Source of the DNA: Ascidiella aspersa
Taxonomy: Eukaryota
Length of the DNA stretch: 64,000 nucleotides
Assembly (NCBI GenBank): GCA_963924565.1
Contig: OZ004607.1
Span: forward strand, 23,622,001-23,686,000
Reading direction: 5' to 3'
The notes under the pieces were generated by a model, which ran no database searches, had not been told where the DNA came from, and was given only the letters and a program-made list of their open reading frames with translations. How positions within the stretch are numbered: the first letter of the stretch is position 1; each line of letters starts with the position of its first letter. Shown piece after piece: positions 1 to 64,000 of this stretch. Position numbers and translations under genes: made by a program.

Positions 1-11494: not shown

Positions 11495-14400
11495 ATGTCC
11501 TCGATTGCAAAATCTATGAGTATCTTAATACTCGTATTTCTTGGAATGTGGCATCAAGGTACGTTTTATACTACAGTTTTAAACCTAGGCGTGTTTATGT
11601 CGTGTATAGTTATTCCTAAGTTTAATTAAAAGTGGTTTGTTTTATAATAAAAAAACAGCCCTGTACAACATATACGACCGGCGTACGGCCTACGACGTAT
11701 TTCAAATTCAGTAGTTTAATAATAAATGGTCGCATAGAGGCCGTTCTAGACTTCTAGGGAGCCCAGGCTATGCTATGTTTTTTGCTAACTTTACTATGTT
11801 CTGTTAAAAAATGTATCCAATATTAATTTACTTTGCCCGTTTTAAGGAAATATATTTCGCCCCCAAGCGCACTGCACTGTATGAAATGTTGCATCGTGTC
11901 GCTATCTCATAAGCTCTACAAAGTGAAATTTCTGTTACCGGTAACTTAGACTACGAATGCTAGCAATATGCAAATCTCGTTTATGCACCCATTGTGCCTC
12001 GTATTCTTTTAAATTAAAAGCCAATTTAAACCAGATAAAATTCGATTTACACTAAATCTTTAACTTAAAGACACTTGGAAGCCCAAAAACGAAAAAAAAT
12101 CCGGAGAGTTTTGTTAATATTCTGCAAATGTCTACATAGCCGTTTTTCGGTCTAAAGTTTTACCTGCGTTTATACTGCTACGTAATACCAAGTAAGTTTT
12201 CGCTATCTTAATTTATAAACAAATGATATCAAAAACACTGTATTCTTCAAGCAGACATTACGAAAGCGCTCGATTTAGCATTTTAGAACGAATAAAACAA
12301 ATTGGACTTTTGGTCATCGCAACTTCCGGCGTTTAAAAGCTTTTTGCACATTCATCAAAGTTATGCTTGCTATGGCAATTGTGATCACGCAGTCAATGTT
12401 TAAATTACGATTTAGGGTTTGCAGATACAAATTGCCATGTTTAACAAAAATGTGGGTAGCTCGGATTGCAGACTACACAGGCTTATACTGATAAATAACA
12501 TGAAGGCCTTATTTATGACTCCAGTGTTACAGGCAATGACTAAATTTGCTTCACAAAAGCGAATTTTTTTAGGAGGTTACCCGTTATTATCATTTTTATC
12601 ACATCTCGTATTGCAAAATTCACACATGTAAAATTGTAGCGTTTCTTATAATTATAATCCTTTGTGTTTTTTTACAAAGCACGTACTAATATGGCCGGTT
12701 GATTTGGTAAACATTTAACATCTAACGATTACTAAACTGTGTGAAATATTCAACTATCAACTTTCCATTAGTGACTTAGTCCGTTTTGTGCTTCTATGCA
12801 TTTAAGGAGAAATGACATGTTGAGATTTTGTTATTAAATCGCAAAAATGCTAAGTCTGCGAACAACAACTTATCGGATTATTCTGGCTCCCTCGGGGCCC
12901 TTTTATTTCTTACGCCCCGAAGTGGAAATTGTTTCTGTCAATATTATCGAAGCGCTTGAAGATTCCCTGAAATTCAATATTGCGGAGCTTGTTCCATTGT
13001 TTACGATCGACCCAATGTTAAAGCCCAGCCGAGACACGCGCCACCGTGCAATCGCTGATTAGTTTTGCTTGGAATTTCTGATCGATCCATATGGCGGTCG
13101 AGTAAAAGGCTCTGCTCCCTGCAAACAATTTCCCATTTTGAGATTAGTGTTTAACTCAAATTGTTTTCCCCTTGGCATTGTAAGAGCTTATAGTTTGTTT
13201 CAAAGCTTCTGTAATTATGGGGGAAATCGTATTTTGGCAAAAATCACGCAAGACCAAATGCTTTCTAGGCCCAGAGTATTTTAATCACCACCATTTGAGA
13301 ATACAATTCCTATCTTATTAACGTTTATATTATAACGTAAATTATATATTCGTTAAAGCAAAAAGGGTCAAACGTTTTAGAAAAATATATCGATATTTCG
13401 ATCCACCCCATTAACGCCGTTCGAATTCGAATTAATTATAATTATTGGTAATTATAATTAAAAAAAATTGTTAATAACAAGCACAAATAGTGTTTCTGGA
13501 AACTTATTTTTGTTTACCTTGTTTGTCCTATAGTTTCTTCCGCAGCTGTGCTTTCTGTTCTGCCTTCATCAGTTACAAGGATTGTTGGATCTCAGGCTGT
13601 TTTTGAGGTAAAACTCTCGTAAACTAATTTTCTAGAATCTAGATCGTGAATGCCAAATCATTTTTAAACAATTGCTTTTCGACAGGGTCGTGACTCGTAA
13701 AAGGCTTCTTAAGGCTGTTTTGTGTTAGATTTGTTATAACAAACCGCCTTCTTCCCTTTCCGCAAGGCACTTTACCTGTTTTTCTCTATTGACAAATACT
13801 TTAAAGTAGTTACTAGTAAAAAACGTATGTTACAAGAATCTTCCCTCTAACGGTAAATTTGTCTTGTTTTGATCAATTGTGTATGTAATGTGTTTGATTA
13901 AGGCAGTAGAAATTTAAAATAGTTCATGGCACCCCTGCTCGTGTTCAACTAACCGATTATGCAATACGAATTTAATTAATCAAAATGGGCCAAATCCATG
14001 AACGATTATGTTGCAATCTACTATTGGTTGCGAAAGGGCAAGGTGTATCAAGGCTATATAATGCAGGCAACTGACTTCACAATGTATGTCAATTTCACCA
14101 AAAACAAGAGTTAAAATAAAACATAAATGTAATGTTTAACTTTTGGATCATTAAAGTGTGCTGTCCACCTCCAGAAGTTTATTGCTAGGCATCCAAACAA
14201 TCTTTTCTATGGTCACAAAATGGTCATTTTATATATAAACTGTTGCTACCAGGCATAATATTCAATAACGTTAATTTCCAGAGGGACAGTTTTTGATTGG
14301 TCTTTTCAGGTTCATTATTCAAGATATGTGATATTGTTGTAGTTTGTTTTGAATGTAGCGGTGAACGCACTAACTATCTTGACAAGTCCTTGCAATTTCT

Positions 14401-17400
14401 TTCCCCCCCCAATCTTTATCGTGAAGCACTTTCTATCATTTCCATCGACCTAACCATTTATTCCTACTGGTCGCAAATGTTTTGATGCTCAACAGTCAAA
14501 TCAGGCACTTGTAAGGTATCTTTTGCTTGAGAAACTAATATCACAGACATGTTAAAACTATCAAATATCATTTCCCCCCATGTCGTTACGACAGGTTGGG
14601 GTGGCTAACCAATAGATATAATTTTGGCTGGCCTTGTTTAGTTTTACGGCTGCTGTTTTAAATTTTGTAATTGATCAGCATCTTAAAATCCCAAATGCCC
14701 TCGGAAGGCTTGCCGAAATCTGTCGGCCTAATCAGGATTTACGTTAATGGGTGCCGTTATCGTCATGCAGTCAGTACGATTCGAGAAGGACTTCATCACA
14801 GAATGTACACATTGTGCAGACATGGCTCGACAACCCACCCTGGCCAACGCCAAACTCAGAAACGTCTCGACGTGTAGGCCTAGTAATAAAAAAACTACAT
14901 CACGAACAAAATTGTTTTTTTTTACCTAAATTTATATTTTGAAGCGTTCTTATTTTTTTAAATTGTTACCTTATTATGTTTACTTGACCTAGTTAAATAG
15001 TAATTTTACCAATGTAGGAAACTAAAATAGCCTAAATACAAAATTAGTGTTTCTCCCAACCTTTTAATTTTCTCCCGGTATAACCATATTCTGAAATGAT
15101 CGACAACCCCTCGCACGTTTTCAACCTGAAATTACAAAATGAAGCTGAACTGTCACATATTTAACAACTTTATAATAAAAGTTAGAACCACTGTTATAGA
15201 CAAACATTTATTTTTTTTCATTTTAGTTTACCGCAACCAACGTTACAAGCGGAACAAATTTTCAATGGACAGTGTATGGATCAATGGTTGCGAATTTAAC
15301 CGTCACTGACTCCAATTTGATGATTGAAGTCGCATCGGAATACAGTGAGAACATAAGTAACCTTAAAACCTAGTTTAAAGTATAAGTATGTTTGAAACAA
15401 GCTAGACAACCTTGTTTTTATAACCGCTGACCAGAAGCATGCAATTAAAAAATTCAAATGAACTACAGCGTTTTCTTTCTTGTATATTTTACCTTTAAAA
15501 TCATAAGATTCAACGCATCATACCTAAAATCGATAAACATGGTTATAGGTTTATTAATATTGAATGGGTGACCTTTATGATCAAACCAATTATTATTATG
15601 ACCCTATATTTGAAAAGGTGTCTCCATAACTGCTGCGACCGAATTTGAATAGCGTTTATATTGTGCAAACAATTGCTAGCAGGAAAACTTAATAAATATT
15701 GCAGCAATACTGAACATACTTTTCACAATGTTGTTGGGTTAGTCTTTTTTAATAGTGCGCCTAGGTAATTCGTAAAATCACTCGTAGTGTTAAGTTGATG
15801 TTTAAATCCAGGGTGGCACATTGCACCATAACAAGTCGCGCACTAAACATTAGGGATAGCGCAATCAAGTATAGCTGCTCGTAAAAATATATAAATACCA
15901 GAGTGTCATTAAAGCTTATAATAGTATTTATATGTTATAGACTACCATAGGTCCTTCTTTTAGAAGGTTTGTCCTCTTTTAAAAAAACGAATGGTTACAT
16001 GAGGACACTAAAAAGTGTATTTTTCCTTTAAAATTTTTTTCCTTTACTTCAAGATATAAAGGCCAATGCTTTGTCCTCAAAGCAATTGAATTTTCCCTGC
16101 CTTTGAAAGGTCACACTTGTTGCTTGTGTAACGCCTGTATTAATCATCGATTAATTGTTTTTGTTTTGTTAAGACTTGACTGCTGTTGGTAGTTTAGCCT
16201 CTGGTGTAAACATGACCTTTACCATTAAAAACGTCGTTGGAACATCAAATATTCAACTCAGTGGAAATATGACCTCGGCAAGCGCGACACTTAATGTAAA
16301 AGGTAATGGATATATTTTCACTGAACTTAAAATTTGTGACTGTTTGCCAGTGCTGTTTACGATATAAATTTAAAAAGAGGTGCTTTAATTGCGCTTTGCG
16401 ACGCCCTGGTGCGTCGTAAAATAATTTTTTTTTTTAAAAGAACGTTTTAGGTTCAAACATATTAGCTGTTCGTCCGAAAGTATTAGGCTAAAATTAACAA
16501 ATTTGTGATTTATTATGTCCTTATCTTATTTCTATGATATAAAGCGGATTGCGGCATGGCACCCACCGGGAATGGTAGTTGTATCGCCTACAACTGCATG
16601 ACCAACAGCACCATATTTTGGGGACAGCCGGCCGGAAGCAATTCTGTGAACACTTTTAACTGCTACAATACTTCTACTTGTGGCGCTGATGCGAATTGGT
16701 CGATGCTAATAAAAAAGTGCGACACTGTGGTAAGTTATATATAGCTGTTAGTTTGGAAAGTTTTGTTAAATATAACCTAAAAGACCTTTGTAAATTTGAT
16801 TTTATAAAAAAAAAACATGTGAAATTATACAATGTAAATTTGGGGGCCATGTCTTGTCTTTTGTTTAAATATCAACGAAAAAGAATCGCATTATGTACTT
16901 AGGCGGTCGGATGCCTCGCAGGCAACAAGTGGGGAATGAACTGCAGCAACACGTGTGGTGCAGGTTGTCCTATCGGCATGTGCCATTTCAGCAATGGAAG
17001 CTGTATAGATGCCAGTGGTTTTGTAACCAATTGCAGTTCTGGATATACAGGAAGTCTTTGTAACCAGGTAACATTTTCTATAGTATTTTGATAACTACCT
17101 ATATCACATCTATTGTAAAAGTGGCATGTTTGACCTAAAAATTGGAATTGTAAAGCATGTGGTTATTTTTGTCATAAAATCACCACATATATATAAACTC
17201 CTTGATAACTTGCTTAAAATAAATTGTGTCCTTGCTAAAACAAAACTGTTTTAGTCGCAGTTGTCGTAAATTAATTTTGCAGTGAGCGAAAGATAAATTT
17301 TAACCAAATTCTCTAATTTATTTTAACCAAATTTTGTCTCTAAAAAGTAAGGCAGTAAAAATTGGCCAGAGCCCCTTGATTACTTGCATTCAACTTCGTT

Positions 17401-19555
17401 ATGGATTTGCACTTGCTCCACAAATTATCTAGCTGACCGGGCTGATATAGGTTAGGGGGAACCAGGTCATGGCTTCCTTTAAAATTAAAACTATATTTTT
17501 TGACAATAATTACTGTAAATCCAATTAAAAAAAATTAAAAAAAAAAGTTCGAACTTTTATGTGATTTTTTTAAGCTGGGGAAATCTTTTTGAAATGACTG
17601 AAATGAAGTTCTAGTCATTCGCGGGGTGCAAATATAACGTCTTTATTCACCCAAGTCAAGTCCCTATCAGTCATAGCCAATATACATGTCAAGTCAAACC
17701 CAAGCCCCGTTATTGCCATCCAAATAAATGTTTTAATTAGCAAATCACCAGCTTCATTCTGAGCAATATTTCGCACAGCAAAACGAAAATTGTTACATTT
17801 GTTAATTATCAATTGCGCAAATGACTTAAATTTAAAGCATATTATTTATTCAATTGACTTAATTGATTTCAACAATACAATATTTTGCTTATGGAACAAG
17901 CGAAGCACTTCAATCACAGATATATGTATATTTTAGTACGAAATAGTTTAATTCAAACCATGTAAAGTTCCTCGCGTGAGCCCGTGTATTATTTGTTTTC
18001 ATAGATGGTGTGTGCGAACAATAAATGGGGCGACAACTGTAATATGTCATGTGGAAGTGGATGCAAAACACAATGCAACAAAGCTAACGGTTATTGCCTA
18101 GTAAACGAGACAATTGACTGCAAGTTTGGGTGGACTGGATCGAAATGCGACGTGGTATTTAATTATATGCTTTTTTAATTGGTTAATCTTGGTAAATTGA
18201 AAATCGTTACCGAATAATCTTAGTTGTAATATCTGGCGACATAGTCAACTATAAAGCGTATTAGAGCACTGTAATATGTCGAATAAAACCTAAAAAAATA
18301 TCTTGTTGCCATCCTTAGTTCTTTAAAGAACTTCGAAAATGCACAATACATGGATATATGCAAACTCACTTGCAAACACTGGTTAAGTGACATTAGATCA
18401 TAGCTGGCCTTCCAATTGGCTGACCTGCTGTGCCCACATTTATATACCGTACTTTAATTTAACTTTCATCATTTTTAAAAATAAGACATAGCCAACGAGC
18501 TTACTTATCTTTGCACTTATAGCATGAATATAATAAAGTATTTCATCGCAAAGGCCTGACGTTTTGCCAAAGTATAATTGATTACCATAGGCTATACAAA
18601 ACAAATCACCAAACAGTAATTATAAAAACAGCCAGGTTGCCAGTTCGACGGTGTGTGGGGTGTAAACTGCAGCAGGGCATGTGGTATGGGATGCCCAGTT
18701 TTTGTCTGCGACTTCGCAACTGGAAGGTGCTTGGACAACGCAACCGGCCTCCCCCTCGATAACCCAACTTGTCGTGATGGTTACACAGGAAACCTATGCG
18801 AAACACGTATGTTAAGCAGAATTTTTTTTTCGCACATTTAATATATACTAAATTTATTATTTTCCGATTTTCTTTAACGATTCCTACTTTGGAAATATAA
18901 AATAGTAAGCTTCCTAACTCTAAAATGCAGACGTAACGGCTGTACCATTCGTAAAAACATTTTTATATTTCTCAGCAATATGTGGTGACTGTCAAGGCGG
19001 AACTTGCTTGGAGCCAAACTTTTGTGGCCTTTGTCCGATTCATTTCGCATCAGGAACAACCTGCAGAAGTAGGCCGAATTAGATTCTATTGGCTTACATT
19101 ACAGAAACACTTTTCAATAGAAGATTAAACTAACGAGGAAATCCATAACGAGGAAATTCATAAAACCGATGTTTCATAGATACTATATAGTATTTATTAG
19201 AAGGGTAGAAAATTAACCGACAAAAAAGTAACTTAAAAGGCTTTCATTAAACGTAAGGCCACATATTACCAATAAAAAAATACCCTACTTTAGTTGTGTG
19301 AACACTTAACATTCACTTTATTGCTTTAGTGACTGATACTAAAATTTACAATTTTGTTTATGAACCTAACGTATTTCCACATTATTCGATTGAAGTAAAA
19401 TAAATTTCAATGAGTTTTAATGCTTGGTTTCAGACATACGTTTGGACGGATTTCTAAAAGGTTCGATTCCAACTTTTGCCATACTTACGGTGATTGTTGT
19501 TTTGCTCACCGTCTCCTCCAAGTGGTACATCAGGCGAAAGTTGAAACTCGCCTAA
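11495..19555 (+). CDS. Type I membrane glycoprotein: signal peptide, Ig-like, Sushi/CCP-like, 3 laminin/MEGF-type EGF + 1 EGF, TM, short tail (~428 aa, 10 exons)
   Basis: Phase-consistent GT-AG exons: 11495-11558, 13534-13607, 15227-15356, 16174-16302, 16545-16729, 16903-17067, 18005-18154, 18632-18806, 18976-19068, 19434-19555 (1287 nt). Translation: MSSIAKSMSILILVFLGMWHQVSSA-AVLSVLPSSVTRIVGSQAVFEFTA..NFQWTV..MTFTIKNV..ASATLNVK; DCGMAPTGNG..YNC..TCGADANWSMLIKKC; three C..WG.NC...CG.GC....C...G.C...C..G(Y/W)TG..C repeats; PICGDCQGGTCLEPNFCGLC; TM GSIPTFAILTVIVVLLTVSS; KWYIRRKLKLA*. The first two exons are the least certain. Confidence 0.85.
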
Positions 19556-20796
19556 ATGCTACAGGGCTTGGATGATGCAGCGCAGGACACATACCATATC
19601 TACACGCGCCTTTGTGTTCAGAACCCAACTATAATTGGCGTATATGTTGTTCACATTGATGTTTGTTTTTTGCTGGTTGCCGTTCGTTTAAGCCTCTTGA
19701 GGACAATGAGCGATGTATTGGTTTTAAATGAAATACGAAATAACATAACTAACGCATTTTTCGTCGTGAATCAAGTGTTCCTTTGTTTCTCTTTTGTGTG
19801 GGTAGATCATTTAAAAAAATTGTTAGCTTTATTGCAGTCTGAAACTCGTACTTTGCTTTATAAAATACATTTTATCAGTTTATGTTCGAAAAACATAAAT
19901 TGTGATGATTACCTGAAGGGCTAAAATCTTACTTTAAGGTAGAGTGAAGCTAATTTTTACTGGCAAAGACAAAACTATGCAGTAAATAAACTCCTAAAGT
20001 GCAGTGATAAAATAATTGGCCATTTAAAATTAGGCTACACTGGAAGGATAAAATATTTGGGCACCAAACTAAATTGACTGGCACTAAAATCTTTCAATTG
20101 GCATGGCGCCGTCCTAACCAACAAACTAATACTTTAAATAGGTTTTAGGCAGTTCCCGGTCAGGTTTACGGTCCGTGAGAAAGTTTATGTGTTTCGCAAG
20201 TGCACAGGAATTTGTCAAAATTAAAGCCAAAGATTTCTTGAAACAACCGTTTACGGCGTTTAGGCTACTATTGACCGCAATTAATACAACCCAGGATTCT
20301 TCTTTTAATATAAACAAAGCATGTGTGCCGTAAACAAAAAACACAAAAATATTTTATCAAGCTAATTGCATTATTATTTACGAAACACAAAAACAAGTAT
20401 AGTTAAACTCGCGAAATGAAGGTTGTAAACAACAAATGACCCCATAATAAACTTGTATACAGAATTTTCGCCATTAAGGTAATAAACCATATGCTTATCT
20501 TATTACTGGATAACAGAGCCATCTCTTACAAATAACTTTATTTTTGTCGCATTTGGTCGCTTTTCTTAGTTGCTTCCTAAACCTACAGATAGTTGAAAAA
20601 ACAGAAAAGCCTGTTTATCAGTTTTATGTTTTTCCTGTAAGCAGTAATATAAAAACGTTTTTTTGATTACTAACATTAGGACCTGTTGCTCGATATTTTG
20701 CTATGCGCGCACAATGGCTTGTAAAACTTTGTTGAAATATGCTGAAACTCGGCGTAGTGCTGCTATCAAAATTGCACACGTCTGTTTACGTTATTG

Positions 20797-23700
20797 TTAG
20801 GTTGGTTGCAGCAATACACTTCTTTTACTCGTAAACATTTGAAATGATGCTGGGGTCATTTTGCGTTTCTTCCATTTTAATCTTTGCTGCTTCTTCGAAT
20901 ACCGAGATTTTTTCCTGTTGGTTGTGGGCAACCTGTTTCGCCACGGCAACCAAAAGCCTCCGTGCAATTTCGGGTCCGATCTGCGTTGCATTTTTGGATA
21001 AAGGACTGGAACAGCGGACGCATTGTACTCCGTTAAGCGAGAGAGTAGAAGATTAACCACCTTCGTTAATATAAATATGACAAGTAACAATAATATACAT
21101 GGAGAGGCTATTTAATGAAATTGACAGTAACCTATTTAATATATTTATCGTCACTTATGCGAATGTTCGACCGGTTAATTGCAAATTGTATGGATTTACA
21201 TGGTATGGTATTAAGTTAACAAAGTAAATGCTAGTATAACCTTAAATGTTTTTTCTATAATCACCTCTGGATAAAGATCTGATACCTCATCACGTTCGTA
21301 TGGGTCAGTAGAAATTCGATATAGATTTATATTTTTTGTTGCATTTTCGTACGTTTGCAAATCATTTCTAGTTGGTTGATACGCCTCCCACTCTGGAGGT
21401 TTTACCCAATCACCAATTCCTACAAATATAAGTACACAAAGATATCCAATATTGAAACAAACCCATTTTTGATAGCACCAATGTGAAACAATGCTGAAAA
21501 TTGTCCCAGTATGCTTCAAAATTCACTAAAAGTTCAATTGCACAGTGTTTTCTCAGAACTTGTCAGCTTTAAAGTTAAATGGATATCTGGCCATACTTAA
21601 ACGTTTACGGTTGGGAAACAACTTTACCTTAGTTGTAAAATCTTCAGCTGCTATAGTATTTTAACTCAGTATTGTCAAGGTCGCAGCGTTTTTGAGTACT
21701 CTTTAAAAATGTTTTGTTTCTTAAATAAATGTGTGTTTCGGATATTTTTGAATGGAAATTGCAGATGAAGCAACTGTAGGCTATGGGTACAAATGGCTAC
21801 AACTTTCAAAACAGTACAAAAGTATTAAACATTTATTTGTTAGAACTTTTGGAACACATGGAAGCGAATTTGTCTCGAAATAACAAGCATTTCAATCCGC
21901 GAAATAGTACCTGGGTCGCCAGTTACGAGTTTCCATTCTCCTGATCGTATCGCAGACCTCACAGAGACGTCAAATCCTTGTCTAACTTCTCGGTGTAACT
22001 TCTTCTTATACAATGGATCGATATTATGGAGGATTTCAGTACGCTTTGTCGCAGCGTTCTCACTTAAAAACAACAAAAGTAATAGAAAACATCTTAAAGG
22101 AAAAAGTACCGATCAGTTATTCTTTGTGAACAAAATTTCCAAATTACTGTCAAGTTACTTTTAGTTCTGAAAGTCTTTATAGTTCAACATTTGATGTTGA
22201 TGGGAAAACAGAATGTAAACAGACATAAAGGATAGATTAATTCATTACATCTGTGTGTTCACTATAATTATTTTGTTAAGCGTAAATCAAAGATTTTAAT
22301 AAACATTCTACATCGGCAACAGTTAACACTTGGACTAGTGCGAATTATAAAAGTTCACCTTATGGTCTTCCACTGGTCGTAGCCGTCCAATCGCTGTGTG
22401 CCTTCGACAATAGGACATTTGGTGGCGCTCATGATTGTCGGAAACCAATCAGAAATATGTATAAGCTGGCGATTTACGTATGGAGCTGCCAGCTTTAGGA
22501 GTTTGCTATAAACGAAGCCGACCCCTCGCGTTCCTCCTTCCCACAAAGTCCCCTTTCGACCCCGAAGTGGCCAGTTGTTTCCGCCTCTTGATGTCTGCCC
22601 ACCATTGTCTGAATATTGCACATAATTTAAATTTGAGGCAAAAGCCTCTGTGTTGTTTCAATTACAAAATTATTTCCAAGGATGGTTTCAAAGAAATATA
22701 TATTCGTAATTCTATAGCTTTCAATAAATATATACCTCAAAAAAGGTCAGAAAAAATCAAACCTGTTGAAAATATGAAGATTGTGTCTTTCCACATCTTA
22801 GCTCGCTTTAAAAACGACACAAGTTTTCTTATTGAACGATCCATGGATAGAACCATTCGGGCGTAAGTTCGTCTAAAATATTGAACTGATATTACCACAA
22901 TTAGATTTTTATCTTGACTTTTTAAAAATTAAAAATTTGTCTACAGGAAATGTAGCAAACATCAACGCCTGCACATCGTCAATAAACAAACATCAGGAAC
23001 AATTACGTTAGGCAAAAATTAAATTTAAACCTCTTTGAATCCTTGATATCCCGAAAGCGCTTCTGGAATTTCGGAGGCGCCTGCAAAGGACCATGAACTG
23101 ACTGCAGCGACATGTACAGAAACATCGGCTAAACACGAACACGTAAACTTGTCAACCAAAACTATGAATTAAGATATGTTTTGCATGGTCTTTTACTCCG
23201 GTTTTAAATACTTATAGGGTGCTTTCTGAAAGAACTATAGGGCGTTGTACGTTAACTTGCAAATAAAAATCTTTTCAAACCAGAAAGCACCAAAATATTT
23301 TGCGCTTGGCGCGAACCTATTACATTCGTTCAGGGATGCAATACAAATTGTATAAACCTACAAAGTTTGAGAAACTAAACTGAAGATGCTTTTGGCCGTC
23401 TAAAACTGCAGTTAATATAAAAGTTTTTCGGACTATGAATCGTCGTCGCTTGACATTTTATGGACGAATTACCTTGTGTTTGCTTTTGTTTTTGGAGTGC
23501 TGCTCAATCAGCCTCTTCGCCCGTTGAGTAAACAGATCGCCAGAGTAGATTCCCCAAGTCGAGTTGGTGGGACCTTTTCGCGAGTCGACCATGTCAACGC
23601 CGCAAAAACGTCGAGTTTTTCTTGGCTCACAATGGTAGCGGGTGTAGTAATCTGTTCCCCCGTTAAGAAAGCCTTGAATTGCGAAAAACACGAGGAGACG

Positions 23701-26700
23701 TTTTAAGCCATACACAAGTGTTCGGTACTTTAGCATAATGTTTGCTTAATCTTACATAACTCTGCTATCAAACGTCTGGCAGATACATTTTTGTGTAGAT
23801 TATTGGTTGTTAATCTGGGGGTCTCGGTGTTCGCCGTGTACTATTTGCTAAACAAAAATTAACAAGAAAAGACAAGCAACATAAATATTTAGAAGTAGAA
23901 GGATTAGCAACAACCACCAGTCTAACAATTAATTTTGAGACACTCGATGGGGGAGAATTTTTTGTACTAATATATTTTTTCCGTTCTAGTGCTAATACCG
24001 TTTTTTGTTTGTTTTTCTCAGGGTTTAACTCATTGGCGTATCCAGGGGATTAGGGGGTTCGGATCTCCCTTTTTGTAAGTGCTATTATTACTTTTTGTTC
24101 GCTTTTGTCAGTATTCAACTCACTGTCCAAAGCGGCAACGTTTTGGAATATAATTAGGTCACGCGTCTTAAGATGATGCGAAACCAAAACAAACGTAGAA
24201 CATAAACGCCATCTTTAATCTCTTCTTTGCATCTGGGTCGACCGTAGACGCCGGATATTTTTTCTCTGTGGCATTTTTCTATTTGTTCAGGTTGGCTGAT
24301 CGACAAGTGTGTATTCGACACATCAGAGAATAGAAAAGTTAAATCTGTACGCAGAAAGAATTTTTCAATGAAAAAGGAGTTATTGTTCCCAGAGTAAAAA
24401 AGGACAGTACGCGATTGACAACAATAAATCAAGCCTTCTTTCTTTTTTTTCGTTAAAACGTCCAGTTAGGCGCAGTTAGTGTTTCTGGCTTTTCTCTGTC
24501 TGCCCTATAATCCGGTGTTGTTTTAACAACAGCATTTTTTTAACTGAAACAAATTATCCGAGAATATGGTCTGTGTTCTGACTATCGTGGGCGTATTTTA
24601 ATTTTATCTTAACAGCAGCTTGGATTTTAGCTAACTTGACACACATATGCGATGCATATGTTGCGATAATCGTGGCATAATCACAACCGGGGAAAAAAGC
24701 GTATTTTCATTTTATGTCAACCGCAGCTTGGATTTTTAGCTAACTTCACACACATATGCGATGCATATGTTGCGATAATCGTGGCATAATCACAACCGGG
24801 GAAAATATTTTCGTTTCGTTTTGCAGGTGGTGAAAGGTGTGCTTTTAGTTTAACGTGGTCCGAAATGGAACTTTAGAAACTGCTTTTGATAGTGGAGTTG
24901 TGTATGCACCAAAATCAATCAAACATATTTCGCGCACTAAACAATTTCGCAGCTGGTGCCTGACGTGTAGGCGGGTGTTGCTCTTCGGGCGGATATCAAT
25001 TAAATCAACACATTTGAATGTTTCAAAACTTTAAAACATCCATAAATCTTGATAACTGTCTGATTGCCAGTTTTTGCTATCTACATGGGTGTATTTGAAC
25101 AATGAGTATGTAAAAACAATAAATGGTAAATAAATCGAAAAAAAAGTTAAAATTTGGCGACTTTTTGAGAACCTTTATACTAACCATAGAAAGTTTGGAA
25201 TCCTCTGTTCCACGGCAAATATTCGTTCTTGTAAAATCCCAAATGCCACTTTCCCACCATATGCGTCCGGTAACCGCATTTGCGCAATTGCTGCGGCAAG
25301 ATCACGTTGTCAAGAGGCAAGGCATTGGGTTGTCGTCCTTTTATGACGCCGTGCGACAATCCTGTGTGAATCTGCAAACAGTGTTTTCGCTGAAGAATAA
25401 ATACACTAGCGAACTCTTAAATATGTGCGAGTGGTTTACAGACTAATAGTTGCTAAGCGCAAAAAAATGCGTTTATTTTATGTAAACTGCATAGTATTGA
25501 ATTAGTATGCATGGCGCCTTTTTAAAAATAATATATTTAAAACTGTCTAAAACATACTGTAAAATCGATAAGTTCGCGTGAATCGCGAATTGTTTTTTTT
25601 TGCATAGAAAAAAGTTCGTAAAAAAATATTTTTTGGGCATGTATTGGTGCAACCTCCCCTAAATTTTACTTTGATAAGAAACTCATCAGGGAACTGGCTC
25701 TGCGAGCTTTTTCACTTTAATGAAGCAACGATCCGGTTGAAATTCCCACCACTTCCATGTCCACCTATATACCTAACCCTTATATATTTCGTCTAGCCTA
25801 CATATTTACCCCCTAGAAACTTTTGGTAATTTTTGAAAATAAGTTATTTGTATTAGCAATAGGCATACACGCGGGCACTTTAGACATAAATACGCGCCAC
25901 CCATTACAAATTAATCAGACTGAGACATTTACATGTAGTTTCTCGTGTGTTAAGGACGATTGTAAAATTACTCTATTGTTGTTCTGTTAAAAGTATGTCG
26001 CGAAATATTTAAGATATGTTTAGTGTGCCGAGAGCCAACAAAGTTTGGGAACCACTGCCCTAGATTTATTGAAAAATATAAAAAATTGTGGAATAACTTT
26101 AGCACTATTGTAGACTGTTTTTAAATACCTCATATCTACCACTCATCAGTTGACTTCTTGACGGGGAACAAATTGGCTGGACATAGTATTTATCCAAAAT
26201 AACTCCATTTTCTAAAATTACATACAATCGTTTAACAATTACTCTTATTAGCAAAACAACATAAGACGTGGATAACAGAGACTTCAAAAAGTAGAAATAA
26301 TAATGTGATGCAACCTAATCTAACCAAAATCTGTTCAAATAACTACTAGACAGTTTTATTACTCTTTCTTATGGAGTCGCCGGGTTTTTCTGAAAGTTAC
26401 TGTTTAATATTTTTACTGATCAGGTTATGGCTTTAATAACCGAAATTGGCGCTATAATTTTTTACAGCCAATCTTACTTGCTAAGATGTCCAAATATGGA
26501 GTTTGCATTTGCGAATGGTGTGATCTGGCATTGTAACCGATGTCGTTGTAGCCGTAGTCATCGGCCATGACAAATACCACATGAGGACGACGCGTCGATT
26601 CCTTTCGCCGTCTTTTTCGCCACCTCTTATCCCCGCCCTTACAGGAGACGCGATAAAAAAGACTTAAAGTGGCGAAAAACACAAATATCCTGACGCTAAC

Positions 26701-26709
26701 TATGTTCAT
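20797..26709 (-). CDS. Arylsulfatase, ARSB/ARSI/ARSJ family (~576 aa, 10 exons)
   Basis: Exons 26709-26478, 26211-26129, 25371-25185, 23672-23473, 23128-23031, 22872-22763, 22608-22359, 22062-21911, 21419-21265, 21060-20797 join in frame (1731 nt). Motifs: signal peptide, [12 protein letters not shown], formylglycine signature [56 protein letters not shown]. Confidence 0.95.
24590..24805. repeat. Tandem duplication, two ~108-bp units
   Basis: gcagcttggatttt(t)agctaactt.acacacatatgcgatgcatatgttgcgataatcgtggcataatcacaaccggggaaaa occurs twice, nearly identical, in a sulfatase intron. Confidence 0.9.
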
Positions 26710-27439
26710 CTGTCACAAAAAGAAAAAGGTTGAAATACCCTTTTCAAATGACACAAGTTATAAGCGCAGTGCAATCCCAACCAGGTAGATATTATAAATA
26801 AAACAATGAACCACACATAAGTCCTGAAATCAATGATGATTAAGTAAGGTTATAAACACAATATAACTTTCGGATTTACAAAAAAATGGTACTTTACTGG
26901 CTTGCCTTAGCAACAAGAAAATAGTATTTTGTGGTCAAAACTATAACAAGTCTCGCCACTCAACCAAACCTAAACACCTTTCTAAAACCCTGGCATGGGT
27001 GGTTCTCCCAATAAAGGGTCAAAGACGGGGGTGTGAAAGTGCGCATGTTCAAATAACGCCACAAAAATGTAAAAATGAGCATTTACCAACAGACGCTCAG
27101 GAAAGGGCTGCGCTGTTTGAGTGTTTAAGACCCAGAATTATGACGGTGGTTTGTAATCCCAGCGAGTTATTCGTTCCGCCAACAAACACAATTTTATGTG
27201 ACAAAAGTCGCAGGATTTCTGATGTTCCCATGCCTAATTTTGCCTTTTTGATGTACCAAGGTGTCGACAATTCATAGGAATTCTTTCTATTTATGTCACC
27301 ACTTTAATCCAGAATACAAAACACAAATTCTTTGAGAAATTTGCTAAACAAGTAGCGACTTCGCCATCAGTCTTTTAGGACTACAGTATCTGTTTGACTG
27401 AACAAGGTATGTTATTTTTTTAAATTTACCATAATCCCG

Positions 27440-27578
27440 ATACGCCGTCTCAAATAGGACCACAAATCCGGTGCCAAAACAGCGGCGCCCTAACGGCGCC
27501 GGTCAAACTAGGGCGTCAAAACGTAGTCACCAAAACGGCCGATGCCAGTCTGACGGCCCCCAAATGTCACAAACCCCC
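27440..27578. mobile_element. DNA-transposon end with ~15-bp GC-rich subterminal repeats
   Basis: Repeated gcgcc/gtc..aaac(g)gc units ending ccccaaatgtcacaaacccc; only one end seen. Confidence 0.45.
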
Positions 27579-30500
27579 TATTACAGTTTCATGCGTTATT
27601 TTGGCCATTTAGACCTAATTCCAGTTTATTTTGGACGTATTCCGGAAGATTTAGGTCTTATTCAGACGATTTCACTCTTATTTTGTTCTGGATATTACTG
27701 CGTATTTGGCTGTATTATGTCGTTGGCTTTAATGCTATGGTTTTATAGATTTTTCTGCTTTAGGTATTGTTGCGTTTTAGGTTTTATTGTTTGTTCCCGA
27801 TTTTAAGCTGGTCGGTACAATGTTTAATTAACTGCCGTGCAATATAAACACTAACAGCTGTGCTTTGGGATCAACGATTAACCTAAATGGATTCTTACAG
27901 CAAGTATTTTTTCGGGCCTAACATTTGCTTTTAAAGCTACTGTGTTTTTTTTTAATTTTTAAATCAAAAAACACCAAATAGCTCCAATATGTAACGCGAC
28001 ACTGCGGTAGAAGTGACTCAACGATGAAAGAGAGTTTAAATTCCGACGGTGATGAACAAATTAAGCAAATCGAATATTTTCACTGGAATGAAAAACAAAT
28101 CACTGCTACAACGCAACAGTGTAACAGAACAAAGATACAAATAGGTAGTTTAAGGTGAGAAACAAACGTTTGAGAACACTAGCCTGAAATACGTTTCCAA
28201 ACTGTTATCTTTTGGAGCTGGTTCCCGTACCTTGGTCACGCGGCTATTCATCCATAAACTAGGTATTTTTTCTTTCTCTTGTTTACCAAGTTTAATATTC
28301 ATCCATGTGTGCTGTGTTTACAATTGGTAAACATAAAGGCTTTTATCCAAGACATATAACAGTGACATGTTTGTAAAACAAAATTTCGCGTTATCACCAC
28401 TCAGCGGAAGAGCACTTCCGACAAAAATTTAAAAGATCATTGTTTGTGTTAGTACATCTCTGGCTATCCATCGCGGTTAAAACAACCTAGATATTTTTTT
28501 TCGGAAAATATTCTGTCATTGAGAACTTCCCAAACTGAGGGTCACGAAAAAAAAACGTATTTGATGACCGTGGACATTAAGTGAACAACAGCAAGAATGG
28601 ATTTGAAATTAAACAGTCATATACGGCAAAGTATTGCTTGGCGATTTAATTAAGCCAAAACCAGAGATTACCGTGTGTGTGCAAATGCAACTAATTCGTC
28701 ATGAACTTGGGTAAAATAGAGGTAATTGAACAACTTACAACTTCTAGTTACTGCTTGCATTATACGTTTTCCTTACAAAAAATATCGACTTTAGAAAAAT
28801 TACTTTACACTTCTTTAATATATACATATAAATAATATACAGTAGGAATTCCGATTCTTCGTTTTTTATTTCGAATATGTAAACCAATAATTCGACAAAA
28901 GTATACGGCTGTCCAACCTGATACCGAACGATATCAATACTTTGGTCAAATGAGAGCTAAATTAAATTTCAAAGTAAAAATGCAATATTTCATAGTATAT
29001 TGTAGCAAAAAATCTGGTTGAGCGATAGAAAGCTTGGACCGTCAATTAAAAATTTACTTTTTTCTTCAAAAATAACAATAAAGGTTAAAAGTTCCGCTTA
29101 AGTTTGCGAAACTTTACTAAAAATCAGTTTGCTCTCGAAACAACATCGATAATATGTGGTCAGTACCTATAATACTAAATGCATAGTTTACGATGCCGCA
29201 TCGCCTCAGCAAACATACCTTTTTGGTTAAAAAATTATAACACCTATTCTGATATTGAGCTGATCTTATTTTTATCTCAAATTAATTCCATTTTCTGAAC
29301 AAACTATTTCATAATATTCATGTAATGTGACGGCTCGTCCGAGATTTGTTCCTGTCAATCTCAATATAGATTACGTAAAATATTAAAATGATTTTGTATG
29401 CCGTTCTCTAAATTTTTTAACATCTAAATTTCTGGAAGAAAGTCTACTGTTAGCCAGCATACGCTTTTATATTCAAATTTATAAGAGTAAGTGTGTTAAC
29501 TCCACAAGATTTGCTTTCTATGTTTTAAATAAGTGACCTTAGTGGACATCACTACTAACCCTGGGTAACTTTTACCAATAAATTTTGAGCAAAGTTCGAT
29601 GTCACAGCAACACCGATACCGCAGCATCATCCGACCGTAAAATTATACCCGTAAACACAAGGTCGTGAACATGGTATGCCACTGTTCGCTTCATTACGCT
29701 GGATGACATACACTTCGCTGTTATTTATGAACAAATACCGCTTGTATCAATATATATCAATACACTATACCTGACCTGTGATCATACTAGTCTCTTGTTC
29801 ATCAGATCAACGTTTTTCGTTTATCCCTACATTTTTAGAGTTGTTTTCAGCAATTGAAAGTCCTTTTAAAGTTGTTTTCAGCCATCGGTTATCAATTTGC
29901 AATTTAACACATAACATTCTGGCCTGTTTTAATTATTTTGTGCTTGGCTGCGACAACCGAATGAACGAGAAGAAAGAAAGAAAAAAAGCCGTCTAAACGC
30001 AAACTCAAATGTCACGCTTCGGCGCGCACGGGTAAAGTCGGTCAGAAACGTCAGCTGCGAGACAGTTGTCAGCTCGGGCGTGAAAACTACAACGGCCAGA
30101 ATATAACAAATAATATAACGAATTATTGATTCGTTGTAAAATCTTTTCCCAATCTTCCCAATTTACGTTTAATTTTGTTCAAACCATCAGCTTTATGTAC
30201 ATTTTCCAATTTTATCAGCAAATCTTCAAGGAAAAAACGTTGCAGAGACAACGCTTTGCCGTCAGACGAAGAAAAGCACACTGTCGCCAAATTTTCAAAC
30301 GCGCTTGGGATTTAGCGTTAATCTTAGGATTAAGGTCTATGAAACCATGAAAACGAAACATTTGCAATAGTCGCAATACTTTTATAAACCGCCAGGAAAT
30401 AAAACCAACTTAGCAGTACACCTAACAAGAAAGAGGTATGTTTAACATGCCCTTATCGTGTTTACCTATGGTTATAATATGTATCAACATAAACCAAAAA

Positions 30501-30671
30501 TAATTAATATTAATATTTTAATAATCAGATGCTATTTTTAAAATCAAAGTTTCGCACAGTTGTTGGTATGATGGAAAACCTCTACATCAGACAGATTTGT
30601 ATATCGCACATTCGAATTAATTAACTCCACAGTTACATGACTACACGTATCGTATGTCGTATGTGCTACAC

Positions 30672-31072
30672 CAGTGTTTCTTAAACTGGTGAATGGTTCA
30701 CCCAAGGGTGAATAAATTTTTTGCAGAGATGAACCAACCAAAAGGGGTGAATAAGGGTGAACCGTCAGAAATGGATTATAGCTCTACAGTAAATCGACTA
30801 CTGAACTGTTGTTTTTTGGTGTTTGCAAGTATAAAAATTTGGTGAAAGTGTTTTGTGCTTTTGTAGCTTTATATTTCTGGACACGATAAATTGTAGATTT
30901 GCAATGGTAAAACTTAGCTTGCGTACAAAAATCGAAACAAACTAAGTCATTTAGTGCTGTTATATAAAGACGAGATAGTTTTATCATATGATGAGACAAG
31001 GTTGAATGAAATCTGGAGATAGATGCTAGGGGTGAACAAAACTAAAAAAGTTGCACTATGCTGCACCACTGG
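30672..31072. mobile_element. Degenerate hAT-Charlie-type MITE
   Basis: Starts cagtgtttcttaaact, has repeated gggtgaa motifs near both ends and ends ..caccactg; no clean TSD. Confidence 0.5.
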
Positions 31073-31807
31073 TTCTCAAAGGGAGTCATCTCCGTAGACA
31101 ACAGGCTGGTCCAAATGAATTTACTGGATTCCTGAGGTTTTCCACGATACATGACAAAACATTTTTTTCAACATGTATACAACATAAATGATTTAGGTAG
31201 TGGGAACAAATTATAAAATAAATTAGATCATATCTAGACGATCGCACGTAACTGGGGTTTCTAATTTCTAAGGTGTTGGTTTCCGATGTGCTTTGTTTGA
31301 AAGTATTTGCTGGTCTCAGTTTTATGTCGAACCGTTTTAGCTCAAGTTGCTTTGTGCACATCGCAAAATTCTGCGGTCGCTTGAACTAATAGATCTTTGG
31401 CAATAGCATTTCGAATTTCGCGTATGTATTGTCTGAATAGTAACATTTCCTACCTCAGACAAAAAATGCCTGATTTAAGTTCTAAAATATGCGGTATTGT
31501 GTAGCGCTTATCAAATTTCCATCTTGCGAATAATACTGTCCCAGTGTCGCATCATATGAAACTCTGGTTTCTAAAGACGTGACACAACAACGTTTTTTTT
31601 TTCTAAAATGATTTAATAAAAAAGTTGAAAGCTAGAGGCAAAATAAATGTTTTTTAAGCGTTCACGGCAGAGGTATCAAGTAGGCATGATATTATTCAAA
31701 ATCATTGTTATAACTGAATTTTATTAATTATAGCTTAAAATAATTAGGTTAAAGTTTATGTTGCGACTTAATTTTCCAAAAAAAGTAATAACCTATTTGA
31801 TTGCAAT

Positions 31808-32030
31808 CATGGGTTATAGCTTATAGATACATAATATATTTGACGTTGGTGGCTTTAATGCAAATCACTCGTTTCAAATATGTTCGTTTTTCAATAAAAG
31901 GTAATTTTATACCATTGACCCTTGGTGAAATTAAAACCTACTTCTGTTGCTTATATGAACACTTCGATAAAATACGGTAGTCAAACTTATTCAATCTGTA
32001 TATATTACAAATTTAACACCGAAAAAATAA
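31808..32030. repeat. Dispersed ~200-bp repeat (second copy 34102-34303)
   Basis: Colinear match cgttggtggctt.a.tgcaaat.actcgtt.caaatatgttc.tttttcaa..aaggtaattttat..cttggtga..tgtatatattacaaattta.caccgaaaaaa. Confidence 0.85.
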
Positions 32031-32890
32031 GTAAGTAGTGTGATTTTTTAGTTAGTAGGTAAAGACAAAAAATACTTATCTAAGCTTTATTGGTGAATAT
32101 CGCGTGATTGATAAAAAAGACAAAATAAGCGAACAGTGAAATAAAAAATTGTGTCCATAAAGGTTAAAATACCAATTTCATAATACAGCAAAAATGGTTA
32201 AAATATTTTCAGTAATTCGCTGATATCAAGTTACGTAGATTGTGGTGCATAAAAACATATATAATGGTGCATATTTACAAGCTATAAGCGAGTACAGAAC
32301 AACTATTACGTTGCATTATATTACAAAAATAAAAAAATAAATGTACATTGCTTAGAGTTAATGTTTTTTTAAAAGAATGGCACTAAATCTTTGGTATTTT
32401 GGAGAGCCACAACTCGATTTGATCATAAAAAAAATATCTTTCGATAGTTCCCTGATGCACCTAACGATACTAGACAGCCAACATACTATACAAAGCTGAG
32501 GTCAATCAATCAATCAATCCATCAATCATAAAAAAGTACCAAAAATACAGTGATTTAGTACAACAAAATCTCTACGGAAGTGTAAGTGCAGAGCTGTGCT
32601 GTACACGATGCTTGTGCTCGCGTATACATGGATATCTACGTGAAAACTTATACAGGTACAACTTAGCGTAAAAATAACAGTTAAACAGCGCTTATAGCCA
32701 TAACAAAGCAAATACGAAATAAATGAGTGAATAACAGAGAGCCGTTAAACAAAGTCATTCCTACCAAATATAACTGGACGCAATGAACTCATGACCGATA
32801 GGTAAATAATATAAACAAATACTACAGCAACTGCATTTACACTTGGAATGCATACAACTTATTTTATTTTACCCGAGAAACGTCGCGTTT

Positions 32891-35800
32891 TCAGTTGACG
32901 CTGCTGAGTATGACGTCACGATAGAGCTGACTGGCCTTCTTGTTGCCGATCCACTCGCGACAGAGAAAGTTCCAGGATTGTCCGGAAGAGTTACTACGAA
33001 CGACCACGCGATCGCACAACCAATCAGCGTTGAAGCCGGAGTCGTCACTCTCCAATCGAATCTGAAGTGGTTTATTAAAAATAAAAAGTAAAAATAAAAC
33101 GTAAAACCTCGTAAATTATTAAAATATCAAGCAAAAGAAGGTGAAAGTTGTAATCAGGGCATTTAAAATAATACCAAAACAAAAATTATCGCTCCAGGTA
33201 ATAATTATCGCTCCAAATTAATCGTATTATACAAAACACGCGGCGAGTATACTGACATAAATCTGCACACAGTAAGTTACCTTAGTTAGGTCGCCGAGAT
33301 CGAGTACTTCGAGTTGAAACTTGTCGGTTTGGTTTCGTTCAAATAAGTCGCGGAACCTCTGCTTGAGAGGACGCTTGCCCGAATCGCCGTTGGTGCCGTA
33401 CAAAGTGATCCAGATGTTGGCGTCCGTACCCGCTCCTTCAAGGGACAATATAAGGGGTAATAATGAGTATTTCTTTGCGTTTAGCGTTTCGAAAAGAATT
33501 CACTTAGAATCCATGATAACATGACGCACGATTAAGAATATTGGGGCACGCGTGTTAGTGTGTGATAATAAAAGTAGGAAACGACAAAAACACTTTATAA
33601 CGTTTATTTTTTATGTATATTTGTAAACGCCAAGGTGGCTTGATAACCCAACATCAACACTTAACGATGTCATATAAAAACTTACACAGCACCGATAGAA
33701 ACACATAAACGGAACGAACAAATTTTATTTTGACAGTTACACCTAGAAGAAACGTGGTGTTTATATTACTGCTAAAAAACGCGTCTTTTTTGTTGTATAG
33801 TATTTACTAAAAAGAGAAATTTTATATATTGAACTATTGGTATACCATTACCTTTCTCATCAGCTGTGACAACTGTGACGTCATATTTCACAGGAGTCAA
33901 ACTCGCGATAGACACGGCGCGTCCCCTGGTTGAGGAAGCCTCGAAAGACCGTCCATTCGTGTCGTTTCCGTCGGCATTGCTTACCCAGGCGTTGCAAGTA
34001 AATGCATACTGGACATCCGAGGATGTTTCCACTGTGATATCACTCACATGCCATCGGTCCATTTCTAAAGGTAAGATATAATTCTGGCGATTAGGATAAA
34101 TCATGGGTTATTTGGCGTTGGTGGCTTCATTGCAAATTACTCGTTACAAATATGTTCATTTTTCAAAAATAAGGTAATTTTATTCTATCGACTCTTGGTG
34201 AGTCTAATACATATTTCTATTGCTAATGTAACGGTTCTCTAAAATATGGCAATCAAACTTCCTCAGTGTGTATATATTACAAATTTATCACCGAAAAAAA
34301 TAGTGTACAGCCAAAAGAATCAGACGGATACCATTCTCATATTTACATCTATAGATTCAATATTATTTGTAACTGACCCACTAAGCCCAGGGAAATCTGC
34401 TGCAGGGCACCGACGTCCTTCGATTCTAGTTTGAACGTTGCAGTTTGTCCGCGCGCCAACACCCGCCTCTTACCGCTTCCGTTCTCGAGTCTCAGTTTGC
34501 GCGATTTCGTGCCCGACTTTCCGTGCAGCACGATCCACGCGTCACTAGATGGCGCCGCGTCGCGTTTGTCAGAAGTGCCGATGGTGACCGTGTACGTCTG
34601 GCGGCCTTTTGGGCTTCCGGCGCCTGGGGGTGCAGGGTTATCCGGTAAATTTTTGTAACGCACCCTATTTTTATGCATTGCCCTTCTACTCCGATATGGG
34701 TTTCATAGGACACATTTTATACGCATGTCCCAGTTTAACCACTGAGACACGTGTCTGAAATAAATCGAAGCTTGCAAAAGTATGTTTATGAAAGTACTTT
34801 TTGCTCTTTTTTCTACGTAGAGTAACAATATTACGACAAAATGATTCGCATTGCTAAAAACGATGATAATTCTACGTTTGTTTTTAAGTAACGCCGAGGT
34901 GTGTTTAACGATGAACTTTTTTATTTTTCATACCATCAACAACATCCTGGGCGCAAGTCAATTCCCTCAAAATCTGCTTGTCGTCCTCATCATCTGCCAG
35001 CCATCTGTTACATTGGAACATCCAACTCTGCTTCTTTTCCTCGTTTACAACCTCGACATATTCCAAGTGCCAACCTACATGCCAAAAAGGGTATATTTAA
35101 CTTTATCAAAACTTAAGCCAAATCATTACTATTTACGTTTTCGAAACGTAGTCGAAATGAAAAGCTGGGTTTTTTCAAGGTTCAGTTATCGTTCGTTTTA
35201 CAATTCTGCATATAAGATACCATATGTATAAAATGATAGAAACTAGCGTTTGTACAAGGGTAAGGTTAAGTTATCGAGGAAGGCGTTTTTTGCACGTGTT
35301 TTTGTAAGTTCCAATTATTATAAAAAACGAAATAGAGTCAAAACTAAAGAGTCCTAAATCGGATATTGGGCTCTGGATTTTAACTTATTAAATATTTAAA
35401 ACCAAAACAAACAATTCGAGCTGACCTGCCCCAAAACCTTTGGAATCGTGCCAAATCCTAAGCTTGTGCAACTGTCCGATGTCCAGCTTATCTCTGAAGG
35501 TAAATGTGTCAACTTCGTTTTTTTCGAACTTCGCTTTCTTTGAGTCCGATTCGTTTAGAGCCAGTTCGCCAGTGTCACCTTTCTCGCCTGTAAGAGCGAA
35601 ACACGATCATGACGTTTTTTTTATATACAACGTAGACATGTATTAAAAACAATTTATAATAATCGATAATCAGCAATTTTTATATGCTAAAAATTGCTTT
35701 ACAACAGAAAATTTTGGATTAGCCCCTCGGGCCAATTATTTTGAAAAGCGGCCTATAAGAAAAGTGTTTGTCAATAAAACAATAAAAGAACGAAAAAAAA

Positions 35801-38800
35801 GCGAAAAAAAACACGACAAATTACCGAACACGATGCATTTGACGTTGGCGTTAGTGCCAGCGCCACGGACGTTGCTGGTCTTCACGTTCAACTTGTAAGT
35901 CGTCTTATTCATCACAGCTCTTCCTCTCACCGAAGCCGAGAACTCCCGGCTGGTTTGCCGATCTCCCATCGATTTGGAAAGCCATGCTTGACAAGGGAAG
36001 ACGGTCACCTTGCCGGAGTCCGTGTTGCGGAGTTCGACCTGGTGCAAAAGCGAAATTGCTTCTTTAAATTAACAGTTGTAACGCAATAATCCTGCGAACA
36101 CGCCCCTTTTTTTAAATATGCAATCGTGTTACAAATAGACACAGGGAAAACTATCTGATTAGCGATACCGTCACATTCTGAAGACGGATACAAAACAGTC
36201 CAATCATACATTTATTTGTTCATTATATGGCCGAAAATTTATTTTCGGGACATAACTTGTTTTTGCCGTTAAATGTAACAGACTGATTTTTGTATACAAA
36301 AAGTATACATCGTAGAATTCTCAAATATTCAGATAAGACGTAGATTGGTATGTAGGTGTGCATAACATGTATGTGTCTGTACCCCTAGCGACTTTCGATT
36401 GGCGGACAAAAAACCTAAAATATTATGACGTCATCGTTTTAGCTCTCTGCAGCTATCGACTCCCATCTGTAGGAAAACTTCAATAAAGAATTCGGTTATA
36501 GTGGCTTGTTCCATTTTGTTTTTTAACTGGTAAACATTAAAACAACAACACTACCACCAATACAGACACAAGTCGCGGTTTGCAATATTGCTAAAATCCT
36601 TACCTTTTCACAATACCAATCCGATCTTTGACCCTTAGAATCGTGGGATAACCTGATCATGATGGGATCGATATTATCCAACTCGATATTGACGACATCC
36701 CTTGATCCCCGCTCAAGGAGGATTCCTTCTTCCTCCGACTTTCGGATCAGAATGTCCGGAGCGTTGCCCTTGGCTCCGTAGATGTTCAACTTGATGACGC
36801 AGTCTGGTGTGCAACGTAATATTAATACACGAAAATGCGCAGGTGAAATAAACATTTAGGAAAACTGAAGTCTGCTCTTCAGTTAGTGTTAATATAGTTA
36901 TTAGGTATGTTAACATTCACAGTGAGTTTACTAAAGCGCATTTTGATATAAGTGCTTTATGACCTATTTAAATGTGTAAGCATTCTATTACTTGCAGTCA
37001 AACGGTCAAAGGTCACTGAGCACATGATGCCTTGACATTGCAGTTGGTGTTAAGGCAGTTGGTCTTAGGACCTTGTCGCGGTAGGAGCTCATATTGTCAG
37101 TTACTTATAAGTGCTTAGCGATTAAGTTTAACTTGCAATGATGCTGTTACCGTGTTAATAACATTGTTTTGATTCATTCGAATTAAGGAACCCATTTGTT
37201 TAAGCTATTGCATGTTTTAATAAATTCCTGTACGTGTACACTGATAAAGACTTCAGTATCGGATCGGATCCATTAGTTTTCAAGGTACATTTAGGTAAAA
37301 ACAATTTATATTAAAGTGTGTAATTTAGTAACCATTCAAAAGTATAGTCTGATAAAATTAAACTCAACGATAACCTACAATAAATAATTTACTATTTCAT
37401 AAACGAGTTTATATCTTAAACGAAAAAGCACAAACTACAACAACGTAATTCCAGTAGAGATAAACTAATGATTAAAATGTGTTTTTATTTTGTTTGCGAA
37501 ATATAATGACCTGTTCCTGCGTTGGGTTTATCCCCTGTGTGGAGGGTGACCTGGTACGGCGTCTTTGCACTGTAATTTATCACTTCCGCATCCTCGACGT
37601 ACAAAATGCGCGTGGTTAGTCCGTCTTCCCGGTCCCTATAAAAAAGTGCCAAGTTTCCATTTTTTTCAACTTTACTTTTTGAAGGTCAAATAAATGTATT
37701 AAGCTACTGTGATTAGTTGACATTGTCAGGTAAAATGGCAAATCTAAGTAGCTGTCACTATAAACTTTTCCAATAAAATCTTATTTGTCACAACTTTACC
37801 TTGCAAACCACTTGCGACAAACAAAGGAGTAACTTTTTCCGATCGTAGGCTGGTCAATCATAACTTCTTCCACAAACCACCTGCTGTCCACCCCCACGTG
37901 CCCCAGCTGTTTCATAAAAAAATAGTACAGTCAGCATGTCGAAGACAAGGAGCGTATATTAACAAAATATTACAAGTAATAATAACATTTGCATATCACG
38001 ATAGCGTTCGTAAGCTTTACTTCAAATATAGCACACCATTTTTTTTTAGAATCTGAAAACAACGCGATAAAGGAAATGCTTTTATCTACAAGATAATCCA
38101 AAATGAGATAATACATGCTAAAAGCATTTAACACACATGTCCTTACCTCAACTTTTTTAATAGGCCCGACGTCAATTGCTTCAACGTTAAAGGTTTCTAC
38201 AGTTCCTTTCTTAAACTTCTTCGCAGCAGGTTCAAGAGGTATTCTTTGTAAAACAAGATAACGCGTTGGTTATACAAACGACAAAATCTACAACGTATTT
38301 TGCAAAATATGATGATAATTTAGTGGCTCGCTACCTCCTAGTTACTTTTCCTTTCTTGCTGGATCCGTGGATCTTAAGAAAAGCACTTGCGTCACATCCG
38401 CTTCCTTGCTCTGAACCTGTGCGGATTTTCACCAAGTACGGAATCGCTGAAAGAGACAGGAAATGTCAAAATAAATCACCTAGCCCATTTTCTAGCTAAC
38501 AACCCTGTAGGTTGAACGTCACAATGGCCAGTATCCCCAAACAGTTGATTTAAAATCGAACATTCTCAAACTTTCTTAAAATTTAAAAAGAAAAATAATC
38601 GGGTGCCTATAGTTGATAAATGACCTTTATGGTAAAAACGGTTGTGCTAACAAACGTTTTATTATTTGGTTTGGTTTAAATAAAATTGGGCAACTGTTCA
38701 TTTAAAAAGGTACAAAAACTGGCCAGTTAATGCAGTCGCCCGGCCCCCTTTTTGCCTATGTGATAATGCCACAAAATCTGAATGGTGGTTAAAGCAAAAC

Positions 38801-41800
38801 TTCAAGGTTAAAATCAGAAGCTGGGCAATTTTATAGATGTCTGTTATAATCAACCCTTCAACCTACTTGGGCCCTCCGGAATGGTCTCGGACATGATTAA
38901 TTTCTTTCCAAGACTGCTGGCGCTTTTAGCAGTCATTAAGCTGCGCTTTGTGGAGGTTTCGCCGTCGTACCCAACCACGTAAAGACTCCTGCGGGTAAAA
39001 TGGTTCATATATTTATATTCGATTAATCAATTTCAATATAAAATACGAGACTATATCACAAAAATGTTTTTGTCAGCGACACTATAATGTATTCGATTGG
39101 CGGCCCAAAATGTAATAAAATTTAAAAAAAACACACACAATATATAACAGACACACTGTTAATGGGTTACATTCCAATTTGATAAAGTAAATCAAATGCT
39201 TCGAAATCTAAAAATAACTGTAACCTCTGTGATAAGTATCTGACAAAACATGGTTTTATTATCTACAATAAATGAAGTTATTTCTTCCGAGAAAATAACT
39301 TTATTTTGCGCATAGTTGTTCACTAACGTTTTACATAAATATATTGCAAAAAATACATTTAAATATTCCAATTTAAAACAAACAAAAACACAAGTAATAT
39401 TTTTAGACTAAAGTTGAGTAACTATTAAAGATCCATCCACCTACCAGTGGATATTTTAAGTGTTAAGCAACAGCAAAAACGAAACTAAATGGCGAATCAC
39501 ATCGTATTACGTGTCTTGGTACTCACCTCATAATCTTTCCATCATCCTTCCCCTTGGCGAGCCACCTCTCGCAATGGAAGACGAACCTCTCGTTGGTCTC
39601 CATGTCCTCCACTTCCACGCGATCCAGGAACCAGGACGGGTTGAGGAGAGCGTTGTCGTGGCGAATGTGAACCTTGTAGATCTTGCCTAGATCCACCGCC
39701 TCCAGATTAAATATATCCTCCTATAAAGATGATGAAATTAAGTGCCTTGCAGCTAAAACAGAACAGAACTGATTTTACGCCCTTAAAGTTGCATCCATTA
39801 AATAAGTGACTAAATCTTAGGGTTTTTGCCTTTTATAATTTGTAAAAACTGAGACATATCATTAAAAAAAAATATGTCCTGAAATGTGTCAAATACAGTT
39901 TACGCTCTTGTCCCACCTTTCCACGCTCAAACTTATCGCTGTTAGTTTCCGACTTGAGCAGTTTCCTTTCGCCAGTGTCCCCGTTATCTCCGAACATCGT
40001 GATGTAAACGTTTGCGTCAGTGCCAGCATTGAATACGTCACCGGTGAAGACGTGCACGCGATACTTCTGACCTGAGATGCAATTCGAGTTGAAGCAATGA
40101 GTGTAGACAGATATTGTCGTTAAATATTAGAGAAAATAACAGATTTTCTTAAGAATCATGATCAAAGATTTAAATGCAAGTAAACTGAGCCATAATATCA
40201 AGTGCAGCGGAAAATCGTGGACTAGTTGCAATCCTAAAATCACGGATCGGAGCCGATACCCGATCCCATCGGTACTCGTACAAGTATCGGCGCCGATCTG
40301 ATATCACATTTCTATAGGAATTTCGGCCAAAGTTTGCGATATCGTGCAAGGTAATTTTTCAAAATATATAGTAGGTTAACACCTGGAGTTAATTGAACTT
40401 GTTAACGCTTAAGAATTTTTGGACAAACACCTGAAAAAAATATCTTTGATTTGATCAATTTCATTCATTTTGCTTGTTTTAGAATAGTAATGATGTCATT
40501 TACGGCAAAAGAATATCCAGTAGCGTAAATATATAGTTGCAAGTATAAATGATGTGCATACGCGTAACAAAAGTGGATATATACGAAAACTTTCTATGAA
40601 ACGCTTTAGTAAAAATAATTGCGCAAATATGTGTGAATTTATTAAAGTGGTGTTAATATTTAAAAGCAATATACTATAGTACTTTCCCGAGTTTGTAAAA
40701 TCAACAATTTAAAACGATTGCTTATCGAAGGCAATGAATCTACGCAAGATATTTTACTAATTATCATTTTACCAAATAAATATTTGTTCTAAGCGATAGA
40801 ACAAGCAAAAGCTATAATGCTTCTGAACTTATTTTGTTGTTTAAAGCAGCTCTAATCTAAATACAGTACATGCCAGTATTGCAAATTCAGCTTTTATAGA
40901 AGTGAACAATGAAAAGATGGCATATTTTCGTAAAATTAGGTGCGTGAGCCAAACAAAGGTGAAATTGTTTGTTTCAGATTTAAGGCAAAATATTAATTGA
41001 TGATGAACAAAAAACTTGCAAGGACAAGTAAATTATAATAACTGATGCAAAATGTTAATAATATTGCTTGCGAAACGGTTAGACATACACCACACGCACA
41101 ATACGACATAAACAGCCGAGCGCTAGCCAATCCCAAATAAAGCACCACCAGCGAACATGTTAATCATAAAAAATGATTATTGATTACAAAATCATTCATT
41201 ATGTAGTTTATCCATGCAGATATAATATGAGGTCTTTAGCAGTTTAAATTGCGACACACATATAATATTAAACTAAATGTACACTAAAATGTATATTTTA
41301 CAATATAAACCTGACCCAAAGCATTCGTACCATGTAATTAATAATCGTTTCGATTATTATATTATTACTGCATTGCGAGTTTTGCGGTTTCCAAAACATA
41401 CAAATAATAAAGCGCATCGAATTAAGAAAACGCCACAATAATTTGAATTGTTTTATTAATTAAACGTAAAATGCAAGAACCTCCCAAGGCTGCATGCAGC
41501 AGTAAGCCTTGGCAGCTTGACACCAACTAGCGTAAAACATTTACCTTGACACCGACTAATATGAAAGGCAACATGATGACATCAAACATGACGCACTAAT
41601 GCCATATGCTGCAACGAACCTCTGACGAAATCATCACGGATCCAGATCAATCTTTCAAGAAGGTTCAAAAGACAATTTAGCGAAATAAACAAAATACTAC
41701 GTCCCTGCTGATTGCAAAGATACCGTAAAAACCATTGCACTGCACAAAACTAATCATATACGAAAAAATATACATGGAAATAAGGCAAATTAAATGAGCA

Positions 41801-44800
41801 ATAAGAAAAAAAATTAAGAATAAATTATATTTTGAAAAATAGTCGGAATGATTAGACAAACTAAGAACACACACTAAAAGGCAGCATAATTCAAAAGTAT
41901 TGGGGTAAATACAACAACAAAAGTTAAAAAAAACTATAGTTAGTAGTCACGATTATTAGACGATGTGCGTTAAATTTATACATAAAAGGCACCTAGTTTT
42001 GAAGAATTAAAGAACATAACCCTAAGATAATATCCTGAAGCCATAAGACGATATTAGAAAATTATTTTTGCTGTTTAGTAGGCAACAAGCGGTAACTTAG
42101 TTATTCTCTATCTCTTCGGGTATCGATTCCTCATCGTCGACAACATGTTGTTGTTGCCTCTCGTCGGCGTTTAAACTTTTATCGAAGGCAGGATATACGT
42201 AGTTACCGGGATCTGCCTCATCTACAACGCTGTTACTTTCGTTACGCCCGTCGTCATCTTTTTGTTTAACTGGATATTCGTCCTCTTCACTCCCTAAAGT
42301 CTGATTAGTTGTATAAAGATTATTTTCTTCCTCCTTGGGTTCCACAAGAGTATAATCATTATCCTCCTGCACTTGCTCGGAAAAGTCTTCCTCGTCAACA
42401 GAATCATTAGTATCCTTCTCAAAAGCTTCAATAATTGCATTTTGTCCATTCTCGCTTTCTTCTGATCTTGGATATTGCGCATCACAGTCAACTTGAGAAC
42501 TTTTATCCATTTCTTTTTCATTCGACGACGACGACGACGATGATGATAATGATGACGATGATGAACTGGTGGAGGAGCGTGACCTGTCTGCTCGACATCC
42601 GGGCGTACAAAAATTAATATTAAGAAAATACACCTGTTACAATAGTCGCGTCGTCATAGTTTTGGTAAACCGGTCTCATTTCAATTTAGTTTTTGTTTTT
42701 AAACGTTTTTTTTTCTGAACCATCTTTATAAAGTTCCTTTCTCTTATAGCAACAAACTTGATTTATGAGAATGGCCCAAGTGAAAATGTTTCATGTCTTC
42801 TCGGCCTATATATTTTGGTCTAATTTACTAATTGAATAAGTCTTACAACACAGCCATGTTTGGGTACGGTAGGTATTTCAAAGACAGCTATGTCTCAAGC
42901 AAATTAAATTTGTTTGACATTAGCTCCATCTTACCCGCCCAAGCCTCTCAAGTCGCCCGCTAAACTTAATACATTTTTGTATTAACTTATGTAAAAAGTA
43001 GCACAGCAATACATGTTTAGACCGTCTTGATATGTTTGGTATTCTGATTTCATTATAGATTATACGGTAGTTTTTACATGCGCCGATGTTAGCAATATGA
43101 TATCTAAATGTAAAATTTTGTCTTCTTAATATATTTCATCGCGAAGGAAACTTTTAAAGTACGATATTTTGCCTTTAAGTATAGCAAGTAATAATCAATA
43201 ATAATAAACCGATCTATCTTAAACTTTATGTGTATCAAGTAGTTTGAGAGTTGCCGAAATATAATATTAAACGTTAATATATAACAACTCGTGCTCCAAT
43301 GTATAAAAGAGAAAAATGGCAAACCAAGAGGCCTTTTTTACCTTTAGACATTTTTAACAAGTTTTCCTTTAACATGAATCTAATGTTGCCACTATATTAG
43401 CTATATTGTGGTATTGATCGCAAAAAGACACAAAGATACTTTAGTATGGCTATGAATATAAAAACAATATTGAAACATAATTCATTTTAAGCAATGTGTC
43501 GCGTTTGAGAGTATTTCATTAAAAGCGGAGGACTAACATCTGATTTATATAACGGGGTGGGTCAGCAGGACATGGCTACCCAAAAACTATATTTTGGGCG
43601 ATTTTTATTATGTATAATATGCATTTTTTGCGCTTCGCTTGAACTTTTTTGCGTTTTTAATATATTTTTTTTGTTTAGGTTATATCGAATTATATTCAAA
43701 CCTCTTCAGCCCATTTTGAGCCATGTTTTGCCAATTTGTGCCCAATGTTTATAGTTGTTTTTCTTGTTACTTAACGTTAGACGTAACGGCCACCCAAACG
43801 AAAATCTGCCCCTATATGTTACTAATTTTTAGCGCAAATTTAGCCCTTCACTTAATGGACGCCTGTTGTCTAAATTAATCGCGAAGTACTCCCATAGTCA
43901 ACCTACTCCTTAGGCTGTCTTCCAGTCGGGATTCTGTTCTCTTGAGCTTTCCGCTCTTCAACATCTTCTCTTGAACAAGTTGAGTTGGAACCAGCTCGCG
44001 AACGATCTCACCGTCATCCTCATCACGAGCCAACCATCTCCCGCATGAGAACAAGTAAGTTTCCGACGACTACATCAGATAAAGCAAAGAATAAGCATGT
44101 GCCGAAACCATGTAAACGCAATTTCACTGGATAAAACATAGCAATACGTTTGATACTGAAGTTCAAAGAACAGTGATAATTATCAAACTATAGGAGACGT
44201 TGAACACTATACTGTGCCTAGAAAGATTGCCGCGGAATTGTTTAGCAATTTTGAAAATATCCTAAGTGTGTAACAAATAGGCATGCGACCAAGCATACCA
44301 GACTTTATTTACGATATCAATGCGATAACTGATAGTAATAATCTATTTCCTACTGCTTTGCCAAGTGTATAGGGTCAGTGCTAATTTACATTTGTATGCT
44401 TTTGTAAAAAGTATACCAAGTATTCGATTTGATTTTCCTAGTATGCAGCAGGCTGAAAAATTTTCATAATCACTTCCACAGAGCCTTGTCATACAAAAGT
44501 GTTAAAATTGTAATACCAAGGCAATTCTAAAAATACTATGCAAGGTAAAAAAACAACTGTAATAGCTACAGCATATCCCACCTTTGTTCCTCCCAACAAT
44601 CTCTTCACTTGAACCTTATCAAGGTGCCAGCCCGCTCCCCAGCCTTTGCCGTCGTGGCCGATACGGAGCTTCTCGATTGTTTCACCGATGTCATCCAGCT
44701 CCACGACGAACTTGAAAAAGAAAAAAAAAATTACTAACGAGTGTCATTGTTTAATTGCTCTGGAGGGTGCAATAAAGTCGGTTTGGGGCTAAAAAGGGTG

Positions 44801-47800
44801 CAAGTCAGTTTGAGGCTAAATTAAAACTGAGGATTTGTTGCACCACTTGTTTAATATAAATAAATAGTTTAAATTGAGTTTTACAATGCGACACTAAATT
44901 CTCAAGGCTTTTTTAAGGCTTTCATGATCTCGCTCTACTTAGTAAGCCAGAATTCTCAACGCGTTTAACTTTTGCTTTTATTTAAACAAGTGTTAGTTAA
45001 TTCGAAAGAATAAAATTAAGTGTTAGTTTATTTGAAAGAATAATATCCACTAAATAATATTAAAAATAAAAGACCAAATCAAAATTCAATGAGATTTTTT
45101 GTATTGGCCACGAAAATTTCGATGCGTTATGCAAATGTGCTGAAAAGTGTTTTGAAACTTACTCGAGTACTACAGAGAAGATCAATGTATTTAGTCTAAC
45201 ACCGGTCCGTTATTTGTAAAGTTTACCAATCAAAGCTAAGATGAATGCCTTCGATAAAAAAGTAACTTTGTGATGTGCTTTAAGCTAAAGGCGAGTTCTA
45301 CATTCAATAAATCTCGTAATTTCGTGCTTTTTTGAAACGCTAAAGACTGTGTAGTCATTTTGTAATAAGTTGCGTTTGTAAGAAAACAAAAGTAAGGTAA
45401 GTTAAAATAAGGAAAATTGTAAACTTTTGGTTTATAAAAAATGCCTCAAGTTATAAGGTTTAAACGGATGAGTCGGGATAGTAATATTAAGGATTTTTTG
45501 TGAATATTCATTATAAAGTTGAACCGTTTTAGAAGATAAAAAACTCCGGTCAGTTCAATTATAAAAGTGTTCAAAGTAGACTACCCAAACCAATGTATTC
45601 TATAATATTAGGTTCCTAATCTGGAATAACGAATCCTAGTAAATTTTATATAATTCTAAATTTAAATTCTAATTTATAAGGTATACCGTTTGGTGGAAAA
45701 AAATGCCAATTAATGCATTTTGCAACAAAAAAATTGCCACTGGTTAAAATTTTAAACTATGGTCATTTGAAGACATGTATATAATTTTTGTTAAACTGCC
45801 TTGATTTTGTTTGGGTTAGGGATTATTCTTAATATACCCTACAGCTACAGGGCCCACAGTCACAGGAACAAATTGCAAAACAATTTCCTATCATGCGTAT
45901 ATTGTAATAAAAAAAACCTCTTGAATGTTGAACATTTTTTACAACTGCCATTAGAAGCAGTTGTGTTTAATGTTTTGCCAATATAGTGAGTACAATGCAA
46001 CACCACACAATGAACTCTTCAATTCGGTCATGTATATTAAAACATTGCTGTTTTTCAGTTTAACTTTTTTTACTAAAGTGATTTGTTAGGCAGTAAAATA
46101 ATGTAGCCTACTGCAAAGAATACAACATACTATTGCCATAACCAAAACTTGACAATTACGTAATGCATAACCTCGCTGAATTGGCATGAAGTTGACCTTA
46201 GGTAACCCTGTAGCGTATTTTGTCCAAGGCAAGCACATTTAACTATGGAATGTTGCTTTGGCAACTTCACGCAGTTAAGAAATTTCTGAACTCTGAACCT
46301 GGCGTTACACGTTAGTCGCTCCCCTAAAACGCTTGATTGACACTTAATTATTAGACGAACGTTATCGCGAGACGCGTAATTGGTCGCCCGAAAAACGCTG
46401 ACACTGCACTACCAGGTTTCATTTAAAGCAAGCATTATGAACGTGTCGCCGCAGCGACAGGCCTTTATCTATACACTTGCCAATAGCGTTTGTACAATTA
46501 GACGCAATCGTCGGCGGTAAAACATTAAATTATATAGGTCCAATACCCCGAAATAAACGGCAGAATTGGATACGAATCTCATTTGGATTCGGAACTAATG
46601 ATTCGATATTGTACTTTGAACATCCCTAGTCATAACTTAAAAAACAACAAACAAAGGCATGATACTAATACCAGGTTATTGCCCAACATTAATATTTTGT
46701 CCATAAAGTGCAAGTAAAACACAGTATACTCTTCACAAATTATATCTGTTATGTATAACATCATTGTGTATTAGTTGGACTTTATTACAAACGTGCAGAG
46801 AATACTGGTTACAACAGCCAGCAATGCTTTACCATCGCTTGACAATTACGATGTGTCTAAGCTTACTGGATATTGGCCTACGGTTGACCTTGAATAAACC
46901 CGTAGCGTATTTTATACGAGGCCAGCGCGTTTGACGATCTCTGGACCTAGATTACACATAGGCCGTTAGCCCAATAATAACTGATTGACACTCCATAATG
47001 ACTATGCAAAGGTTAACGTCAAATAATTGGTTGTCCGAAAAAACGCTGGCAGCAATCGCATGACAACAGTCAAAGCAAGGGCCCTAAATGTTTCCACATA
47101 CAGACCTTATCCAAAATTTTACTTGCCCATTTACAATTAGGCACAACCAAAGAAAAAAAACAGCTGAAGAGAAAAAGATTCGGCACAACGAAAAAGGTTC
47201 GGAAAAAAGAAAAAAGACTCGGCGACACAGAGATATCCGGTGTGGCAATTATTCGTCGTTGTATTAACGCCGCATAGCTGCTGTTTTAAGTATGCCTGGA
47301 GCAAAAAGCACCTCAGCTGTGTGGCAGTACTTTAAAGTCAATCCCACAGATAGTAGCAAAGCAATATGTTCACTTTGTCCAGCAGTGATAAGCCGTGGAA
47401 GAAGCAGCTCGACATATACGACATCCTCTCTTAGAAAACATTTAACTAGACATAGCATTAAATTGGAAAATAGTGTTTTGAATGCTGCTACTTTGCAATC
47501 ACCAGGAGCACACCATTTCCCATTAAAAAGAAAGCGGCGCAAAAGAGGTGGCTTACTTAAAGACTGCGCCAAACGTCAGTGCACGAAGCCCGAGAAATCG
47601 GATACAAACGAGTTAAATAAGCGTATTGGAGAAATGCTAGCGTTGGAGTATCTGCCGCCGTCATTTATCGAGCACGTCGGCTTTAAGCGAGTAATTGCCA
47701 AGATGCAGCCAGCCTACAATTTACCCTCAAAGGCACATTTTGCTGAAATTGTTTTTCCTGACTTGTACAATAGTGTTCAATGCAAACTGAAGGCCCAATT

Positions 47801-50800
47801 GTCCGAAGCCGCCAGTCCTATTTACGGCAGCGCAGAAATTTGGAGAAGTACCCAGCAAGTCAATTACATGAACCTGGCAGCCCACTTTATGATGTGGCGC
47901 AAAGGGGAACTGCAACAAAAGGTCGTGTTCCTCGCATGCAGTCAGCTTGAAGACAACGACACGGCTGCAAACATGATGGCTGAAATAAGAAATCATGAAA
48001 ATCACTGGAATCTCACATTGGAGGCCCTTGTCACCGATAACTCAAACGTCATAGAAGCGCTATCCAATGGCAGTAAGCTAAGCATCAAAAGCATGGCGCA
48101 CTCCATTGATCTGGTTGTAAAGCAGTGCCTCGCCAACGCGCAATCAACTGTGACCGCCTCGCTTGCGCAAGGAAAGAAGGTGGTCGGCTGCTTTGCTTGC
48201 TCGCCGCGCAATTCGGAAATGCTTAGAAAGCGTCAACGGGCAAACGGAAAGGTTGCTACTGAACTGCTTCAGGCCACGCCTGAGCGCTGGCAGTCACTCA
48301 TTGGAATGCTGGAAAGGCTGATCCTTTTAAAAGAGGACATCGAGGTGCTGTCGGTGGAAGAGCGAACCGAGACCCTCAAACCAGAACATTGGAAAATCAT
48401 CACAGAACTCGTGACCCTGCTAAATGTATTCGCTATTGCCACGAGCGAGTTGTCGACCGAGGGCGCCACCCTGTCCATTGTCTTGCCCCTAAGAAATAGT
48501 CTCCTGCAAAGCATTCGGCAGTTTCTGCTCGACCACGAGATGCACGACAGCACCCGAATGTACGGCATGGGCAGCTTCCTCGCTCATCTGAAAGAGGAAA
48601 TACAAAGAAGGTTTGCCATTCCAGTAATTGGCAAACCCCAGGACCGCGACGCGTTTTTCTACAGCCATGAGATTTACGTGTGTTACGCTCTCGCTGCGAT
48701 GCTGGACCCGCGCGTTAAACTGTCTTGGGCGGCAACCTCGGAGAAAAGTAGAATGACGGACATTTTAGAAACGGCAGCTATGGAATACGTCACGCCAGCC
48801 ACAACATCATCGGCGCAAAAGACCGCATCAAGTTACCATAGATTTGCTTTTAAAAGCTTGAAAAGTGAAGAAACGCAGTTAAAAGGGCACACTGCAAAGC
48901 AGAAACCTCACAGCGTGATACGCCGCCAAGTGGAAAAATACTTGTCCGCGCCAAGGCTCGAGCAGACCAAATGTCCCTTGCAGTTTTGGGCATCGTACCG
49001 CCTTGAATCACTTACTCTGTTTCAGCTTGCAATGAAATACTTGTCCTGTCCGCCTACCAGTGTTTGTTCAGAACAGTTGTTTCACTCGCCTGATACGGTA
49101 TTTTCTCCAATACAAAACAACTTATCAACTTCAAACGTGGAAACTTTAACATTTCTTCACCACAATATACCAAGGCTGAATTTCGACTATTGAAGTTTTC
49201 GTTTTTTCAGAAATCTGGACATCATTAAGGTTCGCAAAAAATCTGTACTGCTGTTTAAGCAAGAATGAGTGAAATTCAGCGTGATAATTTAACATTTTAA
49301 AAAATTTTCGCCCCGTTTTTCGTAAAGCAACCAATACAAACAACTTAGGTTCGTGGTGTTTCTTTTATTAGAAGGGTGTTTAACACGCGATTTTTTTAAA
49401 TTAATTAGCTCCCTAAGTGTTTCATTATACTCAGCCAAATAACTCTTTAGCATGATTTTAAATATTTCTAGAAATGTGAAACTTGATTGGATATATATCC
49501 AACAAGTTGTTACAGAATGTGTTTTCCTAACTATAGCTTTTTATGTAGCAATATATTCTATAGTGTATTGCGATTTCCGAGGTAATTCACGTGTCTTTTA
49601 GCCCTCTTAGCAATTTAAGTTTAAAGAACTTTGTTTTAAAGCTTACTTATCGAAATACTAATTAGGTAACCGGTCAAAATTAGGTAACAAGGTCAAAATT
49701 AGGTAACAAGGTCAAATAACTCACTTTATCCACTGAACCCTTGTTAAACTTGGACTTGCGTTCATCCTTGTTCTGGCACAAACTGAGCTGTTCCGTCTGC
49801 GTTCCGTCACGTCCGTAAAGTACCACGTACACGTCCGCGTCCGTTCCGCTCCCGCTCATCGTACTTGTGTGAACTTAATTAACATTTTTTTTAAATCTAA
49901 GAAACGATTTCAAGCAATTGACTTGCAAAAAAAGGATGCTTAGGAAACATAGCGTGCATTTTATGTTGCAGTATGGCAATCATTTAGAAATAAATCGCCA
50001 TTCTTAGGTAGCAATCGAAAATAAAACTTATGAAAGCAGAGTAAAATAGGGTAAACAGAGGCATACAGATCATGCAACAACTTTCAAATAAAAAAATAAA
50101 TTATCAGGAAACGTCCGTGCAGAACGTGAAGACTCGTCAATGCAAGGCGCCGCCCATAGGCCAACCTGTAATCTCGTAAGGTATTTTGGCCGCGTAGTCG
50201 ACCGTCTCTTCGTTAGAAGGATAGAGCTCGCGTTCAAGCTTTCCGTCGTCTTTGTCAGTCCCCAACCACCGTCCACACGCGAACTTCCACTTTTTGCCGA
50301 GCGAAGGTGCGTCAACCTCGACATACTCAAGGTACCAGCCTGTGCCAACAAGTGAAAAATTAGATCGATTTCTTAAACTAAGCTAACCGTTCGTGTTTAG
50401 TTTGGTAACATTAGTTGTTACAAGAAATCAACACGCGTTAGTCTGCTGTCAAAAACGTGGCATTATTGAAAGCATAACACAGGGTTTCACAGCGTGGAAG
50501 GCTGACATGTAAAGGAAAACAGAAAAATACGTGCATTAAGCAACTGAGTATTTTTTACTATCCTATTTATTTCTGTTTGTCTTGTGCTAACGGGTCTAAA
50601 ATCTGTGCACTGTTTCAGGTCGCAATAATTTACTTACGCTTATTGTACAAGAAACGAAATAATAAAATAACAAATTTATGATGCTTTATTATGTGAAAGT
50701 AGGTATATAATCGACCGACTTTCTATTGTTGTACAACATAGCGTATCGTACCACTTTTCTAAAGCATTTGTTTTAGCAAGAAGCGCAAGTTAATAAATCA

Positions 50801-53800
50801 TACAGTTGGTATACTCACTTGCAGACAGACCCGCGTTGTCGTGGCCTATTTTGACCTTCTTCAGGTCGCCAAGGTCAGCCGCCTCGACCGTGAAAACGTC
50901 GCCATGGTTACGCTCGAACTTGTCGCGGTAAGTCTTCGATGTTTTCAAATTACTATTAAGACAAATCCCATATTAATTTAAACTATGCACTTTGTCTTAG
51001 CTTCTTATTAATGTTGAATTTGATTCGGTATTAACAAAAAATCCGGCGATGTGTACAATATCATCCTTAAGACGTACTTTTTTAAGGTTTAATCACATAA
51101 GAGCAGTAATCCTCAAGTTGTGTGCCGCGTCATACTGGTGTGCCTGGAGAGATTTTTAAGTGTGGCGCGTAACTTTTTGTTATTTTGAAAAATACACTGT
51201 TTTTTTGCAGGAAAGCCCTTAAGACATGGGTTCTTACACTTTTTATCGCGGTTCCCATAAATTTGTTTTTGCGCCAAGTGGACCAGGGTCGGCATGAAAT
51301 TATTAGGAGTAAGACAAATAGACTTGTTTTACGCCGTACTGTTGAGAAATAGAAACTGAAATTAAGGCTAAATACATTCAAAGAAAGGCCAAAGCGATCA
51401 TTAAATTAATCTCTTTTCTATTGAAAAATCCATTACATTTTAAATAATAACCAACGGATAATAGTTTAAGAACCCCTGATTTGACACTTGATTGCACATT
51501 ATCCAATAAGTTTTTTTAAATCATTTAAACATTAACATATTCCTTGCCGTGTATAAAATGCGATTCTCAAGTTAGAAAATTGCTGTTTTGGATAAAGGAT
51601 AAAGACCTACATGATTCCAGAGTCGTCTTTTTCGCCGTACAGCACCAGGTGTACGTTCGCGTCGGTTCCTGCGTATCTGACGTCACCAGTCTTTACCGTG
51701 ACGTCATAGGTGGTCAACTGTGCCTTGTTGACGAGGGCGAAAGCGTCGCGAACTGCGGTGGACTTTTTCCCGTTCGATTTGTGCTGTTGCAGCTGCTTGT
51801 AAGTTGCCTATAAAAAAATGCTAGTACTTACAAAAAAACAATAAATAAGACATGAATCCATAAATTTAATCCTGGACAATAGGTCGTATGTTTAATTAAG
51901 TTTAATTAACTGTGCTTACCTGGTATTGTTAGACCTTTCGATACCCACTTTTTTATTAGAGTTAAGACAACAAAGAAATTCAAAAAAATAATAATAAATT
52001 TATTTACGACCCATGGTGGCGAAAAACATCTCGCCTGCGGTGAGGGTCGGACTCACGACATCCGGCCCCAGGAGCTATATGCAAACAGAATGCAGCAGGC
52101 AACGGTGCTACGGCCGTTTCTCGGCCAGCTCCCACTGAGACTGTGTGGCTTAGTCGGTAGAGCGACGGCTCCTATTCGTTTGGAGGTCGTGAGTTCGAAC
52201 CTCACCGCAGCCTAGTTGTTTTTCTAGCCTGGCCTTGCTTGCACGAAAACACAAAAATCCCGAATGAACCGACTGATTTCGGTAAGCCTTTCCAGAGACA
52301 TCCTGTGTAATAATATATTGTGTGCCGTTTTCGTTGGTCAATATTACTCCAAGGCTTGATCACAGAATATTATGTTTCAGCTATCTTTACGAACGACGCA
52401 CATTTTAAACAAAAGTATTAGATTGGTAGTATAGCAGAAGTGGTTTTATTCGGAAGACACTTGCTGACCTGATCTACTGGAACCAGCGTGCGTTCGATCT
52501 GACCATCGTCGTCTTTCGTGGACAGCCAGCGTTGGCATGGAAACACCAACACCTCCCCTTTCACCTTGACCTCGACACGGTCCAGAAACCACGCAGCTCC
52601 GATCTCGCTGTTGTCGTGGCGTATTTTCAGCTGCAGAGTTAAATAAATAGAGCCAAACGTTTATGCAGTTTGAATTATTGCCACGGGCGCTAAATACGAG
52701 CACTTTAAGAAAAACAATTGTTTGCACGAAGCAACAAATTTAAGGGGTTACATTTTTGACGATAATCCGTAACATTTACCACAGAACTACATTTACGTCA
52801 TAGGTAAACATAAACACTTATGGGTAATAAATACATAGTAAACAAAAAAAGATAAATAGGTTGGTTTACCTTTTTTAGGGTGCTCAGATCAGCCGCTTTG
52901 ACTTTAAACGTGTCGAGTTGGTTTCGTTCAAATTTATTAATGTTTGTTTCCGACTTCTCCAGTTTTCGTTCGCCTTTTGAAAAGAAAATGATTTAAAAAT
53001 TTATTATAAAATCTTATCGAATTCGGGTAATTTTTAAGATACGAAAAGAAAGATAAAAGAAAAACAAACTCGCCAAGAGTGTCATCCTCACTCACTTAAA
53101 TATAAAACATCAATTTAATAACCATTATAAATATTCTGTAAAACGACTAAATGCAATTAGAATTCAGAACAGTTTGAAGAGTAATTGTTGACATACATCT
53201 GTTTCGATTAGTTAATTTGCGAAAGTTTCTTAGCTTGGTCTATATCTATTAAAAGGCAGTGGTTCTCAAAAAGGCGTTCGCATTGCTTTGGACACGAAAG
53301 TCAAAATCAACGACAAGTAAAAATTAACGCCATTTTTTTCCTACCATGAGTTAAATTGCCACTATATATTGATAAACGTTATTTTCCCACTTTGTGCTAC
53401 GCTTTTTAGTGTAGCGTAAGAGTCTTGGCAGCGTTCAGGTGTGCTTAAGCGATCCAAATAAGCTAAAATACCTGAATCCCCGTTCTCGCCATAGAGAATG
53501 CAGAACACGTTGGAATTCGTTCCAGCTCCATATTTGTCGCCCGTGTAAACGTCCACTGTATATTCCAATTCTATAGAAAAATATAACAATATGTAAGCGC
53601 GACATACACGTTTCTATTGCAAATGTAACGGGAGTACTTTAACAACAGCTTTAATTAAAAACATGCCGGTACCTTGCAGAGCATCGTCAATAGGCCGACC
53701 GGACTCATCCGTCGGAACAAGTTCCCGGATGAGCAGGCCGTCGTCTTCCGATTTGTCGAACCAACGACGACAAACAAACCAGTAGGTCTCCACCTCGGGA

Positions 53801-56800
53801 TTATCCCCGACCGCAACCGAACCTGCCAAGCAAAACAAGGAGATAATTGAGTGCTAAAATCCTGATCAAAGGCGCAAAATGATAGAGAAATGAAACAGCA
53901 CAATATAATACTGATTGCGTTTTATGGTTTGTCATATTAATTTATACAGATTGCTTGATAAAAACATACTCTTGCAGTCGTATAAAGAGAAAACATTGTT
54001 TTATTTAGCTGATAAATATGCGGTTGCTACCAGGCATAATATATATACTAAAAAGAAGTTCTTTTGGCATTTATTTGCTGCAAATAAAATAAGTATCAGA
54101 AGAAATTATTTTGTATAACTGATGTTTGATTTATGTTTAATACTTAAAAAAAGGTCGATGTCAATCCGATGCGTGTATACATTTTTAAGGTTAATTTGTG
54201 TTTTTACTTTTCCTTCTCTTTTTCTTCTTGCTTGTTTTTCTGACGAATCTCTGAATCTTGAGGGACTCGAGGAACCATCCCGACCCCACCCCTTTTCCGT
54301 CGTGTCCGATGCGGACCTTCGTAATCGGACCAACGTCCAAAGACTCGATCTATAGAAAATCAACATTTTGTTAATAATAGAATGAGTTGTGAATAAGAGT
54401 GCGATTCGCAAGTACAAAAAAAACGTTGAAACGCGTTTATAGTTCATGAAACAAAAATACTTTGATACTTCCAACGATAACTATTTATAGATTGTAAGCG
54501 TTTAACTTAATAAAATACTGCAGCATATAATAACAAATGACAAAGTTTCTAAGTTTTTCTTTCAAACAATCAATCTTCGAATGGTCTAATACCATGTTCC
54601 TTTGCTATAGCTAACTTGATTTAAAATGGAGGTGAACAAACCTCAAACTTAAAACAACACACAACGAATAAAATGTTGCTACAGCAAGCCACCTTAAATT
54701 TATCGACGGCGCCTCGTTCGAAGTTGTCGGTCTTGTTACGTAATTTTATCGATTCAGATTTTCCGTCCTCGCCGTAAAGCTGAAGCGTGACGTTGGCGTC
54801 GGTTCCGGCATTCATTTTGTCGCCGGTCGTCACAGTAATCTCAAACGGAAGCACTGCATACATCACGCATTATTTACCCAATCAGTATCTCATTTGTGAC
54901 ATAAAGCCTATTTAAAGTGGGACCATATTGTTTACTTTTTTAATGATTTTTGAACGACAATTAAAACAACATTGTTATTACCGCTATATGAAGCTTTTAA
55001 AAGCAAAAACTAGTGAATTTTTTTTACATTTATCCTGTTGTCTCGTTTGAGTGGGATATAGCTCCACTTCAGTTTTCCCGTCTCCCTCATCCGATGCAAG
55101 CCACCTACGGTAAATACAAAAAAGTGTATAAAAAGTTAAAATACCTGATGTTAAACTACATTTACCAAACTTGAGTAGGCATATTAAAAAAAGAGTAAAG
55201 CAAAGATGTTGTGTTGAATGCGAAACTTTTGACGCTTATATTCCCTTGTATATTTTTGACATAAAAGTCCTGTGGCGTCGGTTTCCTCGTCACGAAAAAA
55301 AAGGTATGTCCAAAATTGTACATTATACTATTGATCTTAATTTTTCTTTTTTGAACGCCATTTAATATACACACGTCAATCAAAGGCAGTGATGTTGCCA
55401 ACAAAAATGACTTTTATTATTACATTATTTTCATTTGGAATAATTTTCATGTGGAAATTCTGTCTTCATAGTTCGGCTAAGATTTTAAAGTAACTATAGT
55501 TGAGACGAACTAGTTGCCTGATAGTTGACTTGTATTACATAAAAGCTATAGGCGATTAAACGTGTTAATAAGTTGTAAAGTTTAGTTATAAACATAGACA
55601 AAAAAGTTTTATGAAAGATTTAATGTTTCGCCTAATTTGCAGCTGACGGTTAAAATACCTGAATTGATGTACGTGTACGTTTTACGTGTTAATTAGAAAA
55701 TAGCCAACCGTTTAAATTGAACAAAATAAAATTAGGAACCCTTAGCATGGTCTTGCAGGACATAGCATGGTCTTGCGATTCACTGATTTATGTCGGTGGA
55801 TCTAAAAGTGGGGTCCCCGTATATTGCACAAAGTATGTTTTTTAATTTTCCCGTTTGAAAAAATGATGGGATGCGCCACTATCCAAGGAAGCTTGGACGA
55901 TATGTTGAAAAGTTTGAGGATCATTAATCAGAGGATCATTGATAAGGTATTTTAACAATACCAGGAAAAACTGGTGACGCAAAGTTGCCTTTAACAGATG
56001 GATAAAAGATGATAAAAAAATTCACAGATTTTCACACTAAAATGGTATAATGCTGAAAACTACCTTTATGTGGTTACCTGTGGCAGTTGAATGTATAATG
56101 CATTCCATTTGATGGAACATCAATTTCAATTCCATCCAAGAACCAACCAGCAGCCACGCCACTGTCATCGTGGCCTGTTAAAAAAACGAATAAGTATTTG
56201 CTGGTAGAATCAAGTTACACAGAAGCTTCTCTTACAAATGAATAGCACCTCATATGGGCGGTAACTGACAAGGGAGATCAAATCTGTCTATAAGCAATAA
56301 GCATGCAAACTTCATGCATAGCGCAAACCATATGTACAGTTGTCTTAATTTGAGCTGATATATACTATTAAATAGTTGCGGAGAATGACTAAAAGTTTGG
56401 ATTACGGAGAATGACTAGAAGTTCACGGATTTTTTAAGTAATTTCTAAAGCCATAAGATTCGTTAAAATCGACATTTCGCAGTTTACAGACGTTTCAGCA
56501 ATACCTTATGCCATCATCAGTGTAAACACCCAAGTGAAGATAAAAGCGAAATGTCGACTATAAGTTATTTTGCAAAATTGTGTGTAAATAAAGTGTAAGT
56601 CAATGTGTTTAATACCGATTAGAATGCGTTCCAGCTTGCCGATGTCGACGGCCTCTAGCTTGAAAAGGTCGGTTCTTCCCCGCTCGAACTTGTTGCGAAT
56701 GTTGTCGCTCTGGTGCAGCTTTAGTCGGCCAGTGTCTCCGTTGTTGCCAAATATCTGTGACAAGGGATGACCAATTTAACGACGCATTTAGAAAGTTTTT

Positions 56801-59800
56801 TTTTGAGAGCTACAATGATAGTTTACGAAATCCAGCTCATGGGAGTAAAGTTTTTTTTAACAGAGTTGTTCTCACTGAAAGGACCTGTCCATTGATCTTA
56901 GAAGAAAAATGCAAGTAACCCTGACCGTTTTACTTCAACCCGCCAACAGGGCTCATGCTTGCTTCTAACTTCATTAAAACTTAAAACGTTAAAAAACACT
57001 CTCTTTGAAAACTAATATAAATACAATAAAATCATAATTACCAACTATAAGGGCAACGCACACCGTATGTGACATAATTATATATATATATATATATATA
57101 ATTTGCATGTCTGAGGATGGATTGCCCAACCCACATAGATAAAAAAATCTGCGTAATCTGTTAATCTATGTAATAAGTATTAACACACTCTTACCTGGAC
57201 GTGAACGTCAGCGTCGGTGCCAGCACCTCTGATGTCACCAGTTTTAACCGACACGTGGTACGACGTAGCTGCGTAAAGTCAAGCACGATAATTTGAAAAT
57301 ATTTACAGGCAATTTAAATTGTTTGTTTGACTTACTGTTCAAAAGCTGTGGAGATCCTGATTCAGTCAACTCCCGCACAATCGCGCCGTCATCTTCATCA
57401 GTTGCTAGCCATCTAGTGTTAGCAGGTAATAAATTGAATATTGACATGCGGAGGGCGACATATAGCAGTTGCAAAATAACTGTATTGGTAAGTATGTAAC
57501 TACCTGCGTTAGTTGACTATTTGAAGTGAGGTTATTTTAGCAGGTGTAGCCAACTTATGTTTGATTGCGGTCGACTAAACTATTTTTTAGAGACTAGCGA
57601 TCGACTGGTTCAGTAAAAAAAGTCTCAAGAACACTTATTAAACATTTTGAGCGTTAATTGTCAATCAAGCCAGCGATGGGGGTTATTTTGTTACGTCAAA
57701 AAATAACCTTAAAGATTGCTTTAAAAGGCTTGTCTGGACCTCAATTGGTCATTTTAATGTTTTGCTTGTGTGCGACAGCTACTATAATGTCGTAACGTAA
57801 CACACATTCGACGCGATCAACCAGGTGAAATGTGGCAATCGACCAGTCGATCGCGATCGACGTGTTGGCTACCACTTTATTTAGAGAATTAAAGCATTTC
57901 AAAGTTTTTCATTCTGCGGGATGTACATGGTACAGTGTAGATAATAAAATGCATGTATGGATGACAGCTATTTAAACGCTACCTAAAGAAAAACGGCAAT
58001 ATGCAAAAAAATAATTTAAAGGTAATTAGAACCAGAAACCTGGGCACAAATATATATAAGGCGGCAAGTGTATTAAAACAACTTTTTTCTACAGCTAAGG
58101 TAAAAGAGAGCCTGTATTTCAAACGATCCATTTTATTTACAAACCTTCCACATGGAAACGTTGTCATAGAACCTTGACTCTCTTCGCGAACTTCAATTCT
58201 TTCTAAGAACCAGCCGCTTGCTAAACAGAATAAAAAGCAAACATTTTTGAAATGCTTTTGCTTGCTGTAAATGGCAGTCGCGCCAGTGAAATTAGTTTTA
58301 TATGTTTTTTATATTGGAAGTTTATATATTATTTTTTTAATTTTGAGCTCTTTAGCACTTACCGACGCCAGAATCGTTGTGTCCGACCTTGACTTTTGTA
58401 ACGTTTTTTAACGTCACGGCTTCGATGACAAACTCGTCTACCTGGAAGTTATAAAACGGATAACTAAAACCGTACAAACAAAATAAAACAAAAATAAACA
58501 TATTAACTCACGCTATTTTTCTCGAACTTGTTGCGACTGTTCTTTGACTTGACGAGGGGACGATCGCCAGTGTCGCCTTGATCGCCATACAAGCAACAGA
58601 AGACGTCGGCGTCGGTGCCGGCCCCACGCTTGTCGCCCGTGACAACGGTCACTAGGTAACGTACCAGAGGTTGTGAGCGCCTTATGGTCGACCCGGTCGC
58701 CGGAAGTTCGCGGATCAGTTCGCCTTCGCTCCTGCGAGCGAGTTATATGAAGTGTTGTAATGGATTAAGTCAATTACTTGACCTAAGTGAACTTCAATAA
58801 TTTAGCAAATGACTCGGGTCGGAATTATATTGTTTTAATTCAATATGTTTTCAATAAAAGCGGCGCTATGTTTTTTTACACATAACACAGTTTGGTTGCT
58901 ATTTCTTTAGGTTTTTGTGGTTCCCATATGCATTTTGTTTCGTGATTGCGATGTATACTTTTGTGCCTTTCGGGGGCTATCAAAATGATCTTGGCAGGCA
59001 CTTGACTTGTTATCTGACGAGAATGACTTGATTCGAGCCTTGGTCGTTCTTACAAACACTTGCTAAAGGCTAACCGGCAAGTTTAAATCAAAGAATTAGA
59101 CAATTCTTCATGCATTGTGCAACGACAAGTAAATCCGGCATGTATAGCAGAACGCACGAATGTCCATGCCGCAACACGAAAAAAATGCTTGGTCGGCGTC
59201 ATTCAATTAGCACTGTCCATCGAAAAAAATGACGTCTTGTACTTACTGGCAGGCTAAACATTAGTAGGTACGAAAAACTATAGGCATTTTCTAGGTTTCT
59301 GAAAAATTACACGTAAAAACGAGAACACAGAGTTAGCCTTACGCGTCCAGCCACTGCTGGCAGTTAAAGGTGTACGCGTTGGCGGAAGAAGACGAAGACT
59401 TTTTGCCAGTCATAACCGGTTCGATCAAGATCTTGTCTAGGTGCCAGCCGGAAAAGGGCCTCGAGTCGTCATGCCAAACCCGAAGCTTGTAAAGTTTGCC
59501 CAGGTCGGGAAAGTCAATCTGCGCGAAACAACACATTACATGCACGAACTCATGCAATACGTTTGTTTACTAATCGCTTGAAAATCAAGGGTTGTTGACT
59601 GTTTGATGCATAATGCGCAAGATATTCGTTCGTTGAACACTAAAAAATCTATCTAAAATTTTATCAAGGTTATAGCTTTCTGTCTGGTTATATTCTGCTG
59701 TGAATAAAACGACTTAATAACAGTCTTATTCAGAAGTCGGAAACCTGTTGCTCTATAGTCGGGGGCGAAAGCCAAAGCGTTTGTTTGGTGAAAACATTTG

Positions 59801-62800
59801 AGTGCACACGACGCCCTGAATGGCCATAAACACAATAAAAAGGTGCAGTAAAAAATATTTCGAAAATTACGATAAAATGTTGTCATTAATCTAGTTTATT
59901 GTGTAATTTAAGGAGGGCCGTTAATCTCCCGTTGTTAAGTTGTATTTTAAAAATACAATAAGTTCGTGTGAAGCTCTGTGTATCTTACGATTTATATTGG
60001 CCAATTTAAGGCCCGCGGGCTGTAGGTTGCCGACCCCTGGAATAAATGTTCCTTTTTCTCTTCTCATTCTAAAGTATCTTTGTATTATTAATATCATAGT
60101 GACTGTTTAGCCATATTTGCGGTTTGAACAGCATCTCCTACCTTAAATTTGTCTTTTTGTCCAGTTTCAAAATTGTCAGTCTCGTTGTCAAGGGGGATTA
60201 CGTCGGATTTGCCCTTTTCACCATAAACCTGAAACCATTCAGCAAAACATATTGCTTTACAACAGCCGATATAAAGCAAGTTACTTAGCAAAGATCCTAT
60301 AGTAAAGCATATTTAAAGGCTTATAACAGATTTCTCACGACATTAACCTGAATAAAAACGTTGGCATCTGTCCCCGCATTTCTCACGTCGCTTGTGTAGA
60401 TAATACAGTTCCAGGCAGTTTCTAAAAAATAAAATCCAGTTATTTACTGTTGTTGATTACTTTTCGTGTGATTATCTTACTTTGCAGAACTTGTCTTCGC
60501 TGTGACTTTGACTCGTACAGTTCCCTGCTGATTAAGCCGTCGCCTTCATCGGTGGCAAACCACTTGCGACAGGAGAATACCTACAAAAATGCAATCAGAA
60601 TTATAATTATAAAACGTTAAATGAAATATCGGTATAACACCAAATATTTCAGGGTTGATATAATGTTAAAATGTGCAATCGCCTGATAATATTAAACATT
60701 TGCCTAAAAATGTAGCACGCTGTTTGCGAATTTGCTACCTACTATAATTGTTTTCAGTAATGATTTGAATTCCCTCTGCGTTTACATGGTTCTTGTATTG
60801 CCGTGTTTACCACTGTATTGTATGCGTATGATGTTTTACCAATTGCGATGCGCTTGTTTAATTCGTTGTTGTAGTTGTAATGTACAAGCGTATATAGTGA
60901 GTGCATAATCTCAACCGTGCATTTAGTGCCGGCTGCCTAAATTAACTAACGCACAAATCCATGCCAGATGTAGAAATACAAAATTTCAAATAAATTTTAC
61001 AGCTTGAATGAAAGACATACATATGTTGCTGCGAGCATTTTCAGTTATATGTAAGTTTAACGATAAGAAGAATGGGCCAGTCATGTGTTAGGACTAATTT
61101 AAAAAGTATGTGTTTTACCTGCTCACACCCGGTGCTGTTGCATGTGATGACGACCTTGTCGAGATACCATCCAGGGGCGGCCCCACTATTATCGTGACCC
61201 ACTTCAATCTTGTCCAAAGGGCTCAACATGCTCGCGCTTTCCACATTGCAGATCGCCACTCGATTTCTTTGCAAAAAATAAATAATTTCGGCCATTTCTT
61301 AATACATATTTTTGTTTACTTCATGTTTTTTGAAACCGAAATCAGTTCGTTAAGATGTTAAGATATGTATATTTCACGCCTATATCTTCTAACGTTTTTA
61401 AGTTTGGTTCTTAGTTTAAACTAAATTACTAGATGTTCATCGTGCCATTATAATGTTTGTTTATCACTATCCGCATTCGGGCAGTTGTTTAAATCAACCT
61501 GTTTCTAATAGGTCAAAATTTTGTCAAAAATATATTTTTACGTAAAATTTTTCAAAATTTTTAATTTTACAGGTCAAAATTGGTCATTTTTAGGTGAAAA
61601 ACTAAATGCCCTTCCAATCAAATATTCGCCGAAAAGCACCTTAACTAATTCCTGTTTGTATTGTTTTGGCAGAGATTAAAATTTACCATTTTTCCGCATT
61701 GGTTTCAGTACCTTGAAAACTTGGCATCAAGAATGACTTTTCCAGAGCTCTGTTGACCTTTCCGTCCTCCGTACATGATGAGGTAGACCTCCGCATCGGT
61801 TGCAGCCCCACGCAAGTCACCTGATTACAAACACGAACCAGTAAAAAACAAGCACGGTTATTGGGAAACAAGGCACCCCTTCAACTACAAAATGAGATAG
61901 TTAAAACAGTTTAGCGAAAAACACCAAATCGTCTCTGCTGTAGCGGTAACACCAAAATAAAATATTATATCTTACAATATGTTAAGTAACTTAAGCAGTA
62001 ACAGGTGACGCCCTGTTAGTGCCAAACAAACAACATATTCGAAATTAGCAGATTACCGGCTCGGTTTGTTGTAGCGTGATCCTGGCACGATTAAGTAACA
62101 ATCATGGTCTCTTAGTAAAAAGATATGTGTATTGTGTATGTACATTACAGTGTATAGGATAGATTTTTTCTAGTCTAAATTTCTTTCTATCCTTAACTTG
62201 CTGACAAAAAATCTTTCTAGGCCGGCAACTCCGGTATGAGTGTCCGTAGGAACCCGTTATCGTTAACCAGTCAGACAAATTGAAAAGAGCTAGTGATTTC
62301 AGGTAACACCACAAACTCGAGTTCGACGTTGCCCACTCAGCAGTGAACAATGTACTTGGACGGCTCACCTGTAAAGACTTGTACAGTGTAGGGGATCCCC
62401 GCGTCTCCCTTCCCGACCACCAACTCCCTGCTGATGAGTCCGTCGTCCTCGTCCTTGGCCAACCACCTCTGACAAGGGAAGGTGTGCACACTGTTCATCA
62501 CGTTGTCGTCAACCACCACTTTGTCAAGGAACCAACCGGCGGCAGCACCCTCGTTGTCGTGGCCTGCGTGTCGACGCACAAAATAAGGCTTCGTTGTGGT
62601 AATAAATAAGCAAGTCTATAACAGTGAGGCTGTGCTGTACTTGCTTCATGAGCCACCTGCCCATAATTGGTAAACAAAGACGCAACAAAAAAAGATACAA
62701 ATTGTTACTTTATCACATTTTTTAATTTGTATTTACGGTGAAACAGATTTGTAAATTCGGGAAGAAAAGTTTTTTTATGCATTTGATGACAAATCGAAGC

Positions 62801-63864
62801 ATTTGAACTACATGTCATGTGAGTCTTTCTCTAAATACAATCAACAAAATAGGTAGATTTGAAATTAAATCGAGAAAAAGTAGGTATAAATTTTAGTAAA
62901 AAACAGATGTTTTGATTAAAAATAGGGTGTGGTTTATATCAATGATAAGAGAGAGGCAATTTAAATCAGTTTGGATAAAAAAAGCATTTCGAGCAAATAT
63001 CCATAAGCAAAAATCCTAGAAACCAATGGTCAGTGTTCAGTGTTCACCTATTCGAATCTTTTGCAGCTTTCCCAGGTGCGGACACTCGATCGTGAACGAG
63101 TCCTGTCTTCCCCTCTCGAAGTTGTTGGCGTCGTTGTCGAGCGTCTTCTGTCCCGAGTCTCCCCGGCTGCCAAACAACGTCACGTACACGTTGGCGTCCG
63201 TCCCCGCGCCCCTTTTGTCACCCGTAAACGTGTGGACCACGTAGCTGTTCACTGGAAGCAAGAAAACAATGAGGCGCACATCAAAAGAATAAATTGTTGA
63301 GTAAAATTTTTTGTTGAGTGAAATTGTTGAGTAAAAGGGAAAATTGTTGTTTTTAATATTTAAAACTTTTAAACTGTGAGTTTAAACTTTTAAACTGAAA
63401 GTAATTTTCTTCAGAAAAGAAGCGACAAACTTTGGAACACAATATACGTTTTTTTTAATAATTTCAGTACAAACATCAAAGCCATAATATTCGATAAAAT
63501 CGACATTTCGCAATTTACAGACATTTTATCAATACCTCATGCCATTATCAGTGTAAAAATCAGATAAAAGCGGTAAAACATAAAAATACGTGAAAAGGGA
63601 CAAAAAACAGCAGCAAAACACTGATGATGCCACGAGGTATTGCTGAAACGTCTTTAAATTGCGAAATATCGATTTTATCGAATATTATGACTTTGATATT
63701 TTTACTGAACCGACAAAGATTTAGAGGTTATCCGTACTTTTAGGCCGCGCGAGTGGGTCCTTGCTTCCCATCAGATCTCTGTAGAGCTGTTCGTCGTCGC
63801 TCAGCCACTGGCCACAAGGAAAGAAGATGCGCTGGTTGGGCTTTGACAGATCCACAACAACCAC
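32891..63864 (-). CDS. LOXHD1: Lipoxygenase homology (PLAT) domain-containing protein 1, multi-exon, 5' end outside the window
   Basis: Many GT-AG exons encode 15 complete plus one partial PLAT repeats ([24 protein letters not shown]...F...DLG.L.K.RIGHD..G...GW.L..V...F.C.RWL...E.DG...REL). There is a Lys-rich insert [11 protein letters not shown] (~54207-54240) inside one repeat and a divergent penultimate repeat. The final repeat [48 protein letters not shown] resembles vertebrate LOXHD1 as recalled. Last exon 33061-32891 ends VILSSVN*. Confidence 0.92.
42097..42590 (-). CDS. Probable alternative terminal exon of LOXHD1 (poly-Ser plus acidic tail)
   Basis: Stop-free Ser- then Asp/Glu-rich frame in the intron between the exons ending at ~43907 and starting at 40071. 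Tandem GAG/CAG acceptors (exon start 42590 or 42587) are phase 1, matching the upstream donor AGG A|gtaggt. Ends TAA at 42097; AATAAA (- strand) at 41452-41457. Confidence 0.55.
45960..47150. repeat. Old direct duplication (~45960-46510 and ~46685-47150) upstream of the ZBED-like ORF
   Basis: Colinear shared blocks cttgacaattacg, gttgacctt, gtagcgtatttt, tgattgacact, taattggt.g.ccgaaaaa(a)cgctg, aaagcaag, tacaattag.c.caa. Confidence 0.75.
47292..49193 (+). CDS. BED zinc finger / hAT transposase-derived protein (ZBED-like, 633 aa), nested antisense in a LOXHD1 intron
   Basis: N-terminal BED finger [21 protein letters not shown], basic NLS-like KRKRRKR, hAT core (VTDN, AHSIDL, ERWQS, LDPRVK) and C-terminal hAT dimerisation region ([34 protein letters not shown]). 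Uninterrupted ORF inside intron 44711-49724. Confidence 0.9.
   Translation: MPGAKSTSAVWQYFKVNPTDSSKAICSLCPAVISRGRSSSTYTTSSLRKHLTRHSIKLENSVLNAATLQSPGAHHFPLKRKRRKRGGLLKDCAKRQCTKPEKSDTNELNKRIGEMLALEYLPPSFIEHVGFKRVIAKMQPAYNLPSKAHFAEIVFPDLYNSVQCKLKAQLSEAASPIYGSAEIWRSTQQVNYMNLAAHFMMWRKGELQQKVVFLACSQLEDNDTAANMMAEIRNHENHWNLTLEALVTDNSNVIEALSNGSKLSIKSMAHSIDLVVKQCLANAQSTVTASLAQGKKVVGCFACSPRNSEMLRKRQRANGKVATELLQATPERWQSLIGMLERLILLKEDIEVLSVEERTETLKPEHWKIITELVTLLNVFAIATSELSTEGATLSIVLPLRNSLLQSIRQFLLDHEMHDSTRMYGMGSFLAHLKEEIQRRFAIPVIGKPQDRDAFFYSHEIYVCYALAAMLDPRVKLSWAATSEKSRMTDILETAAMEYVTPATTSSAQKTASSYHRFAFKSLKSEETQLKGHTAKQKPHSVIRRQVEKYLSAPRLEQTKCPLQFWASYRLESLTLFQLAMKYLSCPPTSVCSEQLFHSPDTVFSPIQNNLSTSNVETLTFLHHNIPRLNFDY
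49660..49716. repeat. Minisatellite, 3 x 19 bp
   Basis: aattaggtaac(cg/aa)gtcaa-type unit repeated three times, ending 8 bp from a LOXHD1 splice donor (49724). Confidence 0.9.
52021..52300. mobile_element. tRNA-derived (SINE-like) repeat with two head-to-head tRNA-like units
   Basis: + unit 52139-52213 has A box tggcttagtcgg, B box gagttcgaacc and a T5 run. The - unit has an inverted T-arm/tail (43-nt inverted repeat 52021-52063 / 52182-52224, 6 mismatches). Related copies at ~7260-7473 and ~14690-14740. Confidence 0.75.
56482..56527 (-). ncRNA. Minimal type I hammerhead ribozyme motif (Penelope-like element/retrozyme type)
   Basis: Minus strand reads GUUUACA-CUGAUGA-UGGCAUAAGGUAUUGCU-GAAAC-GUC-UGUAAAC: perfect 7-bp stem I, intact core, stem II GGCA/UGCU and palindromic ACGU minimal stem III. 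Confidence 0.8.
57077..57100. repeat. (TA)n microsatellite
   Basis: Uninterrupted tatata run. Confidence 0.9.
57541..57877. mobile_element. hAT-type MITE with gatcgac subterminal repeats
   Basis: caggtgtagccaac ... gttggctaccact, with repeated (g)atcgac motifs at both ends. Confidence 0.65.
63463..63709. repeat. Foldback: two inverted 92-bp copies of the hammerhead-containing repeat
   Basis: Arms 63463-63554 and 63618-63709 are near-perfect reverse complements with a 63-bp spacer. The right arm has ctgatga (63621)..gaaacgtc (63645-63652). Both arms match 56448-56527. Confidence 0.9.
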
Positions 63865-64000
63865 CTGTGCGACAGAGAGCAAAGGTGTGTAACCTCTCTT
63901 CAAGATAGACTTCGCAGTATCGCTTTATTTACGATTTCATAATTAGTATAAAGCTAAAACCAGAAACAAAAGACTGCGACCTATACCAAATTTAAGTAGA

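What the first reader, a model, noticed from the sequence alone, without database searches (positions are those of the whole stretch)
11495..19555. Hidden Ig-Sushi-EGF single-pass receptor resembling tunicate fester-family allorecognition receptors
Seen: ten small exons splice in phase into a ~428-aa protein with signal peptide, Ig-like domain, one Sushi/CCP-like module, three laminin/MEGF-type EGF repeats, one short EGF, a TM helix and a ~12-aa tail. The ORF track shows only fragments. Known: Botryllus fester/uncle fester are membrane receptors with a single Sushi domain and short tails that act in self/non-self recognition. MEGF10/SCARF receptors have this EGF type but lack Ig+Sushi and have long tails. 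Inference: a lineage-specific immune, allorecognition or gamete-recognition receptor, possibly a fester relative outside a described histocompatibility locus.
Basis: partly seen in the sequence, partly recalled or inferred. Interest (0 to 1): 0.8.

Follow-up and report, generated by a model that had tools for sequence, protein, structure and literature searches.

The report
Conserved sea-squirt Ig-EGF membrane protein
This is a real, expressed ten-exon sea-squirt gene for a single-pass membrane glycoprotein with an antibody-like head on a stalk of EGF repeats. It matches uncharacterised 'PEAR1-like' genes of other sea squirts and shows none of the features that define the Botryllus fester self-recognition receptors.

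Summary
The ten-exon model is correct. All splice sites are GT-AG, the phases fit, and every junction is seen in RNA-derived data. One correction: the exon-3 donor is at 15344, not 15356, so the protein has 424 residues rather than about 428.

The closest proteins are from other ascidians and have the same layout: Phallusia mammillata and Ciona intestinalis 'PEAR1-like', an uncharacterised Clavelina lepadiformis LOC protein and a Ciona savignyi EGF protein. No paper on them was found.

The Ciona orthologue's N-terminal domain is predicted to be a cysteine-less V-set Ig fold (Z 13.6, rmsd 1.9 Å over 102 residues). The three 8-Cys repeats are EGF-like, reaching only sub-threshold Pfam stabilin-type scores. 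The 'Sushi' label is inconclusive, because only the C-terminal half of the module resembles CCP units.

Conservation rises from the Ig head (about 20-40% identity) to the juxtamembrane, transmembrane and tail exon (77-95%). The tail ends K-x-K-x-x in all five species.

Exons 4, 5 and 6 match only this locus in the genome. Two small paralogues share only the C-terminal cassette.

The fester reading is not supported: there is one transmembrane helix rather than three, no gene cluster, and orthologues occur in solitary ascidians.

The most likely role, by inference only, is a recognition or adhesion subunit that depends on a partner.

The parts
11495..11558 (+). Exon 1: start codon and hydrophobic signal peptide (MSSIAKSMSILILVFLGMWHQ), ends in phase 1
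   Evidence: An in-frame stop lies 18 nt upstream and the donor is GTACGT. Read ends in X3 and X4 that overhang before 13532 spell the 3' end of this exon.
13534..13607 (+). Exon 2: first strands of the Cys-less Ig-like head. An in-frame 6-nt deletion allele lies after 13598. A second in-frame acceptor at 13546 was not tested.
   Evidence: Phases and splice sites. The 6-nt deletion is in the X2 DNA contig, and the X3 transcript is 6 nt shorter at the same place. There is a weak match to Clavelina P0006 residues 137-153.
15227..15344 (+). Exon 3: middle of the Ig-like head, including the conserved strand-C Trp (FQW). A polymorphic cluster at 15246-15275 gives T7I, S8N, G9E and Y17N plus one synonymous change.
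   Evidence: The junction 15344>16174 (GT..AG) is in the X3 spliced contig. The exon aligns to Ciona P0008 residues 42-69, E 1.6e-4. Variant effects were computed. By that alignment, residues 7-9 map to the predicted B-C loop of the orthologue model.
16174..16302 (+). Exon 4: last strands of the Ig-like head (…MTFTIKNV…ATLNVK). Phe stands where the canonical F-strand Cys would be.
   Evidence: The junctions are seen in X3 and X4. The exon aligns to P0008 residues 85-123, E 2.8e-5. Only the locus itself matches in the own genome at E<=10.
16545..16729 (+). Exon 5: 6-Cys module (Cys at exon residues 2, 12, 17, 39, 45, 58; Trp 51). It resembles CCP/Sushi only in its C-terminal half.
   Evidence: All six Cys, N41, G46 and W51 are invariant in five species. 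Identity to Phallusia is 56%. There is no Pfam Sushi hit. HMMER matches to multi-CCP proteins cover only residues 38-60. hhalign gives local probability 92% over 26 columns and global probability 27%. The AF2 model has pLDDT 56 and fold searches found nothing significant.
16903..17067 (+). Exon 6: 8-Cys EGF-like repeat 1 (C-x5-WG-x2-C-x3-C-x3-C…GYTG-x2-C)
   Evidence: Pfam EGF_STAB1-2 E 5.6e-4, 20.7 bits against a cut-off of 27, covering profile positions 1-48 of 50. Identity to orthologues is 48-52%. In the own genome it matches only exons 8 and 7 of this gene.
18005..18154 (+). Exon 7: 8-Cys EGF-like repeat 2
   Evidence: Sub-threshold Pfam hits: Teneurin EGF 0.004, DSL 0.056, EGF_STAB1-2 0.17. 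Alignment A3. Junctions seen in RNA.
18632..18806 (+). Exon 8: 8-Cys EGF-like repeat 3
   Evidence: Pfam EGF_STAB1-2 E 0.077. Identity is 50% to exon 6 and 54% to Phallusia. Junctions seen in RNA.
18976..19068 (+). Exon 9: short 6-Cys EGF-like module (C-x2-C-x4-C-x5-C-x2-C-x9-C)
   Evidence: Identity to orthologues is 54-73%. There is no Pfam hit. The junctions 18806>18976 and 19068>19434 are supported by 4 and 7 RNA reads.
19434..19555 (+). Exon 10: conserved juxtamembrane IRLDGFLKGS, the single transmembrane helix, the 11-residue tail KWYIRRKLKLA ending K-x-K-x-x, and the TAA stop
   Evidence: Identity is 95% to Phallusia and 77-82% to Ciona and Clavelina. SKWYIRRKLK is invariant. The best 15-residue Kyte-Doolittle mean is 2.59.

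Best explanation
Shown: the locus is an expressed ten-exon gene of an ascidian. It encodes a 424-residue type I membrane glycoprotein and is the positional counterpart of uncharacterised ascidian genes. These are Ciona intestinalis XP_026694686 and Phallusia mammillata CAB3264769 (both auto-named 'platelet endothelial aggregation receptor 1-like'), Clavelina lepadiformis LOC143445133 and Ciona savignyi H2ZAV5.

Layout: signal peptide, one V-set-like Ig head that lacks the canonical disulfide (three exons), a 6-Cys module with a CCP-like C-terminal half, three 8-Cys MEGF/stabilin-style EGF repeats, one short EGF-like module, an almost invariant juxtamembrane and transmembrane segment, and an 11-residue basic tail ending K-x-K-x-x.

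Inferred mechanism: the variable, heavily glycosylated Ig head is held away from the membrane on a rigid EGF stalk and binds a ligand or counter-receptor. The tail has no signalling motif. The invariant juxtamembrane, transmembrane and tail cassette would therefore couple the protein to a conserved partner. The dilysine-type ending could hold unassembled protein in the early secretory pathway.

On this reading it works like a small MEGF/SCARF-type adhesion or recognition receptor subunit. It is not a member of those families or of the fester family.
For: Gene and expression:
- Splice sites are GT-AG and the phases are consistent.
- All junctions are seen in a spliced contig, five of them also in stranded RNA-seq reads, and exon 1 is seen in overhanging read ends.

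Orthology:
- An HMMER search of 1.84 billion representatives with exon 5 gave Phallusia P0003 at 59% identity.
- Word and profile searches gave only ascidian proteins of the same layout.
- Exons 3 to 10 align collinearly to them.

Ig head:
- In the AF2 model of the Ciona orthologue, residues 21-124 are all-beta with block-mean pLDDT 62-85.
- Foldseek hits are Ig V and titin I-set domains at E about 1e-5.
- VIA gives Z 13.6, rmsd 1.9 Å and 102 aligned residues to V domains.

EGF repeats:
- Each repeat has 8 Cys in one shared pattern.
- Pfam EGF_STAB1-2 hits are below threshold.
- The C-terminal halves match Notch EGF domains.

Conservation gradient:
- Between Ciona and other genera, the Ig head is 18-38% identical and the juxtamembrane-to-tail segment is 68-90%. 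The two Ciona sequences are 98% identical there.
- Exon 10 is 95% identical to Phallusia.
- K-x-K-x-x is kept in all five species while the last two residues vary.

Variation between two haplotypes sits mainly in the head. There are 4 non-synonymous and 1 synonymous change within 30 nt of exon 3, plus a 2-codon indel in exon 2. Each of the other exons examined shows 0 or 1 difference.
Against: - There are no functional data for any family member, and no paper was found.
- No Pfam domain reaches its threshold, either in the exons or in the orthologues.
- Outside the Ig head and the transmembrane helix the AF2 model is unreliable (mean pLDDT 50.6 from a 4-sequence alignment).
- The window's own head could not be folded, because the exons were not joined. 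The Ig call is carried over from the orthologue through weak exon alignments (E 1e-4 to 1e-5 against four proteins).
- A conserved K-x-K-x-x ending fits a resident protein of the ER or early Golgi as well as it fits a partner-dependent surface receptor.
- The transmembrane helix has no charged residue of the kind that usually marks obligate partner subunits.
- The polymorphism evidence rests on two haplotypes, and 25 differences were not shown by the tool.
Confidence: 0.5

Rival explanations
1. It is a resident or cycling protein of the early secretory pathway. The C-terminal K-x-K-x-x is a COPI retrieval signal, and the Ig-EGF part works in the lumen, for example in handling cargo or glycoproteins, rather than at the cell surface.
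For: The tail ends KLKLA here and KLKLT, KLKIN, KLKMN and KLKIS in the orthologues. Lys at -3 and -5 is invariant while positions -1 and -2 vary, which is the pattern of a dilysine signal (motif from established knowledge). The tail is short and carries no signalling motif.
Against: A V-set Ig head on an EGF stalk with 15 N-glycan sequons is typical of surface proteins. The whole cassette SKWYIRRKLK and the transmembrane helix are conserved, not only the two lysines. The two mini-paralogues share the cassette but end NTAVAL, without lysines at -3 or -5. Basic tails often match this motif by chance.
Confidence: 0.2
2. It is a divergent relative of the Botryllus fester-family or FcoR allorecognition receptors, and acts in polymorphic self/non-self discrimination.
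For: The N-terminal order is the same: signal peptide, Ig-like domain, then one Sushi-like module. The Ig head is encoded in three exons and the next module in one exon, as described for some FF and FcoR genes (PMC12582321). The head is the most variable part, and a cluster of non-synonymous differences maps to the predicted B-C loop.
Against: It has one transmembrane helix, not three. It has EGF repeats, which are absent from FF and FcoR. Its tail has no ITIM or hemITAM. Exons 4, 5 and 6 match only this locus in the own genome, and there is no gene cluster in the window. Collinear orthologues exist in solitary Ciona and Phallusia. The exon-5 search of 1.84 billion proteins returned no fester-like protein. 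The Sushi identity itself is unproven.
Confidence: 0.04
3. It is a true, shortened member of the MEGF10/MEGF11/PEAR1 (Draper) or SCARF scavenger and engulfment receptor families, as the automatic database name 'PEAR1-like' implies.
For: Sources name the Ciona and Phallusia orthologues 'platelet endothelial aggregation receptor 1-like'. The repeats have 8 Cys with a WG-x2-C start. Pfam's stabilin-type EGF profile matches over its full length, though below threshold.
Against: No EMI domain or any other Pfam domain is found. There are only 3 + 1 EGF modules. The tail is 11 residues with no NPxY or YxxL. An Ig head and a 6-Cys module take the place of an EMI domain. The profile search found no non-tunicate protein of similar length except one weak mollusc hit.
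Confidence: 0.1
4. It is a gamete-surface or vitelline-coat recognition protein involved in fertilisation or self-sterility in hermaphroditic ascidians.
For: It is restricted to a lineage. It has a rapidly diverging, glycosylated distal domain and EGF repeats, as known ascidian sperm-receptor proteins do (established knowledge). The head varies between haplotypes.
Against: There are no tissue data, because the runs are coded and the tissue is unknown. It has no ZP domain. It is not linked to a PKD1-like or fibrinogen-like gene in this window.
Confidence: 0.06

Closest known systems
Uncharacterised ascidian proteins: Ciona intestinalis XP_026694686 / LOC144744218, Phallusia mammillata CAB3264769 ('PEAR1-like'), Ciona savignyi H2ZAV5, Clavelina lepadiformis LOC143445133
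   Same: They have the same order of modules. All six Cys of the 6-Cys module and all Cys of the EGF repeats are invariant, and the juxtamembrane, transmembrane and tail cassette is nearly identical. This is the family to which the gene belongs.
   Different: This genome's copy is not in the protein databases searched. Identity in the ectodomain is only about 35-56%. Clavelina has two tandem Ig heads. Ciona has two near-identical loci on one contig. None has a described function.
MEGF10 / MEGF11 / PEAR1 (Draper family) and SCARF1/2, stabilin EGF clusters
   Same: They are single-pass receptors whose ectodomain is a rod of Cys-rich EGF repeats that start with a (W/Y)G-x2-C motif. Pfam EGF_STAB1-2 matches the repeats weakly.
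   Different: This protein has no EMI, fasciclin or Link domain and only 3 + 1 EGF modules. The loops between Cys3-4 and Cys6-7 are longer than in those families. It has an Ig head plus a 6-Cys module, and an 11-residue tail without NPxY, ITAM or a Ser/Pro-rich region.
Botryllus fester family (FF) and fester co-receptors (FcoR), PMC12582321
   Same: Both start with an N-terminal V-like Ig domain followed by one small Cys module. The Ig domain is split over three exons. The ectodomain is variable and the membrane part is conserved.
   Different: FF proteins have three transmembrane domains. FcoR proteins have two further Ig domains and ITIM or hemITAM tails. Both are large, clustered, copy-number-variable families in botryllids. 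This gene has an EGF stalk and one transmembrane helix, its exons 4, 5 and 6 match only this locus in the genome, and it is conserved in solitary ascidians.
Tie1 / Tie2 ectodomain
   Same: Ig domains are combined with three consecutive 8-Cys EGF repeats.
   Different: This protein has no second or third Ig domain, no FN3 domains and no kinase. The reading frame stops 11 residues after the transmembrane helix and the transcript ends there. The profile did not match Tie sequences in the PDB.
CCP / Sushi module (Pfam PF00084)
   Same: It is a module of about 60 residues in a single exon. A Cys near its start is followed by P-x-G-x-G. Its C-terminal part, C-G-A-D-x-x-W-x6-C, matches CCP units.
   Different: It has six Cys rather than four. 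The spacing before the third CCP Cys is wrong. Pfam gives no hit, the global profile alignment is poor (27%), and no confident fold was obtained.

Membership tests
Fester family (FF), as defined in PMC12582321 | N-terminal Ig-like (often V-type) domain | tested here: met
   The Ciona orthologue's model matches V-set Ig domains. Window exons 2-4 align collinearly to that region. The window's own head was not folded, because the exons were not joined.
Fester family (FF), as defined in PMC12582321 | One Sushi domain after the Ig domain | tested here: inconclusive
   No Pfam hit. Only the C-terminal 20-26 residues match CCP units. The AF2 model has pLDDT 56 and fold searches found nothing significant.
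Fester family (FF), as defined in PMC12582321 | Three transmembrane domains and a short tail | tested here: not met
   There is one hydrophobic segment in exon 10, then 11 residues and a stop. The transcript junctions end at exon 10.
Fester family (FF), as defined in PMC12582321 | Member of a large, clustered, polymorphic multigene family paired with FcoR genes | tested here: not met
   Exons 4, 5 and 6 match only this locus in the 308-Mb genome. The window holds no other Cys-rich exon of this type. The neighbours are sulfatase and PLAT genes.
Fester family (FF), as defined in PMC12582321 | Detectable sequence or structural similarity to FF proteins | not testable with these tools
   No tool returned an FF sequence. 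The exon-5 HMMER search of 1.84 billion representatives listed none, but FF members share only about 20-40% identity with one another.
FcoR (fester co-receptors) | Ig-Sushi-Ig-Ig ectodomain | tested here: not met
   Three 8-Cys EGF repeats and a short EGF-like module follow the 6-Cys module.
FcoR (fester co-receptors) | Cytoplasmic tail with ITIM, hemITAM or other tyrosine motifs | tested here: not met
   The tail is KWYIRRKLKLA. The single Tyr is followed by I-R-R, so there is no I/V/L at position +3.
MEGF10/MEGF11/PEAR1 | N-terminal EMI domain | tested here: not met
   No Pfam EMI hit in the exons or the orthologues. The N-terminus is an Ig-like head.
MEGF10/MEGF11/PEAR1 | About 15-17 EGF repeats and a long tail with NPxY / YxxL motifs | tested here: not met
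   There are 3 + 1 EGF modules and an 11-residue tail.
MEGF10/MEGF11/PEAR1 | MEGF/stabilin-type Cys-rich EGF repeat | tested here: inconclusive
   EGF_STAB1-2 gives E 5.6e-4, 0.17 and 0.077, all below the 27-bit cut-off. In the PDB only the canonical EGF half matches, to Notch.
Tie receptor tyrosine kinases | Ig-Ig-EGF3-Ig-FN3x3 ectodomain and an intracellular kinase | tested here: not met
   There is no FN3 or kinase exon. The stop codon is at 19553, and the spliced transcript of 1482 nt holds the 1275-nt coding sequence.
Immunoglobulin superfamily, V-set | Beta-sandwich of V-type topology | tested here: met
   Orthologue model: Z 13.6, rmsd 1.9 Å, 102 aligned residues to antibody and TCR V domains and to Dpr/DIP Ig1.
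Immunoglobulin superfamily, V-set | Canonical B-F disulfide and strand-C Trp | tested here: not met
   Exons 1-4 and the orthologues' heads contain no Cys at all. The Trp is kept (FQW here, FYW in Ciona). No Pfam Ig family matches.
Ascidian 'PEAR1-like' / LOC143445133 orthologue group | Collinear signal peptide, Ig head, 6-Cys module, 3 EGF repeats, short EGF and the IRLDGF…SKWYIRRKLK cassette | tested here: met
   Exon-by-exon BLASTP is collinear with four orthologues. All Cys and the cassette are invariant.

The most novel reading that the evidence does not exclude
The family is a tunicate-specific recognition receptor whose cysteine-less V-set head is allelically hypervariable in its CDR1-like B-C loop. 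Between two haplotypes there are three adjacent replacements, one more nearby, and a 2-residue indel. On this reading the protein would read self/non-self or gamete identity in solitary ascidians and would signal through an unknown partner bound by the invariant transmembrane and tail cassette. That would be a germline-encoded polymorphic Ig receptor system distinct from fester/FcoR.
Probability: 0.08. Interest if true: 0.7.

Novelty: new variant of a known kind. Interest (0 to 1): 0.3.

Why it matters
The result adds a verified, expressed gene model to an unannotated stretch of an ascidian genome. It also shows that the automatic name 'PEAR1-like', carried by its relatives in Ciona and Phallusia, is misleading.

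The family combines a disulfide-less V-set Ig head, a 6-Cys module and an EGF stalk with an unusually conserved membrane cassette that ends in a dilysine-type motif. No paper I could search describes this combination.

It removes one candidate from the search for fester relatives outside botryllids.

The strong contrast between a fast-evolving head and a nearly frozen transmembrane helix and tail can be followed up directly in Ciona, where localisation, partners and knock-outs are routine experiments.

Tried and rejected
- **Pfam, exon by exon and on four orthologues:** no Ig, Sushi, EMI or EGF family reached its threshold.
- **Word search with exon 5:** no candidates. The length filter excludes full-length proteins.
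- **Paralogue searches in the own genome:** exons 4, 5 and 6 matched only this locus.
- **Mixed alignment of exons with orthologues (A1):** the short exons were misaligned, so I discarded it and used BLASTP exon by exon instead.
- **AF2 on exon 5 with orthologue rows:** the model had pLDDT 56. Foldseek's best E was 0.95 and VIA's best Z was 4.2, to PAS domains, so neither is usable. Several CCP entries appear among the non-significant Foldseek rows, but with rmsd of 14-15 Å.
- **PDB sequence searches:** the family profile, the EGF-repeat profile and the mini-paralogue found only generic Notch, Jagged or epiregulin EGF domains. No Tie, SCARF or MEGF entry appeared.
- **Paper searches:** the orthologues' accessions, and 'PEAR1' together with Ciona, returned nothing.

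Full report
**1. The observation**

I read window 11000-20000 directly and translated it in three frames. This gives ten + strand exons:
- E1 11495-11558
- E2 13534-13607
- E3 15227-15344
- E4 16174-16302
- E5 16545-16729
- E6 16903-17067
- E7 18005-18154
- E8 18632-18806
- E9 18976-19068
- E10 19434-19555

Every intron starts GT and ends AG after a pyrimidine-rich stretch. The phases run 0/1/0/1/1/0/0/0/1/1. The exons sum to 1275 nt, which is 424 codons plus a TAA stop. An in-frame stop lies 18 nt upstream of the ATG.

**2. RNA evidence**

Four public runs of the same organism (names coded) were laid on 13530-19529.
- Run X3 holds a 1482-nt contig that skips every intron from E2 to E10 at the predicted GT..AG borders. 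It is therefore a transcript assembly.
- The stranded RNA-seq run X4 supports five of these junctions with 2-7 reads each. All of these reads have the first mate on the - strand, as expected for a + strand mRNA.
- Read ends that overhang before 13532 in X3 and X4 spell the last bases of exon 1, so E1>E2 is seen too.
RNA uses 15344 (GTGAGA), not 15356. The protein therefore has 424 residues, not about 428.

The Ig exons do join the EGF exons in RNA. Everything below uses single exons or public orthologues.

**3. What the exons encode**

- E1 is a hydrophobic leader.
- E2-E4 contain no Cys and carry four N-glycan sequons.
- E5 has six Cys. E6, E7 and E8 have eight Cys each, in one shared pattern (alignment A3). 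E9 has six Cys.
- E10 holds a juxtamembrane stretch, one hydrophobic helix and the tail KWYIRRKLKLA.

Pfam, run exon by exon, gives only sub-threshold hits. The stabilin-type EGF profile scores E 5.6e-4 for E6, 0.17 for E7 and 0.077 for E8. E7 also matches Teneurin EGF at 0.004. No Ig or Sushi family appears. Against PDB sequences, only the C-terminal, canonical half of the repeats matches, and it matches Notch EGF domains.

**4. Relatives**

- A word search with exon 5 found nothing, but its length filter excludes full-length proteins.
- An HMMER search of 1.84 billion representatives with exon 5 found one true relative, P0003. It is 59% identical over residues 2-60.
- P0003 is Phallusia mammillata CAB3264769, named 'platelet endothelial aggregation receptor 1-like'.
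- Searching with P0003, and then with a profile of the hits, returned only three more proteins plus one weak mollusc hit. The three are Clavelina lepadiformis LOC143445133 (541 residues), Ciona savignyi H2ZAV5 (374 residues, partial) and Ciona intestinalis XP_026694686 (429 residues).

The full-length Ciona protein has exactly the same order of modules. Clavelina has the head twice.

BLASTP, run exon by exon, is collinear with the orthologues:

| Exon | Identity |
|---|---|
| E10 | 95% to Phallusia, 77-82% to Ciona and Clavelina |
| E9 | 54-73% |
| E6 | 48-52% |
| E8 | 42-54% |
| E7 | 37-46% |
| E5 | 56% to Phallusia, 35-37% to the others |
| E3, E4 | about 40%, weak |
| E1, E2 | not significant |

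Among the orthologues themselves the same gradient holds. The Ig head is 18-38% identical between genera. The juxtamembrane, transmembrane and tail segment is 68-90% identical between genera and 98% between the two Ciona sequences.

The best hits are all ascidians, which agrees with earlier notes of this scan that call the genome a tunicate. No stolidobranch, botryllid or fester protein was returned.

**5. The head is Ig-like**

AF2 on the Ciona orthologue used the four-sequence alignment. The model is poor overall (mean pLDDT 50.6), but residues 21-124 form an all-beta domain with block-mean pLDDT 62-85.
- Foldseek against the PDB returns antibody V domains and titin I-set domains at E about 1e-5, with target-normalised TM-scores up to 0.72.
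- VIA-align against 48,161 chains gives Z 13.6, rmsd 1.9 Å and 102 aligned residues over model residues 19-126. The hits are antibody, TCR, Dpr/DIP, Kirrel and MPZ V-type domains.

The strand-C Trp is kept (FQW here). Both canonical Cys are missing in all species. No Pfam Ig family matches. The Ig call is therefore structural, and it is carried over to the window through the exon alignments.

**6. The 'Sushi' module**

All six Cys, one N-glycan site, a Gly and the Trp are invariant in five species.
- HMMER hits of exon 5 to two multi-CCP proteins cover only residues 38-60.
- A profile built from those proteins' CCP units matches only the C-G-A-D-x-x-W-x6-C end.
- hhalign gives 92% probability for a local 26-column alignment and 27% for a global one.
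- AF2 on exon 5 with orthologue rows reached only pLDDT 56, and fold searches were not significant.

The module is CCP-like in its C-terminal half. Whether it is a Sushi fold remains open.

**7. Copy number and surroundings**

The window is part of a 308.6-Mb assembly of 75 contigs.
- Exons 4 and 5 match only themselves. Exon 6 matches only exons 8 and 7 of the same gene.
- Searching with exon 10 and with Phallusia P0003 revealed two small paralogues that share only the C-terminal cassette. The cassette consists of an 8-Cys EGF, a short EGF, IRLxG, a transmembrane helix and WYKR.
- One paralogue is a four-exon gene on contig 9 (L007). The other is an intronless 144-residue ORF on contig 6 (L013 1357-1791).
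- The contig-6 copy is 37% identical to Phallusia P0003 over 106 residues, with pairwise E 8e-17.

The window gene therefore looks like a member of a small family that has gained EGF copies, the 6-Cys module and the Ig head. The window holds no other Cys-rich exon of this kind. Downstream on the - strand lie a sulfatase gene and then PLAT/LH2 exons. A BED-hAT ORF sits further on. None of these is an immune-type neighbour.

**8. Variation**

The haplotype in X2 and X3 differs from the window as follows:

| Exon | Differences |
|---|---|
| E2 | in-frame 6-nt deletion |
| E3 | five substitutions within 30 nt: T7I, S8N, G9E, Y17N and one synonymous |
| E4 | none |
| E5 | one, M>V |
| E8 | one, effect not shown |
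| E9 | one, synonymous |
| E10 | one, synonymous |

The X2 contig pieces covering the 6-kb stretch differ from the window by about 0.8-1.4%. Exon 3 stands at 4.2%. Using the exon alignment to the Ciona model, residues 7-9 fall in the predicted B-C loop. This is suggestive, but it rests on two haplotypes, and the tool withheld 25 further differences.

**9. Comparison with fester**

PMC12582321 describes the two Botryllus families as follows.
- FF proteins have Ig + Sushi, three transmembrane domains and a short tail.
- FcoR proteins have Ig-Sushi-Ig-Ig, one transmembrane helix and ITIM or hemITAM tails.
[quoted passage not shown] The shared features here are the Ig-then-small-module order, the three-exon Ig, and a variable ectodomain with a conserved membrane part. 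The defining features are not met, for three reasons:
- The protein has one transmembrane helix, an EGF stalk and no tyrosine motif.
- Exons 4, 5 and 6 match only this locus in the genome.
- Orthologues exist in solitary ascidians.

The automatic name 'PEAR1-like' also fails a membership test, because there is no EMI domain, there are only 3 + 1 EGF modules, and there is no long signalling tail.

**10. Mechanism (inferred)**

A glycosylated V-type head on an EGF rod suggests binding of a ligand or counter-receptor at a distance from the membrane. The tail cannot signal by itself.

The near-invariance of IRLDGFLKGS, the transmembrane helix and SKWYIRRKLK across Phallusia, Ciona, Clavelina and this species points to a conserved interaction within or just under the membrane. 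The ending K-x-K-x-x has invariant lysines at -3 and -5 and variable residues at -1 and -2. That is the form of a COPI dilysine retrieval signal (established knowledge, not tested here).

This gives two readings. In the first, the protein is a surface subunit that is released from the ER only after assembly with a partner (confidence 0.5, a figure that covers identity and mechanism together). In the second, it is a resident of the early secretory pathway (0.2).

**11. Verdict**

The gene belongs to an uncharacterised ascidian family that is already present in databases under a misleading name. It is a new variant of a known kind, the multi-EGF single-pass receptors.

Noticed in passing
window 14226-14262 (intron 2): A short core inside intron 2 is extremely repeated. 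Contig word depth jumps from about 50-110 to 3,700-8,100, and many reads and contigs overhang on both sides of 14231 and 14262. It is probably a fragment of a very abundant mobile element or MITE.
   Followed up: no
window about 20800-26709, - strand: A multi-exon sulfatase gene lies just downstream. The ORF 22355-22621 hits Pfam Sulfatase (E 6.2e-6). The ORF 26452-26709 looks like a sulfatase N-terminus with a signal peptide, though Pfam gave it no hit.
   Followed up: partly
window 33772-34104 and 36523-36855, - strand: These are PLAT/LH2 domain exons (Pfam E 9.5e-5 and 1.9e-6).
   Followed up: partly
window 47292-49193, + strand: An intact 633-residue ORF has a BED zinc finger and a hAT C-terminal dimerisation domain (Pfam 2.4e-9 and 5.1e-10). 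Whether it is a hAT transposase or a domesticated ZBED gene was not resolved.
   Followed up: partly
window 52138-52214, + strand: A tRNA-Arg (CCT) gene was called by ARAGORN.
   Followed up: no
L007 (G000:C9:4980867-4983968) and L013 1357-1791 (G000:C6): Two mini-paralogues encode a signal peptide, one 8-Cys EGF, a short EGF, IRLRG, a transmembrane helix and the tail WYKR(R/Q)KNTAVAL. The contig-9 copy has four exons. The contig-6 copy is an intronless 144-residue ORF, possibly a retrocopy. Neither gives a Pfam or informative PDB hit.
   Followed up: partly
Orthologues P0006, P0010, P0011: The Clavelina orthologue has the Ig-like head duplicated in tandem (541 residues). Ciona intestinalis has two loci on one 8.45-Mb contig, LOC144744218 and LOC100175155, whose products fall in the same 90%-identity cluster. 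This may be a recent duplication or an assembly duplicate.
   Followed up: no
By architecture it would be a closer candidate for an FcoR-like gene than the present locus.
   Followed up: no
window 13546: A second in-frame acceptor (…CCGCAG|CT) lies 12 nt inside exon 2 and would remove four residues after the signal peptide. The reads laid here did not show whether it is used.
   Followed up: no

Follow-up and report, generated by a model that had tools for sequence, protein, structure and literature searches.

A probable Penelope-like element end carrying a minimal hammerhead motif in an intron of an Ascidiella aspersa multi-PLAT gene

Introduction

Small hammerhead ribozymes are carried by Penelope-like elements (PLEs). 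Passages of PMC4209133 report that minimal hammerhead monomers gave no cleavage and dimers little, the summary in PMC6765202 has the small PLE hammerheads cleaving as dimers, and a section of PMC11167929 describes an Anolis Poseidon ribozyme that did not cleave without the element protein. The insertions follow a scheme of pLTR, inverted copy and tail that is laid out in parts of PMC8557442, where a zinc-finger-like motif is also placed in the linker between reverse transcriptase (RT) and endonuclease (EN) of Neptune and Nematis. Earlier publications already cover the PLE stub class, the motif and its need for a dimer, as well as the inverted arm and the tail.

Here we describe a 64,000-nt stretch of the Ascidiella aspersa genome (contig OZ004607.1, positions 23,622,001 to 23,686,000; the window), in which a sequence-only reading had recognized an intronic hammerhead and proposed that it ends a ribozyme-bearing retroelement and could cleave the host pre-mRNA. 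Sequence comparison and folding models lead us to the view, held with high confidence, that the locus is a 132-bp 5'-truncated and 5'-inverted ribozyme-bearing end of a Penelope-like element, which is likely under neutral decay and unlikely to cut the pre-mRNA of its host gene.

Results

The minimal type I hammerhead motif lies on the minus strand at 56482..56527 and was assigned from its sequence and from covariation in its family. Parsed by index from 56527 to 56482, it consists of a 7-bp stem I, CUGAUGA, an extra U, a 4-bp stem II around an 8-nt loop, GAAA and an ACGU palindrome that replaces stem III. C17 falls at 56489 and the following U at 56488, with the predicted cut between them, which is the cleavage site that the sequence-only reading had named; its minus-strand account of the core nucleotides, the perfect stem I and the palindrome was likewise exact. 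Several traits of a PLE minimal hammerhead are present, namely a CUGANGA plus GAAA core, an NUH site, type I topology, an extra nucleotide between 9 and 10.1 (here U) and a palindrome at 15.2-16.2 (here ACGU). The closing pair of stem II, 10.1-11.1, is G-U and not the conserved G-C; this pair, and the larger hairpin in which the motif sits (z -3.5 for 131 nt, 0/200 shuffles), had been overlooked in the earlier account, although the pairing and core were as it read them.

The motif pattern matched three times in the window, where shuffled sequence averaged 0.17, which is more than chance would give; the match at 13533, which has no similarity to the family, was rejected as a member. The Rfam check that had been proposed gave no support: hammerhead models matched neither a 5-kb stretch at E<=1 nor 221 nt at E<=10, and five Rfam matches at E 1.1-8.4 were rejected as chance-level. 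Comparison with phage gave no match.

The motif is placed in a host intron (56175..56615, minus strand, 441 nt) between two exons of a multi-PLAT gene, as assigned from sequence and reading frame and not from reads. GT stands at 56615 and AG at 56175, and both neighbouring exons continue one PLAT frame, so that the sense-oriented intronic placement originally read was upheld; the LOXHD1 named in that reading is a candidate identity for the gene. Pfam PLAT matched three of the five exon pieces tested, two of them above the curated cut-off. RNA evidence came from one raw-read RNA run, sampled to about 6%, with too few reads to bear on cleavage. Exon reads fit minus-strand transcription, provided that the library is of the usual stranded type, and eight reads splice at 56757 to an exon near 57198. 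No read spans intron 56175-56615. Read ends did not accumulate at the predicted cut, but with zero depth inside the intron and a library of a kind that would hardly show cut ends, this counts as no evidence. Exon depth drops from 8 to 0-1 across the intron and recovers further downstream, a dip of a sort that we do not count as a finding. At 96% likeness the motif is overlapped by a single RNA read, which comes from the opposite strand, and all 27 reads at 56463 carry the letter of another family copy. RNA over the motif derives from other copies, with both strands represented. In a search for an allele lacking the insertion, a contig from a second individual was seen to contain the 3' junction of the insertion, at a depth of 31 versus 96 nearby.

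Other repeats and frames were recorded in the same stretch. A further high-copy repeat lies within the multi-PLAT gene at 57540-57875, where RNA reads on both strands come from other copies. An intact-looking 641-aa frame at 47268-49193 (plus strand, opposite to the PLAT gene) encodes a BED zinc finger and a hAT dimerisation domain, which would make it a hAT transposase or, alternatively, a ZBED-like gene that has been domesticated. The remaining repeats comprise a 226-bp inverted repeat at 24591-24816 and dispersed pairs at 7273-7473/52082-52293 and 31837-32027/34109-34299.

The insertion bearing the motif spans 132 bp (56424-56555). Its forward arm (56424..56549, minus strand) is identified, by alignment and by the RT and GIY-YIG sequence upstream in longer copies, as the 5'-truncated 3' end of a Penelope-like element, with the pLTR and part of the tail; it is about 90% identical to the natural copy L006 and has an 11-nt deletion near its end. 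Across a 4-nt overlap (56546-56549) this arm meets a 12-nt inverted arm (56546..56557, plus strand), the exact reverse complement of 56469-56480, which sequence, alignment and predicted folding all indicate. A direct-repeat test yielded an 11-nt target-site duplication whose left copy (56556..56566) shares 2 nt with the inverted arm and is 10/11 identical to the right copy (56413..56423); a direct repeat of 11 nt was reached by 0.5% of mismatched controls. Adjoining the insertion is a 26-bp tandem duplication (56380-56423) that includes a third near-copy of the target-site repeat. A second same-family insertion, recognized by sequence and folding, forms an inverted pair at 63463..63709 within intron 63252-63737, likely of the same gene; the core of its sense arm is broken and that of its antisense arm intact.

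Sister copies share this build. From 74 matches to an anchor placed outside the motif, 23 sharing flanks and the reference L006 were excluded, which left 50 independent arms. An inverted partner accompanies 36 of the 50, and in 25 of those 36 the two ends differ, the longer reaching about 30 nt beyond the shorter. Direct repeats of at least 9 nt flank 34 of 41 inverted loci, versus 9% in mismatched controls. The arm asymmetry, inverted copies and tail agree with the scheme in the cited parts of PMC8557442, and the two end points of the family match two RT start sites given in a section of PMC11167929. One family stub is embedded in a larger repeat that also contains remnants of a hAT transposase (a Pfam match on L024) and is clustered near chromosome ends; this repeat (L003, L004, L007-L013, L019, L023-L025 and L143-L145) accounts for 23 of the 74 anchor matches and is transcribed, 13 RNA reads running into its flank.

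Longer copies tied the motif to coding sequence. Copy L018 extends upstream to an RT, and among 115 RT candidates scored, all five that were at least 65% identical to the L018 RT piece were examined. All five loci are truncated or broken, and in four of them (L051-L054) the same motif follows a GIY-YIG frame, its distance from the frame's end being about 105 nt in L054. Pfam RVT_1 and GIY-YIG matched on the L052-L054 pieces, with both in one frame in L052, GIY-YIG in L054 and RT in L053 above cut-off; the L051 piece gave no RVT_1 or GIY-YIG match. Inspected by eye, the RT-EN linker in the L052 and L054 translations has no zinc-finger-like motif, which points to the Penelope/Poseidon type. Because the same motif lies behind an RT plus GIY-YIG frame in these longer copies, we assign the window stub, on sequence, to the pLTR end of a Penelope-like element that carries an endonuclease and a minimal hammerhead. 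Of the two kinds of element that the sequence-only reading had offered for the terminus, the PLE stood, as an EN+ pLTR, and the retrozyme array did not.

Neither an intact ORF of the window family nor a partial tandem with direct pLTRs around an intact ORF was found among the 115 scored RT candidates. Intact ORFs of 815-848 aa are present in sister families, the nearest about 50% identical to the window family. The sister family at L056 has tandem pLTRs and a frame whose start lies within a motif of the G-C form; in the window copy this frame has a stop in loop II. Comparison of L056:1850-1970 (minus strand) with L006:1529-1650 (plus strand) showed that the downstream pLTR of L056 and the short arms of the window family end at one and the same codon of the ORF start, so that the end points look conserved between two families whose proteins share only about 50% identity. 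Another Penelope-like family, young and with ORFs of 816-843 aa that are near-identical, was seen at L061:1130-1175 (plus strand) and in L058-L060, and forms a tandem array of 2,671-bp period at G000:C9:23483000-23498000. Its hammerhead has a U3-A8 core and a weak stem I, a variant that a passage of PMC4209133 describes for schistosomes.

The stub could also be conceived as one repeat of a non-LTR retrozyme, in which short tandem units would give rise to circular RNAs, and for which the ribozyme type would be the same and for which the preprint 10.64898/2026.07.22.740005, in the part cited here, derives animal retrozymes from pLTRs. The window copy is single, however, and has an inverted arm; no same-strand neighbours lie within 1 kb among the 100 of 205 matches listed; and copies run directly into RT and GIY-YIG sequence. 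On these sequence comparisons a retrozyme is largely refuted and its chance is close to nil, and the pLTR end of a Penelope-like element is retained as the preferred identification.

Genome-wide, hammerhead cores numbered 2,394 compared with 49 in the control, or about 0.5 per 64 kb, and the exact family pattern matched 205 times compared with 0. A genome search for the family gave 673 first-look candidates, of which 40 were scored. A different short hammerhead-like family, with a stem I of TA repeats and arranged in inverted pairs, was noticed at L016:543 (minus strand), L016:637 (plus strand) and L110:741 (plus strand).

A G-U pair at 10.1-11.1 would be expected to lower hammerhead activity. 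In the window family this pair is found in 42 of 46 independent arms, and U11.1 is shared by the four RT-bearing copies whose motif can be read; C at 11.1 was seen in 11 of the 100 matches listed (205 exact matches in all), and sister families contribute 518 matches with C. Decay of CpG in individual copies was rejected as the source of U11.1, as it predicts about equal numbers of C11.1-A12, and a single C-A (L135) was seen beside the 42/46 with U. The missing mirror product argues that the change arose in the master element, and the sequences indicate that the window-family lineage stayed mobile while carrying a wobble where the pair is otherwise highly conserved. The G-U motif is a variant of the PLE minimal hammerhead and is not excluded from the class, G10.1-C11.1 being a conserved trait and not a search descriptor. 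A literature search that included portions of PMC2837043 and PMC544870 gave no measured effect of G-U at this position.

We then considered selection and decay at two levels. Between families, 11 of 13 stem pairs change on both sides (score 0.49, 0/500 shuffles; slid controls 0.04-0.12) in a set of 12 hand-picked, related motifs from this genome. The changes include C3-G8 to U3-A8, and 10 of the 12 representatives have G-C at 10.1-11.1. This covariation indicates, at the level of sequence, that the ribozyme is selected between element families.

Within the window family the picture is that of decay. After 11 of the 50 independent arms, which do not span the motif, were dropped from the core counts, 39 remained. 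Core substitutions in the anchor-chosen arms amounted to 24/422 versus 114/1640 elsewhere (p 0.38), and the core is intact in 19 of 39 arms versus 49-54% expected under neutral decay. Two observations go against neutral decay. The window copy is among the better preserved, in the class of the 7/39 sister arms that keep the whole motif, and core A/T positions changed in 5/268 cases versus 26/646 non-core (p 0.11) or 41/798 (p 0.02), a deficit that reached p 0.0004 in a cruder test with wider flanks; core G/C positions, which include the catalytic G5, G8 and G12, showed no deficit (19/154 versus 37/458 non-core). These counts give no clear sign of selection on the core, and the copies are likely decaying as if neutral. 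The sequence-only reading had looked to genomic copies for stem covariation and core conservation; the stems do covary between families, but cores are not conserved within copies of the window family. G in a TGA context changes far more often (49/245) than other sites, in core and flank alike. Selection against the core, suggested by G-to-A changes at G5, G8 and G12 (19/125), was rejected, non-core G in a TGA context changing as often (30/120).

The same counts bear on whether the host has retained the motif or hairpin as a regulatory element tuning splicing or output of the multi-PLAT gene, which we consider highly improbable. The motif is fully intact in spite of about 10% divergence, its seventh stem I pair (G-C) is absent from most sister arms, and the 3' junction in the second individual's contig would fit retention. 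That seventh pair is private to the window copy among the 36 independent arms covering both positions (0/36); L002 also has G-C there. A single extra pair in one copy is no selection signal, however, and the whole motif is kept by 7 of 39 sister arms, so that about one in five is equally intact by chance, and hundreds exist. Neutral decay is retained as the likely course.

Folding was examined for the monomer, the intron and a dimer, with energies that omit tertiary contacts and proteins. The window monomer cannot form stem III. Whole-intron folding predicts pairing of the inverted arm with the 3' flank (clamp P 0.99-1.0) and mispairing of the core with the cut site (P 0.97-0.98). A double hammerhead was predicted at -16.7 kcal/mol versus -23.0 kcal/mol for two monomers of the bare motif, a cost of 6 kcal/mol that rises to 16 kcal/mol with flanks. 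The inverted pair at 63463-63709, whose sense arm is the sole further sense-strand copy found in the gene, makes a poor partner: it folds into a -118 kcal/mol hairpin, with the broken sense core inside 250 nt of hairpin. Given the missing stem III, the predicted clamp, the broken core in the other copy and a related ribozyme that needs protein, the models make cleavage of the host pre-mRNA by the window stub unlikely. The cleavage originally proposed is thus not borne out, the neutral decay of the family adding to the case against it.

Low-level cleavage of the host pre-mRNA in trans, by ACGU pairing with the RNA of another copy and perhaps with help from a sister-family protein on the tail region, has a small chance of being correct. 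It would draw on an intact, sense-oriented core and stems, on RNA of other copies on both strands (the 27/27 reads at 56463 and the 13 reads into the flank of the chromosome-end repeat), on sister families with intact 815-848 aa ORFs and on the protein-assisted cleavage described in a section of PMC11167929. For the strands to swap, however, a stem of 7 bp and a clamp of 12 bp would both have to come apart; the swapped dimer is 16 kcal/mol worse than the monomers; partner RNA is rare, hundreds of copies in 1.2 Gb being represented by about 25 reads; the conserved G10.1-C11.1 is a G-U here; and the window family has no intact ORF among the candidates scored, the nearest intact ORF being about 50% identical. 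Dimer topology further implies that the window core would cut its partner, and that its own bond would need an intact core in that partner. We therefore keep to a stub that likely does not cleave its host transcript.

Discussion

The anatomy of the insertion suggests how it may have formed. The element protein would have nicked the intron, and reverse transcription would have started near the 3' end of the element RNA and stopped after about 125 nt, after which a further product, inverted and 12 nt long, was joined on. Tandem pLTRs of the parent element would let its hammerhead work as a dimer, with probable assistance from the element protein. For the stub alone in a host intron, folding predicts a clamped hairpin in which the core is mispaired, and the stub would leave with the spliced intron.

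A more speculative extension, to which we assign a very small chance, is that orphan intronic stubs are latent, protein-switched ribozymes: on expression of an intact sister element, its protein would bind the pLTR and tail and open the clamp, and the hammerhead would then cut host pre-mRNAs. Were this true, the activity of transposons would be coupled, at hundreds of loci, to the loss of host transcripts, and intronic stubs that cut host RNA when given the element protein would constitute a new route for transposon effects on host genes. The window locus itself is of little weight, being one of thousands of such stubs. The genome, in our view, provides a natural experiment, if a small one, on the extent to which Penelope-like elements depend on the hammerhead they carry: the window family reached at least 200 places with G-U where G-C is nearly universal, and a young family with intact ORFs uses a U3-A8 core.

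The closest described systems agree with the locus in most respects. Like the metazoan PLE minimal hammerheads in the cited passages of PMC4209133, the window motif is of type I, has no stem III, carries a palindrome at 15.2-16.2 and an extra nucleotide between 9 and 10.1, and its family occurs mostly as scattered singles or opposite-strand pairs from truncated elements; unlike them, it has G-U for the highly conserved G10.1-C11.1, and compared with the schistosome examples given there its stem I is longer, at 6-7 bp, and its stem II shorter, at 4 bp. Non-LTR retrozymes, as presented in parts of 10.64898/2026.07.22.740005 (see also PMC7229834), share a type I hammerhead that needs a dimer, whereas the window copy is not tandem and is linked to coding sequence. 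The nearest likeness is to the Penelope/Poseidon EN+ elements described in sections of PMC8557442 and PMC11167929, in which RT is followed by a C-terminal GIY-YIG, the hammerhead lies in a pLTR overlapping the ORF start, and insertions show heavy 5' truncation, an inverted 5' copy and a 30-nt (one-sided 30-40-nt) tail on one arm. The window insertion differs from those in an inverted arm of only 12 nt and, among the candidates scored, in a family without an intact ORF, and otherwise follows the same architecture.
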